Position numbers and translations under genes: made by a program
In this document: piece by piece, positions 1 through 64,000 of the stretch
How positions within the stretch are numbered: the first letter of the stretch is position 1
How the letters are laid out: each line of letters starts with the position of its first letter
Origin: Escherichia coli
Lineage (GTDB): Bacteria; Pseudomonadota; Gammaproteobacteria; Enterobacterales; Enterobacteriaceae
Length of the DNA stretch: 64,000 bases
Assembly (NCBI RefSeq): GCF_016903815.1
Contig: NZ_CP069973.1
Direction: 5' to 3' (one strand)
Notes under the pieces: generated by a model
Seen by the model: only the letters and a program-made list of their open reading frames with translations
Databases searched by the model: none
What the model was told of the DNA's origin: nothing

Positions 1-1
1 C

Positions 2-937
<936 letters not shown>

Positions 938-957
938 TACCCAATTTTTCTGAATCT

Positions 958-984
958 AAAAAGCGCCTGCGGGCGCTTTTTTTG
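958..984 (+). terminator. rho-independent terminator after serS
   Basis: GC hairpin GCGCCTGCGGGCGC followed by a T-run (TTTTTTTG). Confidence 0.7.
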
Positions 985-1175
985 TCTCCCTTTGATACCG
1001 AACAATAATTACTCCTCACTTACACGTAATACTACTTTCGAGTGAAAATCTACCTATCTCTTTGATTTTCAAATTATTCGATGTATACAAGCCTATATAG
1101 CGACCTGCTATAGAAATAATTACACAATACGGTTTGTTACTGGAATCAATCGTGAGCAAGCTTGAGTGAGCCATT

Positions 1176-3620
1176 ATGAAAACGAAAATCCCTGATGCGG
1201 TATTGGCTGCTGAGGTGAGTCGCCGTGGTTTGGTAAAAACGACAGCGATCGGCGGCCTGGCAATGGCCAGCAGCGCGTTAACATTACCTTTTAGTCGGAT
1301 TGCGCACGCTGTCGATAGCGCCATTCCAACAAAATCAGACGAAAAGGTTATCTGGAGCGCCTGTACAGTTAACTGTGGTAGTCGCTGCCCGCTACGTATG
1401 CACGTCGTGGACGGTGAAATCAAATATGTTGAAACGGATAATACTGGCGATGACAACTATGACGGCCTGCACCAGGTGCGCGCCTGTCTGCGTGGTCGTT
1501 CCATGCGTCGCCGTGTCTACAATCCGGACCGCCTGAAATATCCGATGAAACGAGTCGGGGCGCGCGGTGAAGGCAAATTCGAGCGCATTAGCTGGGAAGA
1601 AGCCTACGACATCATCGCGACCAATATGCAGCGCCTGATCAAAGAGTACGGCAACGAATCCATCTATCTGAACTATGGCACCGGTACGCTGGGTGGCACC
1701 ATGACCCGCTCCTGGCCGCCGGGAAATACCCTGGTCGCTCGCCTGATGAACTGCTGCGGCGGTTATCTGAACCATTACGGTGACTACTCTTCCGCGCAAA
1801 TTGCGGAAGGTTTGAACTATACCTACGGCGGCTGGGCAGATGGTAACAGCCCGTCGGATATCGAAAACAGTAAACTGGTAGTGCTGTTTGGTAATAACCC
1901 TGGCGAAACGCGAATGAGTGGCGGTGGGGTGACTTACTATCTTGAACAGGCGCGTCAGAAATCTAATGCTCGCATGATCATCATCGATCCGCGCTATACC
2001 GACACCGGAGCCGGGCGCGAAGATGAGTGGATCCCTATTCGTCCGGGAACAGATGCCGCACTGGTTAACGGTCTGGCGTATGTCATGATCACCGAAAACC
2101 TGGTGGATCAGGCATTCCTCGATAAATATTGCGTTGGCTACGACGAGAAAACACTGCCTGCCAGTGCGCCGAAAAATGGTCACTATAAAGCTTATATTCT
2201 GGGTGAAGGGCCAGATGGCGTAGCTAAAACGCCGGAATGGGCCTCGCAAATCACCGGTGTTCCGGCAGACAAAATCATCAAATTGGCTCGTGAAATCGGT
2301 AGTACCAAACCGGCGTTTATCAGCCAGGGATGGGGCCCGCAGCGTCACGCTAACGGTGAAATCGCAACCCGTGCTATCTCGATGCTGGCGATTCTGACCG
2401 GTAACGTTGGTATTAATGGAGGGAACAGCGGCGCGCGTGAAGGTTCATACAGCTTACCGTTTGTGCGTATGCCGACCCTCGAAAACCCGATCCAGACCAG
2501 CATTTCTATGTTTATGTGGACCGATGCCATTGAACGTGGCCCGGAAATGACAGCGCTGCGTGATGGTGTGCGCGGGAAAGATAAGCTGGATGTGCCGATC
2601 AAAATGATCTGGAACTATGCCGGTAACTGCCTGATTAACCAGCATTCTGAAATCAACCGTACCCATGAAATCCTTCAGGATGATAAGAAGTGCGAGCTGA
2701 TTGTGGTTATCGACTGCCACATGACCTCATCGGCGAAATATGCTGACATCCTGCTGCCTGACTGCACCGCTTCCGAACAGATGGACTTTGCACTGGATGC
2801 ATCCTGCGGGAATATGTCTTACGTGATTTTCAACGATCAGGTGATTAAACCGCGCTTTGAATGTAAGACCATCTATGAAATGACCAGCGAACTGGCAAAA
2901 CGTCTTGGCGTTGAGCAACAGTTTACTGAAGGCCGTACCCAGGAAGAGTGGATGCGGCATCTGTATGCCCAGTCGCGGGAAGCGATTCCTGAACTGCCAA
3001 CGTTTGAAGAGTTCCGCAAGCAGGGGATCTTTAAAAAGCGCGACCCACAAGGGCATCACGTTGCTTATAAAGCCTTCCGTGAAGATCCGCAGGCAAATCC
3101 ACTGACCACGCCATCGGGTAAAATTGAGATTTATTCGCAGGCGCTGGCTGACATTGCCGCTACCTGGGAATTGCCAGAAGGCGATGTGATCGATCCACTG
3201 CCGATCTACACGCCGGGCTTTGAAAGTTATCAGGATCCGCTGAACAAACAGTATCCGCTGCAGCTTACGGGTTTCCACTATAAATCTCGCGTTCACTCAA
3301 CTTACGGCAACGTTGATGTGCTGAAAGCGGCTTGCCGTCAGGAAATGTGGATCAACCCGCTTGATGCCCAAAAACGCGGTATCAACAACGGCGATAAAGT
3401 CAGGATCTTTAACGATCGTGGTGAGGTTCATATTGAGGCGAAAGTGACGCCACGAATGATGCCGGGTGTGGTCGCACTGGGTGAAGGTGCCTGGTATGAC
3501 CCGGATGCAAAACGTGTCGATAAGGGAGGTTGTATCAACGTACTGACCACTCAACGTCCGTCTCCTCTCGCTAAGGGGAATCCGTCACATACAAACCTTG
3601 TTCAGGTTGAAAAGGTGTAA
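1176..3620 (+). CDS. dmsA: anaerobic DMSO reductase catalytic subunit A (molybdopterin oxidoreductase, Tat signal)
   Basis: 814 aa; N-terminal twin-arginine signal (SRRGLVKT), Cys cluster (CTVNCGSRC) typical of molybdopterin oxidoreductases; followed by dmsB and dmsC. Confidence 0.93.
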   Translation: MKTKIPDAVLAAEVSRRGLVKTTAIGGLAMASSALTLPFSRIAHAVDSAIPTKSDEKVIWSACTVNCGSRCPLRMHVVDGEIKYVETDNTGDDNYDGLHQVRACLRGRSMRRRVYNPDRLKYPMKRVGARGEGKFERISWEEAYDIIATNMQRLIKEYGNESIYLNYGTGTLGGTMTRSWPPGNTLVARLMNCCGGYLNHYGDYSSAQIAEGLNYTYGGWADGNSPSDIENSKLVVLFGNNPGETRMSGGGVTYYLEQARQKSNARMIIIDPRYTDTGAGREDEWIPIRPGTDAALVNGLAYVMITENLVDQAFLDKYCVGYDEKTLPASAPKNGHYKAYILGEGPDGVAKTPEWASQITGVPADKIIKLAREIGSTKPAFISQGWGPQRHANGEIATRAISMLAILTGNVGINGGNSGAREGSYSLPFVRMPTLENPIQTSISMFMWTDAIERGPEMTALRDGVRGKDKLDVPIKMIWNYAGNCLINQHSEINRTHEILQDDKKCELIVVIDCHMTSSAKYADILLPDCTASEQMDFALDASCGNMSYVIFNDQVIKPRFECKTIYEMTSELAKRLGVEQQFTEGRTQEEWMRHLYAQSREAIPELPTFEEFRKQGIFKKRDPQGHHVAYKAFREDPQANPLTTPSGKIEIYSQALADIAATWELPEGDVIDPLPIYTPGFESYQDPLNKQYPLQLTGFHYKSRVHSTYGNVDVLKAACRQEMWINPLDAQKRGINNGDKVRIFNDRGEVHIEAKVTPRMMPGVVALGEGAWYDPDAKRVDKGGCINVLTTQRPSPLAKGNPSHTNLVQVEKV

Positions 3621-3630
3621 GGAGTAACCG

Positions 3631-4248
3631 ATGACAACCCAGTATGGATTTTTTATTGATTCCAGCCGTTGCACCGGTTGCAAAACCTGCGAGCTGGCCT
3701 GTAAAGACTATAAAGATCTGACGCCGGAAGTCAGCTTCCGCCGCATTTATGAATATGCTGGTGGCGACTGGCAGGAAGATAACGGTGTCTGGCACCAGAA
3801 CGTGTTTGCCTACTATCTGTCGATTTCGTGCAACCACTGCGAAGATCCGGCTTGTACTAAAGTCTGCCCGAGCGGTGCGATGCATAAACGTGAAGATGGT
3901 TTTGTTGTGGTCGATGAAGATGTGTGCATTGGCTGCCGCTACTGCCATATGGCTTGCCCGTATGGCGCACCGCAATATAACGAAACGAAAGGCCATATGA
4001 CCAAATGCGATGGTTGTTATGACCGTGTTGCGGAGGGTAAAAAGCCGATCTGTGTTGAATCTTGTCCGCTGCGGGCGCTGGATTTCGGCCCTATCGACGA
4101 GCTGCGTAAAAAACATGGCGATCTGGCGGCCGTTGCGCCGTTGCCGCGAGCTCACTTTACCAAACCGAATATTGTGATCAAACCCAATGCCAACAGCCGC
4201 CCGACCGGGGATACCACTGGCTATCTGGCAAACCCGAAGGAGGTGTGA
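3631..4248 (+). CDS. dmsB: DMSO reductase iron-sulfur subunit B
   Basis: 205 aa; multiple 4Fe-4S ferredoxin Cys motifs (CTGCKTCELAC, CNHCEDPACTKVCP, CIGCRYCHMACP). Confidence 0.93.
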   Translation: MTTQYGFFIDSSRCTGCKTCELACKDYKDLTPEVSFRRIYEYAGGDWQEDNGVWHQNVFAYYLSISCNHCEDPACTKVCPSGAMHKREDGFVVVDEDVCIGCRYCHMACPYGAPQYNETKGHMTKCDGCYDRVAEGKKPICVESCPLRALDFGPIDELRKKHGDLAAVAPLPRAHFTKPNIVIKPNANSRPTGDTTGYLANPKEV

Positions 4249-4249
4249 G

Positions 4250-5113
4250 ATGGGAAGTGGATGGCATGAATGGCCGCTGATGATCTTCACGGTCTTCGGG
4301 CAATGTGTAGCGGGTGGTTTTATCGTTCTGGCTTTGGCGCTGCTCAAAGGCGACCTGCGAGCAGAAGCCCAGCAGCGTGTTATTGCCTGCATGTTTGGTT
4401 TATGGGTGCTGATGGGCATTGGCTTTATCGCCTCTATGCTTCATCTTGGTTCACCGATGCGCGCCTTTAACTCGCTCAACCGGGTAGGGGCTTCAGCACT
4501 CAGTAACGAAATCGCCAGCGGTTCGATCTTTTTTGCTGTTGGTGGCATCGGCTGGTTGCTGGCAATGCTGAAAAAGCTGTCACCGGCATTGCGTACGCTC
4601 TGGCTGATAGTGACGATGGTTCTTGGCGTCATCTTTGTCTGGATGATGGTGCGTGTGTATAACAGCATTGATACCGTTCCGACCTGGTACAGCATCTGGA
4701 CGCCGATGGGCTTCTTCCTGACGATGTTTATGGGCGGCCCGTTACTGGGTTACCTGTTGCTGAGTCTGGCTGGCGTCGATGGCTGGGCGATGCGTCTGCT
4801 GCCAGCCATTTCTGTACTGGCACTGGTAGTGAGTGGCGTGATGTCAGTGATGCAGGGCGCAGAGCTGGCGACTATTCATAGTTCTGTGCAGCAGGCCGCA
4901 GCGCTGGTGCCGGACTATGGTGCGCTGATGTCCTGGCGGATCGTGCTTTTGGCTGTTGCCCTGTGTTTGTGGATTGCACCACAGCTAAAAGGTTATCAGC
5001 CTGCGGTTCCGCTACTATCCGTCTCATTCATTCTGCTTCTGGCAGGAGAATTAATCGGCCGCGGCGTATTCTATGGTTTGCATATGACCGTGGGGATGGC
5101 CGTCGCAAGCTAA
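4250..5113 (+). CDS. dmsC: DMSO reductase membrane anchor subunit C
   Basis: Polytopic hydrophobic protein; start chosen at internal Met (MGSGWHEW...) to give 287 aa, the ORF track has a longer upstream start overlapping dmsB. Confidence 0.85.
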   Translation: MGSGWHEWPLMIFTVFGQCVAGGFIVLALALLKGDLRAEAQQRVIACMFGLWVLMGIGFIASMLHLGSPMRAFNSLNRVGASALSNEIASGSIFFAVGGIGWLLAMLKKLSPALRTLWLIVTMVLGVIFVWMMVRVYNSIDTVPTWYSIWTPMGFFLTMFMGGPLLGYLLLSLAGVDGWAMRLLPAISVLALVVSGVMSVMQGAELATIHSSVQQAAALVPDYGALMSWRIVLLAVALCLWIAPQLKGYQPAVPLLSVSFILLLAGELIGRGVFYGLHMTVGMAVAS

Positions 5114-5118
5114 TCAGT

Positions 5119-5152
5119 AACAACCGGGGTTTCGACCCCGGTTCTCTTTTAT
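5119..5152. terminator. bidirectional terminator between convergent dmsC and ycaC
   Basis: Hairpin AACCGGGGTTTCGACCCCGGTT with T-rich flank. Confidence 0.6.
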
Positions 5153-5775
5153 TTCTGCTTCGTTAATGTGTCATAACTGGTCATCAAATTACGATAATCA
5201 GGAATGTGGTTAGAGAACAACGTCGCCAGTCCTTCAATATCATTACGCCAGTCACGGTGCAGCTCGCAAGCCACGCCGAACCATGTCATCAATTGCGCAC
5301 CAGCTTGCGACATGCGATCCCACGCCGAATGCCGGGTAATTTCATTAAAGGTCCCTGATGCATCAGTCACGACAAATACATCAAATCCCTCTTCAATGGC
5401 TGAAAGCGCCGGGAATGCCACGCAAACTTCGGTTACCACACCGGCAATAATTAACTGTTTTTTACCTGTCGCTTTGACAGCTTTTACAAAATCTTCGTTA
5501 TCCCAGGCGTTAATATTTCCCGGGCGAGCAATGTAAGGTGCATCGGGGAACTGTGTTTTCAGTTCTGGAACTAATGGGCCGTTAGGACCGGTTTCAAAAC
5601 TGGTGGTAAGAATAGTAGGTAAGTTGAAATACTTAGCCAGGTCGCCCAGCGCCAGCACGTTATTTTTAAACTTATCGGGTTCGATATCCCGTACAAGGGA
5701 AAGTAAACCAGCCTGGTGATCAACAAGCAAAACGGCAGCATCATTTTTATCAAGACGAACATACGGTTTGGTCAT
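5149..5775 (-). CDS. ycaC: isochorismatase-family hydrolase
   Basis: 208 aa; isochorismatase-like fold signature (AVLLVDHQ..., catalytic Cys region GVVTEVCV); position after dmsC matches E. coli gene order. Confidence 0.85.
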   Translation of the reverse strand: MTKPYVRLDKNDAAVLLVDHQAGLLSLVRDIEPDKFKNNVLALGDLAKYFNLPTILTTSFETGPNGPLVPELKTQFPDAPYIARPGNINAWDNEDFVKAVKATGKKQLIIAGVVTEVCVAFPALSAIEEGFDVFVVTDASGTFNEITRHSAWDRMSQAGAQLMTWFGVACELHRDWRNDIEGLATLFSNHIPDYRNLMTSYDTLTKQK

Positions 5776-6089
5776 CCTCTTCTCCTTTCGAGAGTCAGTG
5801 GTACGTCTGAAATCGGTCAGACGCGATGCATTGCTCTGAAAGCATAGACGGGAAATATGAGTTTGCTGTGACCATGAAATTTTTCGACTGAACGAAGCGT
5901 ATGAAATTTGTATTAGATCAATAAAAACAATCAGATGAGATTAATCGTCTCTCCAGCATTAGCGTTATGAATGAGTAATATAAATCGATAATACCTCCGC
6001 TGCGATATGCGCGTATTTTCACCCATTGACAATGTTTTTGGCGGTGGCATGATGCGCATGAAATTTGAACTTCCTCACGGTTTTAATTC

Positions 6090-7238
6090 ATGTCCACGTA
6101 TACCCGGCCTGTCATGCTTTTGCTGTCTGGCCTGCTTTTGTTGACTCTGGCGATCGCAGTGTTAAATACACTCGTACCGCTTTGGCTCGCCCAGGAACAC
6201 ATGTCCACATGGCAGGTAGGCGTTGTCAGCTCATCCTATTTTACCGGCAACCTGGTCGGTACATTGCTGACAGGGTATGTCATTAAGCGCATTGGCTTTA
6301 ACCGCAGCTATTATCTGGCCTCCTTCATTTTTGCCGCTGGCTGTGCCGGCCTTGGTCTAATGATTGGATTCTGGAGCTGGTTGGCTTGGCGTTTTGTCGC
6401 CGGCGTCGGCTGTGCCATGATTTGGGTGGTTGTTGAGAGCGCGCTGATGTGCAGTGGGACGTCACGTAACCGTGGGCGTTTGCTTGCTGCGTATATGATG
6501 GTTTATTACGTGGGAACGTTTTTAGGCCAGTTACTGGTCAGCAAAGTTTCAACCGAGCTGATGTCCGTATTGCCGTGGGTTACAGGTTTGACGTTGGCAG
6601 GGATCTTACCGTTGTTGTTTACGCGTGTGCTGAATCAGCAGGCTGAAAACCATGATGCGACGTCAATTACGTCAATGCTAAAACTCCGTCAGGCGCGGCT
6701 TGGCGTGAATGGCTGCATTATCTCAGGAATCGTTCTGGGATCTCTATATGGCCTGATGCCGCTGTACCTCAATCACAAAGGGGTGAGCAATGCCAGCATT
6801 GGTTTCTGGATGGCGGTACTGGTCAGTGCGGGTATCCTTGGACAATGGCCGATTGGACGTCTGGCGGATAAGTTTGGTCGACTGCTGGTGTTGCGTGTTC
6901 AGGTCTTTGTCGTCATTCTCGGCAGTATCGCGATGCTTAGCCAGGCGGCGATGGCCCCAGCGTTATTCATCCTCGGTGCCGCTGGCTTTACGCTATATCC
7001 GGTGGCGATGGCATGGGCTTGCGAGAAAGTTGAACATCATCAACTGGTGGCGATGAACCAGGCCTTACTGTTGAGCTATACCGTGGGAAGTCTGCTTGGC
7101 CCGTCATTTACTGCCATGCTAATGCAGAATTTCTCCGATAATTTATTGTTTATCATGATCGCCAGCGTATCGTTTATCTATTTGCTGATGCTGCTTCGCA
7201 ACGCCGGTCATACGCCGAAACCCGTTGCTCACGTGTAA
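6090..7238 (+). CDS. ycaD: MFS-family transporter
   Basis: 382 aa, about 12 predicted TM helices; synteny. Confidence 0.85.
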
Positions 7239-7447
7239 ATGAATTCAAGCAGAGTGTGAACTTACTGTTTCACACTCTGCTTTTTTGTTTCTTCTATCTG
7301 ACTTGCTTTATTCCAAATTTTATTCGTTTAAAAATAAAATGTGCAGCAGATTATAATTTTGCATTTCGCTATTTCCGCACTTCTTATTTGCCGCGCATAA
7401 TCCCTCGTTTTACAGATGCCCCTTTAATTTTGGCGAAGGATTTGTCT

Positions 7448-8878
7448 ATGGCTGGGAATGTTCAGGAAAAACAGCTGCGATGGTACAACATTGCGCTGAT
7501 GTCTTTTATCACTGTCTGGGGTTTTGGCAACGTTGTTAATAACTACGCCAACCAGGGGCTGGTGGTTGTTTTTTCATGGGTGTTTATCTTTGCGCTCTAT
7601 TTCACACCTTATGCGCTAATTGTTGGTCAGTTAGGCTCGACCTTCAAAGATGGGAAGGGCGGGGTCAGTACCTGGATTAAACACACGATGGGACCCGGAC
7701 TGGCTTACCTCGCCGCGTGGACCTACTGGGTAGTGCATATTCCCTATCTGGCACAAAAACCCCAGGCAATACTGATTGCGCTCGGTTGGGCGATGAAAGG
7801 CGACGGTTCGTTAATCAAAGAATATTCAGTCGTAGCGTTACAGGGGTTAACGCTGGTGCTGTTTATCTTCTTTATGTGGGTTGCTTCACGCGGTATGAAA
7901 TCGCTGAAAATCGTCGGTTCTGTGGCAGGGATTGCGATGTTTGTTATGTCGCTCCTGTATGTGGCGATGGCGGTAACCGCGCCTGCAATTACTGAAGTGC
8001 ATATTGCGACCACAAACATTACCTGGGAAACGTTCATTCCTCATATCGACTTTACCTACATTACCACTATTTCAATGCTGGTTTTCGCGGTTGGCGGAGC
8101 AGAGAAGATTTCTCCTTACGTTAATCAAACGCGCAACCCAGGAAAAGAATTTCCAAAAGGGATGTTATGCCTGGCGGTGATGGTTGCGGTTTGTGCCATT
8201 CTGGGCTCACTGGCGATGGGGATGATGTTTGACTCGCGTAATATCCCGGATGACTTAATGACTAACGGTCAGTATTACGCCTTTCAGAAGCTGGGCGAGT
8301 ATTACAACATGGGTAATACTTTAATGGTGATTTATGCCATTGCGAATACCCTGGGACAAGTAGCTGCGCTGGTATTCTCGATTGATGCGCCGCTTAAAGT
8401 GTTATTAGGCGATGCTGACAGCAAATATATTCCAGCCAGTTTATGTCGTACCAACGCTTCTGGTACGCCCGTTAATGGCTATTTTCTGACCCTGGTGCTG
8501 GTGGCGATTCTGATAATGCTACCGACTCTCGGCATTGGTGATATGAACAATCTCTATAAATGGCTGTTGAACCTTAATTCGGTAGTGATGCCGCTGCGTT
8601 ATTTATGGGTATTTGTTGCATTTATTGCAGTCGTTCGCCTGGCGCAGAAATATAAACCAGAATATGTCTTTATTCGTAATAAGCCGCTGGCAATGACCGT
8701 CGGAATTTGGTGTTTTGCCTTTACCGCTTTTGCCTGCCTGACTGGTATTTTCCCGAAAATGGAAGCCTTCACCGCAGAGTGGACATTCCAGTTGGCGCTG
8801 AATGTTGCAACGCCGTTTGTGCTGGTAGGATTAGGGCTGATATTCCCGCTGCTGGCGCGTAAAGCGAATGGTAAATAA
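7448..8878 (+). CDS. ycaM: APC-family amino-acid transporter (putative)
   Basis: Polytopic membrane protein; start moved to internal Met (MAGNVQEKQ...) giving 476 aa; the ORF track's 64-residue N-extension is AT-rich leader. Confidence 0.78.
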   Translation: MAGNVQEKQLRWYNIALMSFITVWGFGNVVNNYANQGLVVVFSWVFIFALYFTPYALIVGQLGSTFKDGKGGVSTWIKHTMGPGLAYLAAWTYWVVHIPYLAQKPQAILIALGWAMKGDGSLIKEYSVVALQGLTLVLFIFFMWVASRGMKSLKIVGSVAGIAMFVMSLLYVAMAVTAPAITEVHIATTNITWETFIPHIDFTYITTISMLVFAVGGAEKISPYVNQTRNPGKEFPKGMLCLAVMVAVCAILGSLAMGMMFDSRNIPDDLMTNGQYYAFQKLGEYYNMGNTLMVIYAIANTLGQVAALVFSIDAPLKVLLGDADSKYIPASLCRTNASGTPVNGYFLTLVLVAILIMLPTLGIGDMNNLYKWLLNLNSVVMPLRYLWVFVAFIAVVRLAQKYKPEYVFIRNKPLAMTVGIWCFAFTAFACLTGIFPKMEAFTAEWTFQLALNVATPFVLVGLGLIFPLLARKANGK

Positions 8879-9044
8879 TTATTGTGGTCGGTGACGCTGA
8901 CTCTGGCAGATCTGACCCGTTTTTACATAATCGAGAAATGCGCGTAAGCCGCAGGACATATACTGGCGGTTTGGGTAATACATTTGGAAGCTGTGCTGTA
9001 AGGGCGTTAGAAATAGAGCTCTGAATTATTTATGCAGAGCGGAA

Positions 9045-9078
9045 TAAAAAAGCGGCAACTCAAAAAAGTTGCCGCTTT
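9045..9078. terminator. bidirectional terminator between ycaM and pflA
   Basis: Hairpin GCGGCAAC...GTTGCCGC flanked by A-run and T-run. Confidence 0.6.
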
Positions 9079-9087
9079 ACGGGGAAA

Positions 9088-9885
9088 TTAGAACATTACC
9101 TTATGACCGTACTGCTCAAGAATGCCTTTCACGCGTTCCATGGTCTCTTTCTTCGGTGGTTTAACACCATCAAGTTTGTATTCTTCACCCATCGCCACCC
9201 ATTTGTGTTTGCCAAGTTCGTGGTAGGGGAGAAGCTCGATTTTCTCAACGTTGCCCATATCACGGGTAAATTCACCGAGGCGATGCGCTGAATCGTCATC
9301 GTCAGACCAGCCTGGGACAACAACGTAGCGGATCCACACCTTCACATTTTTGTTCGCCAGATATTTGGCGAACTCCAGCGTGCGGTGGTTTGAAACTCCA
9401 ACCAGATTTTGGTGGATCTCGTCGTTCATCTGTTTGAGATCGAGCATTACCAGGTCGGTTACTTCCAGCAGTTCATCAATCACCGGATCGTAACGACGAA
9501 CAAAACCGTTGGTGTCCAGACAGGTATGAATGCCTTCTTTTTTGCAGGCGCGGAACCAGTCACGAACAAACTCAGCTTGCAGGATTGCTTCACCGCCGGA
9601 TGCGGTAACGCCGCCGCCGGAAGCGTTCATAAAGTGGCGATAGGTCACCACCTCTTTCATTAAATCTTCAACGGTAACTTCTTTACCGCCATGCGTGTCC
9701 CAGGTGTCGCGGTTATGACAATACAGGCAGCGCATCAGGCAGCCCTGGAAAAAGGTGATAAAGCGAATACCCGGGCCGTCTACGGTTCCACAGGATTCAA
9801 AGGAGTGAATGCGACCAATAACTGACTTGGTAGCCCCCGCCGCAGCGGTATTTTCTGTTGTATTACAATTAGTTAAATTACTCAT
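9088..9885 (-). CDS. pflA: pyruvate formate-lyase activating enzyme (radical SAM); 5' end rebuilt by prophage-derived sequence
   Basis: Radical-SAM CxxxCxxC motif (CLMRCLYC) and body of PflA from ...[22 protein letters not shown]; the first 20 codons ([20 protein letters not shown]) lie in prophage-side sequence upstream of the att core. Confidence 0.85.
9814..9826. repeat. attL core (13-bp direct repeat ACCAATAACTGAC)
   Basis: Identical 13-mer at 43269-43281 at the opposite prophage end; lies within pflA codons 2-5 (native numbering). Confidence 0.6.
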
Positions 9886-9916
9886 ATCGCTTCAATTGGC
9901 TCTAGTTAACTCTGGT

Positions 9917-10912
9917 TTATGGACGCATTATGGACATTCCTGACACCGGGTTAAGAGTCACAGCATCTTGTAAGAAATCCGGTGCAAAGTGTGCGTAGGT
10001 CATAGTTTGCTGAATGTTAGAATGACCCAGGATGCGCTGCAATGTGATTATGTTACCTCCATTCATTATAAAATGTGTGGCAAATGTATGCCTCAAAACA
10101 TGCACTGCCTGTCCGTCAGGTAAATCGGGTTTTACTTCCCTGAGAGCGTTGCGCACTTTGTAGTAACTGGCATTAAAAAGCCTGCCTGAATTTTTGGTCT
10201 TGATCCGTTTAATCAGGTCCTGCGAAACGGGAATTGTCCTGCGCTTTCCGTTTTTAGTTTTCATAAACGTAACCATCTGGTTAATGATGTGTTCAGCTTT
10301 CAAATTAGACACTTCACTCCAGCGTCCACCAGTAGAAAGGCAGACCAGAGTTGCATTTAACTCATCACCATCAAGCATGGATAACAGCCGCGTAATCTCT
10401 TCACTGGACAAAAAAGCCATTTCCGTAACAGCTTCACGTAACCGCTTAACCTCACGGAACGGGTTGTGAGAGTGATATTCACCGGCGTCAATTAACTTGG
10501 TGAACATCCCGCTCATTATTGCCAGATGCCGATTTACGCTGGCTGGTTTTAGGCCATCGTTCATCATTACAACGCGATAATCAGTTATCGTTTTCTTTGT
10601 TAGCTGGTCCGCCCTGGACACTCCCATCTCGGCAAATTTGGCGATTATTGTCGTCAAACGCCCTCGTTCAATATCTCCACGCTCATGTGATTTTCCGTGA
10701 TATATCCACCATCTGCCTAACAACTCTGTAAGAGTTCGGCGGTCGGCCGGCTTCTCCAACCACTCTTTGTTGTGGTAGTTAACCAGGACATGACGTTCGA
10801 ATGCTTGAGCTTCACCTTTAGTTTTAAATTTCCGCCTGATACGTTTTCCATCTGCACCCTGCGGTCTGACGTCCACTTCATAACGACCATCATCGAGCTT
10901 TTTAATAGACAT
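9917..10912 (-). CDS. int: phage tyrosine integrase
   Basis: 331 aa; C-terminal catalytic region with HVLRHTFAT...GHSNIQQTMTYAHF (R-H-R-Y type); adjacent to att core. Confidence 0.9.
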   Translation of the reverse strand: MSIKKLDDGRYEVDVRPQGADGKRIRRKFKTKGEAQAFERHVLVNYHNKEWLEKPADRRTLTELLGRWWIYHGKSHERGDIERGRLTTIIAKFAEMGVSRADQLTKKTITDYRVVMMNDGLKPASVNRHLAIMSGMFTKLIDAGEYHSHNPFREVKRLREAVTEMAFLSSEEITRLLSMLDGDELNATLVCLSTGGRWSEVSNLKAEHIINQMVTFMKTKNGKRRTIPVSQDLIKRIKTKNSGRLFNASYYKVRNALREVKPDLPDGQAVHVLRHTFATHFIMNGGNIITLQRILGHSNIQQTMTYAHFAPDFLQDAVTLNPVSGMSIMRP

Positions 10913-11005
10913 AAAGCCCTCCGATGACGCTGTTTACTTCTACTACTTGAAAATTAATGCAATTTTCTTTCGTACATTTACTGCACACATATGCTGAATA
11001 AATCG

Positions 11006-11317
11006 TCAGCCAGTCTTTTGGTCTGAGTGGTGCAAGGTTGTTGAGTCTTGCCCAATGTGCGCGAGCGCCGGGGCTATTTGTCCGCCAGCGGGATCAGTTT
11101 CATCAAACATGAACCAGTCACGGTACTTGCGAAATCTTTCTGGCTTGAAAAATTTCATACCTGCGTCAAAAGACATCTTTACTTTTCCCTGCTCATATCC
11201 AGCATAGGTGTTGTAGTTAATTCCAGTTAATTCAGCAACTTGCTTCCTTGTCATTCTTTCTGATTCCCGAATAAGTGCGAGTTTCTCTGCTTGAGATGTG
11301 ATTTGTGTATTTGACAT
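11006..11317 (-). CDS. phage immunity repressor (P2 C-like, HTH)
   Basis: Small HTH protein (MTRKQVAELTGINYNTYAGYEQG) divergent from the early operon, next to int as in P2; start codon uncertain (11317 or 11365). Confidence 0.6.
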   Translation of the reverse strand: MSNTQITSQAEKLALIRESERMTRKQVAELTGINYNTYAGYEQGKVKMSFDAGMKFFKPERFRKYRDWFMFDETDPAGGQIAPALAHIGQDSTTLHHSDQKTG

Positions 11318-11421
11318 GAATTGTCGTATCTCGTAATTTATGTTGTATGCGACACGCCAGAACAACGCAGAGCGGCTTCAAATAGCTCTGATTGAATGGC
11401 ACCAAAGTTGAGGATATCAAA

Positions 11422-20686: not shown

Positions 20687-22458
20687 CAGTAAAACTCCAG
20701 AATGGTGGATGTCAGCGGGGTGCTGATACCGGCGGTGAGTGGCTCATTTAACAGGGCGTGCATGGTCGCCCAGGCGAGGTCGGCGTGGCTGGCTTCCTCG
20801 CTGCGGCTGGCTTCATAGGTGGCACTGCGTCCGCTGCTGGTCATGGTCTTGCGGATAGCCATAAACGAGCTGGTGATGTCGGTGGCGCTGACGTCATATT
20901 CCAGACAGCCACGGCGGATAACGTCTTTGGCCTTGAGCACCATTGCGGTTTTCATTTCCGGCGTGTAGCGGATGTCGCGCGCGGCGGGATAGAACGAGCG
21001 CACGAGCTGGAACACGCCGACACCGAGGCCGGTGGCATCAATTCCGATGTATTCGACGTTGTATTTTTCGGTGAGTTTGCGGATGGATTCAGCCTGGGTG
21101 GCAAAGTCCATGCCTTTCCACTGGTGACGCTCAAGTATTCTGAATTTGCCACCGGCCACCACCGGCGGTGCCAGCACCACGCATCCGGCGCTGTCGCCAC
21201 GGTGTGACGGGTCGTAACCAATCCATACCGGGCGGGAGCCGAACGGATTGGCGGCAAACGGTGCATAGTCTTCCCATTCTTCCAGCGTGTCGACCATGCA
21301 GCGTTGCAGCTCCTCGAACGGGAACACCGATGCCTTGTCGTCAACAAATTCACACATGAACAGGTTTTTAAAATCGTCGGCGCTGTTTTCGCGTTTGAGC
21401 TGCTCAATGTCGAACAGCGTGCAGCCGCCTTTCAGGGCGTCCTCAATGGTGACAATCTGTCGCCACTGGCCGTCCGCACAGAGAAGCCCACCGGCAAGGG
21501 CGTTATGACTGACGTCGATTTCCACGCGTTCGGCGGCGCTGGCGCGTCCCCGGTTGAACAGTTCACCCGACCAGAACGGGTAGGCGTCGTGCGCCAGCGT
21601 GGACGGGGTGGAGAAATAGGTCGAGCGCAGGTGACTCTGTGAGGCCATACCTGATGCCACCTTACGCAGTACCTGAAAATTCGGGATCCAGAAAATCTCG
21701 TCGACGTACAGGTCGCCGTTATGGCTCTGTGCGGTGTTGGAGTTGGTGCCGAGAAAAATCAGTTTTGCGCCGTTATTGCCCAGGACAATCGGGTCACCGG
21801 TCAGGTCAACGTCAACCAGCCGGGCAAAGGCGATGATGTATTCGCGGAACACATACGCCTGCGTTTTACTGGCCGACAGAAAAATCTGGTTATGACCGGT
21901 TTTCAGGGCGCGCAGCAGCGCCTCGCGGGAAAAATAAAACGTTGCGCCAATCTGGCGGGATTTCAGGATATCGCGGATGCGGTGCTCAAGCCCGGCGCGA
22001 TACCAGTGCAACTGATAGTCGAAAGACTGCTCAAAGAAAATCTGCTCCAGCTTTTCGATGGCCTCGTCACTGAAAAAATTCTTTTTCGGTTTGCGCCGCC
22101 CGCCTTTGTTGCGGTTAGCGACGTTCGGATTAAGGTCTGCCTCGTTGCCGGTCTGGCTGTAACGGTTGACCCGTGCCAGTCGTTCAATCTGGCGTCCCAG
22201 CAGGTCAATTTCCTTGAAGTCACCGCCGGTTTTCTGCGGTTTGATGATGAGCTGGGTCAGCCGCGCTTCCAGACTCATTTCGACACGGCTGATGGGGGCA
22301 ACGCTGTCCCAGCCGTCGCGCTGTTTCCAGCTCTGCACCGTCGGGCGTTTCATCTGCAACATGGCGGCAATCTGCGGCACGGAAAACCCCTGCCAGTACA
22401 GCAGCGCCGCCTGACGACGCGGGTCGTGTAAAAGAGTGGTGTCTGTGGTGATGGTCAT
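20686..22458 (-). CDS. terminase large (ATPase) subunit (P2 gpP-like)
   Basis: About 590 aa at internal Met (MTITTDTT...); gene order Q-P as in P2. Confidence 0.85.
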   Translation of the reverse strand: MTITTDTTLLHDPRRQAALLYWQGFSVPQIAAMLQMKRPTVQSWKQRDGWDSVAPISRVEMSLEARLTQLIIKPQKTGGDFKEIDLLGRQIERLARVNRYSQTGNEADLNPNVANRNKGGRRKPKKNFFSDEAIEKLEQIFFEQSFDYQLHWYRAGLEHRIRDILKSRQIGATFYFSREALLRALKTGHNQIFLSASKTQAYVFREYIIAFARLVDVDLTGDPIVLGNNGAKLIFLGTNSNTAQSHNGDLYVDEIFWIPNFQVLRKVASGMASQSHLRSTYFSTPSTLAHDAYPFWSGELFNRGRASAAERVEIDVSHNALAGGLLCADGQWRQIVTIEDALKGGCTLFDIEQLKRENSADDFKNLFMCEFVDDKASVFPFEELQRCMVDTLEEWEDYAPFAANPFGSRPVWIGYDPSHRGDSAGCVVLAPPVVAGGKFRILERHQWKGMDFATQAESIRKLTEKYNVEYIGIDATGLGVGVFQLVRSFYPAARDIRYTPEMKTAMVLKAKDVIRRGCLEYDVSATDITSSFMAIRKTMTSSGRSATYEASRSEEASHADLAWATMHALLNEPLTAGISTPLTSTILEFY

Positions 22459-22631
22459 GAATACCTCGCCGTGATGAATACACGGCAAGGCTACTGAGTC
22501 GCGCCCCGCGATTCGCTAAGGTGCTGTTGTGTCAGTGATAAGCCATCCGGGACTGATGGCGGAGGATGCGCATCGTCGGGAAACTGATGCCGACATGTGA
22601 CTCCTCTAATCACTATTCAGGACTCCTGACA

Positions 22632-23486
22632 ATGGCAAAAAAAGTCTCAAAATTCTTTCGTATCGGCGTTGAGGGTGACACCTGTGACGGGCGTGTCATC
22701 AGTGCGCAGGATATTCAGGAAATGGCCGAAACCTTTGACCCGCGTGTCTATGGTTGCCGCATTAACCTGGAACATCTGCGCGGCATCCTGCCTGACGGTA
22801 TTTTTAAACGTTATGGCGATGTGGCCGAACTGAAGGCCGAAAAGATTGACGATGATTCGGCGCTGAAAGGCAAATGGGCGCTGTTTGCGAAAATCACCCC
22901 GACCGATGACCTTATCGCGATGAACAAGGCCGCGCAGAAGGTCTATACCTCAATGGAAATTCAGCCGAACTTTGCCAACACCGGCAAATGTTATCTGGTG
23001 GGTCTGGCCGTCACCGATGACCCGGCAAGCCTCGGCACGGAATACCTGGAATTCTGCCGCACGGCAAAACACAACCCCCTGAACCGCTTCAAATTAAGCC
23101 CTGAAAACCTGATTTCAGTGGCAACGCCTGTTGAGCTGGAATTTGAAGACCTGCCTGAAACCGTGTTTACCGCCCTGACCGAAAAGGTGAAATCCATTTT
23201 TGGCCGCAAACAGGCCAGCGATGACGCCCGTCTGAATGACGTGCATGAAGCGGTGACCGCTGTTGCTGAACATGTGCAGGAAAAACTGAGCGCCACTGAG
23301 CAGCGCCTCGCTGAGATGGAAACTGCCTTTTCCGCTCTTAAGCAGGAGGTGACTGACAGGGCGGATGAAACCAGTCAGGCATTCAGCCGCCTGAAAAACA
23401 GTCTCGACCACACCGAAAGTCTGACCCAGCAGCGCCGCAGCAAGGCCACCGGCGGTGGCGGTGACGCCCTGATGACGAACTGCTGA
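22632..23486 (+). CDS. capsid scaffolding protein (P2 gpO-like)
   Basis: 284 aa from MAKKVSKFF...; coiled-coil-rich C-terminus; precedes the major capsid gene. Confidence 0.75.
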   Translation: MAKKVSKFFRIGVEGDTCDGRVISAQDIQEMAETFDPRVYGCRINLEHLRGILPDGIFKRYGDVAELKAEKIDDDSALKGKWALFAKITPTDDLIAMNKAAQKVYTSMEIQPNFANTGKCYLVGLAVTDDPASLGTEYLEFCRTAKHNPLNRFKLSPENLISVATPVELEFEDLPETVFTALTEKVKSIFGRKQASDDARLNDVHEAVTAVAEHVQEKLSATEQRLAEMETAFSALKQEVTDRADETSQAFSRLKNSLDHTESLTQQRRSKATGGGGDALMTNC

Positions 23487-23540
23487 CCGGGGGCAGTCCG
23501 GGAAAACCTTCACGATTAACCCTTAATTTCAGGAATAACT

Positions 23541-24614
23541 ATGCGCCAGGAAACCCGCTTTAAATTTAATGCCTACCTGTCCCGTGTTGCCGAACTGAAC
23601 GGCATCGACGCCGGTGATGTGTCGAAAAAATTCACCGTTGAACCTTCGGTCACCCAGACCCTGATGAACACCATGCAGGAGTCCTCTGATTTCCTGACCC
23701 GCATCAACATTGTGCCGGTCAGCGAAATGAAAGGGGAAAAAATTGGCATCGGTGTCACCGGCTCCATCGCCAGCACCACCGATACCGCCGGTGGCACCGA
23801 GCGTCAGCCGAAGGACTTCTCGAAGCTGGCGTCAAACAAGTACGAATGCGACCAGATTAACTTCGATTTTTATATCCGCTACAAAACGCTGGACCTGTGG
23901 GCGCGTTATCAGGATTTCCAGCTCCGTGTCCGTAACGCCATTATCAAACGCCAGTCCCTTGATTTCATCATGGCCGGTTTTAACGGCGTGAAGCGTGCCG
24001 AAACCTCTGACCGCAACAGTAATCCGATGCTGCAGGATGTGGCGGTCGGCTGGCTGCAGAAATACCGCAATGAAGCCCCGGCGCGCGTGATGAGCAAGGT
24101 CACTGACGAGGAAGGTCGCACCACCTCTGAGGTCATCCGCGTGGGTAAGGGCGGTGATTATGCCAGCCTCGATGCACTGGTGATGGATGCGACCAACAAC
24201 CTGATTGAGCCGTGGTATCAGGAAGACCCTGACCTTGTGGTGATTGTGGGGCGTCAGCTACTGGCGGACAAGTATTTCCCCATCGTTAACAAGGAGCAGG
24301 ACAACAGCGAAATGCTGGCCGCTGACGTCATCATCAGCCAGAAACGCATCGGTAACCTGCCGGCGGTACGCGTCCCGTACTTCCCGGCGGATGCGATGCT
24401 CATCACGAAGCTGGAAAACCTGTCCATCTACTACATGGATGACAGCCATCGCCGCGTGATTGAGGAGAACCCGAAACTCGACCGCGTGGAGAACTACGAG
24501 TCAATGAACATTGATTACGTGGTGGAAGACTACGCCGCCGGTTGTCTGGTGGAAAAAATCAAGGTCGGTGACTTCTCCACACCGGCCAAGGCGACCGCAG
24601 AGCCGGGAGCGTAA
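23541..24614 (+). CDS. major capsid protein (P2 gpN-like)
   Basis: 357 aa, size and position identical to P2 N. Confidence 0.85.
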   Translation: MRQETRFKFNAYLSRVAELNGIDAGDVSKKFTVEPSVTQTLMNTMQESSDFLTRINIVPVSEMKGEKIGIGVTGSIASTTDTAGGTERQPKDFSKLASNKYECDQINFDFYIRYKTLDLWARYQDFQLRVRNAIIKRQSLDFIMAGFNGVKRAETSDRNSNPMLQDVAVGWLQKYRNEAPARVMSKVTDEEGRTTSEVIRVGKGGDYASLDALVMDATNNLIEPWYQEDPDLVVIVGRQLLADKYFPIVNKEQDNSEMLAADVIISQKRIGNLPAVRVPYFPADAMLITKLENLSIYYMDDSHRRVIEENPKLDRVENYESMNIDYVVEDYAAGCLVEKIKVGDFSTPAKATAEPGA

Positions 24615-24617
24615 CCG

Positions 24618-25361
24618 ATGACGAGTCCCGCACAGCGCCACATGATGCGGGTCTCGGCAGCGATGACCGCGCAGCGGGAAGCCGCCCCGCTGCGACATGC
24701 AACTGTCTATGAGCAGATGCTGGTTAAGCTCGCCGCAGACCAGCGCACACTGAAAGCGATTTATTCAAAAGAGCTGAAGGCCGCGAAAAAACGCGAACTG
24801 CTGCCGTTCTGGTTGCCGTGGGTGAACGGCGTGCTGGAGCAGGGCAAAGGTGCACAGGATGACATTCTGATGACGGTCATGCTGTGGCGTCTGGATACCG
24901 GCGATATTGCCGGTGCGCTGGAGATTGCCCGTTATGCCCTGAAGTACGGTCTGACCATGCCGGGTAAACACCGCCGCACCCCGCCGTACATGTTCACCGA
25001 GGAGGTCGCGCTTGCGGCCATGCGTGCCCACGCTGCCGGTGAGTCTGTGGATACCCGCCTGCTGACGGAGACCCTTGAACTGACTGCCGCTGCTGACATG
25101 CCTGATGAAGTGCGCGCAAAGCTGCACAAAATCACCGGTCTGTTTCTGCGTGACGGTGGTGATGCCGCCGGTGCGCTGGCGCACCTGCAACGTGCGACAC
25201 AGCTCGACTGTCAGGCAGGCGTCAAAAAAGAGATTGAACGACTGGAGCGGGAGCTGAAACCGAAGCCGGAGCCGCAACCCAAAGCGGCCACCCGTGCCAC
25301 GCGTAAGACCCGGAGCGTGACACCGGCAAAACGTGGACGCCCGAAAAAGAAAGCCAGTTAA
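24618..25361 (+). CDS. terminase small subunit / endonuclease (P2 gpM-like)
   Basis: 247 aa, basic C-terminus; position after N. Confidence 0.75.
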   Translation: MTSPAQRHMMRVSAAMTAQREAAPLRHATVYEQMLVKLAADQRTLKAIYSKELKAAKKRELLPFWLPWVNGVLEQGKGAQDDILMTVMLWRLDTGDIAGALEIARYALKYGLTMPGKHRRTPPYMFTEEVALAAMRAHAAGESVDTRLLTETLELTAAADMPDEVRAKLHKITGLFLRDGGDAAGALAHLQRATQLDCQAGVKKEIERLERELKPKPEPQPKAATRATRKTRSVTPAKRGRPKKKAS

Positions 25362-25460
25362 CAACCGAATGCGCCCCGCGCCAGGGCGGCACGCCGGTCA
25401 GTGAGGGTGAATCACCTGACACTACACCGGCGTCCACCGCCCGACTTTTCAGAGGTAGTC

Positions 25461-25970
25461 ATGATGACGCTGATTATTCCGCGAAAGGAGGCTCCTGTAT
25501 CCGGTGAGGGTACGGTGGTCATCCCGCAACCGGCAGGCGACGAGCCGGTGATTAAAAACACGTTCTTTTTTCCCGATATCGACCCGAAGCGCGTCCGGGA
25601 ACGTATGCGCCTTGAGCAGACCGTCGCCCCCGCCCGTCTGCGTGAGGCCATCAAGTCAGGCATGGCTGAAACGAATGCGGAGCTGTACGAGTACCGCGAA
25701 CAGAAAATTGCCGCCGGTTTTACGCGTCTGGCTGACGTCCCGGCAGACGATATCGACGGTGAAAGCATCAAAGTTTTTTACTACGAGCGCGCCGTGTGTG
25801 CGATGGCGACCGCGTCGCTTTATGAGCGTTATCGCGGCGTGGATGCCAGTGCGAAAGGCGACAAGAAGGCCGACAGCATTGACAGCACCATTGATGAGCT
25901 GTGGCGGGATATGCGCTGGGCGGTGGCGCGCATCCAGGGCAAGCCGCGCTGCATCGTGAGTCAAATCTGA
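25461..25970 (+). CDS. head completion/stabilisation protein (P2 gpL-like)
   Basis: 169 aa from internal Met; position between M and X. Confidence 0.7.
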   Translation: MMTLIIPRKEAPVSGEGTVVIPQPAGDEPVIKNTFFFPDIDPKRVRERMRLEQTVAPARLREAIKSGMAETNAELYEYREQKIAAGFTRLADVPADDIDGESIKVFYYERAVCAMATASLYERYRGVDASAKGDKKADSIDSTIDELWRDMRWAVARIQGKPRCIVSQI

Positions 25971-26173
25971 TGAAGACCTTTGCGCTACAGGGCGACACGC
26001 TCGACGCCATTTGTGTCCGCTATTACGGGCGCACTGAGGGCGTGGTCGAGGCCGTGCTCGCCGCAAATCCGGGACTGGCTGAACTGGGGGCGGTGCTGCC
26101 ACACGGCACCGCCGTCGAACTGCCCGACGTTCAGACCGCGCCCGTGGCTGAAACTGTCAATCTGTGGGAGTAA
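25970..26173 (+). CDS. tail protein X (LysM-like, P2 gpX-like)
   Basis: 67 aa (MKTFALQGDTLDAICVRYYG...), start overlaps the L stop (TGATG). Confidence 0.7.
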   Translation: MKTFALQGDTLDAICVRYYGRTEGVVEAVLAANPGLAELGAVLPHGTAVELPDVQTAPVAETVNLWE

Positions 26174-26176
26174 CGC

Positions 26177-26458
26177 ATGACAGCAGAAGAAAAAAGCGTC
26201 CTGTCGCTTTTCATGATTGGGGTGCTGATTGTTGTCGGCAAGGTGCTTGCCGGTGGTGAACCTATCACCCCGCGTCTGTTTATCGGGCGCATGTTGCTCG
26301 GTGGTTTTGTCTCGATGGTTGCCGGTGTTGTTCTGGTGCAGTTTCCTGACCTGTCACTGCCTGCGGTGTGCGGCATCGGCTCCATGCTGGGTATCGCCGG
26401 TTATCAGGTGATTGAGATTGCCATTCAGCGCCGTTTTAAGGGCAGGGGGAAACCGTAA
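26177..26458 (+). CDS. holin (P2 gpY-like)
   Basis: 93 aa with hydrophobic helices and charged C-terminus; first gene of the lysis cassette. Confidence 0.65.
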   Translation: MTAEEKSVLSLFMIGVLIVVGKVLAGGEPITPRLFIGRMLLGGFVSMVAGVVLVQFPDLSLPAVCGIGSMLGIAGYQVIEIAIQRRFKGRGKP

Positions 26459-26955
26459 TGCCGGTAATTAACACGCATCAGAATATCGCCGCCTTTCTCG
26501 ACATGCTGGCCGTGTCCGAAGGGACGGCGAATCATCCGCTGACGAAAAACCGGGGCTATGACGTGATAGTCACCGGACTGGACGGAAAGCCGGAAATTTT
26601 CACCGACTACAGTGACCACCCGTTCGCGCATGGCCGACCGGCGAAGGTGTTTAACCGTCGCGGTGAAAAATCCACGGCCTCCGGTCGCTATCAGCAGCTT
26701 TACCTGTTCTGGCCGCACTACCGCAAACAGCTTGCCCTGCCGGATTTCAGTCCGTTGTCACAGGACAGGCTCGCCATTCAGTTGATCCGCGAACGCGGTG
26801 CACTGGATGACATCCGGGCGGGACGCATTGAGCGCGCCATTTCACGCTGTCGCAATATCTGGGCGTCCCTGCCGGGTGCCGGTTACGGTCAGCGTGAGCA
26901 TTCACTGGAAAAACTGGTCACCGTCTGGCGTACCGCCGGCGGCGTACCGGCTTAA
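26458..26955 (+). CDS. endolysin (P2 gpK-like lysozyme/transglycosylase)
   Basis: 165 aa; catalytic-type motif DMLAVSEGT near the N-terminus. Confidence 0.7.
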   Translation: MPVINTHQNIAAFLDMLAVSEGTANHPLTKNRGYDVIVTGLDGKPEIFTDYSDHPFAHGRPAKVFNRRGEKSTASGRYQQLYLFWPHYRKQLALPDFSPLSQDRLAIQLIRERGALDDIRAGRIERAISRCRNIWASLPGAGYGQREHSLEKLVTVWRTAGGVPA

Positions 26956-26969
26956 ACGGAGTAAACACC

Positions 26970-27395
26970 ATGAAGAAATTATCCCTTTCACTGATGCTGA
27001 ACGTGTCGCTGGCGCTGATGCTGGCACTGTCCCTGATTTACCCGCAGAGCGTGGCCGTCAGTTTTGTCGCCACCTGGGCGATTCTGGCGACGGTTATCTG
27101 TGTGGTTGCCGGTGGTGTCGGCGTGTATGCCACGGAGTATGTGCTGGAACGCTACGGGCGGGAGCTGCCGCCGGAATCGCTGGCCGTGAAGATTGTCACG
27201 TCGCTGTTTTTGCAGCCGGTGCCGTGGCGCAGACGGGCGGCGGCTCTGGTGGTGATGGTGGCGACGTTTATCTCGCTGGTCGCTGCCGGGTGGATTTTTA
27301 CCGCGCTGATTTATCTTGTGGCGTCGCTGTTTTTCCGGCTGATACGTAAAGCCTGTCGTCAGCGTCTTGAGGGGCGGGAACTATGTCAAAGCTGA
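26970..27395 (+). CDS. LysA-like lysis-timing membrane protein
   Basis: 141 aa, several TM helices, position after endolysin. Confidence 0.55.
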   Translation: MKKLSLSLMLNVSLALMLALSLIYPQSVAVSFVATWAILATVICVVAGGVGVYATEYVLERYGRELPPESLAVKIVTSLFLQPVPWRRRAAALVVMVATFISLVAAGWIFTALIYLVASLFFRLIRKACRQRLEGRELCQS

Positions 27396-27808
27396 TGATT
27401 GTGCTGGTCGTGTTGTTATCGCTGGCGGTGGCCGGTCTGTTTCTGGTGAAACACAAAAATGCCAGCCTGCGCGCCTCGCTGGACAGGGCGAATAACGTCG
27501 CCAGTGAACAGCAGACGACCATCACCATGCTGAAAAATCAGCTTCATGTTGCCATCACCAGGGCAGACAAAAACGAGCTGGCGCAGGTGGCACTGCGTCA
27601 GGAACTGGAGAACGCCGCGAAGCGTGAAGCACAGCGCGAGAAAACCATCACGAGGTTACTCAATGAAAACGAAGATTTTCGCCGCTGGTACGGTGCTGAC
27701 CTGCCTGATGCTGTGCGCCGGTTGCACCAGCGCCCGGCCTGCGCAGACGCCAGTGATTGTCCACAACGCCTGCCCGAAAGTGAGTCTTTGCCCGATGCCG
27801 GGCAGTGA
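27383..27808 (+). CDS. LysB-like (Rz-like spanin, inner-membrane component)
   Basis: 141 aa, N-terminal TM helix then coiled-coil region. Confidence 0.55.
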   Translation: MSKLMIVLVVLLSLAVAGLFLVKHKNASLRASLDRANNVASEQQTTITMLKNQLHVAITRADKNELAQVALRQELENAAKREAQREKTITRLLNENEDFRRWYGADLPDAVRRLHQRPACADASDCPQRLPESESLPDAGQ

Positions 27809-27953
27809 CCCGCAGAAGAACGGCGATTTAAGTGCCGATATCCGGCTGCTTGAGAACGCGCTGGCACGCTGTGCCAGCCAGGTAAAAATGATTAAACACT
27901 GTCAGGACGAAAACGATGCTCAAACCCGACAGCCTGCGCAGGGCGCTGACTGA
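27663..27953 (+). CDS. LysC-like (Rz1-like outer-membrane lipoprotein spanin), begins inside lysB in another frame
   Basis: Lipoprotein signal with lipobox (MKTKIFAAGTVLTCLMLCAGCTS), Pro-rich; 96 aa like P2 LysC. Confidence 0.5.
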   Translation: MKTKIFAAGTVLTCLMLCAGCTSARPAQTPVIVHNACPKVSLCPMPGSDPQKNGDLSADIRLLENALARCASQVKMIKHCQDENDAQTRQPAQGAD

Positions 27954-28383
27954 TGCCGTCACGGTGCTGAAAACCAGTCCCGAGATGCTGCGGATATTCG
28001 TGGATAACGGGAGTATTGCCTCCACGCTGGCGACGTCGCTGTCATTCGAAAAGCGTTACACGCTCAATGTCATTGTGACCGACTTTACCGGTGATTTTGA
28101 CCTGCTCATCGTGCCGGTGCTGGCGTGGCTGCGGGAAAATCAGCCCGACATCATGACCACCGACGAAGGCCAGAAAAAGGGCTTCACGTTTTATGCGGAC
28201 ATCAACAATGACAGCAGCTTTGATATCAGCATCAGCCTGATGCTGACCGAGCGCACGCTGGTCAGTGAGGTGGACGGCGCACTGCATGTGAAGAATATCC
28301 CGGAACCTCCGCCGCCGGAGCCGGTCACTCGCCCGATGGAGCTTTATATCAATGGCGAACTGGTGAGCAAGTGGGATGAATGA
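27916..28383 (+). CDS. tail completion protein (P2 gpR-like)
   Basis: 155 aa, size and position as P2 R. Confidence 0.7.
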   Translation: MLKPDSLRRALTDAVTVLKTSPEMLRIFVDNGSIASTLATSLSFEKRYTLNVIVTDFTGDFDLLIVPVLAWLRENQPDIMTTDEGQKKGFTFYADINNDSSFDISISLMLTERTLVSEVDGALHVKNIPEPPPPEPVTRPMELYINGELVSKWDE

Positions 28384-28828
28384 GTTTAAGCGTTTTGAAG
28401 ACCGGCTGACCGGGCTGATTGAATCACTGTCACCATCAGGGCGTCGGCGACTGAGCACCGAACTGGCGAAACATCTGCGGCAGAGTCAGCAGCGCCGGGT
28501 GATGGCACAGAAAGCCCCGGACGGCACACCCTACGCACCACGCCAGCAGCAGAGCGCCAGAAAAAAGACCGGTCGTGTTAAGCGAAAAATGTTTGCGAAA
28601 CTTATCACCAGTCGTTTTTTGCATATCCGCGCCAGCCCGGAACAGGCATCAATGGAGTTTTACGGCGGAAAGTCACCGAAAATCGCCAGTGTGCATCAGT
28701 TCGGTCTGTCGGAAGAAACCCGGAAAGACGGTAAGAAAATTGATTATCCGGCGCGTCCTCTGCTCGGCTTTACCGGTGAGGATGTGCAGATGATTGAAGA
28801 GATTATCCTGGCTCACCTTGAGCGTTAG
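28376..28828 (+). CDS. tail completion protein (P2 gpS-like)
   Basis: 150 aa, size and position as P2 S. Confidence 0.7.
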   Translation: MNEFKRFEDRLTGLIESLSPSGRRRLSTELAKHLRQSQQRRVMAQKAPDGTPYAPRQQQSARKKTGRVKRKMFAKLITSRFLHIRASPEQASMEFYGGKSPKIASVHQFGLSEETRKDGKKIDYPARPLLGFTGEDVQMIEEIILAHLER

Positions 28829-28857
28829 TTTTATCCAGGCAGAGGCTGATGCGCAAT

Positions 28858-28894
28858 TAAACATTGAGCGGCCATGCTGGTCGCTCAATGTTTA
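28858..28894. repeat. perfect 13-bp inverted repeat (TAAACATTGAGCG / CGCTCAATGTTTA) with 11-nt loop
   Basis: Read directly from the sequence; sits between convergent S and the cargo gene, so it could be a bidirectional terminator. Confidence 0.6.
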
Positions 28895-28899
28895 GAGGT

Positions 28900-29685
28900 T
28901 TATGAGTGATTTTTATTTGATGCTTTGTATTCTAAAACCTTCTTATTGGCGTAAAAGAATTTTGTATATGACAGGAATATAACCAGACCTGAAGTGAAAT
29001 AGACGAGGGATAGTATTAATAATGCTTTTTTGTGACTGTTATTGTCTTTAATCTCCTGGCTTAACCATTCGGAGTCCTCCTCGTTTAACTGTAAGAGCTT
29101 ATTGCAGGCGATCTCAGGAAGTGTGTCTTTTATAAATACGTTTTGCAGTCTCTTGCAATCGGCAAGGCTATAAGTTTTATTAAATTCAACTGCTTTATTT
29201 TTGAAGGATAAAAGAACTTTGTCACTATAAACATAGTACATCATGTTTTTATATGGTATGCCTATGGCATCCCTTACTATAACGGATTGTTCGTTGTGTA
29301 TGTAACATGCGAGGAGAATGTAAAAAATACTGGCCAGAATTACAATTATTGTTTTAATTACGTGTGGTGGTTTTGTTATGTCACCCCAGATGCGAGTAAG
29401 GAAAAAATACGATGTTTTTAGTTTTCCATCAATCAGTCCCTGCTGTATCATTCTCACATTTTCAATGCCTGATACATTGATTCCGTTAATTATTTTAAAT
29501 AGTTGAATGTCGCGCCACTCGCGGTCAAGTCTTTTTAATTTTTTGTCTGAATATCCAAAATTGAGATAATGTGCAATAAGCCTCATAAGGTTACTTTTAC
29601 CAAAGCTAAAAAATGCTAATACTGCAAAGCTACAAAGGAAAAAAACGATTAGCCCCCACACATTAGTCACATTATAGCTGACCAT
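28900..29685 (-). CDS. cargo membrane protein (three predicted TM helices), function unknown
   Basis: 261 aa, AT-rich, opposite orientation to flanking late genes, at the P2 orf30 variable position between S and V. Confidence 0.5.
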   Translation of the reverse strand: MVSYNVTNVWGLIVFFLCSFAVLAFFSFGKSNLMRLIAHYLNFGYSDKKLKRLDREWRDIQLFKIINGINVSGIENVRMIQQGLIDGKLKTSYFFLTRIWGDITKPPHVIKTIIVILASIFYILLACYIHNEQSVIVRDAIGIPYKNMMYYVYSDKVLLSFKNKAVEFNKTYSLADCKRLQNVFIKDTLPEIACNKLLQLNEEDSEWLSQEIKDNNSHKKALLILSLVYFTSGLVIFLSYTKFFYANKKVLEYKASNKNHS

Positions 29686-29768
29686 TACGCTCTCCTTGAA
29701 TGTTGTCTGGTAGTTCTACAAATGAATCCAGATAGCATAACTTTTATATATTGTGCAATCTCACATGC

Positions 29769-30404
29769 ATGAACACTCTCGCAAATATTCAGGAACTCGC
29801 GCGCGCACTGCGCAACATGATTCGCACCGGCATTATCGTCGAAACCGACCTTAACGCCGGTCGCTGCCGTGTGCAGACCGGCGGCATGTGCACCGACTGG
29901 CTTCAGTGGCTGACCCATCGTGCCGGACGTTCACGCACATGGTGGGCACCTTCCGTGGGGGAACAGGTGCTGATTCTGGCCGTGGGCGGTGAACTCGACA
30001 CGGCGTTCGTTCTGCCGGGGATTTATTCCGGCGATAACCCTCCGCCGTCTGCGTCGGCGGATGCCCTGCACATACGTTTCCCTGACGGGGCGGTGATTGA
30101 ATATGAACCCGAAACCAGTGCACTCACGGTAAGCGGAATTAAAACGGCCAGCGTGACGGCTTCTGATTCTGTTACTGCCACGGTGCCGGTGGTCATGGTG
30201 AAAGCATCAACCCGCGTCACCCTGGACACCCCGGAGGTGGTCTGCACCAACAGGCTGATTACCGGCACGCTGGAAGTGCAGAAGGGCGGGACGATGCGCG
30301 GCAACATTGAACACACCGGCGGTGAACTCTCATCAAACGGTAAGGTACTGCATACCCATAAACACCCCGGCGACAGCGGCGGCACAACCGGGAGTCCTTT
30401 ATGA
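29769..30404 (+). CDS. baseplate assembly protein V (spike)
   Basis: 211 aa from internal Met; gene order V-W-J-I as in P2. Confidence 0.75.
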   Translation: MNTLANIQELARALRNMIRTGIIVETDLNAGRCRVQTGGMCTDWLQWLTHRAGRSRTWWAPSVGEQVLILAVGGELDTAFVLPGIYSGDNPPPSASADALHIRFPDGAVIEYEPETSALTVSGIKTASVTASDSVTATVPVVMVKASTRVTLDTPEVVCTNRLITGTLEVQKGGTMRGNIEHTGGELSSNGKVLHTHKHPGDSGGTTGSPL

Positions 30405-30748
30405 CAGCGCGTTATCTCGGAATGAATCGCAGTGATGGCCTGACTGTCACTGACCTTGAGCATATCAGCCAGAGTATCGGCGATATCCTGCGCACACCGG
30501 TCGGCTCACGGGTGATGCGTCGTGATTACGGCTCGTTGCTGGCATCAATGATTGACCAGCCGCAGACCCCGGCGCTTGAGTTGCAGATTAAGGTCGCCTG
30601 TTACATGGCGGTGCTGAAATGGGAACCCCGCGTCACCCTGTCATCCGTCACCACTGAGCGCAGTTTTGACGGGCGAATGACGGTCACGTTAACCGGCCAG
30701 CACAACGACACCGGCCAGCCACTTTCATTAACCATCCCTGTGAGTTGA
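30401..30748 (+). CDS. baseplate protein W (gp25-like)
   Basis: 115 aa, size as P2 W, overlaps V stop. Confidence 0.75.
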   Translation: MTARYLGMNRSDGLTVTDLEHISQSIGDILRTPVGSRVMRRDYGSLLASMIDQPQTPALELQIKVACYMAVLKWEPRVTLSSVTTERSFDGRMTVTLTGQHNDTGQPLSLTIPVS

Positions 30749-30752
30749 AACC

Positions 30753-31661
30753 ATGCCGATTATCGACCTGAACCAGCTACCCGCACCAGATGTGGTCGAG
30801 GAGCTGGACTTTGAAAGCATTCTCGCTGAACGCAAGGCGACACTGATTTCCCTTTACCCGGAAGATCAGCAGGAGGCGGTCGCCCGTACCCTGACACTGG
30901 AATCTGAGCCTCTCGTCAAACTGCTGGAAGAAAATGCTTATCGTGAGCTTATCTGGCGTCAGCGTGTGAATGAGGCCGCACGGGCGGTGATGCTGGCCTG
31001 TGCCGCCGGTAATGACCTTGATGTGATTGGTGCCAATTACAACACCACGCGCCTGACTATCACCCCGGCAGATGATTCGACCATTCCACCGACACCGGCA
31101 GTGATGGAATCTGACACCGATTATCGTCTGCGTATTCAGCAGGCTTTTGAGGGCTTAAGCGTCGCCGGGTCAGTGGGAGCCTATCAGTATCATGGTCGCA
31201 GTGCTGACGGGCGTGTCGCGGATATTTCTGTCACCAGTCCGTCTCCTGCCTGTGTCACCATCTCTGTGCTGTCACGTGAAAATAACGGCGTCGCATCCGA
31301 AGACCTGCTGGCTGTGGTGCGTAACGCCCTTAATGGCGAGGACGTCAGGCCGGTGGCCGACCGCGTGACCGTGCAGTCTGCCGCCATCGTTGAATACCAG
31401 ATAAACGCCACGCTTTACCTTTACCCTGGTCCCGAAAGCGAACCCATCCGCGCTGCCGCTGTGAAAAAGCTGGAAGCGTATATCACGGCACAGCACCGGC
31501 TGGGGCGCGACATCCGTCTGTCTGCCATTTATGCCGCTTTGCATGTGGAAGGTGTGCAGCGTGTCGAACTGGCTGCACCACTGGCCGACATCGTGCTCAA
31601 CAGTACGCAGGCGTCTTTCTGTACCGAATACCGCGTCGTGACCGGAGGCTCGGATGAGTGA
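30753..31661 (+). CDS. baseplate protein J
   Basis: 302 aa, size as P2 J. Confidence 0.8.
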   Translation: MPIIDLNQLPAPDVVEELDFESILAERKATLISLYPEDQQEAVARTLTLESEPLVKLLEENAYRELIWRQRVNEAARAVMLACAAGNDLDVIGANYNTTRLTITPADDSTIPPTPAVMESDTDYRLRIQQAFEGLSVAGSVGAYQYHGRSADGRVADISVTSPSPACVTISVLSRENNGVASEDLLAVVRNALNGEDVRPVADRVTVQSAAIVEYQINATLYLYPGPESEPIRAAAVKKLEAYITAQHRLGRDIRLSAIYAALHVEGVQRVELAAPLADIVLNSTQASFCTEYRVVTGGSDE

Positions 31662-32184
31662 TTCGCGACTGCTGCCGACCGGCTCATCACCGCTTGAGGT
31701 CGCCGCCGCAAAAGCCTGTGCGGAAATTGAAAAAACGCCGGTCAGTATTCGTGAGCTGTGGAACCCGGACACCTGTCCGGCAAATCTGCTGCCGTGGCTG
31801 GCGTGGGCGTTTTCGGTCGACAGGTGGGATGAAAAGTGGCCGGAAGCGACAAAACGCGCCGTTATCCGCGATGCGTATTTCATCCACTGTCATAAAGGCA
31901 CAATAGGTGCAATCCGGCGTGTGGTGGAGCCGCTCGGCTATCTCATCAACGTGACGGAGTGGTGGGAAAACAGTGACCCGCCCGGCACCTTCCGGCTTGA
32001 TATTGGTGTACTGGAAAGCGGCATCACAGAGGCAATGTATCAGGAAATGGAACGGCTGATTGCTGATGCCAAACCTGCAAGCCGCCACCTTATTGGTCTG
32101 AACATTACCCGGGACATTCCCGGCTACCTGTTTGCCGGTGGTGTGGCTTATGACGGCGATGTAATTACGGTTTACCCCGGATAA
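31654..32184 (+). CDS. baseplate/tail protein I
   Basis: 176 aa, size as P2 I, overlaps J. Confidence 0.75.
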   Translation: MSDSRLLPTGSSPLEVAAAKACAEIEKTPVSIRELWNPDTCPANLLPWLAWAFSVDRWDEKWPEATKRAVIRDAYFIHCHKGTIGAIRRVVEPLGYLINVTEWWENSDPPGTFRLDIGVLESGITEAMYQEMERLIADAKPASRHLIGLNITRDIPGYLFAGGVAYDGDVITVYPG

Positions 32185-32194
32185 GTGAGGAATA

Positions 32195-34219
32195 ATGAGC
32201 ACAAAATTCAAAACCGTTATCACCACTGCCGGTGCAGCAAAGCTGGCAGCGGCAACCGCGCCGGGAGGGCGGAAGGTCAACATTACCACGATGGCCGTCG
32301 GGGATGGCGGTGGTAAATTGCCTGTCCCGGATGCCGGACAGACCGGGCTTATCCACGAAGTCTGGCGACATGCGCTGAACAAAATCAGCCAGGACAAACG
32401 AAACAGTAATTATATTATCGCAGAGCTGGTTATTCCGCCGGAGGTGGGCGGTTTCTGGATGCGTGAGCTTGGCCTGTACGATGATGCGGGAACGTTGATT
32501 GCCGTGGCGAACATGGCCGAAAGTTATAAGCCTGCCCTTGCCGAAGGCTCAGGGCGTTCGCAGACCTGCCGCATGGTCATCATCGTCAGCAGTGTGGCCT
32601 CAGTGGAGCTGACCATTGACACCACAACGGTGATGGCAACGCAGGATTATGTTGATGACAAAATTGCAGAACATGAACAGTCACGACGTCACCCTGACGC
32701 CTCGCTGACCGCAAAAGGTTTTACTCAGTTAAGCAGTGCGACCAACAGCACGTCTGAAACACTGGCTGCAACGCCAAAAGCCGTTAAGACGGTAATGGAT
32801 GAAACGAACAAGAAAGCGCCATTAAACAGCCCTGCACTGACCGGAACGCCAACGACGCCAACTGCGACAAAGGGGACTAATAATACTCAGATCGCAAACA
32901 CGGCTTTCGTTATGACCGCGATTGCCGCCCTTGTAGACTCGTCACCTGACGCACTGAATACGCTGAACGAGCTGGCAGCGGCGCTGGGTAACGACCCGAA
33001 TTTTGCTACCACCATGACTAATGCGCTTGCGGGTAAGCAACCGAAAGATGCTACCCTGACGGCGCTGGCGGGGCTTGCTACTGCGGCAGACAGGTTTCCG
33101 TATTTTACGGGGAATGATGTTGCCAGTCTGGCAACTCTGACAAAAGTCGGGCGGGATATTCTTGCGAAATCGACCGTTGCCGCCGTTATCGAATATCTCG
33201 GTTTACAGGAAACGGTAAACCGAGCCGGGAACGCCGTGCAAAAAAATGGCGATACCTTGTCCGGTGGACTTACTTTTGAAAACGACTCAATCCTTGCCTG
33301 GATTCGAAATACTGACTGGGCGAAGATTGGATTTAAAAATGATGCCGATGGTGACACTGATTCATACATGTGGTTTGAAGCAGGCGACAACGGCAATGAA
33401 TATTTCAAATGGAGAAGCCGCCAGAGCACCACAACAAAAGACCTGATGAATCTTAAATGGGATGCTTTGTATGTTCTTGTTAAAGCCCTTTTCAGCAGTG
33501 AAGTAAAAATATCGACAGTCAATGCACTGAGGATATTTAATTCATCTTTTGGTGCTATTTTTCGTCGTTCTGAAGAATGCCTGCATATCATCCCTACACG
33601 AGAGAATGAGGGAGAAAATGGTGATATAGGGCCACTACGCCCCTTTACGCTTAATCTCAGAACTGGTCGGATAAGCATGGGGCATGGTCTTGATGTTACA
33701 GGGGATATATTTGCAAAACGTTTTGCAATTAACAGTAGTACCGGCATGTGGATTCATATGCGTGACCAGAATGTTATTTTGGGACGCAATGCGGTATCCA
33801 CCGATGGTGCGCAGGCATTACTTCGTCAGGACCACGCTGATCGCAAATTTATGATTGGTGGACTGGGGAATAAGCAATTTGGCATCTACATGATTAATAA
33901 CTCAAGGACAGCCAATGGCACCGATGGTCAGGCGTACATGGACAACAATGGCAACTGGCTTTGTGGCTCGCAAGTTATTCCTGGCAACTATGGCAATTTT
34001 GATTCCAGATATGTGAAAGATGTTCGACTTGGTTCACAGCAATATTATGGAGTGAACAACTGGCAAACATGGAATTTCCAGTGCCCGTCAGGTCATGTAT
34101 TGTCTGGTATTAATGTTCAGGATACAGGGTCCAACTCTGCCGATAATATAGCGGGCGTTTATTACAGACCCGTTCAAAAGTATATAAATGGCACCTGGTA
34201 TAATGTAGCGAGCGTTTAA
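32195..34219 (+). CDS. tail fiber protein H
   Basis: 674 aa; conserved N-terminal baseplate-attachment region and Thr/Ala-rich repeats, divergent C-terminal receptor-binding part. Confidence 0.8.
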
Positions 34220-34220
34220 T

Positions 34221-34748
34221 ATGATGCACTTAAAGAAAATAAAAGCGGGTAACGCTAAAACACTGGAACAGTATGAGTTAACAAAGAAACACGGAGTTAT
34301 CTGGCTTTACTCTGAGGACGGAAAAAACTGGTATGAGGAAGTGAAGAACTTTCAGCCAGATACAATAAAGATTGTTTACGATGAAAATAATATTATTGTC
34401 GCTATCACCAGAGATGCTTCAACGCTTAATCCTGAAGGTTTTAGCGTTGTCGAGGTTCCTGATATTACCGCCAACCGACGTGCTGATGACTCAGGGAAAT
34501 GGATGTTTAAGGATGGTGCCGTGATTAAGCGGATTTATACGGCAGACGAACAGCAACAACAGGCCGAATCACAAAAGGCCGCGTTACTTTCCGAAGCTGA
34601 ATCAGTTATCCAGCCGCTGGAACGCGCCGTCAGGCTGAATATGGCGACGGATGAGGAGCGCGCACGACTGGAGTCATGGGAACGCTACAGCGTTCTGGTC
34701 AGCCGTGTGGATCCTGCAAATCCTGAATGGCCGGAAATACCGCAATAA
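34221..34748 (+). CDS. tail fiber assembly chaperone G
   Basis: 175 aa immediately after H. Confidence 0.7.
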
Positions 34749-35038
34749 GTTGTATGATATCTGGAGTGAGCTAACGTATCTATGGCACAGAGTAAAACTT
34801 AATCTGACAGTCTGCTCTGTACCAAAAGCGGAACTTGCTTACATCGTGCTATGTTAGTTTGCTGGGAGCAGGTCATTATCTACGTGATTGCTATTTTATA
34901 ACTTGGATAAAATGGGGGATGAACATAATATCGAGACAGTGATTGCAGAGTTAGTCATTATAGGCGGGCATCAGTTCATGCCGGATCTCTAATGCAATTA
35001 TCAGGAAAATATGGGACGTTTTATCAATCAGAGGAAAT

Positions 35039-36265
35039 ATGTTACAGTTCAGCTTTGTATCAAATGACGTTGTTATGACTTACGACGGTGACAGCGGAGA
35101 ACAAATAATTTGGGTTTGGGAGAGTTTAAATAAATTTCAAACAGTATGCATTTCACGCATTTTTAACTTTCAACTCCAGGACTTGAGAAACCCACCGTCA
35201 ACCGTTCAGGATTTTAATGATTATGAATATTCCTTTAATTTTGGCACGCTTAATAATGAATACATAACAGTTCCGGGACGGATTCTAAGCATTAATCGAG
35301 ATGTCCTTATACATAAGTCCATCAAGCTTGAAAGGAAAGTATTTGCGTCAGAACGCAACGTCTCCATTTTTGGTCGGCTTTCAAAACTACTCGATCACAC
35401 TAATCCCATCATCATCGGAGGAGATAAGTCGGAAGCTATACCAAAAAGCGTATTCCAGGAGTTGCAAAGTAAATTCCCCAACACAGGGGAACTGGATCGC
35501 TATGCTAATGCAAGGGTTCACGCTATTCTCGCAGGTTATCTTGATGGTATGAAAGATGCTCGCGAACGGTATGAACATTACCTAAACAGAAAAACAGTGA
35601 TCAGAAAAACCGACAAACTGGATTTAGAAGTTTTAAATAAGCTCGAAATTGAGAAATATACACTCATAAGAGACATTATCCAGGATGCGTTGAATAACAA
35701 AACTAACTTGTCTGAAGATGACTGGCAGAGCCTGATGATACCCTTCATCACATTACTTTTTCCAAAATATATCAAGGTCCTCGAGAAGGTTAAAATTTTC
35801 GACTATTACTCTAATCCTTCGGCTAAAACAAATCGGTTTATAGACATTGCACTGGTGGATGCAAACGGCAACCTTGATATCATCGAAGTCAAAAAGCCGT
35901 TTGATGATAAGATCCTTCGCAAGACGCCCTATCGCGACAACTATATTCCTACATCAGAACTTAGCGGCGGTATTATGCAGGCTGAAAAGTATATTTTTCA
36001 TTTATCTAAATGGGGTGTTAAGGGTGAAAAAGAGCTTACGAATGCCTACAAGAATTCTCTGCCAGCGGGAATGTGTATTCGTATATCTAACCCAAAAGCC
36101 ATCATCATTGTCGGGCGCGATCAGATAGCGAACGGTAACATGACCGACGGTCAGTTGCTTGATTTTGAGATAATCAAACGTAAGTACGCCAACATGATAG
36201 ACATATTGACGTACGACGACCTGTTGCGTCGACTTAATAATACGATTGAAGCATTGAAAGGTTGA
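35039..36265 (+). CDS. cargo protein with C-terminal PD-(D/E)xK nuclease-like motif (possibly Shedu-like), function unknown
   Basis: 408 aa, AT-rich; motif RFIDIALVDANGNLDIIEVKKP (D...D...E-x-K) near residue 275-295; located at the P2 Z/fun variable position between G and FI. Confidence 0.5.
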   Translation: MLQFSFVSNDVVMTYDGDSGEQIIWVWESLNKFQTVCISRIFNFQLQDLRNPPSTVQDFNDYEYSFNFGTLNNEYITVPGRILSINRDVLIHKSIKLERKVFASERNVSIFGRLSKLLDHTNPIIIGGDKSEAIPKSVFQELQSKFPNTGELDRYANARVHAILAGYLDGMKDARERYEHYLNRKTVIRKTDKLDLEVLNKLEIEKYTLIRDIIQDALNNKTNLSEDDWQSLMIPFITLLFPKYIKVLEKVKIFDYYSNPSAKTNRFIDIALVDANGNLDIIEVKKPFDDKILRKTPYRDNYIPTSELSGGIMQAEKYIFHLSKWGVKGEKELTNAYKNSLPAGMCIRISNPKAIIIVGRDQIANGNMTDGQLLDFEIIKRKYANMIDILTYDDLLRRLNNTIEALKG

Positions 36266-36426
36266 ATGTCCATGAGGTTCACACCCACAACGGGGAGCAG
36301 GTCACTTCCTATTGTTTGATTGACATACCATAACGTCTGCTTTTGGCTCAAAGCAGACTGTCTGATTTGATAGCTTTTGGGCTATGTAAATTGTCAGTTG
36401 AAAAATGAGTGAGTACAAATCAGGAC

Positions 36427-36454
36427 GGGCGGGCGAGTTGCCCGCCTTTTCTTT
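36427..36454 (+). terminator. rho-independent terminator after the cargo gene
   Basis: GGGCGGGC-GAGTT-GCCCGCC followed by TTTTCTTT. Confidence 0.6.
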
Positions 36455-36551
36455 AATCTGTTGTTTCATCCACTGACCAGCCAGGTCAAATAGCGTCTCA
36501 TGCTCTGCACAACAGAAAATAGTTGCACCCATTAACCACGGAGTTAAACGG

Positions 36552-37742
36552 ATGAGCGACTATCATCATGGCGTGCAGGTGCTGGAGATTAACGACGGCA
36601 CCCGCGTCATTTCCACCGTATCCACGGCCATTGTCGGCATGGTCTGCACGGCCAGCGATGCGGATGCGGAAATCTTCCCCCTCAATAAACCGGTACTGAT
36701 TACCAATGTGCAGAGCGCAATTGCAAAGGCTGGTAAAAAAGGCACGCTGGCGGCATCGTTGCAGGCCATCGCCGACCAGTCAAAACCGGTCACCGTTGTC
36801 GTACGTGTGGAAGACGGCACCGGCGACGACGAGGAAACGAAACTCGCGCAGACCGTTTCCAATATCATCGGCACCACCGACGAAAACGGTCAGTACACCG
36901 GACTGAAAGCCCTGCTGGCGGCGGAGTCGGTAACCGGTGTTAAACCGCGTATTCTCGGCGTGCCGGGACTGGATACCAAAGAGGTGGCTGTTGCACTGGC
37001 ATCAGTCTGTCAGAAGCTGCGCGCTTTCGGGTATATCAGCGCATGGGGCTGTAAAACCATTTCCGAGGTGAAAGCCTACCGTCAGAATTTCAGCCAGCGT
37101 GAGCTGATGGTCATCTGGCCGGATTTCCTCGCATGGGATACGGTCACCAGTACCACCGCCACCGCGTATGCCACCGCCCGTGCGCTGGGGCTGCGCGCTA
37201 AAATCGACCAGGAGCAGGGCTGGCATAAAACGCTGTCCAATGTCGGGGTGAACGGTGTTACCGGCATCAGCGCCTCTGTATTCTGGGATTTGCAGGAGTC
37301 CGGTACTGATGCTGACCTGCTTAACGAGTCAGGCGTCACAACGCTGATTCGCCGTGACGGTTTCCGCTTCTGGGGTAACCGTACCTGCTCTGATGACCCG
37401 CTGTTCCTCTTTGAAAACTACACCCGCACCGCGCAGGTGATGGCCGACACGATGGCTGAGGCGCACATGTGGGCGGTGGACAAGCCCATCACCGCAACGC
37501 TGATTCGCGACATCGTTGACGGCATCAATGCCAAATTCCGTGAGCTGAAAACAAACGGCTATATCGTGGATGCGACCTGCTGGTTCAGCGAAGAATCCAA
37601 CGATGCGGAAACCCTCAAGGCCGGAAAACTGTATATCGACTACGACTATACACCGGTGCCTCCTCTTGAAAACCTGACCCTGCGCCAGCGTATTACCGAT
37701 AAATACCTGGCAAATCTGGTCACCTCGGTTAACAGCAATTAA
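36552..37742 (+). CDS. contractile tail sheath protein FI
   Basis: 396 aa, size and position as P2 FI. Confidence 0.85.
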   Translation: MSDYHHGVQVLEINDGTRVISTVSTAIVGMVCTASDADAEIFPLNKPVLITNVQSAIAKAGKKGTLAASLQAIADQSKPVTVVVRVEDGTGDDEETKLAQTVSNIIGTTDENGQYTGLKALLAAESVTGVKPRILGVPGLDTKEVAVALASVCQKLRAFGYISAWGCKTISEVKAYRQNFSQRELMVIWPDFLAWDTVTSTTATAYATARALGLRAKIDQEQGWHKTLSNVGVNGVTGISASVFWDLQESGTDADLLNESGVTTLIRRDGFRFWGNRTCSDDPLFLFENYTRTAQVMADTMAEAHMWAVDKPITATLIRDIVDGINAKFRELKTNGYIVDATCWFSEESNDAETLKAGKLYIDYDYTPVPPLENLTLRQRITDKYLANLVTSVNSN

Positions 37743-37754
37743 GGAGCCTGACCG

Positions 37755-38273
37755 ATGGCAATGCCGCGCAAACTCAAGTTAATGAACGTCTTTCTGAACG
37801 GCTACAGCTATCAGGGCGTCGCGAAGTCCGTCACGCTACCAAAACTGACCCGTAAGCTCGAAAACTATCGCGGTGCGGGGATGAACGGCAGCGCACCGGT
37901 AGACCTCGGCCTTGATGACGATGCGCTGTCAATGGAGTGGTCGCTCGGTGGCTTCCCGGATTCGGTTATCTGGGAGCTTTACGCCGCAACCGGTGTGGAT
38001 TCCGTACCGATTCGTTTTGCAGGCTCTTACCAGCGCGACGATACCGGCGAAACGGTGGCCGTCGAGGTGGTCATGCGTGGACGTCAGAAAGAAATCGACA
38101 CCGGCGAGGGCAAACAGGGAGAAGATACCGAGTCGAAAATCTCCGTGGTCTGCACCTATTTCCGGCTGACGATGGACGGTAAGGAGCTGGTCGAAATCGA
38201 CACCATCAACATGATTGAGAAGGTGAACGGCGTCGACCGGCTGGAGCAACACCGCCGCAATATCGGCCTGTGA
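37755..38273 (+). CDS. tail tube protein FII
   Basis: 172 aa, size as P2 FII. Confidence 0.85.
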   Translation: MAMPRKLKLMNVFLNGYSYQGVAKSVTLPKLTRKLENYRGAGMNGSAPVDLGLDDDALSMEWSLGGFPDSVIWELYAATGVDSVPIRFAGSYQRDDTGETVAVEVVMRGRQKEIDTGEGKQGEDTESKISVVCTYFRLTMDGKELVEIDTINMIEKVNGVDRLEQHRRNIGL

Positions 38274-38329
38274 TTTTCATCCGGTCAGCCTGGCTGACCG
38301 GTTAACCCCGATTCAGAAGTGAGAAAACC

Positions 38330-38605
38330 ATGAACAAAGAAAATGTGATTACCCTGGACAATCCGGTCAAGCGTGGTGAGCAGGTTATCGAACAGGTCAC
38401 GCTGATGAAACCCAATGCCGGGACGCTGCGCGGTGTCAGTCTGGCAGCGGTCGCGAACTCTGAAGTCGATGCACTGATTAAGGTGCTGCCGCGCATGACG
38501 GCACCGATGCTGACCGAGCAGGAAGTCGCCGCGCTGGAACTGCCTGACCTTGTGGCGCTGGCCGGTAAGGTGGTCGGTTTTTTGTCGCCGAACTCGGTGC
38601 AGTGA
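38330..38605 (+). CDS. tail assembly chaperone E
   Basis: 91 aa; slippery site GGTTTTTTG near its 3' end. Confidence 0.7.
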   Translation: MNKENVITLDNPVKRGEQVIEQVTLMKPNAGTLRGVSLAAVANSEVDALIKVLPRMTAPMLTEQEVAALELPDLVALAGKVVGFLSPNSVQ

Positions 38606-38757
38606 CGTTTCCAAAAAATCTGTCGGTCGATGACCTGATGGCGGATGTGGCAGTGATATTTCACTGGCCGCCATCAGAACTGTATCCCATGAGCCTGACC
38701 GAACTCATCACATGGCGCGAAAAGGCGCTCCGGCGAAGCGGAAACACGAATGAGTAA
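38330..38757 (+). CDS. tail assembly chaperone E+E' (-1 programmed frameshift product, predicted)
   Basis: Slippery heptamer-like T-run at 38575-38583; the -1 frame stays open to TAA at 38755-38757, overlapping the T start. Confidence 0.45.
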
Positions 38758-41197
38758 CAATGTAAAATTACAGGTATTGCTCAGGGCTGTTGACCAGGCA
38801 TCCCGCCCGTTTAAATCCATCCGCACAGCGAGCAAATCGCTGTCGGGGGATATCCGGGAAACACAAAAATCACTGCGCGAGCTGAACGGTCAGGCATCCC
38901 GTATTGAGGGATTCCGCAAGACCAGTGCACAGCTCGCCGTGACTGGTCATGCACTTGAAAAGGCTCGGCAGGAGGCCGAAGCCCTTGCCACACAGTTTAA
39001 AAATACCGAACGTCCGACCCGTGCTCAGGCGAAAGTGCTGGAATCCGCAAAGCGTGCGGCGGAGGACTTACAGGCGAAATATAACCGCCTGACAGATTCC
39101 ATTAAACGCCAGCAGCGGGAACTGGCCGCTGTGGGAATTAATACCCGCAATCTTGCACATGATGAGCAGGGACTGAAAAACCGTATCAGTGAAACCACCG
39201 CACAGCTTAACCGTCAGCGTGACGCGCTGGCGCGTGTCAGTGCACAACAGGCAAAACTTAACGCAGTAAAACAGCGTTATCAGGCCGGAAAGGAACTGGC
39301 CGGAAATATGGCCTCGGTGGGCGCTGCCGGTGTGGGGATTGCTGCTGCGGGAACGATGGCCGGAGTTAAGTTGCTGATGCCCGGTTATGAGTTTGCGCAG
39401 AAAAACTCAGAATTGCAGGCTGTGCTCGGTGTGGCAAAAGACTCCGCCGAAATGGCTGCACTACGCAAGCAGGCGCGCCAGCTCGGCAACAATACCGCAG
39501 CCTCGGCAGATGATGCAGCCGGTGCGCAGATTATTATTGCGAAAGCCGGTGGGGATGTTGATGCCATTCAGGCGGCAACGCCGGTCACGCTGAATATGGC
39601 GCTGGCGAACCGTCGCACGATGGAAGAAAACGCCGCCCTGCTGATGGGGATGAAATCCGCCTTTCAGCTTTCAAACGATAAGGTCGCTCATATCGGGGAT
39701 GTTCTCTCCATGACGATGAACAAAACCGCCGCCGATTTTGATGGCATGAGCGATGCGCTGACCTATGCCGCACCTGTGGCAAAAAATGCTGGTGTCAGCA
39801 TTGAAGAAACCGCCGCAATGGTCGGGGCGCTGCATGATGCAAAAATTACCGGTTCAATGGCGGGGACGGGAAGCCGTGCCGTGTTAAGCCGCCTGCAGGC
39901 ACCGACGGGAAAAGCATGGGATGCACTGAAAGAGCTTGGCGTGAAAACCTCAGACAGTAAAGGGAATACTCGACCAGTATTTACCATTCTGAAAGAAATG
40001 CAGGCCAGTTTTGAGAAAAACCGGCTCGGTACTGCCCAGCAGGCTGAATACATGAAAACTATTTTCGGGGAGGAGGCCAGCTCAGCCGCCGCCGTGCTGA
40101 TGACTGCCGCCTCAACTGGAAAGCTGGACAAACTGACCGCTGCGTTTAAAGCCTCAGACGGGAAGACCGCCGAGCTGGTAAATATCATGCAGGACAACCT
40201 CGGCGGTGACTTTAAGGAGTTTCAGTCCGCTTATGAGGCGGTGGGGACTGACCTGTTTGACCAGCAGGAAGGCGCACTGCGTAAGCTCACGCAGACGGCC
40301 ACAAAGTATGTGTTAAAACTCGACGGCTGGATACAGAAAAACAAATCACTGGCGTTAACCATCGGCATCATTGTCGGTGGTGCACTGGCACTGATTGGTG
40401 TCATCGGTGCCATTGGCCTCGTAGCCTGGCCGGTTATCACCGGCATCAATGCCATCATCGCGGCAGCAGGCGCAATGGGAGCAATCTTCACGACGGTTGG
40501 CAGTGCTGTTATGACGGCCATCGGGGCGATTAGCTGGCCGGTTGTGGCCGTGGTGGCCGCCATTGTCGCCGGGGCGTTACTTATCCGTAAATACTGGGAG
40601 CCTGTCAGCGCATTCTTTGGCGGTGTGGTTGAAGGGCTGAAAGCGGCATTTGCGCCGGTGGGGGAACTGTTCACGCCACTTAAGCCGGTGTTTGACTGGC
40701 TGGGCGAAAAGTTACAGGCCGCGTGGCAGTGGTTTAAAAACCTGATTGCCCCGGTCAAAGCCACCCGGGACACCCTGAACCGTTGCCGTGATACGGGCGT
40801 CATGTTCGGGCAGGCACTGGCTGACGCGTTGATGCTGCCGCTTAATGCGTTCAACAAACTGCGCAGCGGTATTGACTGGGTACTGGAAAAACTCGGTGTT
40901 ATCAACAAAGAGTCAGGCACGCTTGACCAGACCGCCGCCAGAACTCATGCCGCCACGTATGGCACCGGTGGTTATATTCCGGCGACCAGCTCTTATGCAG
41001 GCTATCAGGCTTATCAGCCGGTTACGGCACCGGCTGGCCGCTCTTATGTGGACCAGAGTAAAAACGAATATCACATCAGTCTGACGGGCGGTACTGCGCC
41101 GGGGACACAGCTTGACCGCCAGTTACAGGATGCGCTCGAAAAATACGAGCGGGATAAACGTGCGCGCGCCCGTGCCAGCATGATGCATGACGGTTAA
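38750..41197 (+). CDS. tail tape-measure protein T
   Basis: 815 aa, coiled-coil N-terminus, Gly/Ala-rich hydrophobic segment; size as P2 T. Confidence 0.85.
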   Translation: MSNNVKLQVLLRAVDQASRPFKSIRTASKSLSGDIRETQKSLRELNGQASRIEGFRKTSAQLAVTGHALEKARQEAEALATQFKNTERPTRAQAKVLESAKRAAEDLQAKYNRLTDSIKRQQRELAAVGINTRNLAHDEQGLKNRISETTAQLNRQRDALARVSAQQAKLNAVKQRYQAGKELAGNMASVGAAGVGIAAAGTMAGVKLLMPGYEFAQKNSELQAVLGVAKDSAEMAALRKQARQLGNNTAASADDAAGAQIIIAKAGGDVDAIQAATPVTLNMALANRRTMEENAALLMGMKSAFQLSNDKVAHIGDVLSMTMNKTAADFDGMSDALTYAAPVAKNAGVSIEETAAMVGALHDAKITGSMAGTGSRAVLSRLQAPTGKAWDALKELGVKTSDSKGNTRPVFTILKEMQASFEKNRLGTAQQAEYMKTIFGEEASSAAAVLMTAASTGKLDKLTAAFKASDGKTAELVNIMQDNLGGDFKEFQSAYEAVGTDLFDQQEGALRKLTQTATKYVLKLDGWIQKNKSLALTIGIIVGGALALIGVIGAIGLVAWPVITGINAIIAAAGAMGAIFTTVGSAVMTAIGAISWPVVAVVAAIVAGALLIRKYWEPVSAFFGGVVEGLKAAFAPVGELFTPLKPVFDWLGEKLQAAWQWFKNLIAPVKATRDTLNRCRDTGVMFGQALADALMLPLNAFNKLRSGIDWVLEKLGVINKESGTLDQTAARTHAATYGTGGYIPATSSYAGYQAYQPVTAPAGRSYVDQSKNEYHISLTGGTAPGTQLDRQLQDALEKYERDKRARARASMMHDG

Positions 41198-41211
41198 GGA
41201 GGTGACGAAAA

Positions 41212-41691
41212 ATGATGCTCGCGTTAGGTATGTTTGTTTTTATGCGCCAGACGCTGCCACACCAGACCATGCAGCGTGAATCAGATTATCGCTGGCCGTC
41301 AAATTCCCGTATCGGTAAACGGGATGCCTACCAGTTTCTCGGTGTTGGCGAGGAAAACATCACGCTTGCCGGCGTGCTTTATCCCGAACTGACCGGCGGC
41401 AAGCTGACGATGACCACGCTCAGGCTGATGGCAGAGGAAGGCCGGGCGTGGCCGTTGCTGGATGGCACTGGCATGATTTACGGTATGTATGTCATCAGCA
41501 GGGTGAGTGAAACAGGGAGTATTTTCTTTGCAGACGGCACACCCCGGAAAATTGATTTTACGCTGTCACTCACCCGCGTTGATGAATCACTGGCCGCGCT
41601 TTATGGTGATATCGGTAAACAGGCGGAATCGCTCATCGGTAAGGCTGGCAGTCTGGCGACCAGATTCACAGGTATGACGGGGGCGGGATAA
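41212..41691 (+). CDS. tail protein U
   Basis: 159 aa, size as P2 U. Confidence 0.75.
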   Translation: MMLALGMFVFMRQTLPHQTMQRESDYRWPSNSRIGKRDAYQFLGVGEENITLAGVLYPELTGGKLTMTTLRLMAEEGRAWPLLDGTGMIYGMYVISRVSETGSIFFADGTPRKIDFTLSLTRVDESLAALYGDIGKQAESLIGKAGSLATRFTGMTGAG

Positions 41692-42854
41692 TGCTGGATG
41701 CACTGACATTTGATGCAGGCAGTACGCTGACGCCGGATTACATGCTGATGCTCGACAGCAGGGATATTACCGGCAATATCAGCGGCCGTCTGATGAGCAT
41801 GACCCTGACGGATAACCGGGGCTTTGAGGCTGACCAGCTTGATATTGAACTGAACGATGCCGACGGGCAGGTCGGGCTGCCGGTTCGTGGCGCTGTCCTG
41901 ACGGTGTATATCGGCTGGAAAGGTTTTGCCCTGGTATGCAAAGGGAAATTCACCGTTGATGAGGTAGAACACCGGGGCGCGCCGGATGTGGTCACCATCC
42001 GGGCCCGGAGTGCAGATTTTCGTGGCACGCTCAATTCCCGCCGTGAAGGCTCCTGGCATGACACCACGCTCGGTGCGATTGTTGAGGCGATAGCCTCCCG
42101 TAACAGGCTGGAAGCCAGTGTCGCTCCGTCACTGGCCGGAATTAAAATCCCGCACATCGACCAGTCGCAGGAGTCTGATGCAAAATTCCTGACCCGCCTT
42201 GCTGAACGCAACGGCGGTGAGGTGTCGGTAAAAATGGGAAAACTGTTGTTTCTCAAAGCGGGGCAGGGGGTGACGTCCAGCGGTAAAAAAATCCCGCAGG
42301 TCACCATAACCCGCAGCGACGGCGACCGCCATCATTTTGCGATTGCTGACCGTGGAGCCTATACCGGCGTAACGGCAAAGTGGTTACACACCAAAGACCC
42401 GAAGCCACAAAAGCAGAAGGTAAAACTGAAACGAAAAAAGAAAGAGAAACACCTGCGCGCACTGGAGCACCCCAAAGCGAAACCAGTCACGCAGAAGAAA
42501 GCGCCAAAAGTACCGGAAGCGCGCGAAGGTGAATACATGGCCGGTGAGGCTGACAACGTTTTTGCCCTGACCACGGTATATGCCACGAAAGCACAGGCCA
42601 TGCGCGCCGCTCAGGCGAAGTGGGATAAACTGCAACGGGGTGTAGCGGAGTTCTCCATCAGTCTGGCTACTGGTCGGGCAGATATTTACACGGAAACGCC
42701 GGTCAAAGTGTCAGGCTTTAAGCGCGTCATAGACGAGCAGGACTGGACAATCACTAAGGTGACACATTTTCTGAATAATAGCGGCTTCACGACGTCCCTG
42801 GAGCTTGAGGTCAGGCTTTCTGATGTGGAGTACGAAACCGAAGATGATGAGTGA
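41691..42854 (+). CDS. tail protein D (late-gene product)
   Basis: 387 aa, size as P2 D. Confidence 0.8.
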   Translation: MLDALTFDAGSTLTPDYMLMLDSRDITGNISGRLMSMTLTDNRGFEADQLDIELNDADGQVGLPVRGAVLTVYIGWKGFALVCKGKFTVDEVEHRGAPDVVTIRARSADFRGTLNSRREGSWHDTTLGAIVEAIASRNRLEASVAPSLAGIKIPHIDQSQESDAKFLTRLAERNGGEVSVKMGKLLFLKAGQGVTSSGKKIPQVTITRSDGDRHHFAIADRGAYTGVTAKWLHTKDPKPQKQKVKLKRKKKEKHLRALEHPKAKPVTQKKAPKVPEAREGEYMAGEADNVFALTTVYATKAQAMRAAQAKWDKLQRGVAEFSISLATGRADIYTETPVKVSGFKRVIDEQDWTITKVTHFLNNSGFTTSLELEVRLSDVEYETEDDE

Positions 42855-42936
42855 TGTGTTTTATTTTATCTGTTTGTTTTATAAGGATAAATTAACTAAA
42901 ATGGCAACATCAACAAAACCGGAAGAGGTGCTCGCG

Positions 42937-43155
42937 ATGTTTCATTGTCCTTTATGCCAGCATGCCGCACATGCGCGTACAAGCCGCTATATCACTGACA
43001 CGACAAAAGAGCGTTATCACCAGTGTCAGAACGTGAATTGCAGCGCCACGTTCATCACTTATGAGTCGGTACAGCGATACATCGTGAAGCCGGGAGAAGT
43101 CCACGCCGTAAGACCGCACCCGTTGCCGTCAGGGCAGCAAATTATGTGGATGTAA
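42937..43155 (+). CDS. ogr: Ogr zinc-finger late-gene transcription activator
   Basis: 72 aa from internal Met; C4 zinc finger CPLCQ...CQNVNC; last prophage gene before attR. Confidence 0.8.
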   Translation: MFHCPLCQHAAHARTSRYITDTTKERYHQCQNVNCSATFITYESVQRYIVKPGEVHAVRPHPLPSGQQIMWM

Positions 43156-43166
43156 TTACAATCAGG

Positions 43167-43194
43167 AAGCCCCTCAGTCGAGGGGCTTTTTTTG
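43167..43194 (+). terminator. rho-independent terminator after ogr
   Basis: AAGCCCCTC-AGTC-GAGGGGCTT followed by TTTTTTTG. Confidence 0.7.
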
Positions 43195-43268
43195 TCGATG
43201 TGGTCAATATGTGGACGTGACCAGAAATAAATCCTTTTATTTCATGTGATTAGATATCAAAAAATGTC

Positions 43269-43281
43269 ACCAATAACTGAC
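43269..43281. repeat. attR core (13-bp direct repeat ACCAATAACTGAC)
   Basis: Identical to 9814-9826; followed by the displaced native pflA ATG (minus strand, 43281-43283) and promoter region. Confidence 0.6.
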
Positions 43282-43406
43282 ATTGCGGTGTTTCTCCAGA
43301 TGTGGCCCATCTGAGGCCGTGTTGGTGCGCAGCTCGAAGGCTACGTCGAGTCTGTTTTGGCAGTCACCTTAAAGTATAGATAGCTGACAAAAAAGGCTCT
43401 CGTGCT

Positions 43407-43434
43407 AAAAAAGGCCCCACTTTCGTGGAGCCTT
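43407..43434 (-). terminator. pflB rho-independent terminator
   Basis: Minus-strand hairpin GGCTCCAC-GAAA-GTGGGGCC followed by TTTTTT. Confidence 0.7.
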
Positions 43435-43474
43435 TATTGTACGCTTTTTACTGTACGATTTCAGTCAAATCTAA

Positions 43475-45757
43475 TTACATAGATTGAGTGAAGGTACGAG
43501 TAATAACGTCCTGCTGCTGTTCTTTAGTCAGCGAGTTGAAACGTACTGCGTAGCCAGATACACGGATGGTCAGCTGCGGATATTTTTCCGGGTTTTCCAT
43601 CGCGTCGAGCAGCATTTCACGGTTCATCACGTTAACGTTCAGGTGCTGACCACCTTCGATGGATGCTTCGTGGTGGAAGTAACCATCCATCAGACCAGCC
43701 AGGTTGGTCTTACGAACTTCGTCGTCTTTACCCAGTGCGTTCGGAACGATAGAGAAGGTGTAGGAGATACCATCTTTAGCGTAAGCAAACGGCAGTTTAG
43801 CAACGGAAGTCAGAGAGGCTACTGCACCTTTCTGGTCACGACCGTGCATCGGGTTAGCACCCGGTCCGAATGGCGCGCCAGCACGACGACCGTCTGGGGT
43901 GTTACCAGTTTTCTTACCATACACAACGTTAGAAGTGATGGTCAGAACAGACTGAGTCGGGATAGCGTCACGGTAGGTGTGCAGTTTCTGAATTTTCTTC
44001 ATGAAACGTTCTACCAGGTCAACAGCCAGGTCATCTACACGCGGATCGTTGTTACCAAACTGCGGGTATTCGCCTTCGATTTCGAAGTCGATAGCCAGAC
44101 CGTCTTCGTCACGAATCGGTTTAACTTTCGCATATTTGATTGCAGACAGGGAGTCAGCAGCAACGGACAGACCAGCGATACCACACGCCATGGTGCGGAT
44201 AACGTCACGGTCGTGCAGCGCCATCAGAGAGGCTTCGTAGCTGTACTTGTCGTGCATGTAGTGGATGATGTTCAGTGCAGTGATGTACTGTTTAGCCAGC
44301 CAGTCCATGAAGTGATCCATGCGCTCCATCACTTCATCGTAGTTCAGGAGATCGCCTTTGATCGGCTCAGACTTCGGACCAACCTGCATTTTCAGTTTTT
44401 CGTCAACGCCACCGTTGATTGCGTACAGCATGGTTTTCGCCAGGTTTGCACGCGCACCGAAGAACTGCATTTGTTTACCAACGATCATCGGGCTTACGCA
44501 GCAAGCGATAGCGTAGTCATCGTTGTTGAAGTCCGGACGCATCAGGTCATCGTTCTCATACTGCAGAGAAGAGGTGTCGATGGACACTTTAGCAGCGAAT
44601 TTCTTGAAGTTCAGCGGCAGTTTTTCGGACCACAGAATGGTCATGTTCGGTTCCGGAGACGGACCCATGGTGTACAGGGTGTTCAGGAAACGGAAGCTGT
44701 TTTTGGTAACCAGGGTACGACCGTCGAGGCCCATACCACCGATAGATTCGGTTGCCCAGATCGGGTCGCCAGAGAACAGTTCATCGTATTCCGGAGTACG
44801 CAGGAAGCGAACCATACGCAGTTTCATGACCAGGTGGTCAACCATTTCCTGCGCTTCTTGTTCGGTGATCTTGCCAGCTTTCAGGTCACGTTCGATGTAC
44901 ACATCCAGGAAGGTGGAGGTACGACCGAAGGACATTGCAGCACCGTTCTGAGACTTAACAGCAGCCAGGTAGCCGAAGTAAGTCCACTGGATAGCTTCCT
45001 GAGCGTTGGTAGCCGGACCAGAGATGTCGTAGCCGTATTTCGCAGCCATTTCTTTCATCTGACCCAGAGCGCGGTGCTGTTCAGCGATTTCTTCGCGCAG
45101 ACGGATAGTCTGTTCCAGGTTTACGCCGTTTTCCAGATCAGCCTGCAGAGAGGTGAACTGTGCAAGTTTATCTTTCATCAGGTAGTCGATACCGTACAGC
45201 GCAACGCGACGGTAGTCACCGATGATACGACCACGGCCATAAGCATCTGGCAGACCGGTCAGAACACCGGATTTACGGCAACGCAGGATGTCCGGAGTGT
45301 AAACGTCGAACACGCCCTGGTTGTGAGTTTTACGGTATTCAGTGAAGATTTTTTTGATCATCGGGTCCAGTTCGCGGTTGTACGCTTTGCAGGAACCTTC
45401 GATCATTTTGATACCACCGAACGGGATAAGAGCACGTTTCAGCGGAGCTTCAGTCTGCAGACCAACAACTTTTTCCAACGCTTTGTTGATGTAGCCAGCG
45501 TCGTGAGAGGTGATGGTGGAAGCAACAGCGGTGTCAAAGTCAACTGGCGCGTGAGTGCGGTTTTCCAGTTTAACGCCTTCCATTACTTTGTCCCACAGGG
45601 TGGTGGTCGCTTCAGTAGCGCCAGCCAGGAAGGACTCGTCACCCTCGTACGGAGTGTAGTTTTTCTGAATGAAGTCACGGACGTTTACTTCATTCTGCCA
45701 GTCACCTTTGGTAAAACCTTCCCAGGCTGTGGCTAACTTTTCATTAAGCTCGGACAT
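43475..45757 (-). CDS. pflB: pyruvate formate-lyase (glycyl-radical enzyme)
   Basis: 760 aa; C-terminal glycyl-radical motif RVSGYAVRF; high codon-bias gene. Confidence 0.95.
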
Positions 45758-45811
45758 GTAACACCTACCTTCTTAAGTGGATTTTTTATTTACTGCGTAC
45801 TTCGACAACCA

Positions 45812-46669
45812 TTAATGGTGATCGTTTTCACGCAGGTAAATGACCCAGTATGTCAACCCAACCAACAAACCACCGCCGATAATATTACCGATCGTAACCG
45901 GAATCAGGTTATCAGTGATGAAGTTCATCACGGTCAGGTGAGAAAAATTTTCCGGTGCAGAACCGACAGCGGTCCAGAATTCCGGAGATGCGAAGTCGCG
46001 GATTACAATACCCATCGGGATCATAAACATGTTTGCGATACTGTGCTCAAAACCGCTGGCAACAAACATCGCGACCGGCAGCACCATAATGAACGCTTTA
46101 TCCATCAGGCTGCGGCCAGAATAACTCATCCATACTGCCAGACATACCATCAGGTTTGCCAGGATACCAAGGCAGACGGCCTCAATAAAAGTATGGTGCA
46201 CTTTGTGGTCGGCGGTTTGTAGGACGTTTAGTCCCCATTGACCATTCGCGGTCATATACTCGCCGGAAAGCCACATTAAAAGTACAAACAGCAGTGCGCC
46301 GACCAGGTTGCCAAAATAGACATTTAGCCAGTTTTTCGCCAACTGACCCCAGGTGATTCGCCCACTCGCCTTAGCAACAACAATCAACACTGTGGAAGTA
46401 AAGAGATCGGCTCCGCAGACAACACAAAGAATCAGCCCCAGAGAGAAGCAAATGCCGCCAACCAGTTTTGCCATGCCGAAGGGCATTGTTCCTGTGCCAG
46501 TGGTTGCTGTGATATAGAAGACGAATGCGATTGAGATGAAAACACCGGCGGTAATCGCCAGATAGAAAGTCTTAAGCGGATGTTTCGTTGCTTTATAGAC
46601 ACCTGCCTCTTCGGCCACTTTGGCCATTGCTGCAGGAAGTAAAAGATCAAAAGGGTTGTCAGCTTTCAC
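45812..46669 (-). CDS. focA: formate channel (GTG start predicted)
   Basis: FNT-family membrane protein; start placed at GTG giving (M)KADNPFDLLLP..., 285 aa; the ORF-track extension to 47008 is AT-rich promoter region. Confidence 0.8.
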   Translation of the reverse strand: MKADNPFDLLLPAAMAKVAEEAGVYKATKHPLKTFYLAITAGVFISIAFVFYITATTGTGTMPFGMAKLVGGICFSLGLILCVVCGADLFTSTVLIVVAKASGRITWGQLAKNWLNVYFGNLVGALLFVLLMWLSGEYMTANGQWGLNVLQTADHKVHHTFIEAVCLGILANLMVCLAVWMSYSGRSLMDKAFIMVLPVAMFVASGFEHSIANMFMIPMGIVIRDFASPEFWTAVGSAPENFSHLTVMNFITDNLIPVTIGNIIGGGLLVGLTYWVIYLRENDHH

Positions 46670-47074
46670 ACTAACTCTCTCTTTATTAAGTCGGCGACGA
46701 GATACTAACAAAGCATTATAGATGAGAAATTGATATAGATCATATCTCGCCTGGCTTATAGGCCCGTAACTCGCATGGTTTTTATGCAAATACGGAGTAA
46801 ATATTTGATTATCCAAATAAAAATAAATTTTAAAAATTAACAAATGAGTTGAATTTTTTCCGCATCCTCCGCTAAAACAGTTAATTAAAAGGGAGCACCA
46901 GGCGAATGAAGTAACAATATCGATCGTATTTATTAAATACAAATTACCGACATTTAACTTTATAATTACAATTATTTTATTAATGCAAATATATGTAAAG
47001 CGGGGCATTAAAAAAACGCCCCGTAATATAACTCAGACGAATCATTAAGCCTACATTGCGTAGGCTATTTGATT

Positions 47075-48835
47075 TTATTTTGCCCAGAATGCTGCTTTGG
47101 CGCGCTGCAGCTTTTCGTAGGCCTTCAACAACGACTGATGTGCTGCAAACGCGTGCAGATCGCTATCTACTGGTTGCAAGCCATAAAACGCCGCTTCGCC
47201 GCTCATTGCCGCACTGGCGGCTTCCACGGCATCTGCGCCGTACATGCGAACAAACGCATTCAAATATTGCAGCGGCTGGCGATCTTCTTCCTGCGCCAGT
47301 AATAACAACGTTTGCAGGCAGCGATAATAGTTGGCGCGTTCCGGACTAAATACTGATGAGTTAAACTCCATCGTCCATTCGGTCCAGACCAGAGCCTGTT
47401 CCAGATCGCCACCAGCCAGCGCCAGCATGGCTTTTAATTCACCGATACGCAGGGTGTACCAACCGTTATCCGACCCGGTCGCCAGACCCAACAGCTCACG
47501 CACGCGGGTAAAGTCATCAAAACCTTCTTCATCCAGTTGCTCGATGAGGTTCAGGTAATCTTCTTTTTCCCACTCGCTGCCTGGTAACGAAAGAATCGTT
47601 TCACGTAAATGGCTGCCCATACTGTTATTCGCCAGCCACAGATCTTCAGCCGGATAAATATCGGACATGCCAGGCACGATAATTCGGCAAGCATAAACGC
47701 CCAGATGCTCGTAATCGGCAATATAAACTTCTTTATCTTCTTTGTTGAAGATAGCCATCAGCGTAGCAAACTCTTCCTCCGTGGTGCCGGAGAAATTCCA
47801 GTCCACAAACGGATAATCGGCATCCTGCTTGAACAGGTCCCAGGAGATTAAACCGCTGGAATCGATAAAGTGCGTTTCGAGGTTGGTATGTTCAGCAACT
47901 TCTTCATCATCGAAGGTTGGCGGAGTAAACACATCCAAATCTTTCAGGCCACGACCTTGCAGCAGCTCGGTCACGGTACGTTCCAGTGCTACGCCAAAAT
48001 CAGGATGCGCACCGAAAGAGGCAAAGCAGGTGCCGTTAGCAGGATTAAACAGTACCACGCAAATCACCGGATACTGGCCGCCAAGCGAACCATCATAAGC
48101 AAAGATTGGGAAACCTTCTGCTTCCAGCGTTTCGATGGCTTCAACCACCGCTGGGTAACGCGCCAGCACGTCTGCCGGGATTTCCGGCAAGCTGATGCTT
48201 TCAGCAATAATGCGGTTTTTCACGTAGCGTTCGAAAACTTCGGACAACCCCTGAACGCGTGCTTCGTTGCGGGTATTGCCAGCGGACATACCGTTAGAAA
48301 CGTACAGGTTACCAATGATATTCATCGGAATATAAACGGTCTGATTGTCGGACTGGCGCGTAAACGGCAGACCGCAAATACCACGATCTTCGTTACCGGA
48401 TTGCAGGTCAATCAGCATACTGCCGGTCAATTCATTCTCCGGATCGTAAAATGCGCGCAGACGGTCATCGAGCAGCCCTTCTGGCACATCGTCATTTTCG
48501 CTCAGTGGGAACCATTTTTCGTTGGGATAATGCACGAACGGACCGTTGGCGATGGTTTCGCCCAGCCAGAAATCAGCAAAAAAGTAGTTGGTTGAGAGAC
48601 GCTCGAAATATTCACCGAGTGCAGAAGCCAGCGCCGCTTTTTTGGTTGCGCCTTTACCGTTGGTAAAACACAGTGCGCACTCTTTGTCGCGAATATGTAC
48701 AGACCAGACGTTAGGCACCGGATTCAGCCAGGAGGCCTCTTCAATCTGAAAGCCGAGGTCTGAAAGTTTTTGCTGGAAGCGAGCGATGGAATCTTCCAGT
48801 GCGGCATCTTTGCCGGGGATAAATGTTTGCGTCAT
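47075..48835 (-). CDS. ycaO: YcaO-domain protein
   Basis: 586 aa from internal Met MTQTFIPGKD...; synteny upstream of focA-pflB. Confidence 0.85.
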   Translation of the reverse strand: MTQTFIPGKDAALEDSIARFQQKLSDLGFQIEEASWLNPVPNVWSVHIRDKECALCFTNGKGATKKAALASALGEYFERLSTNYFFADFWLGETIANGPFVHYPNEKWFPLSENDDVPEGLLDDRLRAFYDPENELTGSMLIDLQSGNEDRGICGLPFTRQSDNQTVYIPMNIIGNLYVSNGMSAGNTRNEARVQGLSEVFERYVKNRIIAESISLPEIPADVLARYPAVVEAIETLEAEGFPIFAYDGSLGGQYPVICVVLFNPANGTCFASFGAHPDFGVALERTVTELLQGRGLKDLDVFTPPTFDDEEVAEHTNLETHFIDSSGLISWDLFKQDADYPFVDWNFSGTTEEEFATLMAIFNKEDKEVYIADYEHLGVYACRIIVPGMSDIYPAEDLWLANNSMGSHLRETILSLPGSEWEKEDYLNLIEQLDEEGFDDFTRVRELLGLATGSDNGWYTLRIGELKAMLALAGGDLEQALVWTEWTMEFNSSVFSPERANYYRCLQTLLLLAQEEDRQPLQYLNAFVRMYGADAVEAASAAMSGEAAFYGLQPVDSDLHAFAAHQSLLKAYEKLQRAKAAFWAK

Positions 48836-48964
48836 GAAAATCACTTTAGTCGTACGGAAAGCGCGCAATAATACGGGTTTTATCTCAAAGGCGCTATCAC
48901 CGCCGCCATGCCGATGAACTGTTGACTATGCTTTTAGTGGATAAACCACGATAAGAGCATAAAA

Positions 48965-49657
48965 ATGAAGGCGTTCGATCTCCACCGTATGGCATTTGAT
49001 AAAGTGCCTTTTGATTTCCTTGGCGAAGTGGCACTACGTAGTCTTTATACCTTTGTACTGGTTTTTTTGTTCCTCAAAATGACCGGAAGACGCGGTGTGC
49101 GGCAGATGTCGCTGTTTGAAGTGTTAATCATTCTGACGCTGGGGTCAGCGGCGGGAGATGTGGCGTTTTATGATGATGTGCCGATGGTCCCGGTACTTAT
49201 CGTCTTTATCACTCTGGCGTTGTTATACCGCCTGGTAATGTGGTTGATGGCGCACAGTGAAAAACTGGAAGATCTTCTGGAAGGCAAGCCGGTTGTCATT
49301 ATTGAAGATGGCGAGCTGGCCTGGTCAAAACTCAATAACTCCAACATGACGGAATTTGAGTTCTTTATGGAGCTACGATTGCGCGGTGTAGAGCAGTTGG
49401 GGCAAGTACGTCTGGCGATTCTCGAAACCAACGGGCAAATCAGTGTCTATTTCTTTGAAGATGACAAGGTGAAACCGGGCTTACTTATTTTACCCAGTGA
49501 CTGTACTCAGCGTTACAAAGTGGTACCCGAGTCGGCGGACTATGCCTGCATTCGTTGCAGTGAAATCATTCATATGAACGCGGGGGAAAAACAATTATGT
49601 CCGCGCTGTGCAAATCCAGAATGGACGAAGGCAAGTCGGGCAAAACGGGTGACGTGA
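48965..49657 (+). CDS. ycaP: DUF421-type inner-membrane protein
   Basis: 230 aa, N-terminal TM helices, C-terminal CxxC...CxxC; synteny. Confidence 0.8.
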   Translation: MKAFDLHRMAFDKVPFDFLGEVALRSLYTFVLVFLFLKMTGRRGVRQMSLFEVLIILTLGSAAGDVAFYDDVPMVPVLIVFITLALLYRLVMWLMAHSEKLEDLLEGKPVVIIEDGELAWSKLNNSNMTEFEFFMELRLRGVEQLGQVRLAILETNGQISVYFFEDDKVKPGLLILPSDCTQRYKVVPESADYACIRCSEIIHMNAGEKQLCPRCANPEWTKASRAKRVT

Positions 49658-49855
49658 CAGTAAAAACATCGGCTTTTTGCTAATAATCCGAGAGATTCTT
49701 TTGTGTGATGCAAGCCACATTTTTGCCCTCAACGGTTTTACTCATTGCGATGTGTGTCACTGAATGATAAAACCGATAGCCACAGGAATAATGTATTACC
49801 TGTGGTCGCAATCGATTGACCGCGGGTTAATAGCAACGCAACGTGGTGAGGGGAA

Positions 49856-50944
49856 ATGGCTCAAATCTTCAATTTTAGTTCTGGTCCGGCAATGCTACCG
49901 GCAGAGGTGCTTAAACAGGCTCAACAGGAACTGCGCGACTGGAACGGTCTTGGTACGTCGGTGATGGAAGTGAGTCACCGTGGCAAAGAGTTCATTCAGG
50001 TTGCAGAGGAAGCCGAGAAGGATTTTCGCGATCTTCTTAATGTCCCCTCCAACTACAAGGTATTGTTCTGCCATGGCGGCGGTCGCGGTCAGTTTGCTGC
50101 TGTTCCGCTGAATATTCTCGGTGATAAAACCACTGCAGATTATGTTGATGCCGGTTACTGGGCGGCAAGTGCCATTAAAGAAGCGAAAAAATACTGCACG
50201 CCTAATGTCTTTGACGCCAAAGTGACTGTTGATGGTCTGCGCGCGGTTAAACCAATGCGTGAATGGCAACTCTCTGATAATGCTGCTTATATGCATTATT
50301 GCCCGAATGAAACTATCGACGGTATCGCCATCGACGAAACGCCAGACTTCGGCAAAGATGTGGTGGTCGCCGCCGACTTCTCTTCAACCATTCTTTCCCG
50401 TCCGATTGACGTCAGCCGTTATGGCGTGATTTACGCTGGCGCGCAGAAAAATATCGGCCCGGCAGGCCTGACAATCGTCATCGTTCGTGAAGATTTGCTG
50501 GGCAAAGCGAATATCGCGTGTCCGTCGATTCTGGATTATTCCATCCTCAACGATAACGGCTCCATGTTTAACACGCCGCCGACATTTGCCTGGTATCTGT
50601 CTGGTCTGGTCTTTAAATGGCTGAAAGCGAACGGCGGTGTAGCTGAAATGGATAAAATCAATCAGCAAAAAGCAGAACTGCTGTATGGGGTGATTGATAA
50701 CAGCGATTTCTACCGTAATGACGTGGCGAAAGCTAACCGTTCGCGGATGAACGTGCCGTTCCAGTTGGCGGACAGTGCGCTTGACAAATTGTTCCTTGAA
50801 GAGTCTTTTGCTGCGGGCTTACATGCGCTGAAAGGTCACCGAGTGGTCGGCGGAATGCGTGCGTCTATTTATAACGCCATGCCGTTGGAAGGTGTTAAAG
50901 CACTGACAGACTTCATGGTTGAGTTCGAACGCCGTCACGGCTAA
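49856..50944 (+). CDS. serC: phosphoserine aminotransferase
   Basis: 362 aa class-V aminotransferase, begins [15 protein letters not shown]; followed by aroA. Confidence 0.93.
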
Positions 50945-51014
50945 TGTCGAAATTTTGCATAATCCCCACAGCCAGCCTGTGGGGTTTTTATTTCTGTTGT
51001 AGAGAGTTGAGTTC

Positions 51015-52298
51015 ATGGAATCCCTAACGTTACAACCCATCGCTCGTGTCGATGGCACTATTAATCTGCCCGGTTCCAAGAGCGTTTCTAACCGCGCTTT
51101 ATTGCTGGCGGCATTAGCACATGGCAAAACATTATTAACCAATCTGCTGGATAGCGATGACGTGCGCCATATGCTGAATGCATTAACAGCGTTAGGGGTA
51201 AGCTATACGCTTTCAGCTGATCGTACGCGTTGCGAAATTATCGGTAACGGCGGTCCATTACACGCAGAAGGTGCCCTGGAGTTGTTCCTCGGAAACGCCG
51301 GAACGGCAATGCGCCCGCTGGCGGCAGCTCTTTGTCTGGGTAGCAATGATATTGTGCTGACCGGTGAACCGCGTATGAAAGAGCGCCCGATTGGTCATCT
51401 GGTGGATGCGCTGCGCCTGGGCGGGGCGAAGATCACTTACCTGGAACAAGAACATTATCCGCCATTGCGTTTACAGGGCGGCTTTACTGGCGGCAACGTT
51501 GACGTTGATGGCTCTGTTTCCAGCCAGTTCCTCACCGCACTATTAATGACTGCGCCTCTTGCGCCGGAAGATACGGTGATTCGTATTAAAGGCGATCTGG
51601 TTTCTAAACCTTATATCGACATCACCCTCAATCTGATGAAGACGTTTGGTGTTGAAATTGAAAATCAGCACTATCAACAATTTGTCGTAAAAGGGGGGCA
51701 GTCTTATCAGTCTCCGGGTACTTATTTGGTCGAAGGCGATGCATCCTCGGCTTCTTATTTCCTGGCAGCAGCAGCAATCAGAGGCGGCACTGTAAAAGTG
51801 ACCGGCATTGGACGCAACAGTATGCAGGGTGATATTCGCTTTGCTGATGTGCTGGAAAAAATGGGGGCGACCATTTGCTGGGGCGATGATTATATTTCCT
51901 GCACGCGTGGTGAACTGAACGCCATTGATATGGATATGAACCATATTCCCGATGCGGCGATGACCATTGCCACCGTGGCGTTATTTGCAAAAGGCACCAC
52001 CACGCTGCGCAATATCTATAACTGGCGTGTTAAAGAGACCGATCGCCTGTTTGCGATGGCAACAGAACTTCGTAAAGTCGGTGCGGAAGTCGAAGAGGGG
52101 CACGATTTTATTCGCATTACGCCACCGGAAAAACTGAAATTTGCTGAGATCGCCACTTATAATGATCACCGGATGGCGATGTGTTTCTCGCTGGTCGCAT
52201 TATCAGATACGGCTGTGACGATTCTTGATCCAAAATGTACCGCTAAAACTTTTCCAGATTATTTCGAGCAATTGGCGCGGATAAGTCAACCCGGCTGA
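51015..52298 (+). CDS. aroA: 3-phosphoshikimate 1-carboxyvinyltransferase (EPSP synthase)
   Basis: 427 aa; characteristic [18 protein letters not shown]-terminus. Confidence 0.93.
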
Positions 52299-52467
52299 AT
52301 GAATAACGGGCGATAACATAGACAATCCTTTCTTTTCAAAGACGTCGGCACATTGCCGGCGTTTTTTTTCGGACCTTGTGGGGTATTTTTATTAATGGTA
52401 GCGTTAATTATCAATGTAACTTGTTGATACATAATGTTTATATATAATTAATCAACGGATGATTCAC

Positions 52468-53232
52468 ATGAAGAATACTAAATTATTGCTGGCGATTGCG
52501 ACCTCTGCAGCCTTACTGACAGGATGTCAGAATACGCACGGTATTAATACCGATTTGGCTATCAGCTCAGGTCTGAATGCTTATAAAGCCGCAACATTAA
52601 GCGATGCTGATGCTAAAGCAATCGCCAATCAGGGCTGTGTCGAAATGGACAGCGGCAATAAAGTGGCAAGCAAATCCAGCAAGTACGGGAAACGTCTGGC
52701 AAAAATCGCCAAAGCATTGGGTAACAATATTAATGGCACGCCAGTCAACTATAAGGTTTATATGACCAGCGACGTCAACGCATGGGCGATGGCGAACGGC
52801 TGTGTTCGTGTCTACAGTGGCCTGATGGACATGATGAACGACAACGAAATTGAAGGCGTTCTGGGTCATGAACTGGGCCACGTCGCGTTGGGTCACTCGC
52901 TGGCTGAAATGAAAGCTTCTTATGCGATCGTTGCCGCACGTGATGCGATTTCCGCTACCAGCGGTGTGGCTTCCCAGCTTTCTCGCTCACAATTAGGTGA
53001 TATCGCAGAAGGCGCGATCAATGCTAAATACTCCCGCGATAAAGAGTCCGAAGCAGATGATTTCTCCTTTGATCTGTTGAAGAAACGTGGCATCAGCACC
53101 CAGGGGCTGGTTGGCAGCTTTGAAAAATTGGCCAGCCTGGATGGCGGTCGTACCCAGTCCATGTTTGACTCTCACCCACCATCAACAGAGCGTGCGCAAC
53201 ACATCCGTGATCGTATCGCCTCTGGTAAGTAA
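52468..53232 (+). CDS. ycaL: M48-family metalloprotease lipoprotein
   Basis: Lipobox LTGC, HExxH motif (GHELGHVALGH); 254 aa. Confidence 0.8.
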   Translation: MKNTKLLLAIATSAALLTGCQNTHGINTDLAISSGLNAYKAATLSDADAKAIANQGCVEMDSGNKVASKSSKYGKRLAKIAKALGNNINGTPVNYKVYMTSDVNAWAMANGCVRVYSGLMDMMNDNEIEGVLGHELGHVALGHSLAEMKASYAIVAARDAISATSGVASQLSRSQLGDIAEGAINAKYSRDKESEADDFSFDLLKKRGISTQGLVGSFEKLASLDGGRTQSMFDSHPPSTERAQHIRDRIASGK

Positions 53233-53404
53233 ATCATTGTCATCTTTCGGGCTGGTCTTCTGCCAGCCCGCTATAATTGCGCAATAAATCCCCATCTGAA
53301 TACAGACAAAACTGGTTTTTGCACACAACGTTAACGATTTGTGGCGTCGGCGCGTATAATGCGCGCGGTTATGTTAACGGTACGCCTGTTTTAAGGAGAT
53401 AAAG

Positions 53405-64000: not shown

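Follow-up and report, generated by a model that had tools for sequence, protein, structure and literature searches.

We found that the short spacer between ycaM and pflA in the window (the whole 64,000-nt stretch of Escherichia coli contig NZ_CP069973.1 analysed here) is best read as the scar of a deletion, in which an ancestor with a K-12-like gene order would have lost ycaN and ycaK in a single event of about 1.5 kb; we put the probability of this reading at roughly 0.9. The breakpoints of the event, the remnants left behind, the lack of mobile-element signatures and the frequency of the junction in the population were all established here. Gene order across the window is dmsABC-ycaC-ycaD-ycaM, followed by pflA, a prophage, and pflB-focA-ycaO-ycaP-serC and onward. 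The ORF ends set the gap between ycaM and pflA at 209 bp (8879-9087), from the TAA stop codon of ycaM at 8876-8878 to the stop codon of pflA on the minus strand at 9088-9090, which bears out a preliminary description of the sequence that had placed the two genes about 210 bp apart. The junction and its flanks are made up as follows:

7448-8878, plus strand: ycaM, APC-family permease gene, intact, 476 aa, identified by tblastn, Pfam and K-12 collinearity
8879-8991, minus strand: 3' remnant of the LysR-type regulator gene ycaN, its last 37 codons and stop, a pseudogene fragment
8992-9031, no strand assigned: 40-bp junction filler, a diverged remnant of the ycaK tail (last ~4 ycaK codons, stop and downstream spacer)
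9032-9087, minus strand: pflA 3' flank with an intrinsic terminator hairpin at 9049-9078; K-12 collinearity resumes at 9032
9088-9885, minus strand: pflA, pyruvate formate-lyase activating enzyme gene; homologous to K-12 over 9088-9825, with prophage sequence in place of the original 5' end

The same description had stated that ycaN, encoding a LysR-type regulator, and ycaK lie between ycaM and pflA in K-12, and the gene order of MG1655 (b0899-b0902) confirms this:

947229-948659, strand not given: ycaM
948660-949568, minus strand: ycaN, LysR-type, 909 bp, 302 aa
949668-950258, plus strand: ycaK, flavodoxin-like, 591 bp, 196 aa
950340-951080, minus strand: pflA

The two genomes have in common collinear flanks with about 98% identity, a convergent ycaM-pflA pair and the pflA terminator hairpin. 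In K-12, however, ycaM does not adjoin pflA: 1,680 bp holding intact ycaN and ycaK separate them, whereas the 209 bp of the window hold remnants only. YcaM is 99.8% identical to its K-12 counterpart over residues 1-476 (tblastn, 7448-8875) and matches the Pfam families AA_permease_2 and AA_permease, and residues 2-246 of PflA, which matches Radical_SAM and Fer4_12, are 100% identical to K-12 (tblastn, 9825-9091). Alignment by blastn paired window positions 217-8991 with positions 1-8773 of the K-12 locus (L001) at 98.2% identity, and 9032-9826 with 10285-11079 at 98.1% identity. K-12 locus positions 8774-10284 (1,511 bp) are thus replaced by 40 bp at 8992-9031, and the window does depart from K-12 at this junction, as had been proposed.

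Both missing genes left traces. The ycaN remnant comprises the last 113 bp of the gene at 96.5% nucleotide identity to K-12 and reads in frame as SFQMYYPNRQYMSCGLRAFLDYVKTGQICQSQRHRPQ followed by the stop codon, corresponding to YcaN residues 266-302 with two residues different from K-12 (~97% protein identity); a tblastn search with the K-12 protein matched residues 267-302 only, at 8989-8882. In K-12 YcaN, Pfam places HTH_1 at residues 7-63 and LysR_substrate at residues 91-290 of 302. The HTH_1 domain is therefore missing from the window, as are a promoter and start for the remnant, and just the last ~25 residues of the LysR_substrate effector domain are left. Because LysR_substrate extends to residue 290 in K-12, the fragment is genuine domain-coding sequence and not spacer that reads through by chance. 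RefSeq marks the fragment as "incomplete; missing N-terminus" in strain 7/2 (NZ_CP023820), to which the window is 100% identical in the region tested, and elsewhere names it a partial "hypothetical protein" or "LysR family transcriptional regulator."

The ycaK trace is fainter. The filler at 8992-9031 gave no blastn alignment to K-12, and when it was compared directly with the K-12 ycaK tail the identity was weak, at 60% (21/35 positions). Identity to the matching Escherichia albertii sequence is 78%, and a multiple alignment tied it to the K-12 ycaK stop region through intermediates in two further Escherichia spp. (L005 and L006; GATGCACTATAAGATGCGTTAAAA). Some 12-15 nt of diverged stop-region sequence is all that remains of ycaK, and tblastn found no YcaK or Flavodoxin_2 ORF at E ≤ 1e-3 anywhere in the 64-kb window. 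The earlier statement that ycaN and ycaK are absent thus holds for ycaK, which has no match, and for ycaN as an intact gene, but the final 113 bp of ycaN survive. Since the ycaN tail and the ycaK stop remnant were both kept, the event behind the window's arrangement was a loss and not a gain in K-12.

We suggest that, in an ancestor ordered ycaM-ycaN-ycaK-pflA as in K-12, a single deletion of about 1.5 kb would have extended from near ycaN codon 265 into the final codons of ycaK. On the ycaN side, such a deletion would have taken the promoter, the HTH domain and the greater part of the effector domain; it would also have taken the divergent control region between ycaN and ycaK and essentially all of ycaK. 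What remained would be the 113-bp ycaN tail, a decayed ycaK tail of about 40 bp and the older pflA terminator, the two tails presumably having no gene function of their own. No IS ends, att core or target-site duplication were detected around 8991-9032, and a repeat search of the region returned the terminator hairpin and short imperfect matches. A short imperfect match between ATCTGGAAGC in ycaN and ATATGGTAGA in ycaK may have served illegitimate recombination, the likely mechanism, though this is conjecture.

The gap contains one strong hairpin, with 12-bp arms at 9049-9060 and 9067-9078 that are 100% complementary. A terminator scan called it on the minus (pflA) strand only, with 13 pairs (6 GC) and a TTTATT tail; the pflA-strand tail after the stem is UUUUUUAUU (U6AUU). 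With a GC-rich stem-loop followed by a U-tract, it is a predicted Rho-independent terminator for pflA. K-12 carries the same pflA terminator between ycaK and pflA, so the hairpin was not made by the junction, and it is kept in all Escherichia loci examined. The preliminary description had called it bidirectional, which stands as far as folding goes, with stable structures on both the minus strand (-20.3 kcal/mol, z -5.9) and the plus strand (-19.0 kcal/mol, z -4.6), but the U-tract and the scan call are confined to the pflA strand, the plus-strand (ycaM) tail being UUUAC. The sequence therefore supports action in both directions only in part, as a plausible possibility. As the sole strong hairpin left between the convergent genes, the pflA terminator may also terminate transcription from ycaM, with lower efficiency. 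The ycaM-ycaN pair has been listed among convergent overlapping transcription pairs (PMC12288877), and in the window ycaM transcripts would no longer overlap ycaN and would head for the terminator of pflA.

We counted the alleles at this locus over 5,426 complete E. coli genomes, using for the junction a 74-bp probe (8975-9048) that was scored when at least 80% of it was matched:

ycaN-ycaK segment present: 3,341 genomes, including K-12 and 55989
ycaM-(ycaN')-pflA junction as in the window: 1,023 genomes at 94.6-100% identity, including O157:H7 EDL933 and O55:H7 RM12579
ycaD-pflA, with ycaM lost too: 1,047 genomes, including CFT073 and FEX669

The window junction is thus present in ~19% of complete E. 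coli genomes and the ycaN-ycaK segment in ~62%, which makes the difference from K-12 a widespread polymorphism within the species and not a peculiarity of this strain. The three classes total 5,411 of the 5,426 genomes and are essentially mutually exclusive, so ycaN and ycaK are unlikely to have been merely relocated in the junction-type strains. The phylogroups read were A/B1 (K-12, 55989), E (O157:H7, O55:H7) and B2 (CFT073); among phylogroup D and F references, IAI39 and SMS-3-5 are rearranged, and the locus was not at the coordinates guessed for it. O157:H7 EDL933, O55:H7 RM12579 and about 1,000 others have the same deletion junction as the window with nothing essential different, and within E. 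coli the filler is confined to the 1,023 junction-type genomes. The B2-type ycaD-pflA strains CFT073 and FEX669 likewise lost ycaN and ycaK at this locus and kept the pflA terminator, but their deletion is larger, taking ycaM and joining the ycaD terminator directly to that of pflA (L003 7935-8050; CFT073, L045, 25055-27040).

Loci from other Escherichia indicate that the two genes were lost more than once. The E. albertii type strain NBRC 107761 (L007) has the same breakpoints as the window, although its copy of the junction is more decayed, with 78% identity and indels. A different junction occurs in Escherichia sp. L004, which keeps about 32 bp more of ycaN than the window and no ycaK codons, and a third form, in which a little less of ycaN and an evident ycaK tail remain, occurs in L005 and L006. 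All Escherichia loci without ycaN-ycaK keep truncated gene ends, and the truncation points vary. Because the junctions of the window and L004 cannot be derived from each other, at least two independent deletions occurred, and ycaN-ycaK was probably lost three or four times in Escherichia, counting the junction of the window and E. albertii, that of L004, possibly that of L005 and L006, and the larger B2 deletion. The window's deletion allele is old. About 19% of complete E. coli genomes have it, and so does the type strain of E. albertii. That E. albertii and part of E. coli have a junction in common, when the intact genes persist in other E. coli, requires either a long-lived polymorphism or transfer of the allele by recombination.

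The direction of change could be read the other way, with the window preserving the ancestral order and K-12-type strains having gained ycaN-ycaK by insertion, so that nothing was lost here. Outgroup gene order taken alone would suggest this: in the genomes recovered from Citrobacter, Kluyvera, Yokenella, Pluralibacter and Salmonella arizonae/diarizonae, none had ycaN-ycaK beside ycaM, and the gap from ycaM to pflA is 50-150 bp or is filled with unrelated cargo. Both genes also have lower GC and GC3 than their neighbours (GC3 of 0.44 for ycaN and 0.41 for ycaK, versus 0.58 for pflA and pflB), and the cassette appears to be a low-GC addition specific to Escherichia. The window, however, keeps 113 bp that encode a genuine LysR substrate-binding C-terminus in frame as well as the ycaK stop-region remnant, and other Escherichia truncate the same two genes at different points. 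Insertion cannot leave differently truncated gene ends in "empty" sites, which effectively refutes an ancestral order in the window, and we regard it as very improbable. An insertion of ycaN-ycaK probably took place before that, in an ancestor of Escherichia, and acquisition there followed by repeated loss is the most economical history. The locus thus offers a worked example of gene remnants fixing the direction of an indel where outgroup order alone would mislead.

The spacer might also have been kept for a function, either as a small ORF within the ycaN tail (34 codons if started at Met-4, for instance) or as an RNA with a regulatory or antisense effect on ycaM or pflA. The frame of the ycaN tail is indeed still open, with two amino acid changes relative to K-12. 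An Rfam scan of the whole window, however, found nothing in the spacer, folding outside the terminator was no better than that of shuffled sequences (z -1.2 and +0.7), and the single promoter-like match is at chance level (one found versus 0.8 expected). E. albertii and other Escherichia are 73-78% identical here with frame-breaking indels, as a decaying pseudogene would show, and together these results make a functional spacer highly improbable. Least credible of all is that the deletion was a by-product of imperfect excision or integration of the neighbouring P2-like prophage or of another mobile element: a 33-kb prophage does lie 740 bp away, at the far end of pflA, and in the E. albertii type strain the junction likewise occurs together with this prophage, but the att core is at the pflA start (9814-9826) with pflA intact between prophage and scar, nothing resembling an att site or an IS element lies at 8991-9032, where the filler is homologous to native Escherichia spacer, and the junction occurs in 1,023 genomes versus 404 for the prophage junction, so that most carriers cannot have the prophage (at least ~600 are without it, by the counts alone). 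We rejected a prophage origin of the deletion on these genome counts and the geometry of the locus.

If ycaN and ycaK were deleted as proposed, junction strains would have neither the regulator YcaN nor the flavodoxin-like oxidoreductase YcaK, and YcaN-dependent regulation would be lost. Deletion of ycaN in K-12 has been reported to alter the expression of ycaC, ycaD and focA and to give a formate-utilisation phenotype (PMC9068703). With ycaN-ycaK in ~62% of genomes, conclusions about YcaN regulation drawn from K-12 are not transferable to the other ~38%, which include O157:H7 and the B2-type uropathogen CFT073, and both genes are confirmed as accessory and not core E. coli genes. The losses sit in lineages that include these two strains. 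If loss was selected, removal of YcaN might retune formate and pyruvate-formate-lyase physiology in those lineages, though we consider selection, as opposed to neutral loss, rather unlikely. The junction is an ordinary accessory-gene polymorphism that is already known, as a RefSeq-annotated pseudogene fragment in more than 1,000 public genomes.

We also characterized the prophage itself, a Peduovirus (P2-like) element of ~33 kb at ~9827-43268 that is integrated exactly at the pflA start codon and matches phage S164 at 99.7% identity across int-C-cox-B. A 13-bp att core, ACCAATAACTGAC, is present at 9814-9826 and 43269-43281. Integration changed the native pflA ATG to AAG, and the ORF stays open through 19 codons of phage origin that begin with a new ATG, at 9885; the RefSeq annotation of strain 7/2 gives PflA as a 265-aa product. 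The native pflA promoter now lies 33 kb away, at attR. The integrase gene (9917-10912, minus strand) ends 31 bp upstream of the new pflA ATG, and no terminator-like site was found between its stop codon and that ATG, so pflA may share the transcript of the prophage C-int lysogenic operon. Of the 5,426 complete E. coli genomes, 404 have the same attL junction, as does the type strain of E. albertii (L007 9340-10465), whose integrase is 100% identical. Literature searching turned up no account of this integration site. PADLOC and Pfam matches point to defence cargo in the prophage: a type VI retron, with HTH_VI matched at 16418-16750 and RT_VI at 16689-17666; a gene with a PDC-S15/FRG domain on the minus strand at 17775-19139; and Shedu SduA at 35039-36265.

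The convergent ycaM-pflA junction looks like a recurrent spot for insertion and deletion. Clusters of ~5 kb occupy the site in Citrobacter werkmanii, Citrobacter sp. Cu233 and two Kluyvera species (L009 8420-14206, L011 8411-13499, L031 8399-13219 and L040 8402-13234), and their ORFs, judged by eye, resemble an operon for sugar transport and metabolism that includes a regulator of its own. Several Citrobacter (L014, L019 and L032, ~8420-9360) have an ORF of ~263 aa at the site with an N-terminus that resembles a signal peptide by eye only. E. coli strain E69 (L021, CP089930.1, 8429-15428) is without pflA within 7 kb downstream of ycaM and has three large ORFs there, of 782, 446 and 704 aa.

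YcaM homologues in Clostridium, Pelosinus, Anaerospora and other Sporomusaceae (L033-L039) were 62-66% identical, and enterobacterial copies were at least 82% identical, in a pattern-based, non-exhaustive search; the permease gene may have been transferred between phyla. A low-coverage 396-bp contig of the myxobacterium Corallococcus aberystwythensis (NZ_RAWK01000613.1, L044; coverage 0.67) is 99% identical to E. coli ycaM and is probably contamination of that assembly. RefSeq calls CFT073 pflB (L045 27232-29515) a frameshifted pseudogene, and the frameshift may be a sequencing error in an old assembly. The sole Rfam match in the window was the known sRNA family STnc130 (RF02084, 140 bits), at 951-1085 on the minus strand, upstream of dmsA.

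Follow-up and report, generated by a model that had tools for sequence, protein, structure and literature searches.

A P2-like prophage integrated at the start codon of pflA supplies a new 5′ end to the gene in Escherichia coli, and decayed counterparts of the junction persist in Salmonella enterica

Phages 21 and e14, which integrate in icd, and the phages that use tRNA genes carry a replacement for the gene end that they displace. Active lysogeny has a different outcome: the Listeria phage phi10403S in comK and the Streptococcus pyogenes element SpyCIM1 at mutL silence the host gene in the lysogen, and the gene is restored upon excision. Phage P2 recombines through a 27-bp core at the intergenic site locI, and its int gene is co-transcribed with the repressor gene C. 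Here, we describe a P2-like prophage at the start of pflA in a 64-kb stretch of E. coli DNA, hereafter referred to as the window. PflA activates pyruvate formate-lyase (PFL), the main anaerobic route for pyruvate in enteric bacteria.

As in the icd and tRNA-gene phages, the att core is intragenic and the reading frame of the gene extends into the phage arm, such that an intact product is encoded in the lysogen. However, those phages exchange a 3′ end for a near-homologous copy without affecting the promoter, whereas here the 5′ end is replaced, and phage sequence takes the place of the promoter, Shine-Dalgarno sequence (SD) and start codon. No homologous copy is involved, since 20 unrelated phage codons ending in AAG (Lys) stand in for the host Met1, with codons 2–5 in the core unchanged. 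Compared with the known cases of gene-end replacement, the differences are that a 5′ end is involved, that the added sequence is non-homologous and lengthens the product, and that the promoter is exchanged. The locus also resembles active lysogeny in that integration at or near the 5′ end parts the host gene from its own promoter. In contrast to comK and mutL, however, the pflA ORF is rebuilt in the lysogen, and a switch of that type was rejected because the ORF is intact in this state. With phage P2 the prophage shares the order int-C-cox, the position of ogr at the other end, the presence of Cox and a C-type repressor, arm repeats on both sides and P2-type virion genes. Unlike P2, it has a core of only 13 bp that lies within coding sequence, and its Int is ∼55% identical to other Peduovirus integrases, which points to a distinct specificity type. 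The coordinates of all features are collected in Table 1.

Table 1. Features of the prophage, its junctions and the flanking pfl genes in the 64-kb window
Feature	Position	Strand	Remarks
Complete P2-like (Peduovirus) prophage, 33.4 kb	9827..43268		Full P2-type replication, head, lysis, tail, D and ogr set
Fused pflA ORF, 265 aa	9088..9885	-	20-residue phage-derived head plus native PflA residues 2-246
attL common core ACCAATAACTGAC	9814..9826		Repeat count and four-way alignment
Phage-derived 5′ end of pflA	9827..9885	-	ATG 9885-9883, codons 2-19 and the first two bases of codon 20 (AAG)
int-pflA spacer, 31 nt	9886..9916	-	Weak purine-rich SD GAAG at 9893-9890; no terminator
int, 331-aa tyrosine recombinase of the P2-like group	9917..10912	-	PHROG 1 integrase, E 1.6e-80
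Direct repeats TTATGGAC x2, overlapping the int stop	9917..9935	+	Presumed Int arm-type (P′) sites
Promoter-like TTAACC-16-CATAAT (candidate)	9927..9954	-	9/12 matches; inside int 3′ end and arm repeats
-10-like boxes TATAAT (10070-10065) and CATAAT (10052-10047) (candidate)	10044..10070	-	Homologous position to Salmonella P484
C-type immunity repressor, upstream of int	11006..11317	-	phrog_147; same strand as int
cox (excisionase/early repressor), divergent from C	11422..11778	+	phrog_1831, phrog_272
ogr late-gene activator, attR end	42937..43155	+	NF007241, 177.6 bits
Direct repeats ATGTGGTC / ATGTGGAC	43198..43216	+	Presumed Int arm-type (P) sites
Stranded native pflA start	43257..43283	-	ATG, MSVIG plus three phage codons and TGA: MSVIGDIF*
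attR common core	43269..43281		Repeat count and four-way alignment
Native pflB-pflA intergenic region	43284..43474	-	pflB terminator, native pflA promoter and SD; identical to prophage-free alleles
pflB, intact	43475..45757	-

The core sequence ACCAATAACTGAC is present in two exact copies in the window. From 100 shuffles 0.05 copies were expected, and none of the shuffles gave two. The junctions were resolved by aligning four sequences: the prophage-free attB of E. coli G3X16-2, the attP of phage S164, and the attL and attR of the window. This alignment revealed a clean reciprocal exchange in which attB and attP give rise to attL and attR, and it showed that the core consists of the third base of pflA codon 1 plus codons 2–5, the phage having AAG where the host has ATG. 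A sequence-only reading of this DNA had placed the core at codons 2–5; these codons are indeed covered and the core does lie inside the pflA coding sequence, but the third base of codon 1 belongs to it as well. The same reading held that phage DNA provides pflA with a new ATG and a 20-residue extension, and this was borne out from two sides. The prophage-free allele of G3X16-2 encodes an ordinary PflA of 246 residues that starts with MSVIG and has no extended N-terminus. The attP of free phage S164, on the other hand, is identical to the phage-derived 5′ end in the window and carries the same ATG and 20 codons reading into the core, where the frame closes as a 28-codon ORF. As detailed below, this arrangement has also been kept in diverged relatives and in decayed junctions. 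The short common core stands as a direct repeat at the two prophage ends, as expected from the action of a tyrosine recombinase, and further direct repeats are present on both arms. The TTATGGAC repeats are conserved in the relatives from Rahnella and Citrobacter, and we take them to be arm-type sites by reference to the organisation of P2 attP. We therefore read the locus as one where a temperate P2-like phage has integrated by Int-mediated site-specific recombination at the pflA start codon.

The integrase displays the boxes TGGRWSE, HVLRHTFATH and TMTYAHF, which contain the R...HxxR...Y residues of tyrosine recombinases, and in other loci with the same junction, 331-aa Int proteins are listed with PF00589 and PF24624. 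Int was 99.6–100% identical in 20 phage records, some of which were deposited as isolated phages. Coverage of at least 80% of positions 9827–12500, in most cases at 95–99.7% identity, was found in 20 phage records, which places the prophage within Peduovirus; the matching Peduovirus records include vB_YpM_46, 11W, 12W and pro147. Judging from these records, the phage is active and common. The overall layout is that of P2, with int and C on one strand and cox, B and A divergent from them, with ogr and D at the opposite end, and with P2-type portal, terminase, scaffold, capsid and tail genes. This gene order was called from the annotation of the collinear prophage in NZ_CP023820.1, which is 99% identical except for one cargo locus, in combination with family scans.

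The prophage also carries cargo. At 16430–17666 (plus strand) lies a type VI retron pair, in which an HTH_VI protein (E 6e-30) is combined with a reverse transcriptase of the RT_VI type (E 1e-105). The neighbouring gene, in the cargo region that separates the replication gene from the portal gene, codes for a 454-aa FRG-domain protein (17775–19139, minus strand), which matches the candidate defence family PDC-S15 (E 9e-98). The tail-fibre assembly and tail-sheath genes are separated by an inserted gene for the Shedu nuclease SduA (35039–36265, plus strand; E 1e-219). Only the segment from 28834 to 29810 sets this prophage apart from that of E. coli strain 7/2, to which it is otherwise 99% identical, and the segment probably represents a further swappable cargo slot; it contains a 261-aa membrane-like ORF (28900–29685, minus strand) that had no match in PADLOC. 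The first 141 Int residues are also encoded, at 99% identity, on a 513-bp contig of a Terrisporobacter mayombei assembly, which has a coverage of 0.84x and is most likely a contamination.

The fused ORF matched the curated PflA profile NF008356 of NCBIfam with 523.5 bits (cutoff 375). Residues 21–265 corresponded to profile positions 2–246, so that the 20-residue head fell outside the match. These residues are identical to the crystallised enzyme PDB 3C8F, and the radical-SAM motif CxxxCxxC is present as CLMRCLYC. In the AlphaFold2 model, residues 1–18 had a pLDDT below 50 and no secondary structure, and the first strand started from residue 24, which suggests that the N-terminal tail is probably disordered. 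RefSeq (PGAP) already annotates the 265-aa product as pflA (WP_000067977.1), and in the lysogen records that we examined the fused ORF was intact, annotated as pflA and free of a pseudogene flag. Integration is thus predicted to yield a full-length radical-SAM activase with a 20-residue N-terminal tail. The new ATG follows the int stop codon directly and the two genes are co-directional, as the sequence-only reading had it. An in-frame TGA is located 9 nt before this ATG, which makes position 9885 the sole possible ATG, GTG or TTG start before Met51; indeed, no further in-frame ATG, GTG or TTG was found between this ATG and the radical-SAM motif. Integration would not kill pflA because a 5′-end cassette, composed of a weak SD, an ATG and 20 in-frame codons, is present on the int side of the phage attP.

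At the other end of the prophage, the original pflA start was found next to the end of pflB as the eight-codon remnant that had been proposed, the minus strand reading ATG TCA GTT ATT GGT GAC ATT TTT TGA. The native promoter, SD and ATG are now 33 kb away from pflA, on the far side of the prophage. The native promoter is reported to lie within the pflB-pflA intergenic region (Sauter & Sawers 1990). With this region cut off, the fused gene can be transcribed only from starts in phage DNA, and the proposed rewiring of pflA away from its native promoter follows by necessity, provided that the gene is expressed. Downstream of pflA, the end of ycaM lies 210 nt from the pflA stop codon (window 8878–9088). 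The gene ycaK, which flanks pflA in G3X16-2, is absent from the window, and at this place PGAP marks a 111-nt gene fragment in strain 7/2.

Where transcription of the fused gene would start was approached by scanning for signals. A terminator scan detected no minus-strand terminator between C, int and pflA. Consensus promoter scans of the window and of the Salmonella loci described below gave hits that agreed at no more than 9 of 12 positions, in numbers that did not exceed the shuffle expectation, and these hits were not conserved between the two Salmonella loci. In particular, the Salmonella match TTTACA-17-TATGGT was rejected because it is destroyed in the second locus.

Both junctions were present in 404 of the 5426 complete E. 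coli genomes (7.4%). The same junction was found in the type strain of E. albertii, and it is common in Klebsiella pneumoniae. In diverged relatives, namely Rahnella ecdela (Int 76% identical) and Citrobacter portucalensis (Int 79% identical), the layout is again int, ∼30 nt, an ATG with 20 codons, and pflA. An ATG plus exactly 20 open codons was retained without any length change in all nine diverged versions, which include variants from protein searches and, being related to one another, are not independent. None of the nine has a stop in frame 1, while frames 2 and 3 each have one to four. Under composition shuffles the probability of an open frame was 0.16–0.32 per sequence, so the support from the frame is moderate. 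The heads are 35–60% identical among the variants as compared to 78–98% for the enzyme body; residues M1, N3, L4, C7 and E11 are invariant, and synonymous changes occur at N3 and C7. Pairwise differences in the extension amounted to 155, 181 and 235 at codon positions 1, 2 and 3, respectively, and we did not accept this modest third-position excess as proof of coding selection, since it is too weak. The constant length of the arm could partly be due to attP spacing constraints in active phages. A short-peptide search, which has low power against a database of 5.8 billion sequences, returned the Citrobacter variant. A scan of viral contigs for the core produced near-invariant attP and attL copies along with chance matches and was of little use for selection tests. 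Altogether, this integrase lineage has conserved the arrangement across the Enterobacterales.

The 60-nt head diverges faster than both of its flanks. In the Rahnella pair L017 and L026, for instance, the heads are 68% identical versus 98% for the 60 nt upstream. Possible explanations are that the head is a neutral linker between constrained blocks, or that it is replaced patchwise by later integrations. At the Rahnella junction L017 (positions 4070–4090), head codon 20 is an ATG in the position of the native start, with a phage-derived GGGGGA 3 nt upstream. The upstream start is therefore not strictly required there, and this junction may use two starts.

The conservation of the cassette bears on the question of whether pflA is functional in the lysogen at all. 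Conceivably, integration could inactivate pflA or leave a strong hypomorph, in which case the in-frame ATG would be incidental, transcription and translation would be poor, and lysogens would simply tolerate less PflA. The weak SD, the lack of a strong promoter match upstream, and the fact that an open frame of 20 codons arises by chance with a probability of ∼0.2–0.3 in any single sequence would all agree with this idea. However, frame, length and ATG were kept in the nine diverged variants, and the junction is found in 7.4% of the complete E. coli genomes as well as in many Klebsiella without a pseudogene flag in the records inspected. Moreover, the cassette has been retained in three decayed fossils, and in Salmonella it provides the sole available start, with two mapped transcription start sites (TSSs) upstream of it. 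We therefore regard inactivation as very unlikely. Because the cassette is conserved and has been fixed in Salmonella, and because the junction is highly prevalent, we infer that the fused protein is made and active, and the fused start is very probably functional.

The fossil junctions deserve a closer description. In two diverged genomes of Salmonella enterica, focA, pflB and a terminator are followed by sopD2 on the minus strand, by ∼570–600 nt, and then by the ATG and 20 codons fused to pflA. This locus (pflB-sopD2-pflA, STM0970-STM0973) is like the E. coli junction in that the same 20-codon PflA head comes after a decayed int 3′ end, and unlike it in that there is no prophage but only a scar, with sopD2 in addition. 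Neither an integrase gene nor the native pflA ATG or promoter region was found in these two loci. The decayed int 3′ end was detected directly upstream of the ATG by tblastn with Int, covering residues 197–327 in the first locus (E 5e-8, 29% identity) and residues 254–307 in the second (E 1e-7). The 200 nt before the ATG are ∼95% identical between the two loci, and further upstream the identity drops to ∼65–70%, with indels; the 60-nt heads (L024 and L031) are 77% identical without an indel. The gene sopD2, which encodes an SPI-2 effector and has a GC content of 33%, lies within the prophage scar, with pflB on one side and the int remnant on the other (L024, 1470–2429; L031, 2436–3395). In the Rahnella-like loci L026 and L027, pflB and pflA are separated by 431 nt, and Int residues 269–331 are retained (E 5e-17) before the same cassette. 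A weaker int remnant was found upstream of the extension in L028 and L029 (E 7e-4 to 0.02). After the prophage had decayed, Salmonella enterica and, in a separate event, a Rahnella-like lineage were left with the junction as their resident pflA start. A 90% cluster of 6565 members around the protein P0015 was rejected as Salmonella-wide evidence, since it mixes all enterobacterial PflA proteins, of both 246 and 265 aa.

For Salmonella, TSSs are available from dRNA-seq of strain SL1344, in which pflA (SL1344_0907/STM0970) has two primary TSSs, whose 5′ UTRs measure 128 and 243 nt (Ramachandran et al. 2012, PMC3293720 Table S1). We located the corresponding promoter strings in L031, at 3775–3825 with an exact match and at 3649–3699 when one T/C difference was allowed. 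P484, which gives the 128-nt 5′ UTR, lies inside the int remnant, and in the alignment its -10 box TAAAAT falls opposite GGTAACATAATC of the intact int (10057–10044). P483, which gives the 243-nt 5′ UTR, is located further upstream, within the longer and weaker int alignment of L031 (29% identity) and outside the shorter alignments. The TSSs, 5′ UTR, start codon and first 20 codons of Salmonella pflA all belong to the foreign DNA that separates sopD2 from pflA, and phage int is recognisable in much of it. By analogy, the Salmonella fossil supports the rewiring of pflA in the lysogen, as both mapped TSSs lie in foreign DNA upstream of the fused start. The annotated pflA start of SL1344 is an ATG located 27 nt upstream of the conserved ATG (L031, 3953–3982), which gives a product of 274 aa. 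This upstream codon is ACG in the Salmonella locus L024, which identifies the 265-aa start as the conserved one; with either start, the product is an extended PflA.

These data also shed light on how pflA could be transcribed in the intact lysogen. One view is that the fused gene works but receives its transcripts almost exclusively by read-through from the repressor promoter Pc via C and int, which would tie PflA to the immunity state, such that PflA would fall when Cox shuts off Pc. Indeed, C, int and pflA all point the same way, no terminator was detected between them, and the ATG follows the int stop after just 31 nt. In addition, the repressor and integrase genes of a P2-family prophage were transcribed under all conditions tested in a published study. 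Pc of the C repressor could thus read through int into pflA. However, in the fossils pflA is expressed although both C and Pc are missing; the TSSs precede the fused start, and one of them maps within the int remnant. Furthermore, two or three independent decays have all kept the 3′-terminal 40–135 int codons upstream of the cassette, and -10-like boxes occur at the homologous place in the intact int. We consider it rather unlikely that read-through is essentially the only source. A combination of int-internal promoter(s) with read-through from Pc is favoured instead, because the int 3′ end was kept in the decays, a Salmonella TSS lies there, and the -10-like boxes of the intact int are at the homologous place.

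A separate question concerns the origin of the extension rather than its function. It could represent the captured pflA 5′ end of an ancestral host with a naturally long N-terminus, capture being the usual way for phages to come to carry a copy of a displaced gene end. PflA of Providencia and related bacteria is annotated with 16–20 extra residues that are rich in T, S and A and include a TTE/TTD motif, and no int remnant is found nearby. The likeness is nevertheless of low complexity and requires gaps, and the Providencia starts come from annotation alone, so that we judge such an origin to be unlikely. Among these PflA proteins (P0021, P0150 and P0149; L020-L023) the T/S-rich extensions measured 4–20 residues, and the pflB-pflA gap was 142 nt with no int remnant. 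The Providencia-type extensions could be natural or could be much older scars.

Taken together, we consider it highly probable that a P2-like phage integrates at the pflA start, brings its own 5′-end cassette, drives pflA from phage DNA, and does so across its lineage, the arrangement having become fixed after prophage decay. According to this model, a temperate P2-like phage would recombine via Int at the 13-bp core overlapping pflA codons 1–5, and the int-side arm would bring in the replacement cassette with a weak SD, an ATG and 20 codons in frame to the core. The native promoter, SD and ATG would end up at attR, and transcription would start in phage DNA from one or more constitutive promoters in the 3′ part of int, with added read-through from the lysogenic C-int transcript. 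After decay of the prophage, the cassette would remain as the resident pflA start, as in Salmonella enterica and the Rahnella-like lineage.

The sequences on which this model is based are public and annotated. In the literature open to us without subscription we found no description of pflA as the att site of a P2-like phage or of the Salmonella sopD2-pflA scar; text matches for sopD2 and pflA were discarded because they referred to pFLAG plasmids, and the paper on pro147 and P88 gives an attP for P88 alone. What is new is the presence of fossil forms of the junction in Salmonella enterica (pflB-sopD2-pflA) and in two other lineages. The arrangement is a real and common variant of intragenic phage integration.

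In ∼7% of the complete E. coli genomes and in many Klebsiella, the start of pflA, and necessarily its transcription, would be phage-supplied. As a consequence, the PFL capacity of these clinical lineages may depend on the state of the prophage. The fossils indicate that the arrangement works well enough to become fixed. A more far-reaching idea, which we regard as speculative and improbable, is that the head with its invariant M-x-N-L-x-x-C-x-x-x-E pattern is a selected module that changes the production or regulation of PflA, and that the sopD2 islet is a prophage scar in which a dead int serves as pflA promoters; if so, the phage lineage, and later Salmonella, would have gained control over a central anaerobic enzyme. 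The start codon and at least one promoter of Salmonella pflA seem to be derived from the attachment arm of a phage and from an integrase gene that is now dead, beside sopD2. The pflA junction therefore offers an example of prophage domestication that reaches into core metabolism, and of how an integration site at the 5′ end of a gene can be kept harmless.

Follow-up and report, generated by a model that had tools for sequence, protein, structure and literature searches.

The lysis proteins LysB and LysC of bacteriophage P2 are a paradigm of the two-component spanins that make up the overlapped class (PMC6139136, PMC3556154, PMC3091744). This class is defined by its gene arrangement: the start of the o-spanin gene lies within the i-spanin gene, in the +1 frame, and its end past the stop codon of the latter (PMC3556154). 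SpaninDB lists the P2 pair as 'ovl'. For LysC it records LCAG as the lipobox, a signal of 20 residues and a mature protein of 76 residues with four periplasmic cysteines; for LysB, an N-terminal segment of 22 residues and a periplasmic domain of 119 residues (PMC6139136). In curated records, P2 lysC (NC_001895 8202..8492; NP_757382) is 291 nt long, begins in lysB and stops in R.

We analysed a 64,000-nucleotide stretch of DNA (hereafter the window). It belongs to an Escherichia coli chromosome in which pflA and pflB flank a complete P2-like prophage that runs from integrase to ogr. The ORF at 27663..27953 is, with a probability of about 0.94, the lysC gene of this prophage, that is, an o-spanin gene with its own Shine-Dalgarno (SD) sequence and ATG, whose product would pair with LysB and act in lysis.

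Location and architecture of lysC

The gene order of the region, Y-K-lysA-lysB/lysC-R-S, is that of P2. Its features are as follows.

26177..27395, + strand: lysis genes upstream of lysB in the same operon, identified by a holin profile and by the P2 and PGAP annotations
26177..26458, + strand: holin gene Y (PF04550 at 2.6e-42)
26458..26955, + strand: endolysin gene K (P2 and PGAP annotations)
26970..27395, + strand: lysA (P2 and PGAP annotations)
27383..27808, + strand: lysB, the i-spanin partner, with an N-terminal membrane anchor (residues about 4-22) and a periplasmic domain
27652..27655, + strand: SD sequence GAGG, 7 nt 5' of the lysC ATG
27663..27953, + strand: lysC coding sequence, 96 aa plus stop (ORF, family models, identity to P2 LysC)
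27663..27722, + strand: codons 1-20, lipoprotein signal peptide with MKTK n-region, hydrophobic core and LCAG lipobox (hydropathy, motif, AlphaFold2, conservation)
27723..27725, + strand: codon 21 (TGC), predicted lipid-modified cysteine and first mature residue, with Thr at +2 (conservation)
27663..27808, + strand: dual-coding stretch, encoding LysB residues 94-141 and LysC residues 1-48 (signal peptide and Pro-rich linker)
27809..27915, + strand: lysC-only stretch, with most of the conserved NGDLSADI motif and the C-terminal helix
27825..27926, + strand: codons 55-88, predicted long alpha-helix of mature LysC (AlphaFold2 model)
27860..27878, + strand: perfect 8-bp hairpin inside lysC (P2 annotation, fold)
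27916..27953, + strand: 3' end of lysC (38 nt) over the start of the tail-completion gene R (27916..28383)

The lysC ATG lies at 27663 and the TGA stop codon at 27951-27953, with 96 codons in between. The offset of 280 nt relative to the start of lysB (280 mod 3 = 1) places lysC in the +1 frame. The two genes share 146 nt, lysC then runs alone for 107 nt, and its last 38 nt overlap R, whose product matches PF06891 at 6e-45; lysC thus ends 145 nt downstream of the lysB stop codon. Starting within lysB in the +1 frame and ending beyond it, lysC has the architecture of the overlapped class. A preliminary description of this DNA had proposed a lipoprotein ORF that starts within lysB in another frame and extends into R, and both its coordinates and its wording proved exact.

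The partner, LysB, scores 170 bits against TIGR03495 (cutoff 92.75), matches PHROG 89 and shares 96% identity with P2 LysB, and its hydrophobic N-terminus reads LMIVLVVLLSLAVAGLFLV. It has two periplasmic cysteines and LysC has four. The sequence hallmarks of an o-spanin are therefore all in place: a lipoprotein signal, no Asp at +2, an overlapping i-spanin gene, and a cassette with holin and endolysin.

Other genes of the prophage and its flank

Several further genes of the prophage are recorded here as observations in their own right. At the position of P2 old/tin, an HTH_VI gene (16418..16750, + strand) and an RT_VI gene (16689..17666, + strand) were recognized by PADLOC at 7e-30 and 1e-105, respectively. 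The pair is a type VI retron-like defence module, and an Rfam search with gathering thresholds gave no match there. Adjoining it in the same prophage hotspot is a gene on the opposite strand (17775..19139, - strand) for a 454-aa FRG-domain protein (PF08867), which PADLOC assigns to the candidate defence family PDC-S15 (9e-98). A gene for the Shedu nuclease SduA (35039..36265, + strand; PADLOC 1e-219; Pfam SduA_C) is inserted between a tail-fibre assembly gene and the sheath gene, at the P2 Z/fun position.

Between S and V, a homologue of P2 orf30 is encoded on the opposite strand (28900..29685, - strand; 261 aa). It belongs to PHROG 2407, and no match to it was found in Pfam, NCBIfam or PADLOC. 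Well away from the prophage, the flanking chromosome carries the enterobacterial sRNA STnc130 (951..1085, - strand; RF02084, 140 bits).

LysC is the orthologue of P2 LysC

Bacteriophage P2 and its relatives match the 2.8 kb of DNA around lysC at 97-98% identity. Over the gene itself, identity to P2 is 98% at the DNA level and 94% at the amino-acid level, and the correspondence extends to the 291-nt length, the position, the +1 frame, the overlaps of 146 and 38 nt, the signal peptide, the LCAG/C lipobox and the SD sequence. The two LysC proteins differ by six substitutions (R2K, P25R, P28Q, P34H, T52K and Q62L, P2 residue first). An unannotated equivalent protein of Yersinia phage L-413C is 100% identical to the LysC of the window.

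Family models agree with this assignment. LysC scores 122.4 bits against NCBIfam NF038368 (P2_Rz1, 'Rz1-like lysis system protein LysC'; cutoff 27), covering 85/85 profile positions, and 54.6 bits against Pfam PF23793 (LysC; cutoff 27); it also matches PHROG 456, 'Rz-like spanin'. With scores above both HMM cutoffs, a gene flanked by lysB and R in a P2-type late operon, and the invariant residues described below, the protein belongs to the P2 LysC family. The P2 LysB/LysC arrangement proposed earlier therefore holds in the strict sense of orthology, by position, by length, by 94% protein identity and by LysC-specific models.

Signal peptide, lipobox and predicted fold

The LysC N-terminus, MKTKIFAAGTVLTCLMLCAG/CTS, combines two lysines, a hydrophobic core and an LCAG motif followed by Cys21, as determined by hydropathy and motif scanning. 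The lipobox nevertheless fails all the strict patterns to which it was compared (PROSITE PS51257, DOLOP [LVI][ASTVI][GAS]C and a G+LPP-like pattern), because a Cys occupies position -3. The same was noted for the P2 protein in SpaninDB: 'LipoP finds cleavage site at 20 and 17... No hit by Prosite' (PMC6139136). We kept the lipoprotein call despite the pattern failure, since Cys21 is invariant, the signal peptide is conserved and the LipoP note is published. Of the lipobox announced in the preliminary description, the LCAG-Cys21 motif and the signal hallmarks were thus found, and agreement with the strict PROSITE and DOLOP patterns was not. Lipidation of LysC is accordingly a prediction that draws on LipoP-type analysis by others and on conservation.

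We also built an AlphaFold2 model of the LysC monomer from a 44-sequence alignment. Its mean pLDDT is 77, with values of 90-96 over residues 41-80. The model has a helix at residues 5-20, corresponding to the signal peptide, no regular structure at residues 21-54 and a single long helix at residues 55-88. According to this layout, the overlap with lysB encodes the signal peptide and a tolerant linker, and the long helix and most of the NGDLSADI motif lie in DNA free of lysB. No solved structure for LysC or LysB was detectable by sequence.

Conservation among phages and in E. coli

We compared the locus with those of ten relatives spanning 94% to about 35% protein identity: P2, L-413C, 186, SW9, Yersinia phage vB_YenM_31.17, Klebsiella phage 4LV2017, Salmonella phage SopEPhi, a Halomonas phage, Burkholderia phage KL3 and Pseudomonas phage phiCTX. 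All ten have a +1-frame lipoprotein ORF that begins at the same site in the lysB homologue and ends beyond it. Each encodes a basic n-region, a hydrophobic core and a lipobox cysteine, in the form LCAGC, LCVGC, TLSGC, LLAGC or MLCAC. In the other lineages examined, an SD-like element (GAGG, AAGG, GAGGA or GGAG) precedes the equivalent start. The absence of a conserved lipoprotein ORF from related phages had been named beforehand as the observation that would speak against the gene; instead, 10/10 relatives keep the ORF.

In the alignment of 44 homologues, Cys21, C37, C43, N53, G54, L56, A66 and C70 are invariant and C80 is conserved in at least 90% of the sequences. The N-terminal signal pattern is conserved as well. 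The LysC of the window carries C21, C37, C43, N53, G54, L56, C70 and C80. The family is widespread: tblastn found lysC in 273 phage records, a protein search returned 170 clusters, nearly all with PF23793, and the lysB-lysC segment, annotated as LysB/LysC, occurs in 1603 of 5426 complete E. coli genomes.

A set of close relatives was assembled from 80 IMG/VR loci and the window (81 in total). An intact, collinear LysC of 96 aa is encoded in 79 of these 81 loci, and all 79 have the LCAGCT motif. In the two remaining IMG/VR loci, one lysC stops seven codons early (89 aa) and the stop codon of the other is read through. Natural variation also occurs in the linker, with R25 in 50/79 and H34 in 36/79 of the close loci. 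The two loci with an altered stop suggest that the extreme C-terminus of LysC, which overlaps R, is dispensable.

Selection in the lysC reading frame

An open frame inside another gene may arise by chance, and we therefore weighed the possibility that lysC is no gene at all but an accidental opening in lysB and R with a fortuitously hydrophobic N-terminus. The length of the ORF is uninformative in this respect, because the +1 frame over the overlap stays open in 4192 of 5000 synonymous shuffles of lysB (84%). Long open alternative frames are also found nearby, over 125 of 141 codons in the +2 frame of lysA and 96 of 150 in the +1 frame of S, and the failure of the lipobox to match strict patterns would equally suit an accidental frame.

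The pattern of substitutions argues otherwise. Relative to phage 186, the changed codons of the lysC-only stretch comprise 11 synonymous and 10 non-synonymous ones when read in the lysC frame, as compared with 3 and 21 in the second frame and 2 and 22 in the third. Over the overlap, synonymous changes relative to phage 186 are present in both real frames (7 and 8) and absent from the third (0/23). Among 73 close relatives, the variable sites of the lysC-only stretch are distributed 5/6/12 over the three codon positions, i.e. they are biased to position 3. Purifying selection operates in the lysC frame.

This concentration of synonymous changes in the lysC frame of the non-overlapped part, together with an ORF that is intact in 79/81 loci, curated HMM scores far above their cutoffs, and the conservation of the start, the SD sequence, the signal peptide and Cys21 down to about 35% identity, leaves practically no probability for a chance frame. 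On these comparative data, that explanation is refuted in practice, and lysC is taken to be more than chance by virtue of homology and frame-specific conservation, not of ORF length.

In the overlap, 16 of the 30 variable sites among the 73 close relatives fall at third positions of lysB codons, equivalent to second positions in lysC. Of the two products, LysB is thus under the tighter constraint there, and the LysC linker takes up the changes. This gathering of changes at lysB third positions explains the P25R, P28Q and P34H differences from P2: all three proline losses come from third-position changes that are silent in lysB.

A hairpin inside lysC

The hairpin at 27860..27878, GCTGGCAC-GCT-GTGCCAGC, raises the question of whether the lysC sequence might be conserved mainly for an RNA or DNA signal, with the reading frame of secondary importance. 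Its 8-bp stem is perfect, its loop has 3 nt, and the P2 record labels it 'putative transcription attenuator; O operon'. However, no T-run follows it, the terminator scan does not call it, and the 86-nt context folds no better than shuffled sequences (z = -0.18). The hairpin is not conserved in 186 or SW9, phages that keep the protein, and substitutions follow the codon frame. We thus give the signal explanation next to no weight, and we rejected the hairpin as a terminator: the stem is real, but it is not terminator-like, not significant relative to shuffles and not conserved. The Rfam search of the lysC region returned no match.

Comparison with lambda Rz/Rz1

The preliminary description had also drawn a parallel with Rz/Rz1 of phage λ. 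The two systems belong to the same functional class, and in both the lysis cassette ends with a +1-frame lipoprotein gene within the gene of its inner-membrane partner. In contrast with the overlapped lysC of the window, the λ Rz1 gene (46186..46368) is embedded, with no part of it outside Rz (45966..46427). Rz1 has 60 aa and is far more proline-rich than LysC, and the Pfam families of the two systems differ (PF03245 and PF06085 for Rz and Rz1).

Sequence comparisons agree with this separation. BLASTP of LysC against λ Rz1 gave no alignment at E <= 100, and that of LysB against λ Rz gave E = 0.36, i.e. no detectable similarity. LysC has no match to PF06085 at E <= 0.01, a model against which λ Rz1 scores 72 bits. 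LysC hence neither belongs to the λ Rz1 family nor has the embedded architecture, and its likeness to the λ system is architectural and functional, not one of family. The analogy of architecture and function therefore stands, and it does not extend to an embedded gene or to detectable sequence similarity. At the functional level, a 2004 study by Markov and colleagues (J Bacteriol 186:4628), which PMC3091744 and PMC3556154 cite, reportedly found that lysB and lysC together complement λ Rz/Rz1 mutants; lysC is also said to have been defined there through gor suppressors on an rpoC397 host.

Among the closest described systems is the group of overlapped two-component spanins (Summer et al. 2007; Kongari et al. 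2018, SpaninDB), of which P2 LysB/LysC is the type example. We found no difference from it: within a lysis cassette, the window likewise encodes a lipoprotein together with a type II protein of the inner membrane, and each of the two has periplasmic cysteines.

Proposed role in lysis

In E. coli, an Asp residue at +2 of a lipoprotein prevents its sorting to the outer membrane. Because LysC has Thr, not Asp, at this position, it would be sent to the outer membrane. By analogy with the general lipoprotein pathway, the 96-aa prolipoprotein would be exported by Sec, Cys21 would be lipid-modified, and cleavage by signal peptidase II would then release the mature LysC of 76 aa, which the Lol system would deliver to the outer membrane, on its inner leaflet. 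This 76-aa form comprises a proline-containing linker, four conserved periplasmic cysteines and the C-terminal helix. Together with LysB, anchored in the inner membrane by its N-terminal transmembrane segment, it would form a two-component spanin that crosses the periplasm and is probably stabilized by disulfides.

The holin Y and the endolysin K would first remove the peptidoglycan, and the spanin would then disrupt the outer membrane, completing lysis. On the λ Rz/Rz1 model, this disruption would occur by fusion with the inner membrane. The steps of this scheme are drawn from the general lipoprotein pathway and from λ Rz/Rz1 work summarized in PMC6139136 and PMC3091744. Studies of the fusion step deal almost exclusively with λ Rz/Rz1, a pair with no detectable homology to LysB/LysC, and for the latter pair lipidation, sorting, complex formation and membrane fusion are all proposed by analogy.

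In P2 records, the entries for lysA, lysB and lysC carry the label 'nonessential; affects timing of lysis / regulation of lysis', which would fit a LysC that mainly regulates lysis timing, for instance via holin/antiholin, rather than disrupting the outer membrane. Spanins appear non-essential under shaken laboratory conditions, which explains the old 'nonessential' label. A timing role would also be in line with the lysC missense alleles at the first two prolines that shift lysis timing, and with the speculation, in the same study, on a functional P2-like spanin-holin interaction (PMC3556154). However, LysC has all the sequence hallmarks of an o-spanin (a lipoprotein signal, outer-membrane sorting, a type II partner and periplasmic cysteines), LysB/LysC is classed in the field as a paradigm spanin, and the two roles can coexist. 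We therefore consider it very improbable that regulation of timing is the main function of LysC, and retain that of an o-spanin acting with LysB.

Variation in the linker of this o-spanin might still tune lysis timing. The LysC of the window has R25, Q28 and H34 at P2 proline positions, and position 25 is among the 'first two prolines' hit by the laboratory-selected P2 lysC timing alleles (PMC3556154). If such tuning took place, the overlap could serve as a cheap evolutionary dial for timing, because these linker changes are silent in lysB. Our data on this idea cover only allele frequency and the lysB-wobble origin of the changes, and we regard it as unlikely.

Start site and database annotation of lysC

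Database entries often give lysC a different start. In an E. coli prophage 99.7% identical to that of the window, the RefSeq/PGAP annotation of lysC has 81 aa (MLCAGC...) and starts at the equivalent of position 27708, and this 81-aa form is common to many NCBI entries. Its signal peptide is reduced to a remnant of the hydrophobic core and the lipobox, the n-region being lost, and such a product is predicted to be one that cannot be exported. We rejected ATG 27708 as the start, as it has no SD sequence, is replaced by CTG or ACG in relatives and entails the loss of the signal peptide. An upstream candidate, ATG 27546, which would yield a 135-aa ORF, was also rejected, since relatives have in-frame stops a few codons upstream of the conserved start; this is the case of 186, SW9, 4LV2017, SopEPhi and phiCTX.

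In contrast to both candidates, the start at 27663 is conserved along with its SD sequence, and the curated P2 record and SpaninDB have the same start. The GAGG motif of the window is also that given for P2 LysC in SpaninDB (PMC6139136). The correct start of lysC is 27663, yielding a protein of 96 aa with a full lipoprotein signal.

In several GenBank or RefSeq phage records the gene is missing altogether: among those of L-413C, SopEPhi, vB_YenM_31.17, 4LV2017, phiCTX and the Halomonas phage are some that lack a lysC coding sequence though the ORF is intact. The Halomonas phage record has an over-extended version of lysC labelled 'outer membrane lipoprotein LolB'. Such N-terminal truncation or omission in database annotations is widespread for lysC, and Kongari et al. 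describe it as a general problem of embedded and overlapped o-spanins (PMC6139136).

The lysC gene of the window is real, already known and ordinary. Its discovery value is small, P2 lysB/lysC being textbook overlapped spanin genes of which this is one copy among ~1600 in 5426 genomes. Its practical value lies in annotation: lipoprotein or spanin searches built on truncated or missing lysC entries will miss the gene.

Follow-up and report, generated by a model that had tools for sequence, protein, structure and literature searches.

Bidirectional terminators between convergent genes of Escherichia coli were reportedly described by Ju et al. in 2019, phage morons are said to have been treated by Juhala et al. 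in 2000, and the original papers on genes R and S and on the baseplate genes and orf30 of bacteriophage P2 are reportedly those of Linderoth (1994) and Haggård-Ljungquist (1995). For convergent E. coli genes, a stem-loop was found to be needed for positioned bidirectional termination and collisions (Wang et al., bioRxiv 10.1101/2022.10.23.513370). By definition, morons bring along a promoter and a terminator for themselves (Cumby et al. 2012, PMC3594210). Horizontally acquired genes are listed for three sites in P2, and orf30 occupies one of these (PMC3091744; see also PMC6823313). In the P2 record, the feature 9397..9433 is annotated as "putative rho-independent terminator for O operon" (GenBank AF063097). 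It corresponds to an inverted repeat, located at 28858-28894, in the stretch of 64,000 nucleotides of E. coli DNA that was analysed here (the window).

A P2-like prophage occupies the window between about 9.9 and 43.3 kb. A query of 301 nt surrounding the repeat showed 99.0% identity to phage P2 (AF063097/NC_001895), and all 37 nt of the repeat are identical between the window and P2 9397..9433, window coordinates being obtained by adding 19461 to those of P2. On the left of the repeat lies the gene that closes the late O operon, coding for the tail completion protein gpS (28376..28828, + strand; a 150-aa ORF that corresponds to P2 S CDS 8915..9367). On the right, and convergent with S, lies the nonessential orf30 (28900..29685, - strand; 261 aa). 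It is followed by the annotated activator (Ogr) binding site of the late promoter P_V (29700..29727, + strand, mapped from P2 10239..10266) and by the first gene of the V operon, coding for the baseplate spike gpV (29769..30404, + strand; P2 V CDS 10308..10943). By sequence, the repeat is an already annotated P2 feature, and its detection is an ordinary rediscovery; the hairpin has been part of the P2 reference annotation ever since the genome was deposited, which matters little by itself. What the comparison with relatives adds is that the hairpin travels with orf30 and that every alternative S–V spacer brings an analogue of its own. Most of the prophage is 96-98% identical to P2, the int/repressor region (9947-11084) shows just 66-69% identity, and a part of the tail-fibre gene H (about 33487-34175) has no P2 match either. 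Judged by such comparisons, the prophage is a heteroimmune relative of P2, not P2 itself.

Reading of the sequence bears out the perfect 13-bp inverted repeat, TAAACATTGAGCG-(11 nt)-CGCTCAATGTTTA, that the earlier note on this DNA had reported at 28858-28894. The left arm, TAAACATTGAGCG, occupies 28858-28870, the spacer, GCCATGCTGGT, 28871-28881, and the right arm, CGCTCAATGTTTA, 28882-28894. The 11-nt spacing of the arms is correct; taken as an unpaired loop it does not stand, since RNA folding places in it four further base pairs and a loop of 3 nt. An inverted-repeat search of the locus returned 17-nt arms of 94% complementarity with 3 nt between them. In the predicted RNA fold, the hairpin, the putative O operon terminator, extends over 28857..28895 (+ strand) as an 18-bp stem with the loop UGC; it consists of 13 perfect outer pairs, four inner pairs, one of which is G.U (28871/28881), and a terminal U.G pair (28857/28895). 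The folding energy is -24.8 kcal/mol for the + strand RNA compared with -20.3 for the - strand RNA, the former being more stable because its two G.U pairs are A.C mismatches on the - strand. The z-scores relative to dinucleotide shuffles are -5.9 (+) and -5.6 (-), and none of 200 shuffles folds as stably. The hairpin is intergenic, between the convergent genes S and orf30: the stop codon of gpS (28826-28828) precedes the start of the repeat by 29 nt, and that of the reverse-strand orf30 (28900-28902) lies 5 nt past its end.

The description of the repeat as unusually long was also justified. In 300 first-order Markov resamples of the window, searched for perfect arms of at least 13 bp with loops of 3-20 nt, the mean was 0.013 repeats per resample, and any such repeat was present in 4 of the 300. 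The 13-bp repeat is confirmed as real and not a chance occurrence. Only one other perfect inverted repeat of at least 13 bp is found in the window, at 7247-7282. Its 14-bp arms enclose an 8-nt loop and are followed by TTTTTTGTTTCTTC, and it lies in flanking host DNA, 9 nt past the stop of the ORF 6090-7238; on these features it is a canonical host intrinsic terminator, in contrast to the P2 hairpin. A further, 5-bp hairpin, GCTCA-CCT-TGAGC (28811-28823), located in the last S codons and followed by GTTAGTTTTA, was called by the terminator scan. It was rejected as a terminator, being probably a chance match whose stem is broken in relatives such as L005.

The hairpin lies within an AT-rich moron cassette of about 937 bp (28831..29768), which also holds orf30 and the promoter P_V in its P2 version, together with its activator site. 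Homology with orf30-less relatives ends at 28830-28833, 2-5 nt beyond the S stop, and restarts at 29769, exactly at the V ATG. The GC content is 0.33-0.38 in the cassette compared with 0.55-0.64 in its flanks, and the cassette takes the place of the 66-nt S–V spacer of empty-site relatives. Because the homology break, the GC shift and the comparison of S–V spacers all place it inside, the hairpin is, on this comparative evidence, part of the orf30 insert and not of the conserved backbone. The cassette, being extra DNA relative to close relatives and deviant in base composition, is of the moron type.

The product of orf30 had been called a membrane cargo protein, and the 261-aa ORF indeed has three predicted transmembrane segments. 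It is assigned to phrog_2407, of unknown function, and searches of Pfam and PADLOC gave no match. In a large protein collection, Orf30 forms only five clusters at 90% identity, and the sole distant relative (39% identity) comes from Enterobacter, outside the P2 context. Through this relative the donor of orf30 could not be traced, as another terminator is present past the stop of that gene. A consensus scan, which is crude, found no sigma-70-like site for orf30 on the - strand at 29686-29800. Among 54 distinct loci, the nucleotide diversity of orf30 climbs toward the 5' end, from 0.043 through 0.065 to 0.087, with a peak of 0.16 at 29626-29675; in the same loci the diversity of S, the hairpin, the P_V region and V is 0.003-0.034. 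Of the 463 E. coli genomes with orf30, the gene is 80-95% identical in 291 (80-90% in 39 and 90-95% in 252), and the identity of the hairpin segment nowhere falls below 95%. The N-terminal part of the Orf30 membrane protein may be diversifying or mosaic.

The distribution of the hairpin follows that of orf30. It is present in 72 of 72 IMG/VR orf30 loci with a readable region, and the 68-nt segment comprising spacer and hairpin was found at no less than 95% identity in 461 of 5426 complete E. coli genomes, orf30 itself being found in 463 of the 5426. Viral and genome collections were scanned with the 18-base core pattern CATTGAGCG-N11-CGCTCAATG. Beyond the P2 S–orf30 context, only unrelated matches were obtained (5 of 73 viral and 24 of 25 genome matches), and the remaining genome match comes from a Citrobacter assembly, at a locus of P2 type. 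Across the E. coli genomes and these collections, the hairpin occurs only together with orf30. A search of 28300-30000 against Rfam with a permissive threshold gave nothing above threshold. A microRNA-precursor model of Rfam that matched the hairpin on both strands (30 bits vs a gathering score of 80) was set aside as a generic hairpin match. A dispersed palindromic repeat, similar to REP or BIME elements, was also rejected, with one copy in the window and with the P2 S–orf30 context and unrelated matches as the only hits in the collections.

The S–V spacer varies among related prophages. Among 84 related loci, it is 66 nt long in 47 and 940 nt long, with orf30, in 28; in the remaining loci its length is 1040, 1256 or 1305 nt. 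One additional locus (L004) has a co-directional cargo gene. All five spacer classes of the 84 loci have a strong hairpin after S. Besides the P2 hairpin, these are GCCGCCGG-TATGAC-CCGGCGGC in the empty-site (66-nt) class, GGCCACGAT-AAAAT-ATCGTGGCC in the 1040-nt class, AAAAGGCC-AGTTATT-GGCCTTTT, a textbook two-way terminator, in the 1256-nt class, and GCTGCTGCCGG-TGCTTA-CCGGCAGCAG, followed by UCUUCUGUU, in the 1305-nt class. The hairpins of four classes (empty site, P2, 1040-nt and 1256-nt) are mutually unrelated, and the 1305-nt hairpin is apparently a diverged copy of the empty-site hairpin, in which a C-G pair has become U-A, a compensatory change. Where the cargo is AT-rich and on the reverse strand (four classes), the hairpin is flanked by the stop codons of S and of the cargo gene, and in three of these classes it is the stablest local fold of the entire spacer. 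The cargo of L004 starts 11 nt past S, which leaves no room for a hairpin, and the ancestral hairpin is placed after the cargo; this copy of the empty-site hairpin has two U.G wobbles that pair in the + strand RNA only. Both the compensatory change of the 1305-nt class and the wobbles of L004 support a constraint at the RNA level at this position. The occurrence of unrelated hairpins at the same position suggests that the constraint concerns position and structure, not sequence, and these positional analogues favour an element at transcript ends over a common site of recombination. The earlier note had proposed comparing related prophages, and had counted against its proposal the absence of the repeat from those with other cargo, combined with transcripts reading through it. 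Such prophages do lack this repeat, yet they have functional analogues in its place.

In the empty sites of L002, L005 and L084, the hairpin precedes the V start by about 13 nt and so lies in the expected P_V promoter region. The S–V slot itself is a small hotspot for cargo, where at least four more cassettes occur, each having a GC content of about 34% and a single hypothetical ORF (247-363 aa). These are found in L003/L111 (1040-nt), L106 (1256-nt), L081 (1305-nt) and L004, three being on the reverse strand and one co-directional. In phage R18C, a 741-bp ORF is present at the S–V site (PMC6823313). The other late cargo slot of P2 has the same layout, namely the V operon, a hairpin and the reverse-strand fun(Z). 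In the prophage studied here, the fun(Z) slot, between the tail-fibre gene G and FI, carries a Shedu SduA homologue (35039-36265, + strand; PADLOC SduA 1e-219; Pfam SduA_C), which, in contrast to fun(Z) of P2, has the orientation of the late genes. The old/tin slot of P2 corresponds to 16418-19139 of the window and also holds different cargo. On its + strand are genes for an HTH protein (PADLOC HTH_VI, 7e-30) and a reverse transcriptase (RT_VI, 1e-105; Pfam RVT_1), together suggestive of a type VI retron-like defence pair, and on its - strand a gene for a 454-aa FRG-domain protein that matches the candidate system PDC-S15 (9e-98). Such cargo fits the known P2 defence hotspot (PMC9122126).

The arrangement of the cassettes bears on another proposal of the earlier note, namely that the repeat is a protein-binding or recombination site marking the boundary of the cargo insertion. 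The palindrome would then act at the DNA level, either as an operator for a dimeric protein or as a cargo recombination site, comparable to the attC sites of integrons, at the S–V hotspot. It is long and near-perfect and lies beside the edge of a horizontally acquired cassette, and the 3' end of the cargo gene is accompanied by a hairpin in every reverse-strand S–V cassette, both of which would suit such a site. However, the homology break precedes the repeat by 25-28 nt on its left side and does not fall inside it, and no second copy is present at the right cassette boundary or elsewhere in the 64-kb window. The hairpins of the other cassettes are unrelated in sequence, and their backbone junctions differ. 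Of the ancestral spacer, the 1305-nt class retains the initial 25 nt with the hairpin and the 1040-nt class a degenerate copy, in both cases on the left. In L004 the ancestral spacer is found on the right instead, and in the P2 and 1256-nt classes it has been replaced altogether. The attC-like pattern of a site at the junction, shared among cassettes, is absent here. The core pattern, searched outside the P2 S–orf30 context, gave unrelated matches alone, and a palindrome that continues nearly unbroken to a 3-nt centre, with G.T positions, suits an RNA hairpin better than a pair of half-sites. The boundary-site proposal is not supported by this comparison, and we regard a DNA-level site as extremely unlikely. 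By analogy with attC, the 3' hairpins of S–V cargo might also be handles recognised by shape, used for the capture or swapping of cassettes between phages. This idea is weakened by the location of the junctions, which lie away from the hairpins and vary from class to class (five or six classes were examined), and almost no probability can be assigned to it.

As regards termination, the hairpin has a stable GC-rich stem-loop, with the core GAGCGGCCA/UGGUCGCUC, and it is located just 3' of the last stop of a transcription unit on either side (29 nt from S and 5 nt from orf30). The third feature of an intrinsic terminator, a U-run of about five or more in eight directly 3' of the stem, is absent. 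The tail beyond the full stem, GAGGUUUAUGAG (+) or AUUGCGCAUCAG (-), contains among its first eight bases three U residues on the + strand and two on the - strand; in the best register, UUUA comes after a stem of 13 bp, which is borderline. The hairpin was missed by the consensus terminator scan. Its terminator score is -3.0 (+) and -12.5 (-), compared with +18 to +40 for tQ, tV and ogr of P2, the score being an approximate one of the d'Aubenton-Carafa type, calculated with modern energy parameters, and a relative guide only. The convergent layout with one hairpin is present, but its flanks are just UAAA and UUUA and the scores of both strands are borderline. The empty-site and 1040-nt class hairpins are likewise devoid of good U-tracts. 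The bidirectional terminator insulating the cargo gene, which the earlier note had put forward, agrees with the P2 annotation and with the analogue hairpins in other S–V spacers; the lack of a canonical U-tract and the failure of the scan to detect it speak against this part of the proposal. No transcript 3'-end mapping of the site was found in the literature searched. Taken as a whole, these features describe the P2 hairpin as a non-canonical terminator candidate, with a long stem and a weak U-tract.

The same features could be explained if the hairpin protects or processes 3' ends, in the manner of REP-type palindromes, by blocking 3'-5' exonucleases and so fixing the stable ends of the mRNAs of S and orf30, and transcription is stopped further on by Rho or by polymerase collision. 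A very stable stem, a weak U-tract and a score below threshold would be expected in such a case; the 18-bp stem far exceeds the 6-10 bp of canonical P2 terminators, and the poor U-tracts of the empty-site and 1040-nt hairpins point in the same direction. However, the hairpin belongs to no dispersed repeat family, and its best register is borderline, not hopeless. A role in 3'-end protection also overlaps heavily with a role in termination, and sequence cannot separate the two. Protection with termination further downstream is considered possible but unlikely.

The variation within the stem was also considered. Among nine distinct variants from 72 loci, no pairs are altered on both sides, which is too little variation for covariation to be informative. 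In the nine variants, 97.5% of the cells are paired, four pairs vary to wobble on one side, three have a mismatched variant, and one variant has a 2-nt deletion. Four of the six variable stem sites favour pairing in the + strand and two in the - strand, a difference that is not significant. Conservation specific to the hairpin was not found when its diversity (0.026) was set against that of the S CDS (0.029) and of the adjacent 29-nt spacer (0.0025); since it is no lower than in S or the adjacent spacer, the conservation is not structure-specific. The absence of covariation and a conservation no greater than that of the flanks would fit a chance palindrome or a functionless relic from the donor of orf30. 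Nevertheless, only about 0.013 such repeats are expected per window, the hairpin fits exactly in the short gap between converging stops, analogous hairpins recur independently in other spacer classes, and it is kept at 95% identity or higher in 461 E. coli genomes while orf30 diverges. A chance or relic origin is, in our assessment, very unlikely.

The identity with the P2 feature, the position, the structure, the exclusive linkage to orf30 and the positional analogues are established by the comparisons above. In the explanation that we prefer and consider likely, the hairpin is an RNA stem-loop at the junction of the converging O operon and orf30, acting as a putative terminator. With a weak U-tract and no compensatory substitutions in the stem, the actual termination, its direction or directions and its efficiency are what we infer. 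In the proposed mechanism, two units would converge, the late O operon (O…R, S) being transcribed from left to right and the horizontally acquired orf30 from right to left. Polymerase arriving from either side would transcribe the palindrome, and the nascent RNA would fold through the GC-rich core GAGCGGCCA/UGGUCGCUC and the extension UAAACAUU/AAUGUUUA, with a stop or pause at a short U-rich stretch, UUUAGAGGUUUAU on the + strand and UUUAAUU on the - strand. Late transcription would be kept from running antisense across orf30, and orf30 transcription would be kept from entering S, R and the lysis genes in antisense orientation. Both mRNAs would end in a 3' hairpin resistant to exonucleases. 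It is proposed that the hairpin arrived with the orf30 insert and took over the role of the post-S hairpin of empty-site relatives. This may be of use in the engineering of P2 as a delivery chassis and in modelling how cargo is insulated from late operons, and the site is a handy test case for termination between convergent genes that does not involve a strong U-tract.

Among known systems, the closest is the P2 feature at 9397..9433, with the same 37 nt and the same neighbours (gpS, the reverse-strand orf30, the P_V activator site and gpV). The window copy differs in its location in a heteroimmune prophage, with int/C 66-68% identical and other cargo at the old/tin and fun(Z) slots. The tQ, V-operon and ogr/F-operon terminators of P2 are, similar to the hairpin, GC-rich stem-loops in the gap that ends a late operon, and that of the V operon also faces a reverse-strand cargo gene, fun(Z). 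These canonical terminators have stems of 6-10 bp followed by U-runs (TTTTTT, TTTTTGTTTTTT, TTTTTTGT), whereas the hairpin has 18 bp and UUUA only. The bidirectional terminators of E. coli share with it a single symmetric hairpin between converging stops, with A-rich 5' and U-rich 3' flanks (UAAA…UUUA), but the A and U flanks of the hairpin are just 3 nt long. In addition, a late operon and prophage cargo may rarely be co-transcribed, and collision-assisted termination may not apply to them. Phage morons (PMC3594210), similar to the cassette, are extra DNA of deviant GC content between late genes; the cassette is antisense and has a terminator-like hairpin, and, unlike in morons, no promoter of orf30 was identified by the scan. 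Another difference from ordinary morons is that the orf30 cassette must also supply the essential late promoter P_V.

Follow-up and report, generated by a model that had tools for sequence, protein, structure and literature searches.

The reference temperate phage P2 carries four low-GC genes on the minus strand of its genome record, namely orf30, fun(Z), tin and old (GC 0.33-0.35 vs a genome average of 0.50). Three of them are proven phage-exclusion genes, each of which began a line of phage-defence research: according to the P2 annotation, fun(Z) excludes T5, tin excludes the T-even phages and old excludes lambda. The features of this class (nonessential, low in GC, the same strand, a terminator) are common to orf30 as well, which is the only one of the four AT-rich nonessential genes of P2 on that strand to be without a known phenotype. 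Like orf30, fun(Z) is situated between two late operons and adjoins a terminator, while tin and old are found between gene A and cos. In the P2 record, orf30 is labelled just as "nonessential" and its product as a "putative 30.4 kDa protein". In the literature, its function is given as unknown and its position between the tail genes S and V appears as one of three regions that differ among P2-like phages (PMC3091744, PMC2771037, PMC6823313); surveys of hotspots treat the tin/old and Z/fun regions and do not list S-V (PMC9122126, PMC9519451, bioRxiv 2024.10.15.618418). An experimental study or a published phenotype of orf30 was not found in the searchable literature.

[quoted passage not shown] Homology between Orf30 and SieA was not detected (hhalign probability 0.2%), and SieA comprises 164 residues without a large periplasmic domain, whereas Orf30 comprises 261 residues. 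In addition, SieA excludes P22 itself, whereas P2 lysogens admit the DNA of both P2 and P4. A second comparable protein is gp15 of HK97, an inner-membrane moron that is expressed from the prophage and blocks genome entry (PMC3594210), and which, like orf30, is encoded by a GC-deviant accessory gene amid tail genes. By its description, however, gp15 is small and YebO-like, and most of its homologues are bacterial ones outside phages, which sets Orf30 apart, as the latter has two extramembrane domains and is nearly always found in a prophage.

The window analysed here is a stretch of 64,000 nucleotides from Escherichia coli (contig NZ_CP069973.1), and mapping of the P2 record onto it places a P2-like prophage at about 9.9-43.2 kb. 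The gene under study lies between the tail genes S and V of this prophage, with the following features in and around it:

28376-28828, plus strand: gpS (tail completion), the left flank and last gene of the O operon
28858-28894, no strand assigned: hairpin in the gap where S and orf30 converge, to which the P2 feature 9397-9433 maps
28900-29685, minus strand: orf30 coding sequence, 261 codons and a TAA stop, with the ATG at 29685 (ORF list and full-length phrog_2407 match)
29692-29697, minus strand: Shine-Dalgarno sequence AAGGAG, 6 nt upstream of the orf30 ATG (read from the sequence)
29700-29727, plus strand: binding dyad for the late activator Ogr at the divergent promoter P_V, to which the P2 feature 10239-10266 maps
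29769-30404, plus strand: gpV (baseplate spike), the right flank and first gene of the V operon

This gene is P2 orf30 itself, since positions 28400-30200 of the window are 97.9% identical to positions 8939-10739 of phage P2 (AF063097) over 1801 bp without indels (megablast), and 258 of the 261 encoded residues are identical to those of P2 Orf30 (AAD03281.1), the substitutions relative to the P2 protein being L41F, V109I and I141T. Length, position, orientation, terminator hairpin and Ogr site all match between the two, and the protein matches phrog_2407 (PHROGs, "unknown function") with residues 1-261 on profile positions 1-261 (E=1.8e-148). The original prediction, of an AT-rich gene of 261 codons on the opposite strand between S and V, is borne out by the ORF list and by base composition: the coding sequence has a GC of 0.34 and a GC3 of 0.37 compared to 0.55-0.62 in the flanks, with GC falling to 0.34-0.38 over the gene and changing sharply at about 28.8 and 29.75 kb, and it runs antisense to both flanking tail genes. 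Two other parts of that prediction need to be corrected. The gene had been taken for cargo at the orf30 position, but it is orf30 itself and occupies the same slot across genera; and it had been placed inside the late tail operon, but it is found at the boundary of two late operons, as it follows the O-operon terminator and precedes the Ogr-dependent P_V.

The hairpin between S and orf30 starts 6 nt past the orf30 stop (-22.4 kcal/mol, z=-5.0 in RNA folding) and is the terminator of the O operon in the P2 annotation (putative rho-independent). It has a weak U-tract, is common to the O operon and orf30, and probably also provides the 3' end signal for orf30. In Rfam, the same hairpin gives only sub-threshold matches, among them a partial one to Rev72, an antisense RNA of soft-rot Enterobacteriaceae (24 bits vs a gathering score of 289); this match is probably mere hairpin similarity. 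At the other end of the gene, a 77-aa ORF (29685-29918, minus strand) runs antisense to the 5' end of V and overlaps the orf30 start in the sequence TAATG; it is high in GC, lies within the V coding sequence and the P_V promoter, and is probably a chance ORF.

Along the rest of the prophage, the cox-to-A region and the late genes are 96-98% identical to P2, and the differences from P2 are found in the integrase/immunity, tin/old and Z/fun regions. At the prophage ends (9947-11084 and 43244), identity to P2 falls to 66-68% in the int/C region, and the integrase or immunity type is probably a different one. The C-terminal part of the tail-fibre gene H together with G (32788-34836) is 88-94% identical to P2, with gaps in the blastn map, a divergence beyond that of the remaining late region which is as expected for a host-range module. 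The genes in the two other variable regions are:

16001-16393: unmatched 130-aa ORF at the tin/old position
16418-16750: HTH_VI of a type VI retron at the tin/old position (E=7e-30)
16689-17666: RT_VI of a type VI retron at the tin/old position (E=1e-105)
17775-19139, minus strand: candidate defence gene PDC-S15 (E=9e-98)
35039-36265, plus strand: Shedu SduA (DUF4263) at the Z/fun position (PADLOC E=1e-219, GC 0.40)

The genes at 16001-19139 stand in place of P2 orf91/tin/old and have a GC of 0.33-0.36 throughout, and SduA is encoded on the strand of the late genes (plus), unlike fun(Z) in P2.

Selection on orf30 was assessed by comparing the window allele with those of P2 and of five other phages, seven alleles in all. 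All seven sequenced alleles are intact and dN/dS is below 1, hence orf30 is a real gene; a chance ORF was considered and is ruled out by the 261-codon frame in 7/7 alleles and by the same ratios. For orf30, dN/dS is 0.25-0.51, compared to 0.05-0.16 for R, S and V; the values for W mostly lie at 0-0.10, apart from one pair whose ratio of 0.32 results from three changes of each kind. The dN of orf30 is 5-10 times that of its neighbours. Split into regions of the protein, the ratio is about 1.2 in the N-terminus and TM1 (residues 1-28), 0.38 in loop 1, 0.56 in TM2, 0.24 in loop 2 and 0.79 in TM3 with the tail. By these sequence comparisons, orf30 is functional and constrained mostly in its two extramembrane domains, but it is fast-evolving, because its dN/dS of 0.25-0.51 stands against values of mostly 0.05-0.16 in the neighbouring genes. 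A dispensable or decaying passenger without current function, retained by linkage alone, would fit with a gene that is nonessential, absent from most close relatives and without a known phenotype in more than 25 years. However, both loops have dN/dS values well under 1, every allele is intact, and the sequence motifs, an invariant Cys pair and a fixed length persist down to 20% identity. The passenger reading is already disfavoured by the selection analysis and appears highly improbable.

The predicted protein is divided into the following segments, all encoded on the minus strand:

29602-29661, minus strand: TM1, residues ~9-28 (hydropathy 2.41; AF2 helix 6-28)
29362-29601, minus strand: loop 1, predicted cytoplasmic helical domain, residues 29-108 (charge, AF2 model)
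29296-29361, minus strand: TM2, residues ~109-130 (hydropathy 2.58; helix 109-134)
29029-29295, minus strand: loop 2, predicted periplasmic domain, residues 131-219 (charge, Cys pair, AF2 model)
28903-29028, minus strand: TM3, residues ~220-240, and basic C-terminal tail, residues 241-261 (hydropathy 2.25; helix 202-260)

Three TM helices had been foreseen, and as a prediction they hold, with Kyte-Doolittle means of 2.25-2.58 in three 19-residue hydrophobic windows. Hydropathy, charge bias and an AF2 model (pLDDT 83.6, pTM 0.72) agree on a predicted N-out/C-in topology, and the picture is the same in 29 homologues; we infer that Orf30 is located in the inner membrane. The N-terminus before TM1 is short and contains no K/R across the 29 homologues, the net charge is +5 for loop 1 across the family and about 0 for loop 2 (29 homologues), and the C-terminal tail has a net charge of +2.1 and conserved residues N247 and K254, with the AF2 helix 202-260 running continuously through TM3 and the tail. 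Loop 1 shows the highest regional conservation (0.54) and is modelled as helices 30-40, 48-67, 74-86 and 91-94; its signature reads D59-x-Q61-L-F-[KR]-x-x-N-G68-[IV]-N-V ... D/N76 ... G87-x-L, in which G68 and G87 are invariant in the family. Loop 2 is modelled as a four-stranded sheet (strands 141-173) with helices 174-179 and 189-198, and it has exactly two Cys residues, 14-19 residues apart, in 29/29 homologues. In the window allele these are Cys177 and Cys194, and a disulfide between them probably stabilises the periplasmic beta/alpha domain.

P2 Orf30 has no Pfam match even at E<=10, Orf30 has no NCBIfam match, none of the PADLOC-DB v2 defence HMM families is hit at E<=1, and a structural analogue was found neither in the PDB nor in BFVD. 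Pfam DUF6216 (PF19723) is matched by 3/29 family members at E<=1e-3 and by 6/29 at E<=0.1, P2 Orf30 itself giving no match, and fold matches in AFDB comprise a "DUF6216 family protein" (TM-score 0.43-0.47) and about 60 similar uncharacterised proteins. DUF6216 proteins are themselves uncharacterised proteobacterial membrane proteins, similar in size and fold to Orf30.

As modelled, a periplasmic disulfide combined with a conserved cytoplasmic domain resembles a transmembrane adaptor or sensor. This would suit a lysogenic-conversion factor unrelated to phage defence, which modifies or senses the cell envelope and raises host fitness, for example in LPS/O-antigen assembly, as a transporter, in resistance to colicins, tailocins or T6SS, or in stress signalling. 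On the other hand, searches of Pfam, NCBIfam and the PDB revealed no likeness to enzymes that modify the envelope or to transporters, and Orf30 appears too small, with too few TM helices, when compared to the known O-antigen-modifying enzymes; we consider such a factor doubtful, although it would be in keeping with several of the observations below. Either the cytoplasmic or the periplasmic domain might instead sense infection in an abortive-infection membrane effector, which would then depolarise or permeabilise the inner membrane and kill the infected cell. This we regard as distinctly unlikely.

A homologue search had been proposed as a check on the gene, and it delivered a family, phrog_2407, that extends across the Enterobacterales, although all homologues are functionally unannotated. 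A word-indexed search returned just five clusters, and an exhaustive profile search, run over 1.84 billion representatives, returned 44 clusters at 50% identity, of which about 25 are full length (250-271 aa). The sources are Yersinia, Pectobacterium, Cronobacter, Sodalis, Serratia, Enterobacter and metagenomes, and all members are annotated as hypothetical. The distant members that were scanned belong to phrog_2407 in 10/10 cases, and reciprocal tblastn leads from distant members back to P2 Orf30 with E=1e-7 to 4e-11. From genome look-ups and two viral-contig scans, 34 loci were gathered, and the arrangement V(-), Orf30(+), S(-) is present in 31 of them, corresponding to roughly 17/19 distinct sequence types, with a V-to-Orf30 gap of 109-120 bp in most lineages. 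The exceptions are locus L002, where the homologue is at the contig end, and a rearranged metagenomic P2-like element (L034/L035), where the Orf30 homologue lies beyond R and the S-V slot (L035, also L034) is filled by the PADLOC candidate PDC-S59 (441 aa, 731-2056, E=2e-196).

The homologues are 20-32% identical to P2 Orf30, compared to 56-82% for R, V, W and J and 45-49% for S in the same loci, and the GC of orf30 is 0.30-0.36 in every lineage vs 0.42-0.62 in the flanks. We read Orf30 as a long-standing, fast-diverging resident of its slot rather than as randomly acquired cargo, and its low GC as a maintained property rather than as a sign of recent acquisition. The strict tie to P2-like tail modules is unexpected for a general fitness gene and speaks against the conversion factor unrelated to defence, while the retention of orf30 in decayed remnants beside chromosomal genes (L014, L002) would speak for it.

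Further genes accompany the family at some loci. The decayed P2-like remnant L014 carries tandem phrog_2407 paralogues (6001-6771 and 6900-7658) that are 26% identical, along with V, W and a J fragment beside chromosomal genes. Pectobacterium slots (L006, 9024-10749; L007, 4689-7474) hold an extra phrog_9373 protein and an ORF6N-type anti-repressor, to which L007 adds a Gp49/HTH_3 (HigB/HigA-like) pair, and in Cronobacter prophages (L009, 6965-7899) a 180-aa protein and a DUF7480 protein are encoded between V and the Orf30 homologue.

Within E. coli, alleles with at least 80% DNA identity to orf30 occur at 481 places in 463/5426 complete genomes, all of them chromosomal, and P2-type V is found 1810 times, in 1582 genomes, so that about 27% of S-V junctions are occupied. 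This puts orf30 into about 8.5% of the complete E. coli genomes and into about one in four P2-type prophages. Human and animal isolates of E. coli often carry it, in line with the conversion factor. Among the cultured Peduovirus records that match the flanks, 20/76 contain the gene, and about 73% of close P2 relatives are without it, including the viable phages W-phi and L-413C. In the empty records listed, the span is an identical 927 bp throughout, and only in R18C does the slot contain an unrelated ORF, on the same strand as the tail genes. In W-phi (L044, 530-595), a different 66-bp sequence, unrelated to that of P2, extends from the S stop to the V ATG; its GC-rich junction hairpin, GCCGCCGG...CCGGCGGC, is located directly before the V ATG. 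The boundaries are the S stop and the V ATG, and because of the identical 927-bp empty span and the separate 66-bp junction of W-phi, the 940-bp block of hairpin, orf30 and Ogr site and the short junction behave as alternative cassettes.

In cultured P2 relatives, the S-V slot is hence binary, unlike the high-turnover hotspots of tin/old and Z/fun, and the predicted integral membrane protein Orf30 also differs from the products of old, tin and fun(Z), for which no membrane role is recorded. At the same time, orf30 has several marks of a moron in the sense of Hendrix and Juhala, namely a distinct base composition (0.34 vs 0.55-0.62), presence or clean absence among close relatives and, in the hairpin at 28858-28894, a terminator of its own. 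Since morons often benefit host physiology (PMC3594210), this lends some further weight to the conversion factor.

The confinement of the family to one slot and one phage lineage is unlike that of typical mobile defence genes and could point to a role in the phage's own biology. Such a role in the P2 cycle might consist of lysis timing in the lytic phase, of blocking re-adsorption or superinfection, or of assisting envelope passage. The T4 proteins Imm and Sp are known to prevent superinfection of an already infected cell. Consistent with a role in the cycle, the family is locked, in different genera, to the S-V junction, which adjoins the lysis cassette and the spike gene; the orf30 start codon is 14 bp from the late-activator dyad, and the divergent intergenic length is constant in most lineages, at 110-120 bp. 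The entry of P4 and P2 into P2 lysogens would also fit, as the prophage would then not express orf30. However, orf30 is annotated as nonessential and missing from the majority of close relatives, it is oriented against the late genes and converges with the heavily transcribed O operon, and it has no holin, antiholin or spanin family match. A lysis protein of these three kinds was rejected as a candidate, given that Pfam and NCBIfam gave no match and that orf30 is antisense to Y-K-lysABC.

The expression signals bear on the same question. Upstream of orf30 on the minus strand, no sigma-70-like site with at least 9/12 matches was found, and the V-orf30 intergenic alignment of 13 lineages shows a conserved V start and late-activator dyad (CAA...GTT...CACAACA) and no conserved promoter that faces orf30. 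In P2, P_P and P_O share one activator site, with transcription starts 55-56 bp to either side of it. A start equivalent to these falls 27 nt inside the orf30 coding sequence, hence it is unlikely that Ogr drives divergent transcription of the full-length gene in P2, which counts against the role in the P2 cycle. Overall, we judge this role to be unlikely.

The explanation that we tentatively prefer, as a possibility rather than as an expectation, is that Orf30 is expressed from the prophage and, in the inner membrane, excludes heterologous phages at genome entry. orf30 is a nonessential accessory gene of the P2 lineage, predicted to encode an alpha-helical inner-membrane protein with three TM helices, a conserved cytoplasmic helical domain of ~80 residues between TM1 and TM2 and a periplasmic domain of ~85 residues between TM2 and TM3. 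By analogy with the known exclusion genes old, tin and fun(Z), it would be expressed from the prophage as a lysogenic-conversion gene, and, as Orf30 is a single membrane protein, its action would most likely take place at the envelope, where it may hinder the entry of genomes across the inner membrane. An accessory, host-directed role is reasonable on these analogies, and so, as a conjecture by analogy, is the superinfection-exclusion or abortive-infection activity proposed in the original prediction.

Several observations count for exclusion. The other two variable regions of this prophage hold a type VI retron with PDC-S15 and a Shedu system, and the S-V slot of one relative holds the defence candidate PDC-S59. 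In addition, the family diverges in the manner of conflict genes (20-32% identity) and includes the tandem paralogues of L014, the loops are more constrained than the TM helices, and the alleles are all intact. Counting against exclusion are the missing matches of Orf30 in PADLOC, Pfam and NCBIfam, the missing analogue in the PDB and BFVD, and the upstream region of orf30, in which a sigma-70 promoter was neither found nor conserved. Furthermore, P2 lysogens support plaques of P4, which relies on P2 tails, and they can be superinfected by P2 itself; because both enter, the P2 allele does not block P2-type injection. When E. coli fragments were selected for function against T4, lambda-vir and T7, the P2-like prophages contributed seven systems, from the tin/old and fun loci, and none was reported at S-V although P2 portal genes were present in 47/71 strains (PMC9519451), and S-V is likewise absent from the hotspots of the surveys (PMC9122126, bioRxiv 2024.10.15.618418).

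A more far-reaching version of exclusion, which taken with all of its steps we rate as rather improbable, would make phrog_2407 the founder of a lineage-locked, rapidly diversifying class of inner-membrane immunity proteins in the Peduoviridae. Here, the disulfide-bonded periplasmic domain would recognise the incoming contractile-tail injection machinery, either of heterologous P2-like phages or of R-type tailocins derived from such tails, while the conserved cytoplasmic domain would serve as an anchor or would signal to a host partner that is itself conserved. Specificity would then come from the diversity of alleles and from their stacking in tandem, as in the immunity genes of polymorphic toxins.

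The gene as such has long been known. New here are the breadth of its family and the fidelity of its position, an evolution that is fast but constrained, a GC that stays low across the lineages, a predicted topology that places a Cys pair in the periplasm, and a slot that is built as a binary cassette. Should orf30 have no role in exclusion or immunity, it would merely be a well-known hypothetical gene. If instead it acts in exclusion or immunity, defence catalogues of the PADLOC type would gain a membrane-protein family that they now lack. The predicted topology, the Cys pair, the cytoplasmic motif and the panel of alleles make the question of orf30 testable by simple genetics.

Follow-up and report, generated by a model that had tools for sequence, protein, structure and literature searches.

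The AT-rich gene located between the tail fibre assembly gene (G) and the tail sheath gene (FI) of a P2-like prophage of E. coli is, with very little doubt in our judgement, the sduA gene of a one-gene Shedu anti-phage system (type I), which the prophage carries as a moron in its Z/fun slot and whose product works as the EcSduA protein does. The gene was analysed in a window of 64,000 nucleotides from contig NZ_CP069973.1 (assembly GCF_016903815.1), which is the whole stretch of DNA under study and to which all coordinates refer. Earlier publications already cover the protein and its structure, the way it acts, the defence it confers and its occurrence at Z/fun; neither the protein nor its position is new. 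The gene and the domains of its product are the following.

35039..36265, + strand: sduA open reading frame, ATG start, 408 aa.
35039..35473, + strand: sduA codons 1-145, N-terminal clamp domain that senses dsDNA ends, with W25, R106 and K116, assigned from the identity to 8PS4/8PS6 and the domain limits of Loeff et al.
35474..35620, + strand: sduA codons 146-194, alpha-helical linker with R154 and Y181 (linker limits 146-188 in EcSduA).
35621..36265, + strand: sduA codons 195-408 and stop codon, DUF4263/SduA_C PD-(D/E)xK nuclease domain with the active site E226, Q230, D269, E283, K285 and Q314.

The closest protein of solved structure is the SduA of E. coli KTE10, or EcSduA, deposited as PDB 8PS4, 8PS5 and 8PS6 by Loeff, Walter, Rosalen and Jinek (bioRxiv 10.1101/2023.08.10.552762). 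The window protein is identical to the full-length entries (8PS4/8PS5) at 407 of 408 residues, with S131 here and P131 there, and its residues 1-188 are those of the crystallised N-terminal domain (8PS6) save for the same position; the length, the start codon and the order of domains are alike. The PADLOC SduA model PDLC04067 matches with an E value of 1.4e-219 (residues 1-407 on positions 1-406 of the 407 in the model), a second full-length SduA model of PADLOC-DB, PDLC00388, matches with 4.4e-171, and 14 more SduA models from this collection match the C-terminal half. Pfam SduA_C (PF14082, formerly DUF4263) is found at residues 224-396, covering positions 2-159 of 159 of the model (E = 7.5e-33). 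None of the NCBIfam HMMs matches the window protein, yet RefSeq names the product of identical DNA (100%) 'Shedu immune nuclease family protein' in many genomes, and in PHROGs the protein matches phrog_18241, a family with no assigned function, over its full length. The architecture is that of type I Shedu, with DUF4263 starting at about residue 195-224 of 408 and a long N-terminal region ahead of it. The system also consists of one gene, as sduA is the sole open reading frame of its kind between the inverted-repeat arms of the slot, and RefSeq annotates a single gene between G and FI. A Shine-Dalgarno sequence, GAGGA, lies 3-4 nt 5' of the ATG, and the GC content of the gene is 0.396, compared with 0.55 for positions 20000-33000 and 0.54 for positions 36552-45000.

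An earlier note, made from the letters of this DNA, had described an AT-rich gene of 408 aa between G and FI and proposed that it encodes a Shedu-like, single-gene PD-(D/E)xK defence protein. The boundaries of the gene proved exact, its GC content is low and the flanking genes belong to phrog_136 and phrog_23; the proposed function is borne out by the full-length PADLOC SduA match, PF14082, the near identity to 8PS4 and the RefSeq name.

The work of Loeff et al. on EcSduA, which reportedly appeared later in Cell (2025), describes the protein to which the window sequence can be compared residue by residue. EcSduA is a 195-kDa homotetramer, organised as a dimer of dimers, in which the DUF4263 domains form the body and the N-terminal domains (1-145) build two clamps via a helical linker (146-188), while the nuclease occupies residues 195-408 (10.1101/2023.08.10.552762). 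The nuclease has a PD-(D/E)xK fold in which Mg2+ is held by E226, Q230, D269, E283, K285 and residue 314, and alanine mutants of E226, D269, E283, K285 and residue 314 neither cleave dsDNA nor confer defence. Continuous B-form DNA does not fit into the clamp, which is too narrow for it; only the end of a duplex can enter, where W25 caps it, and the W25A mutation abolishes defence. Three basic patches (R106/K116, R154/Y181 and Y256/K263) lead the duplex over the active site, the product carries a nick in the 5' strand, about 13-14 nt away from the end, and in the DNA-bound structure about 12 A separate the scissile phosphate from the catalytic centre. The enzyme does not target ssDNA, ssRNA or circular plasmids, and the N-terminal domain both restrains and targets the nuclease (10.1101/2023.08.10.552762).

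All 13 of the EcSduA residues validated by mutation are kept in the window protein (W25, R106, K116, R154, Y181, E226, Q230, Y256, K263, D269, E283, K285 and Q314), and the PD-(D/E)xK active site is intact, with its six residues (E226, Q230, D269, E283, K285 and Q314) at the EcSduA positions. Since all of them are conserved, the N-terminus of the window protein should be an end sensor plus a linker, and the view of the earlier note that the first 250 residues are unassigned is out of date, as residues 1-145 and the linker have these roles in EcSduA. The D...D...E-x-K motif that it had quoted, IDIALVDANGNLDIIEVKK, is present at residues 268-286 (nt 35840-35896), but only D269, E283 and K285 within it are validated catalytic residues; E226, Q230 and Q314 fall outside it. 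The note had left the matter of fold and active site to structure prediction and to mutants of the motif, and both have already been answered for EcSduA, one residue apart from the window protein, with a PD-(D/E)xK fold and active-site alanine mutants devoid of defence (10.1101/2023.08.10.552762). The single variable site, S131/P131, is located in the N-terminal domain and is absent from the set of tested residues, and the S131 allele probably behaves like the P131 allele.

The gene occupies a well-delimited position in the prophage, whose features around it are listed here.

32195-34219: tail fibre gene, 5' of the G homologue.
34221..34748, + strand: tail fibre assembly gene (P2 G homologue), left flank; phrog_136, E = 5.2e-80; RefSeq 'tail fiber assembly protein' in strain 7/2.
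34801..34832, no strand assigned: left inverted-repeat arm, P2 backbone; 32 nt, 84% complementary to the right arm; 'left inverted repeat' in AJ512677.
34825..36330, + strand: Shedu cassette, the variable segment that stands in place of the P2 Z/fun segment; GC about 0.40; limits from the P2 homology break points.
34864..34875, + strand: 12-nt direct repeat GGGAGCAGGTCA, upstream copy.
34903..34931, + strand: predicted sigma-70 promoter of sduA, TTGGAT, 17 nt spacer, TAATAT; minus_35 and minus_10 of AJ512677 mapped via the alignment offset.
36293..36304, + strand: 12-nt direct repeat GGGAGCAGGTCA, downstream copy, 28 nt past the sduA stop codon.
36336..36367, no strand assigned: right inverted-repeat arm; 'Right inverted repeat' in AJ512677; local hairpin at 36335-36358.
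36427..36455, + strand (hairpin 36427-36447): strong intrinsic terminator, GGGCGGGC-GAGTT-GCCCGCC followed by TTTTCTTT, within the P2-homologous backbone and 3' of the right arm.
36552..37742, + strand: tail sheath gene (P2 FI homologue), right flank; phrog_23, E = 1.1e-158; RefSeq 'phage tail sheath protein'.

P2 (OU784549) is homologous to the window up to position 34824 and again from 36331 onwards, which leaves about 1.5 kb here compared with a Z/fun segment of 1.14 kb in P2. Six P2-like loci, each with cargo of its own (Z/fun, a SMEK-domain protein, a Sll1717-family P-loop ATPase and three distinct hypothetical proteins), give the same picture: they cease to be homologous to the window at 34820-34836 and become so again at 36331-36346. 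The break points fall together with the 32-nt inverted repeat. The break points with P2 and the flanking genes confirm the Z/fun position that had been proposed from the letters. The same inverted-repeat arms are found in P2, in vB_EcoM-12474III, in P22H4 and in E. coli O121, and by BLAST in the remaining compared loci. Because the arms recur in P2-like elements with unrelated cargo, the inverted repeat belongs to the slot and not to the cargo.

The terminator calls for a similar correction. The earlier note had regarded it as the gene's own, but the hairpin at 36427-36447 lies in the backbone conserved with P2 and is the slot's terminator; it would end transcription of both the cargo gene and the upstream late operon before FI. 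The predicted promoter of sduA is weak, matching the consensus at 3 of 6 and 4 of 6 positions, and a consensus promoter scan of the region 5' of sduA returned no + strand site at the scan threshold. The 12-nt direct repeat occurs twice in the 64 kb (0.19 copies expected), with both copies in the cassette, bracketing sduA just inside the inverted-repeat frame. The sole match of an Rfam scan of the window was the chromosomal sRNA STnc130; the cassette and its vicinity gave none, and the scan revealed no retron ncRNA.

The Z/fun cargo of P2 itself shares with the Shedu cassette the G-FI position, the inverted-repeat arms and the terminator, and it is likewise a non-essential anti-phage moron, but its protein, encoded by a 299-aa open reading frame, is unrelated. 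Z/fun blocks phage T5 and is not known to block the T-even phages. Earlier work has described the slot: the iLund4u preprint treats it as a classical hotspot, the presence of Shedu systems at Z/fun in P2 prophages is pointed out by Loeff et al. (10.1101/2023.08.10.552762), and Vassallo et al. 2022 record a second P2 hotspot at the fun position (PMC9519451). Shedu is not mentioned in the main text of Rousset et al. 2022 or of the 2026 P2/P4 preprint.

The insert had been sequenced before Shedu was known. The DNA of AJ512677, the proviral Z-region of P2-EC31 with its ORF1, is 99.0% identical to positions 34719-36581 of the window, both inverted repeats included, and the record annotates the two repeats, a promoter and ORF1. 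The first description of the P2-EC31 Z-region is reportedly a paper in the reference list of Rousset et al. As deposited, the open reading frame has 362 aa because one T is missing at window position 35994; when this T is restored, the frame has 408 aa, of which 405 are identical to the window protein, the differences being T121N, S131P and C346R in P2-EC31. Since the ECOR31 assembly has a gene of 1227 nt, the missing T is probably a sequencing error. The label 'EC31' we take to mean ECOR strain 31.

The same strain yielded PD-T4-8, which Vassallo et al. describe as a single 1227-nt DUF4263 gene of ECOR31 obtained from a functional selection against T4, validated on a low-copy plasmid under its native promoter and protective against T4; the ECOR31 fragment, with 257 nt upstream of the gene, conferred defence from that native promoter (PMC9519451). 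Given the name of the strain and the length of the gene, PD-T4-8 is very probably P2-EC31 ORF1.

A more distant comparison is provided by the Shedu protein of Bacillus cereus B4264 (Doron et al. 2018; Gu et al., 10.1101/2023.08.10.552793). It resembles the window protein in its C-terminal DUF4263 PD-(D/E)xK nuclease, in its tetrameric core and in the restraint that the N-terminal domain places on a nuclease domain toxic by itself, but its N-terminal sensor has an unrelated sPC4/Whirly-like fold (type 1A), and its activation is proposed to proceed via the formation of octamers (10.1101/2023.08.10.552793).

Regarding its distribution, 52 of 5,426 complete genomes of E. coli carry sduA, in each case on the chromosome, and its context is invariant, as a 3.5-kb G-sduA-FI query is covered to 80% or more in every one of them. 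About 2,300 E. coli genomes have other cargo between these flanks. The exact window protein occurs on 762 public contigs, which argues for a maintained, functional allele, and S131 is the commonest allele in public data; the KTE10/PDB sequence, an allele that differs by S131P only, belongs to the same cluster at 90% identity. When 50,697 phage records were searched by tblastn, the gene was found in the P2-EC31 fragment only. A comparison of residues 1-190 with 5.8 billion proteins returned 17 matches, mostly fragments, together with Shedu proteins of Ralstonia, Azotobacter and Pigmentiphaga, and no fusion of the sensor domain to another kind of effector. An apparent stand-alone N-terminal-domain protein (P0004) was set aside, since it lies 90 nt from the end of its contig and its context is uninformative.

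The P2-like prophage that carries sduA is located between pflA (9088-9885, - strand) and pflB (43475-45757, - strand), with its integrase at the following position.

9917-10912: integrase.

The window is 99.1-99.4% identical to E. coli strain 7/2 (NZ_CP023820) over 15355-28833 and 29811-56265, and in that strain the element is a complete P2-like prophage. The prophage in the window also carries a type VI retron (HTH_VI and RT_VI) and, in the old/tin slot, an FRG/PDC-S15 candidate. Its S-V slot contains an open reading frame of 261 aa without assignment, which is swapped relative to strain 7/2.

Because 407 of its 408 residues are identical, the window protein is considered to work like EcSduA, and its anti-phage phenotype should be that of the protein from KTE10. 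With W25 and the DNA-binding patches kept, it would form a homotetramer whose paired N-terminal domains make narrow, end-binding clamps that take up a free end of linear dsDNA, with W25 stacked on the end. Once the end is bound, the duplex would lie over the active site of the PD-(D/E)xK (DUF4263) domain, and this site would use Mg2+ to nick the 5' strand some 13-14 nt from the end. Circular DNA of the host and of plasmids, having no ends, would be spared, and phages that expose linear dsDNA ends or depend on them would be blocked with survival of the host. Such a block has been reported for T-even phages with their recombination-dependent replication, whose linear intermediates are implicated by the uvsW mutations found in T6 escapers (10.1101/2023.08.10.552762). 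In the lysogen, the protein would be expressed from the cassette's own weak predicted promoter.

Two other accounts concern how the protein protects and whom it benefits. If abortive infection were the main mode, the nuclease would become indiscriminate once phage ends or damaged host DNA appear, and the cell would die while the population is protected; we consider this quite improbable. It is in line with the citation of PD-T4-8 by Gu et al. as a proposed Abi system (10.1101/2023.08.10.552793), with the classification as probable Abi of 12 of the 21 systems of Vassallo et al., a figure that applies to the set as a whole (PMC9519451), and with the toxicity of the isolated nuclease domain of EcSduA (195-408 or 146-408). 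Against it, full-length EcSduA is non-toxic, cells that carry it grow like uninfected cells when T6 is added at an MOI of 5, a result that speaks for something other than abortive infection, and circular plasmids are left untouched in vivo (10.1101/2023.08.10.552762). Considering Gu et al. and Loeff et al. together, the survival of infected cells may hinge on the expression level or on the phage. It also seems rather unlikely that the main benefit of the gene for the prophage is competition between mobile elements, through the destruction of transforming fragments, linear plasmids and rival temperate phages or satellites. Loeff et al. suggested such a role from the Z/fun location, and in their transformation assay the establishment of linear fragments in vivo was about 10-fold lower with EcSduA; the further defence cargo of the same prophage also points in this direction. 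However, the strongest phenotype measured is the drop of more than 30,000-fold in the plating of T2 and T6 (10.1101/2023.08.10.552762), and the two roles are compatible with each other.

The label of ORF1 in AJ512677, 'putative lysogenic conversion protein', together with the many human isolates among the carrier strains, could be taken to mean that the gene is a lysogenic-conversion or virulence factor without any link to phage defence. This is almost certainly wrong. The label is generic and older than the discovery of Shedu, and a near-identical protein, EcSduA, is a cytoplasmic DNA nuclease of solved structure with a defence phenotype; no signal peptide and no toxin family were found in the window protein with PADLOC, NCBIfam and Pfam. 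Given nuclease structure and defence data on a protein identical at 407 of 408 positions, we dropped that reading and retain sduA as an end-directed Shedu nuclease.

As sduA is carried by a phage, P2 would have to tolerate the nuclease, presumably by circularising through its cos ends and replicating from circle to circle. Like lambda, P2 has cohesive ends on entry into the cell and becomes circular there, and monomeric circles are its substrate for both replication and packaging. Such a life cycle would expose few free duplex ends, which would let P2 carry an end-sensing nuclease. For lambda, which was included in the EcSduA phage panel, no protection was reported (10.1101/2023.08.10.552762). 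A further, joint proposal goes beyond this, namely that the 12-nt repeat is the footprint of a discrete cassette exchange at the Z/fun slot, either site-specific or microhomology-mediated, and that P2 can carry an end-sensing nuclease only through cos circularisation and replication and packaging from monomeric circles; taken as a whole, we regard it as doubtful.

These results also provide a calibration point, in that a reading of the raw sequence was right about the PD-(D/E)xK motif, the Shedu-like layout and the hotspot position. For the biology of P2-like elements, the prophage is a compact case of stacked defence cargo, in which four separate slots hold Shedu, a type VI retron, an FRG/PDC-S15 candidate and an unassigned open reading frame. 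If the compatibility of P2 with the nuclease does depend on how P2 replicates, the replication mode of the carrier would limit which defence cargo a phage can host.

The Shedu nuclease gene sduA, which occupies the Z/fun slot of the P2-like prophage, is flanked by two exact copies of a 12-nt direct repeat, located immediately interior to the conserved inverted-repeat arms.

34864-34875, +, direct repeat copy 1, GGGAGCAGGTCA
36293-36304, +, direct repeat copy 2, GGGAGCAGGTCA

These are the only two copies in the 64 kb, compared with 0.19 expected, and one of 100 shuffled sequences reaches this number; the repeat extends to 19 nt at 84% identity. It is also found in the other Shedu-bearing loci, and neither this sequence nor an analogous flanking repeat was found in the six P2-like loci that carry other cargo. 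For one related record, AJ512677, which contains the Z-region of P2-EC31, a single T is missing at position 1275/1276 (position 35994 of the window), shifting the frame and cutting the annotated ORF to 362 aa. The missing base is probably a sequencing error of this old record, since the ECOR31 assembly lists a gene of 1227 nt.

Genes H (tail fibre) and G (tail-fibre assembly) are both close to the Z/fun slot. From 33300 to 34750 (+), the C-terminal third of H and gene G have a GC content of 0.39-0.46, with 0.53-0.60 in the rest of the late operon, a low value that fits the known modular swapping of receptor-binding regions beside this slot.

The prophage is inserted between pflA and pflB (regions 9088-10912 and 42900-45757), with its integrase directly adjoining pflA, and the E. 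coli flank upstream of it encodes a chromosomal sRNA, STnc130.

951-1085, -, sRNA STnc130 (Rfam RF02084, 140 bits)
9088-9885, -, pflA
9917-10912, -, prophage integrase
43475-45757, -, pflB

STnc130 is the single Rfam match at the gathering threshold in the whole window, and this search returned no retron ncRNA. A type VI retron (16418-17666, +) was identified from its protein-coding genes in the old/tin cargo slot of the prophage, which has the replication gene A on one side and the portal gene on the other. Its two genes overlap, and a 454-aa ORF adjoins them on the opposite strand.

16418-16750, +, HTH protein of the retron (PADLOC HTH_VI, E = 7e-30)
16689-17666, +, reverse transcriptase of the retron (RT_VI, E = 1e-105)
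17775-19139, -, 454-aa ORF with an FRG domain and a PDC-S15 match

In the 454-aa ORF, no assignment was obtained for the N-terminal ~165 residues; the FRG domain (Pfam PF08867) spans residues 191-281, and the PADLOC candidate system PDC-S15 is matched strongly over residues 168-451 (E = 9e-98). Among the PHROGs it matches phrog_4962, whose function is unknown.

A further ORF separates gene S (tail completion) from gene V (baseplate) and runs opposite to them.

28900-29685, -, 261-aa ORF (phrog_2407)

Searches of Pfam, PADLOC and NCBIfam gave no matches for it, and its sole match, over the full length, is phrog_2407, a family of unknown function. The closely related prophage of E. coli strain 7/2 (NZ_CP023820) has a different hypothetical gene of 1044 nt at this position. 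Since the 977-bp segment 28834-29810 alone lacks homology to strain 7/2, the remaining prophage being 99% identical, the S-V slot is exchanged independently of Shedu.

What the first reader, a model, noticed from the sequence alone, without database searches (positions are those of the whole stretch)
38575..38757. Predicted -1 programmed frameshift producing E+E' tail chaperone
A slippery T-run (GGTTTTTTG) sits near the end of gene E, and the -1 frame remains open for about 58 more codons until a stop that overlaps the tape-measure start. This matches the conserved G/GT-type frameshift of tail assembly chaperones.
Basis: partly seen in the sequence, partly recalled or inferred. Interest (0 to 1): 0.3.

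Follow-up and report, generated by a model that had tools for sequence, protein, structure and literature searches.

The report
Known P2 phage E/E+E' frameshift

Summary

- **Sequence.** Window 38330-38605 is gene E (91 aa). The heptamer T_TTT_TTG lies at 38578-38584 in exact X_XXY_YYZ phase. The -1 frame stays open for 57 codons to TAA at 38755-38757, which overlaps the tape-measure ATG at 38750. The predicted fusion is 142 aa.
- **Identity to P2.** The locus is 98-99% identical to phage P2, whose reference record annotates E+E' and a "site of -1 translational frameshift" at this spot. The fusion differs from P2's by one residue (N29S).
- **Domains.** E matches Pfam Phage_TAC_7 and E' matches Phage_P2_GpE.
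- **Relatives.** In 16 relatives (35-80% identity, from Burkholderia to Vibrio) E' is always in the -1 frame. Every one has an in-phase slippery heptamer. The base before TTT is kept as T whatever amino acid is encoded.
- **Stimulators.** No stimulatory RNA structure was found.
- **Prevalence.** The locus occurs in 1582 of 5426 complete E. coli genomes, where automatic annotation wrongly splits it into two genes.

Best explanation: a minority of ribosomes slip -1 at U_UUU_UUG, making E and E+E' in a fixed ratio for tail assembly on the tape measure.

Noticed in passing: the prophage carries Shedu, a type VI retron-like pair and an FRG-domain gene in the two P2 cargo hotspots.

The parts
38330..38605 (+). 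Gene E (91 aa), zero-frame product; tail assembly chaperone
   Evidence: ORF and translation. Pfam Phage_TAC_7 at 2.6e-12, 47 bits against a cut-off of 25. PHROG 103 'tail protein' at 2.6e-45. Aligns with the P2 E CDS 19430-19705.
38578..38584 (+). Slippery heptamer T_TTT_TTG (X_XXY_YYZ), site of the -1 shift
   Evidence: In phase with E. It is the only in-phase heptamer where both frames are open. Equivalent to the P2 misc_feature 'site of -1 translational frameshift' at 19685, the base after the G. An in-phase heptamer is present in 16 of 16 relatives, and 12 of them have the identical TTTTTTG.
38584..38757 (+). E' segment: 57 codons plus TAA read in the -1 frame, reached only by slipping from E
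   Evidence: Translation. Pfam Phage_P2_GpE at 2.1e-22, 78.7 bits against a cut-off of 23. PHROG 1756 at 1.4e-28. 100% identical in protein to P2 E'. Conserved in 16 relatives.
38330..38757 (+). Composite E+E' coding region (142-aa fusion: 38330-38584 joined to 38584-38757)
   Evidence: The 429-nt composite translates without a stop to 142 aa. It has one difference from P2 E+E', N29S. The AlphaFold2 model has pLDDT 90.3 and pTM 0.79.
38750..41197 (+). Gene T, tape-measure protein (815 aa); its ATG overlaps the E' stop (ATGAGTAA). Inferred binding partner of E and E+E'
   Evidence: ORF. Aligns with P2 T 19850-22297. The binding role is inferred from the lambda G/GT/H model (Atkins et al. 2016, PMC5009743).
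37755..38273 (+). Gene FII, tail tube protein (172 aa), immediately upstream. Inferred partner of the E' domain
   Evidence: ORF. P2 FII 18855-19373. PGAP calls it 'phage major tail tube protein' in the same prophage. The partner role is inferred by analogy only.

Best explanation
Programmed -1 ribosomal frameshifting in gene E of a P2-like (Peduovirus) prophage.

Mechanism. Most ribosomes translate E from 38330 to the TGA at 38603-38605 and release the 91-aa gpE. A minority slip one base back when tRNA-Phe on UUU and tRNA-Leu on UUG occupy the P and A sites of U_UUU_UUG (38578-38584). They re-pair on UUU_UUU and continue in the -1 frame for 57 codons to the TAA at 38755-38757. The product is the 142-aa gpE+E', whose junction is ...GFL|VAELG....

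Function. Both proteins share the N-terminal chaperone domain. Only the fusion carries the C-terminal GpE domain. By analogy with lambda gpG/gpGT, the shared domain coats the tape-measure protein T, and the E' domain recruits the tube protein FII. The tube and sheath then polymerise to the length set by T, and the chaperones are not retained in the virion. The slip fixes the ratio of the two products.

What is shown and what is inferred. Shown here: the sequence anatomy, the homology and the comparative conservation. Shown by others for the identical P2 sequence: the fusion is made, and E' is essential (Christie et al. 2002, J Bacteriol 184:6522; the roughly 10% efficiency is quoted from my own memory of that paper, which is not in the held library). 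Inferred: the binding partners and the absence from virions.
For: 1. DNA is 98-99% identical to P2, and identical across the slip region.
2. The P2 RefSeq record annotates E+E' as a two-piece join with a -1 frameshift site.
3. Lynch et al. 2010 (PMC3091744) state that the P2 frameshift occurs at TTTTTTG and gives 91-aa E and 142-aa E+E'. The same numbers were obtained here.
4. E' has its own Pfam family, Phage_P2_GpE (2e-22), and E matches Phage_TAC_7.
5. tblastn of the fused protein finds 418 phage records. In 401 of them one place covers at least 80% of the query, and the listed hits match as two pieces.
6. In 16 sampled relatives at 35-80% identity, from 10 or more host genera, E' is always in the -1 frame. 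Every one has an in-phase heptamer in the overlap: TTTTTTG in 12, and TTTTTTT, TTTTTTC, AAATTTT and GGGAAAG once each.
7. Synonymous sites are constrained. The codon before TTT always ends in T (GGT 10 times, ACT 2, CTT 2, AGT 1), across four different amino acids. TTT and TTG are kept even in high-GC Burkholderia, Ralstonia, Pseudomonas and Stenotrophomonas phages.
8. The E' protein sequence is strongly conserved (DDLMADIAxIFHWPP...ELxxWRExAxxRSG), whereas the zero-frame tails after the slip vary in length from 5 to 22 aa and in sequence.
9. The gene order FI-FII-E-T-U-D is intact, with P2-sized products.
Against: No frameshift product was measured for this copy; the case rests on identity with P2.

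No stimulatory RNA element was detected. The downstream 80 nt fold no better than shuffles (z = 0.00), and there is no consistent structure upstream or downstream in relatives. Efficiency must therefore rest on the heptamer alone, which agrees with what Lynch et al. report for P2.

A GTG at 38602 could in principle start E' on its own, and NCBI's pipeline annotates it that way.

Confidence: 0.95

Rival explanations
1. E' is an independent small gene (51 aa) started at GTG 38602, four bases before the end of E, as NCBI's automatic annotation has it ('GpE family phage tail protein'). No frameshift is involved.
For: the ORF listing reports a GTG-started 51-aa ORF at 38602-38757. PGAP and several phage records annotate exactly this ORF as a separate CDS. 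A product started at this GTG would still contain the whole Pfam GpE domain, which spans E' residues 19-54.
Against: The start is not conserved. In 16 relatives the first ATG, GTG or TTG in the E' frame lies at E' residue 13-41. It is usually the conserved Met inside the domain (DDLMAD), and never the position used here. There is no purine-rich Shine-Dalgarno sequence in the 15 nt before 38602 (CGAACTCGGTGCA). The -1-frame residues between the heptamer and 38602 (V-A-E-x-G) are conserved among relatives, which would be unexplained if they were untranslated. The heptamer and its synonymous sites are conserved. For the identical P2 sequence, fusion analysis showed translation as an extension of E (Christie et al. 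2002, cited; the detail is from my own knowledge).
Confidence: 0.02
2. The fusion arises by transcriptional slippage. RNA polymerase adds one extra U while copying the run of six T, possibly helped by the weak hairpin that abuts the run. A fraction of mRNAs then encode E+E' in one frame, with junction ...GFF-VAELG....
For: The slip site is a homopolymeric T6 run. A terminator-like scan flags a hairpin at 38557-38578 directly followed by the T run (8 pairs, 4 of them G-U). The geometry resembles the stem-loop-assisted slippage described for some IS elements (my own knowledge). Several relatives also have a stem ending at ...CCGGU just before the run.
Against: Six T is shorter than the runs of about 8-9 or more that usually give appreciable slippage by E. 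coli RNA polymerase (established knowledge). The upstream hairpin is no more stable than in shuffles (z = -0.70 here; -1.5 to +1.1 in relatives). Two relatives use heteropolymeric heptamers (A_AAT_TTT in P88-like, G_GGA_AAG in Mannheimia PHL101) that fit tandem tRNA slippage but not polymerase stuttering. The strict X_XXY_YYZ phase in all 17 sequences is needed for ribosomal slippage and is irrelevant for transcriptional slippage.
Confidence: 0.03

Closest known systems
Bacteriophage P2 genes E and E+E' (NC_001895, P2p26/P2p25; Christie et al. 2002)
   Same: Same genes. DNA is 98-99% identical, and identical from 116 nt upstream of the heptamer to 28 nt downstream. Same heptamer, same 91-aa and 142-aa products, same overlap of the E' stop with the T start, and same FI-FII-E-T-U-D operon. 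The fusion protein differs only by N29S.
   Different: Ten nucleotide substitutions in the 491 nt compared and one conservative amino-acid change. The surrounding prophage has a different integrase and immunity region and different cargo genes. None of this touches the frameshift.
Phage 186 orf51/orf52 (gene H) and other Peduoviridae E/E' pairs (KS5, KS14, KL3, Smp131 and others)
   Same: Homologous E and E' domains, E' in the -1 frame, T_TTT_TTG in phase, and position between tube and tape measure. Lynch et al. 2010 report conservation of the site in Burkholderia phages.
   Different: 35-80% protein identity. N-terminal extensions of up to about 35 aa. Zero-frame tails of 5-22 aa. A few use other heptamers: T_TTT_TTT, T_TTT_TTC, A_AAT_TTT, G_GGA_AAG.
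Lambda gpG/gpGT and the general tail-assembly-chaperone frameshift of long-tailed phages (Levin et al. 1993; Xu, Hendrix and Duda 2004, 2013, 2014)
   Same: Two overlapping ORFs between the major tail or tube gene and the tape-measure gene. A -1 slip near the end of the first ORF gives a minor fusion product. The functional logic is a fixed ratio between a chaperone that coats the tape measure and a fusion that recruits the tube subunit (PMC5009743).

Membership tests
P2-type E / E+E' tail assembly chaperone pair (Peduoviridae) | Upstream ORF homologous to gpE | tested here: met
   Pfam PF10109 Phage_TAC_7 at 47 bits, above the 25-bit cut-off. PHROG 103 at 2.6e-45. 90 of 91 residues identical to P2 gpE.
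P2-type E / E+E' tail assembly chaperone pair (Peduoviridae) | Overlapping ORF in the -1 frame homologous to E' | tested here: met
   Pfam PF06528 Phage_P2_GpE at 78.7 bits, above the 23-bit cut-off. The frame offset is -1. Protein identical to P2 E'.
P2-type E / E+E' tail assembly chaperone pair (Peduoviridae) | In-phase slippery heptamer (T_TTT_TTG) inside the stretch where both frames are open | tested here: met
   38578-38584, phase X_XXY_YYZ. It is the only such heptamer in the 36-nt overlap.
P2-type E / E+E' tail assembly chaperone pair (Peduoviridae) | Located between the tail tube gene (FII) and the tape-measure gene (T), with the E' end overlapping the T start | tested here: met
   FII 37755-38273, E 38330-38605, T 38750-41197. 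TAA at 38755-38757 overlaps the ATG at 38750.
P2-type E / E+E' tail assembly chaperone pair (Peduoviridae) | E' has no independent translation start of its own | tested here: inconclusive
   A GTG exists at 38602, without a recognisable Shine-Dalgarno sequence, and PGAP uses it. No start codon is conserved at or before this position in 16 relatives, which argues against independent initiation. Only an experiment can exclude it for this copy.
P2-type E / E+E' tail assembly chaperone pair (Peduoviridae) | The fusion protein is actually made (about 10% of gpE) and is essential for tail assembly | not testable with these tools
   Reported for P2 by Christie et al. 2002 (cited in PMC3091744; efficiency and essentiality are from my own knowledge). 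The P2 RefSeq note reads 'essential tail protein'. The sequence here is identical around the site.
Lambda G/GT-type tail assembly chaperones (general class, Xu et al. 2004) | Two overlapping ORFs joined by a programmed frameshift, placed between the major tail or tube gene and the tape-measure gene | tested here: met
   The class is described in PMC5009743 and PMC3091744.
Lambda G/GT-type tail assembly chaperones (general class, Xu et al. 2004) | Chaperone fold shared with solved tail assembly chaperones (for example HK97, 2ob9) | tested here: inconclusive
Lambda G/GT-type tail assembly chaperones (general class, Xu et al. 2004) | Shared domain binds the tape measure, the extension binds the tube subunit, and both are absent from virions | not testable with these tools
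   Inferred by analogy with lambda. No interaction data were obtainable here.

The most novel reading that the evidence does not exclude
The least ordinary reading not excluded is that the sequence just upstream of the heptamer tunes how often the fusion is made, so the site is not a bare heptamer as currently described. Two elements are candidates: the near-perfect Shine-Dalgarno-like TAAGGTGGT at 38566-38574, which ends 4 nt before the heptamer, and the weak hairpin at 38557-38578 that abuts the U run. They could act through rRNA pairing, or through polymerase pausing or slippage. An RGGTG/RGGTT motif recurs 4-10 nt upstream in about 11 of 17 relatives. It coincides with conserved Lys/Glu-Val codons, is absent in several relatives, and the hairpin is not significant.
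Probability: 0.05. Interest if true: 0.3.

Novelty: already known. Interest (0 to 1): 0.05.

Why it matters
It matters little scientifically. This is a near-identical copy of the experimentally characterised P2 E/E+E' recoding site, present in about 29% of complete E. coli genomes.

The practical value is for annotation. NCBI's pipeline and many phage records split the locus into 'phage tail assembly protein' plus a free-standing 51-aa 'GpE family phage tail protein' started at a non-conserved GTG. It should be one CDS joined by a -1 shift. The comparative table (17 sequences; conserved phase; third-position T kept across Gly, Thr, Leu and Ser codons) gives a simple rule for annotating the fusion correctly across Peduoviridae.

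Tried and rejected
- **Downstream stimulatory structure.** The 80 nt after the heptamer fold at -20.8 kcal/mol, equal to the shuffle mean (z = 0.00). The 45 nt after the heptamer in 17 sequences give z from -2.2 to +0.9 with no common structure. A small hairpin starting 1 nt after the heptamer (CGCCGAACUCGGUG) is too close to act as a classical stimulator and is not conserved in form. Rejected.
- **Upstream hairpin plus T run as terminator or slippage element**. Not more stable than shuffles and not conserved. Rejected as a feature and kept only as a low-probability rival.
- **Shine-Dalgarno-like TAAGGTGGT upstream.** Present in many relatives but not all, confounded with conserved K/E-V codons, and the 4-nt spacing is not what is known to stimulate -1 shifts (the spacing rule is my own knowledge). 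Not pursued.
- **Statistics of the bare pattern.** Not distinctive on its own. My first gene-picking script even discarded E in favour of the longer antisense shadow ORF 38285-38674, so that table was not used.
- **Sequence search of solved structures.** No hit.
- **NCBIfam.** No hit.
- **Foldseek against PDB.** No hit.
- **Rfam, window 9000-44000.** No family at gathering score.
- **Christie et al. 2002 (PubMed 12426340, PMC135442).** Not in the held library, so it is cited through Lynch et al. 2010 and from memory.
- **'Bacteriophage Assembly' review (PMC3185693).** It says nothing on P2 E/E'.

Full report
**Observation.** Gene E runs from ATG 38330 to TGA 38603-38605 and encodes 91 aa. GGTTTTTTG lies at 38576-38584. 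In the E frame the codons are GGT TTT TTG, so T_TTT_TTG (38578-38584) is a canonical X_XXY_YYZ slippery heptamer, 18 nt before the E stop.

The -1 frame is open from 38569 to TAA 38755-38757. That gives 57 sense codons after the slip, and this stop overlaps the ATG (38750) of the 815-aa tape-measure gene (ATGAGTAA). Joining 38330-38584 to 38584-38757 gives an uninterrupted 142-aa protein. The heptamer is the only in-phase slippery heptamer in the 36 nt where both frames are open.

**Is it more than chance?** The pattern alone is not. TTTTTTG occurs 33 times in the window against 22.8 +/- 4.8 expected. Of 241 arbitrary ORFs of at least 60 aa, 8 show an in-phase heptamer near their end with a -1 frame running at least 49 codons beyond the stop, mostly spurious ORFs that run into real genes. 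The case rests on homology and conservation, which are overwhelming.

**Identity.** The 521 bases around the site match 74 phage records at 95-99% identity, all P2-like phages of Escherichia, Yersinia and Salmonella.

- Against the P2 reference (NC_001895) the 491-nt alignment has 10 substitutions. It is identical from 116 nt upstream of the heptamer to 28 nt downstream.
- That record annotates E (19430-19705), a two-piece CDS 'E+E'' ('shares amino terminus with gpE; -1 frameshift; essential tail protein'), and a misc_feature 'site of -1 translational frameshift' at 19685. That is the base after the G of the heptamer.
- The fusion predicted here differs from the P2 fusion built the same way by one residue, N29S. 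E' is identical.
- Lynch et al. 2010 (PMC3091744) state that in P2 the -1 frameshift occurs at TTTTTTG and gives the 91-aa E and the 142-aa E+E', citing Christie et al. 2002 and Xu et al. 2004.
- Pfam places E in Phage_TAC_7 ('tail assembly chaperone proteins, E, or 41 or 14', 2.6e-12). It places the -1-frame part in Phage_P2_GpE (2.1e-22). PHROGs gives tail-protein families for both.

**Context.** The window carries a complete P2-like prophage of about 33 kb, from roughly 9.9 to 43.3 kb, in E. coli. It is inserted between pflA and pflB. The late operon FI (36552-37742), FII (37755-38273), E, T (38750-41197), U (41212-41691) and D (41691-42854) is intact. Its products have the P2 sizes, and the DNA is 96.5% identical to P2.

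tblastn with the fused 142-aa protein finds 418 phage records. In 401 of them one place covers at least 80% of the query. The hits listed in full match as two pieces, that is in two frames. I fetched 16 relatives spanning 35-80% identity to the fusion: 186, Yersinia, Klebsiella (three), Burkholderia, Ralstonia, Stenotrophomonas, Pseudomonas, Halomonas, Arsenophonus, Aeromonas, P88-like, Vibrio, Acidovorax and Mannheimia.

- **Frame and heptamer.** In all 16 the E' homologue is in the -1 frame relative to E, and an in-phase X_XXY_YYZ heptamer lies in the overlap. T_TTT_TTG occurs in 12; T_TTT_TTT, T_TTT_TTC, A_AAT_TTT and G_GGA_AAG occur once each.
- **Synonymous sites.** The codon before TTT always ends in T, although it encodes four different amino acids (GGT 10 times, ACT 2, CTT 2, AGT 1). 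TTT and TTG are retained in phages of high-GC hosts, where these codons are disfavoured (codon preference is established knowledge). This is selection on the nucleotide heptamer, not on the peptide.
- **Protein.** E' is strongly conserved (…DDLMADIAxIFHWPP…ELxxWRExAxxRSG…; W129 invariant). The zero-frame tails after the slip vary from 5 to 22 residues and are not alignable.

**Mechanism.** The best explanation is tandem tRNA slippage on U_UUU_UUG by a minority of ribosomes, giving E and E+E' in a fixed ratio.

I looked for stimulators and found none. The downstream 80 nt fold exactly as well as shuffles (z = 0.00). Neither the 30 nt upstream nor the 45 nt downstream show a consistent or significant structure in the 17 sequences. 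This agrees with what Lynch et al. report for P2 and the Burkholderia phages.

A consensus scan flags a weak hairpin (38557-38578, four of eight pairs G-U) that abuts the T run. A Shine-Dalgarno-like TAAGGTGGT ends 4 nt before the heptamer. Neither is conserved across relatives or statistically distinctive.

Function is by analogy with lambda gpG/gpGT (PMC5009743). The shared N-terminal domain binds the tape measure T, the E' domain recruits the tube protein FII, and neither stays in the virion. That step is inferred, not shown.

**Rivals.**

- **Independent initiation of E' at GTG 38602.** This is how PGAP and several phage records annotate it. It is contradicted by three things. No start codon is conserved at or before that position in the 16 relatives. 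There is no Shine-Dalgarno sequence. The -1-frame residues upstream of that GTG are conserved.
- **Transcriptional slippage on the T6 run.** This is contradicted by the short run, by the heteropolymeric heptamers in two relatives, and by the strict codon phase, which only a ribosomal mechanism requires.
- **Chance.** Excluded by the homology.

**Verdict.** The feature is already known: it is the P2 E/E+E' site itself with one amino-acid change. It occurs in 1582 of 5426 complete E. coli genomes. Interest is low. The only practical point is that automatic annotation mis-splits the gene.

**Noticed outside the finding.** The prophage differs from P2 in four places, two of them the cargo hotspots:

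- Z/fun is replaced by a Shedu SduA gene (35039-36265).
- tin/old is replaced by an HTH plus reverse-transcriptase pair typed as a type VI retron (16418-17666), and by an FRG-domain gene (17775-19139, minus strand). Both islands are low in GC.
- The integrase and immunity region is only 66-68% identical to P2.
- The distal part of the tail fibre gene H differs from P2.

Noticed in passing
window 34836-36332 (ORF 35039-36265, + strand): The P2 Z/fun locus between tail-fibre assembly gene G and sheath gene FI is replaced by a low-GC (about 39%) 408-aa gene. It is a full-length Shedu SduA nuclease (PADLOC PDLC04067 at 1.4e-219; Pfam SduA_C at 3e-33; PGAP 'Shedu immune nuclease family protein' in the same prophage of strain 7/2)..
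   Followed up: partly
window 15797-19435 (ORFs 16418-16750 +, 16689-17666 +, 17775-19139 -): The P2 tin/old locus is replaced by a 32-40% GC island. It holds an HTH protein (PADLOC HTH_VI, 7e-30) overlapping a 325-aa reverse transcriptase (RT_VI, 1e-105; Pfam RVT_1), which is a type VI retron-like pair. It also holds a convergent 454-aa FRG-domain protein (PDC-S15, 9e-98). No Rfam family, including retron msr/msd RNAs, reached gathering score in 9000-44000, so the retron non-coding RNA was not located..
   Followed up: partly
window 9917-11775 and prophage ends at about 9.9 kb and 43.3 kb: The integrase, repressor and cox region is only 66-68% identical to P2, while the rest of the prophage is 94-98% identical. 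The prophage sits between pflA and pflB of E. coli. The same insertion is present in strain 7/2 and others. The att core repeat was not identified; the longest exact repeat between the two ends is a 13-mer (9814 and 43269) that may be chance..
   Followed up: partly
window 38602-38757: RefSeq/PGAP and several GenBank phage records annotate E' as a free-standing 51-aa 'GpE family phage tail protein' starting at this GTG, instead of a -1 frameshift fusion with E. This is a systematic annotation error, potentially affecting the roughly 1,580 complete E. coli genomes that carry the locus (only one genome's annotation was inspected in full)..
   Followed up: yes
window 38557-38584: A weak hairpin (GCUGGCCG/UGGUCGGU, half of the pairs G-U) ends exactly at the U6 run. 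It contains a Shine-Dalgarno-like UAAGGUGGU whose 3' end is 4 nt before the heptamer. The terminator scan flags it. It is not more stable than shuffles (z = -0.7), and the motif is present in only about 11 of 17 relatives, where it coincides with conserved Lys/Glu-Val codons..
   Followed up: partly
window 38285-38674, minus strand: A 129-aa antisense ORF, and a second of 120 aa at 38302-38664, lie opposite gene E. I take them to be shadow ORFs of the coding strand and ran no search on them. Being longer than E, the first misled a naive longest-ORF gene picker..
   Followed up: no
window 33487-34175 and 28900-29685: The distal part of tail-fibre gene H has no blastn match to P2 between 33487 and 34175, and G is only 88% identical, which suggests a different receptor specificity. 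The Orf30 position (28900-29685, minus strand, 261 aa, about 41% GC) is P2-like here but holds a different 347-aa gene in the otherwise matching prophage of strain 7/2..
   Followed up: no

Follow-up and report, generated by a model that had tools for sequence, protein, structure and literature searches.

A GTG translation start for focA in Escherichia coli and its conservation across the Enterobacterales

The window, a 64,000 nt stretch of E. coli DNA [RefSeq contig NZ_CP069973.1], includes the ycaO-focA-pflB region with all genes on the minus strand, as established from the open reading frame list and RefSeq mapping. Strain 7/2 is 100% identical to the window over the query, and the RefSeq focA CDS of that strain (locus L001, 932-1789) maps to 45812..46669 (minus strand), predicting a 285-codon gene followed by a TAA stop that encodes the formate channel FocA. 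Position 932 of L001 corresponds to window position 46669. The focA gene is directly upstream of pflB on the same strand and downstream of ycaO, and this gene order is also found in Hafnia, Edwardsiella, Serratia, Yersinia, an Erwiniaceae member, Pantoea and Gibbsiella. The plus-strand triplet CAC at 46667-46669 reads GTG on the minus strand (46669 to 46667), with AAAGAGAGAGTTAGT directly 5′ of it. The codons that follow in frame, AAA GCT GAC AAC CCT TTT GAT CTT, specify KADNPFDL, and the in-frame GTG that the sequence-only reading had described immediately before KADNPFDLL is present at this position.

RefSeq/PGAP annotation places the focA start at exactly this GTG in strains 7/2, K-12 MG1655 (b0904), Nissle 1917, ST18, RSHH22 and NCTC86. 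The K-12 gene [GenPept accession numbers NP_415424.1 and WP_000642546.1] predicts a 100% identical protein from the same annotated GTG and has the same flanking genes, ycaO and pflB. The K-12 and window leaders differ at 5 positions in 420 nt, and one of these, G in the window and A in K-12 at position -229, opens or closes the reading frame upstream of focA.

The 285 aa product matches the NCBIfam FocA equivalog model NF008069 with 634.3 bits (cut-off 440), aligning residues 1-285 to positions 1-285 of the 285 in the model. It also matches TIGR04060 (426.7 bits, cut-off 290.1) and PF01226, the formate/nitrite transporter family (263 bits), and the equivalog model for the paralogue FocB aligns from FocA residue 2. 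Residues 1-285 are identical to the chains in PDB entries 3KCU, 3KCV and 9G49, which are constructs built from the annotated ORF and hence not independent evidence. Residue 3 of Vibrio cholerae FocA aligns to residue 4 of the query, so the N-terminus is equally placed in a distant homologue. Alignment with characterised FocA proteins, named in the sequence-only reading as a means of checking the start, thus agrees with the N-terminus of both the solved E. coli protein (1-285) and the Vibrio protein.

A GTG start for focA is already annotated and published and, with GTG starts being common in E. coli (approximately 1 in 7 genes), the assignment is an ordinary result. Suppmann and Sawers reportedly identified the focA GUG by mutagenesis in 1994, and Beyer et al. 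are said to have obtained ∼20-fold more FocA after a GUG to AUG change in 2013; literature searches found no open paper restating the latter experiment. The gene is named as a GUG-start gene by Kohl et al. 2022 (NAR, PMC9841429; Table 3), and a 30S-seq preprint (10.1101/2025.04.04.647229) explicitly gives GUG as the focA start codon.

A lone GTG codon is statistically meaningless, and what exceeds chance here is its conservation. A scan of species-representative genomes provided 80 loci from different Enterobacteriaceae species, of which 79 had the N-terminus inside the fetched DNA and 77 were aligned. Nine loci from more distant Enterobacterales, fetched through exact proteins, were added to give a total of 88 lineages. 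The codon for residue 1 is GTG in 79/79 Enterobacteriaceae loci and in eight of the nine further lineages (Hafnia, Edwardsiella, Yersinia ruckeri, an Erwiniaceae member, Pantoea, Acerihabitans, Serratia fonticola and Gibbsiella), and the ninth, a widespread Serratia allele, has a TTG start (L090, 601-603). Over the 88 Enterobacterales lineages the census therefore stands at 87 GTG, one TTG and no ATG. GTG is kept in the Erwiniaceae locus even behind a strong GGGAGG Shine-Dalgarno (SD) sequence. The Serratia TTG allele has an AGUUUGA context that includes no overlapping 5′ start, and predicts a diverged N-terminus LKTDSPFDLILPAATAKIAE with Thr at the position of Met15.

The coding signature begins at the same codon. 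Variability at the first, second and third codon positions in the 77 aligned sequences is 0.032, 0.016 and 0.339, respectively, over +3..+300, and is flat at 0.21, 0.195 and 0.199 over -339..-1; third-position variation is thus seen downstream of the GTG and not upstream. Stops in the focA frame are found 4 codons upstream of the GTG in Mangrovibacter, Hafnia and Edwardsiella, 5 codons upstream in Kluyvera, 6-7 codons upstream in Pantoea, Serratia and Gibbsiella, and 12 codons upstream in Klebsiella, Raoultella, Phytobacter and some Kosakonia. Between these near in-frame stops (4-12 codons) and the focA GTG, those genera have no ATG, GTG or TTG codon.

The DNA upstream of the GTG carries promoter-like features. 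An FNR-box-like palindrome, TTGATATAGATCAT (46730..46743), has one mismatch to TTGAT-N4-ATCAA and is centred at -67.5. It is the only one-mismatch match in the focA upstream region, where a search for a second FNR box gave nothing convincing. The sequence TAGTAT (46702..46707, minus strand) is, from its position relative to the box, the putative -10 hexamer of an FNR-dependent promoter; it ends 7 nt before -26 and is conserved even where the flanking bases change in Yersiniaceae. The geometry of the FNR box and the position of TAGTAT agree in suggesting that transcription starts near 46695 (-26), which would leave a 5′ UTR of ∼26 nt. The centre of the box is 41.5 bp from this predicted start, and class II FNR promoters have their box centred at -41.5. 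With transcription starting at -26, no upstream in-frame translation start, such as the TTG at codon -14 (46711-46709), would be available on that transcript. A perfect and conserved TATAAT hexamer (46715..46720, minus strand) 8 nt upstream of TAGTAT may belong to an overlapping promoter, and overlapping focA promoters were reportedly described by Kaiser and Sawers in 1997. Further upstream, the promoter-like TTTACA-17-AATAAT at 46999-46971 would start transcription near -295. It is a consensus match only, and a P7 promoter was among the ideas set aside.

The conserved sequence TTTAATTAACTGTTT (46875..46889, minus strand), which is near-invariant as TTTTAATTAAC in the 77-species alignment, is just upstream of the upstream SD described below, and its resemblance is presumably to an ArcA box. 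An Rfam search of 45700-47100 returned nothing credible, the only match being a nematode snoRNA (E = 0.98).

Immediately upstream of the GTG is a purine run, AAAGAGAGAG (-15..-6; 46675..46684, minus strand), that forms a weak SD-like element. By the criterion of Kohl et al. 2022 (PMC9841429), focA lacks an SD of at least 4 nt. A 33 nt block, AGAGAGAGTTAGTGTGAAAGCTGACAACCCTTT (-13..+19; 46650..46682, minus strand), is invariant in the 77 aligned Enterobacteriaceae sequences and covers the SD-like run, the sequence GUGUGA and codons 2-7. It includes five consecutive invariant third positions, compared to 10 of 99 invariant overall. The block shows that the initiation region is under selection at the nucleotide level, over and above that on the protein sequence, and does not itself identify the cause.

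A second ribosome-binding element is located far upstream. The preprint (10.1101/2025.04.04.647229) describes an upstream ribosome-binding site (uRBS) for focA at -213 with a strong, conserved SD motif (uSD), mutation of which lowers focA-lacZ expression ∼10-fold. It also reports that 30S subunits bind at focA-213 independently of initiator tRNA, with no functional start there, that a tRNAi-dependent 30S toeprint is found at the focA start region, where mutation of the weak SD (SD_TIR) abolishes expression, and that the weak SD and GUG start need the distant upstream site for full focA expression. The uSD motif most likely corresponds to GGAGGA (-201..-196; 46865..46870, minus strand), given the published 5′ end at -213. 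GGAGG, GGGAG or GGGGG is found at this site in most of the 77 species but not in all, as several have GCGGCC, GCGCGC or AGACCC. As the published ribosome site at -213 is upstream of the predicted start at -26, there is at least one longer focA transcript.

The skp mRNA described in the preprint (10.1101/2025.04.04.647229) resembles focA in that it starts with GUG, has a non-classical initiation region and depends on an extra upstream SD-like motif for full expression. However, the extra motif of skp is 14 nt upstream of its SD, in what is termed a 'long RBS', and that of focA is ∼200 nt upstream. Two further candidates near the focA uSD were rejected. An 11-codon ORF from an ATG that overlaps the uSD (GGAGGATG) has no spacer between SD and ATG, its ATG is not conserved, and according to the preprint there is no functional start at the site. 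Pairing of CUCC (-226..-223) with the upstream GGAG would involve only 4 bp and a 21 nt loop, and covariation is partial and inconsistent.

RNA folding with ViennaRNA predicted pairing of UUGUUAGU (-42..-35) with GCUGACAA (+6..+13), giving the GUG an unpaired probability of 0.05-0.16, compared to 0.63 with the -26 leader. A start-occluding helix in the long-leader transcripts was nevertheless rejected, as the -10 hexamer TAGTAT makes up its upstream arm and the pairing is lost in Yersiniaceae with no compensation. Compared with shuffled sequences, the short-leader fold shows no advantage (z = 0.58) and the fold of a 326 nt leader is marginal (z = -2.09). GTTAGT occurs twice, at -40..-35, where it overlaps TAGTAT (46701-46711), and at -6..-1, directly before the GTG (46670-46676). 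No covariation was found for the pairing of either copy with GCTGAC (+6..+11).

The annotation, the family model, the census, the coding signature, the upstream stops, the literature and the FNR/TAGTAT geometry all favour the same codon. Translation of focA, which opens the focA-pflB operon, almost certainly starts at the GTG at 46669-46667 (minus strand). The claim of the sequence-only reading that focA uses a GTG start is thereby borne out by the RefSeq and K-12 annotations, the full-length match to NF008069, the census, the codon-position variability and the stops upstream.

The GTG is also the 3′ GUG of a GUGUGA hexamer (46666..46671, minus strand), in which a 5′ GUG (46671-46669) followed by UGA (46668-46666) overlaps the real start. 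The hexamer is kept in 87 of the 88 lineages, including three that differ at -3 to -5, and A is found at +4 in 88/88. Kohl et al. 2022 (PMC9841429) include focA among twelve genes with a gtGTG start (Table 3). They found that ribosomes can initiate at either GUG of GUGUGA reporters, that termination-reinitiation dependent on RF2 rescues expression of the 3′ frame, and that expression of native narQ increases 7-8-fold when the 5′ GUG is removed. As in focA, the annotated start of narQ is the 3′ GUG of a GUGUGA, overlapped by the 5′ GUG and UGA start-stop (PMC9841429). The two differ in that narQ has a GGAG SD at a defined spacing and start-stop and reinitiation were shown experimentally, whereas focA has a weak purine-run SD and the likeness is one of sequence. 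By analogy, ribosomes might also start at the 5′ GUG of focA, stop on the UGA and either reinitiate at the 3′ GUG or be lost, with the hexamer tuning the level of FocA. The behaviour of the reporters and of narQ, the presence of focA in the published list and the near-universal hexamer favour dual initiation of this kind. Against it, the Serratia TTG allele has no 5′ GUG (AGUUUGA), indicating that the 5′ GUG is not indispensable, and the GU at -2/-1 may be conserved through other constraints in the invariant block. In addition, the lack of an SD of at least 4 nt kept Kohl et al. (PMC9841429) from predicting ambiguity for focA. On balance dual initiation at focA is considered somewhat unlikely, and it adds to the explanation that the 3′ GUG is the start rather than replacing it. 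Were it to operate, the focA start would be a second native GUGUGA start-stop site like that of narQ and, in concert with the distant uRBS, would actively restrain FocA synthesis relative to that of PflB, a suggestion that is offered tentatively.

A start further into the gene, at the ATG for Met15 (46625..46627, minus strand), would produce a 271 aa FocA and leave the GTG and the next 14 codons untranslated. Met15 is the first ATG in the conserved frame, and 271 aa products are called by some pipelines (P0053, P0061 and P0075). However, codons 7-14 vary mainly at third positions, with conservative L/I/V and A/P/E changes, Met15 is replaced by Thr in Serratia, and the FocA and FocB equivalog models cover the protein from residues 1-2 onward. 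In the preprint (10.1101/2025.04.04.647229), 30S subunits also bind in a tRNAi-dependent manner at the annotated start region. A start at Met15 is thus highly improbable. As constraint on coding is seen before Met15, and the near upstream stops have no start codon between them and the GTG, no in-frame start other than the GTG gives the conserved N-terminus.

On the other side of the GTG, the longest mechanical ORF (45812..47008, minus strand) predicts a 398 aa protein from an ATG at -339 (47006..47008, minus strand) and exceeds the 285 aa FocA by 113 codons. The sequence-only reading was correct that an upstream in-frame ATG adds about 113 AT-rich codons, as the 398 aa frame does open at 47008 and the 339 additional nt have a G+C content of 31%, but what it called leader codons is non-coding promoter and 5′ UTR DNA. 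Two inverted repeats separate the ycaO stop (47075) from the focA regulatory region, and neither qualifies as a canonical terminator for ycaO on the minus strand. AGCCTAC-ATTGC-GTAGGCT (47048-47066) has a terminator-like score on the plus strand only, and the 11 nt loop of CGGGGC/GCCCCG (46999-47021), just after ycaO, holds the spurious upstream ATG.

In K-12 and most species, in-frame stops separate the upstream ATG from focA. The in-frame TGG of the window at -231..-229 (46898..46900, minus strand) is TGA in K-12, ST18, RSHH22 and NCTC86, with the G to A change at -229 closing the frame in 4 of the 8 E. coli strains sampled, and in another E. coli, the species representative (L002), the frame is interrupted by TAG at -147. 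Of the eight E. coli strains compared, 7/2 and Nissle alone have the frame open, both with TGG as in the window. Across 420 upstream positions L002 and the window differ at 26, and the FocA proteins they predict are identical. A stop-free run of this length arose in 3 of 20,000 shuffles of the composition, and the other two frames hold 10 and 13 stops. Over 85 lineages, the leader has a mean of 6.3 stops in the focA frame compared to 7.8 and 10.0 in the other frames, and selection for a stop-free focA frame in the leader is ruled out on this count. The 113 aa extension has no NCBIfam or Pfam match. The open 113-codon frame is an accident of this lineage, and the upstream DNA is non-coding regulatory DNA.

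A 398 aa FocA that starts at 47008 with a 113-residue N-terminal extension, for which the frame open to the GTG, the rarity of such a run at 31% G+C and the product reported by automated gene callers in public assemblies (P0001, 4,963 member sequences) might be cited, is already effectively refuted and retains a negligible probability, given the stops in other E. coli strains, a number of stops in the focA frame of the leader similar to that in the other frames, the lack of codon periodicity or a protein-family match, and the position of the ATG adjoining the ycaO stop and upstream of both the FNR promoter and the published ribosome site at -213.

Gene calls in public assemblies (P0001-P0012, P0053, P0061 and P0075) include FocA proteins of 398 aa, the largest cluster, as well as 359, 353, 325 and 271 aa, and NCBI-named FocA entries are 285-287 aa long. 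The systematic mis-starts arise because a GTG start is combined with an upstream frame that is variably open. In the window, the longest ORF also extends beyond the annotated start of ycaO, whose mechanical ORF (47075-48868, minus strand) has a TTG start 11 codons upstream of MTQTFIPGKD..., predicting 597 aa compared to 586 aa in the annotation.

With translation beginning at the GTG, the codon is read as fMet to give the 285 aa formate channel MKADNPFDLL.... A non-ATG start combined with a weak purine-run SD makes initiation intrinsically inefficient, and this probably keeps the membrane channel FocA far scarcer than the co-transcribed and very abundant pyruvate formate-lyase (PflB). The 339 nt upstream are the regulatory region of the operon and 5′ UTR, with the FNR box, the -10 hexamer, a transcript with a predicted leader of ∼26 nt and at least one longer transcript, and the upstream ribosome-binding site boosts initiation at focA.

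No ATG was found in the 88 lineages though only one transition separates GTG from ATG and variation at third positions is ∼34%, suggesting that the weak start codon is selected for. As the 33 nt block is invariant within the Enterobacteriaceae, conservation of the GTG there is inseparable from that of its neighbours, and it is the nine distant lineages that carry this argument. The weak focA start appears to be maintained by selection, and its role would be to limit FocA. The proposal in the sequence-only reading that a non-ATG start is consistent with translational control of the channel is reasonable in view of the census and of the dependence of the weak SD and GUG on a distant upstream site reported in the preprint (10.1101/2025.04.04.647229).

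The comparative evidence on the focA start is a useful correction to the frequent mis-starts of gene callers. The sole residual novelty is the possible start-stop throttle at the conserved GUGUGA of focA. With its non-ATG start found in all 88 lineages and its GUGUGA in all but one, focA is a good natural test case for two recent ideas on bacterial initiation, overlapping start-stop sites and distant upstream ribosome-binding sites.
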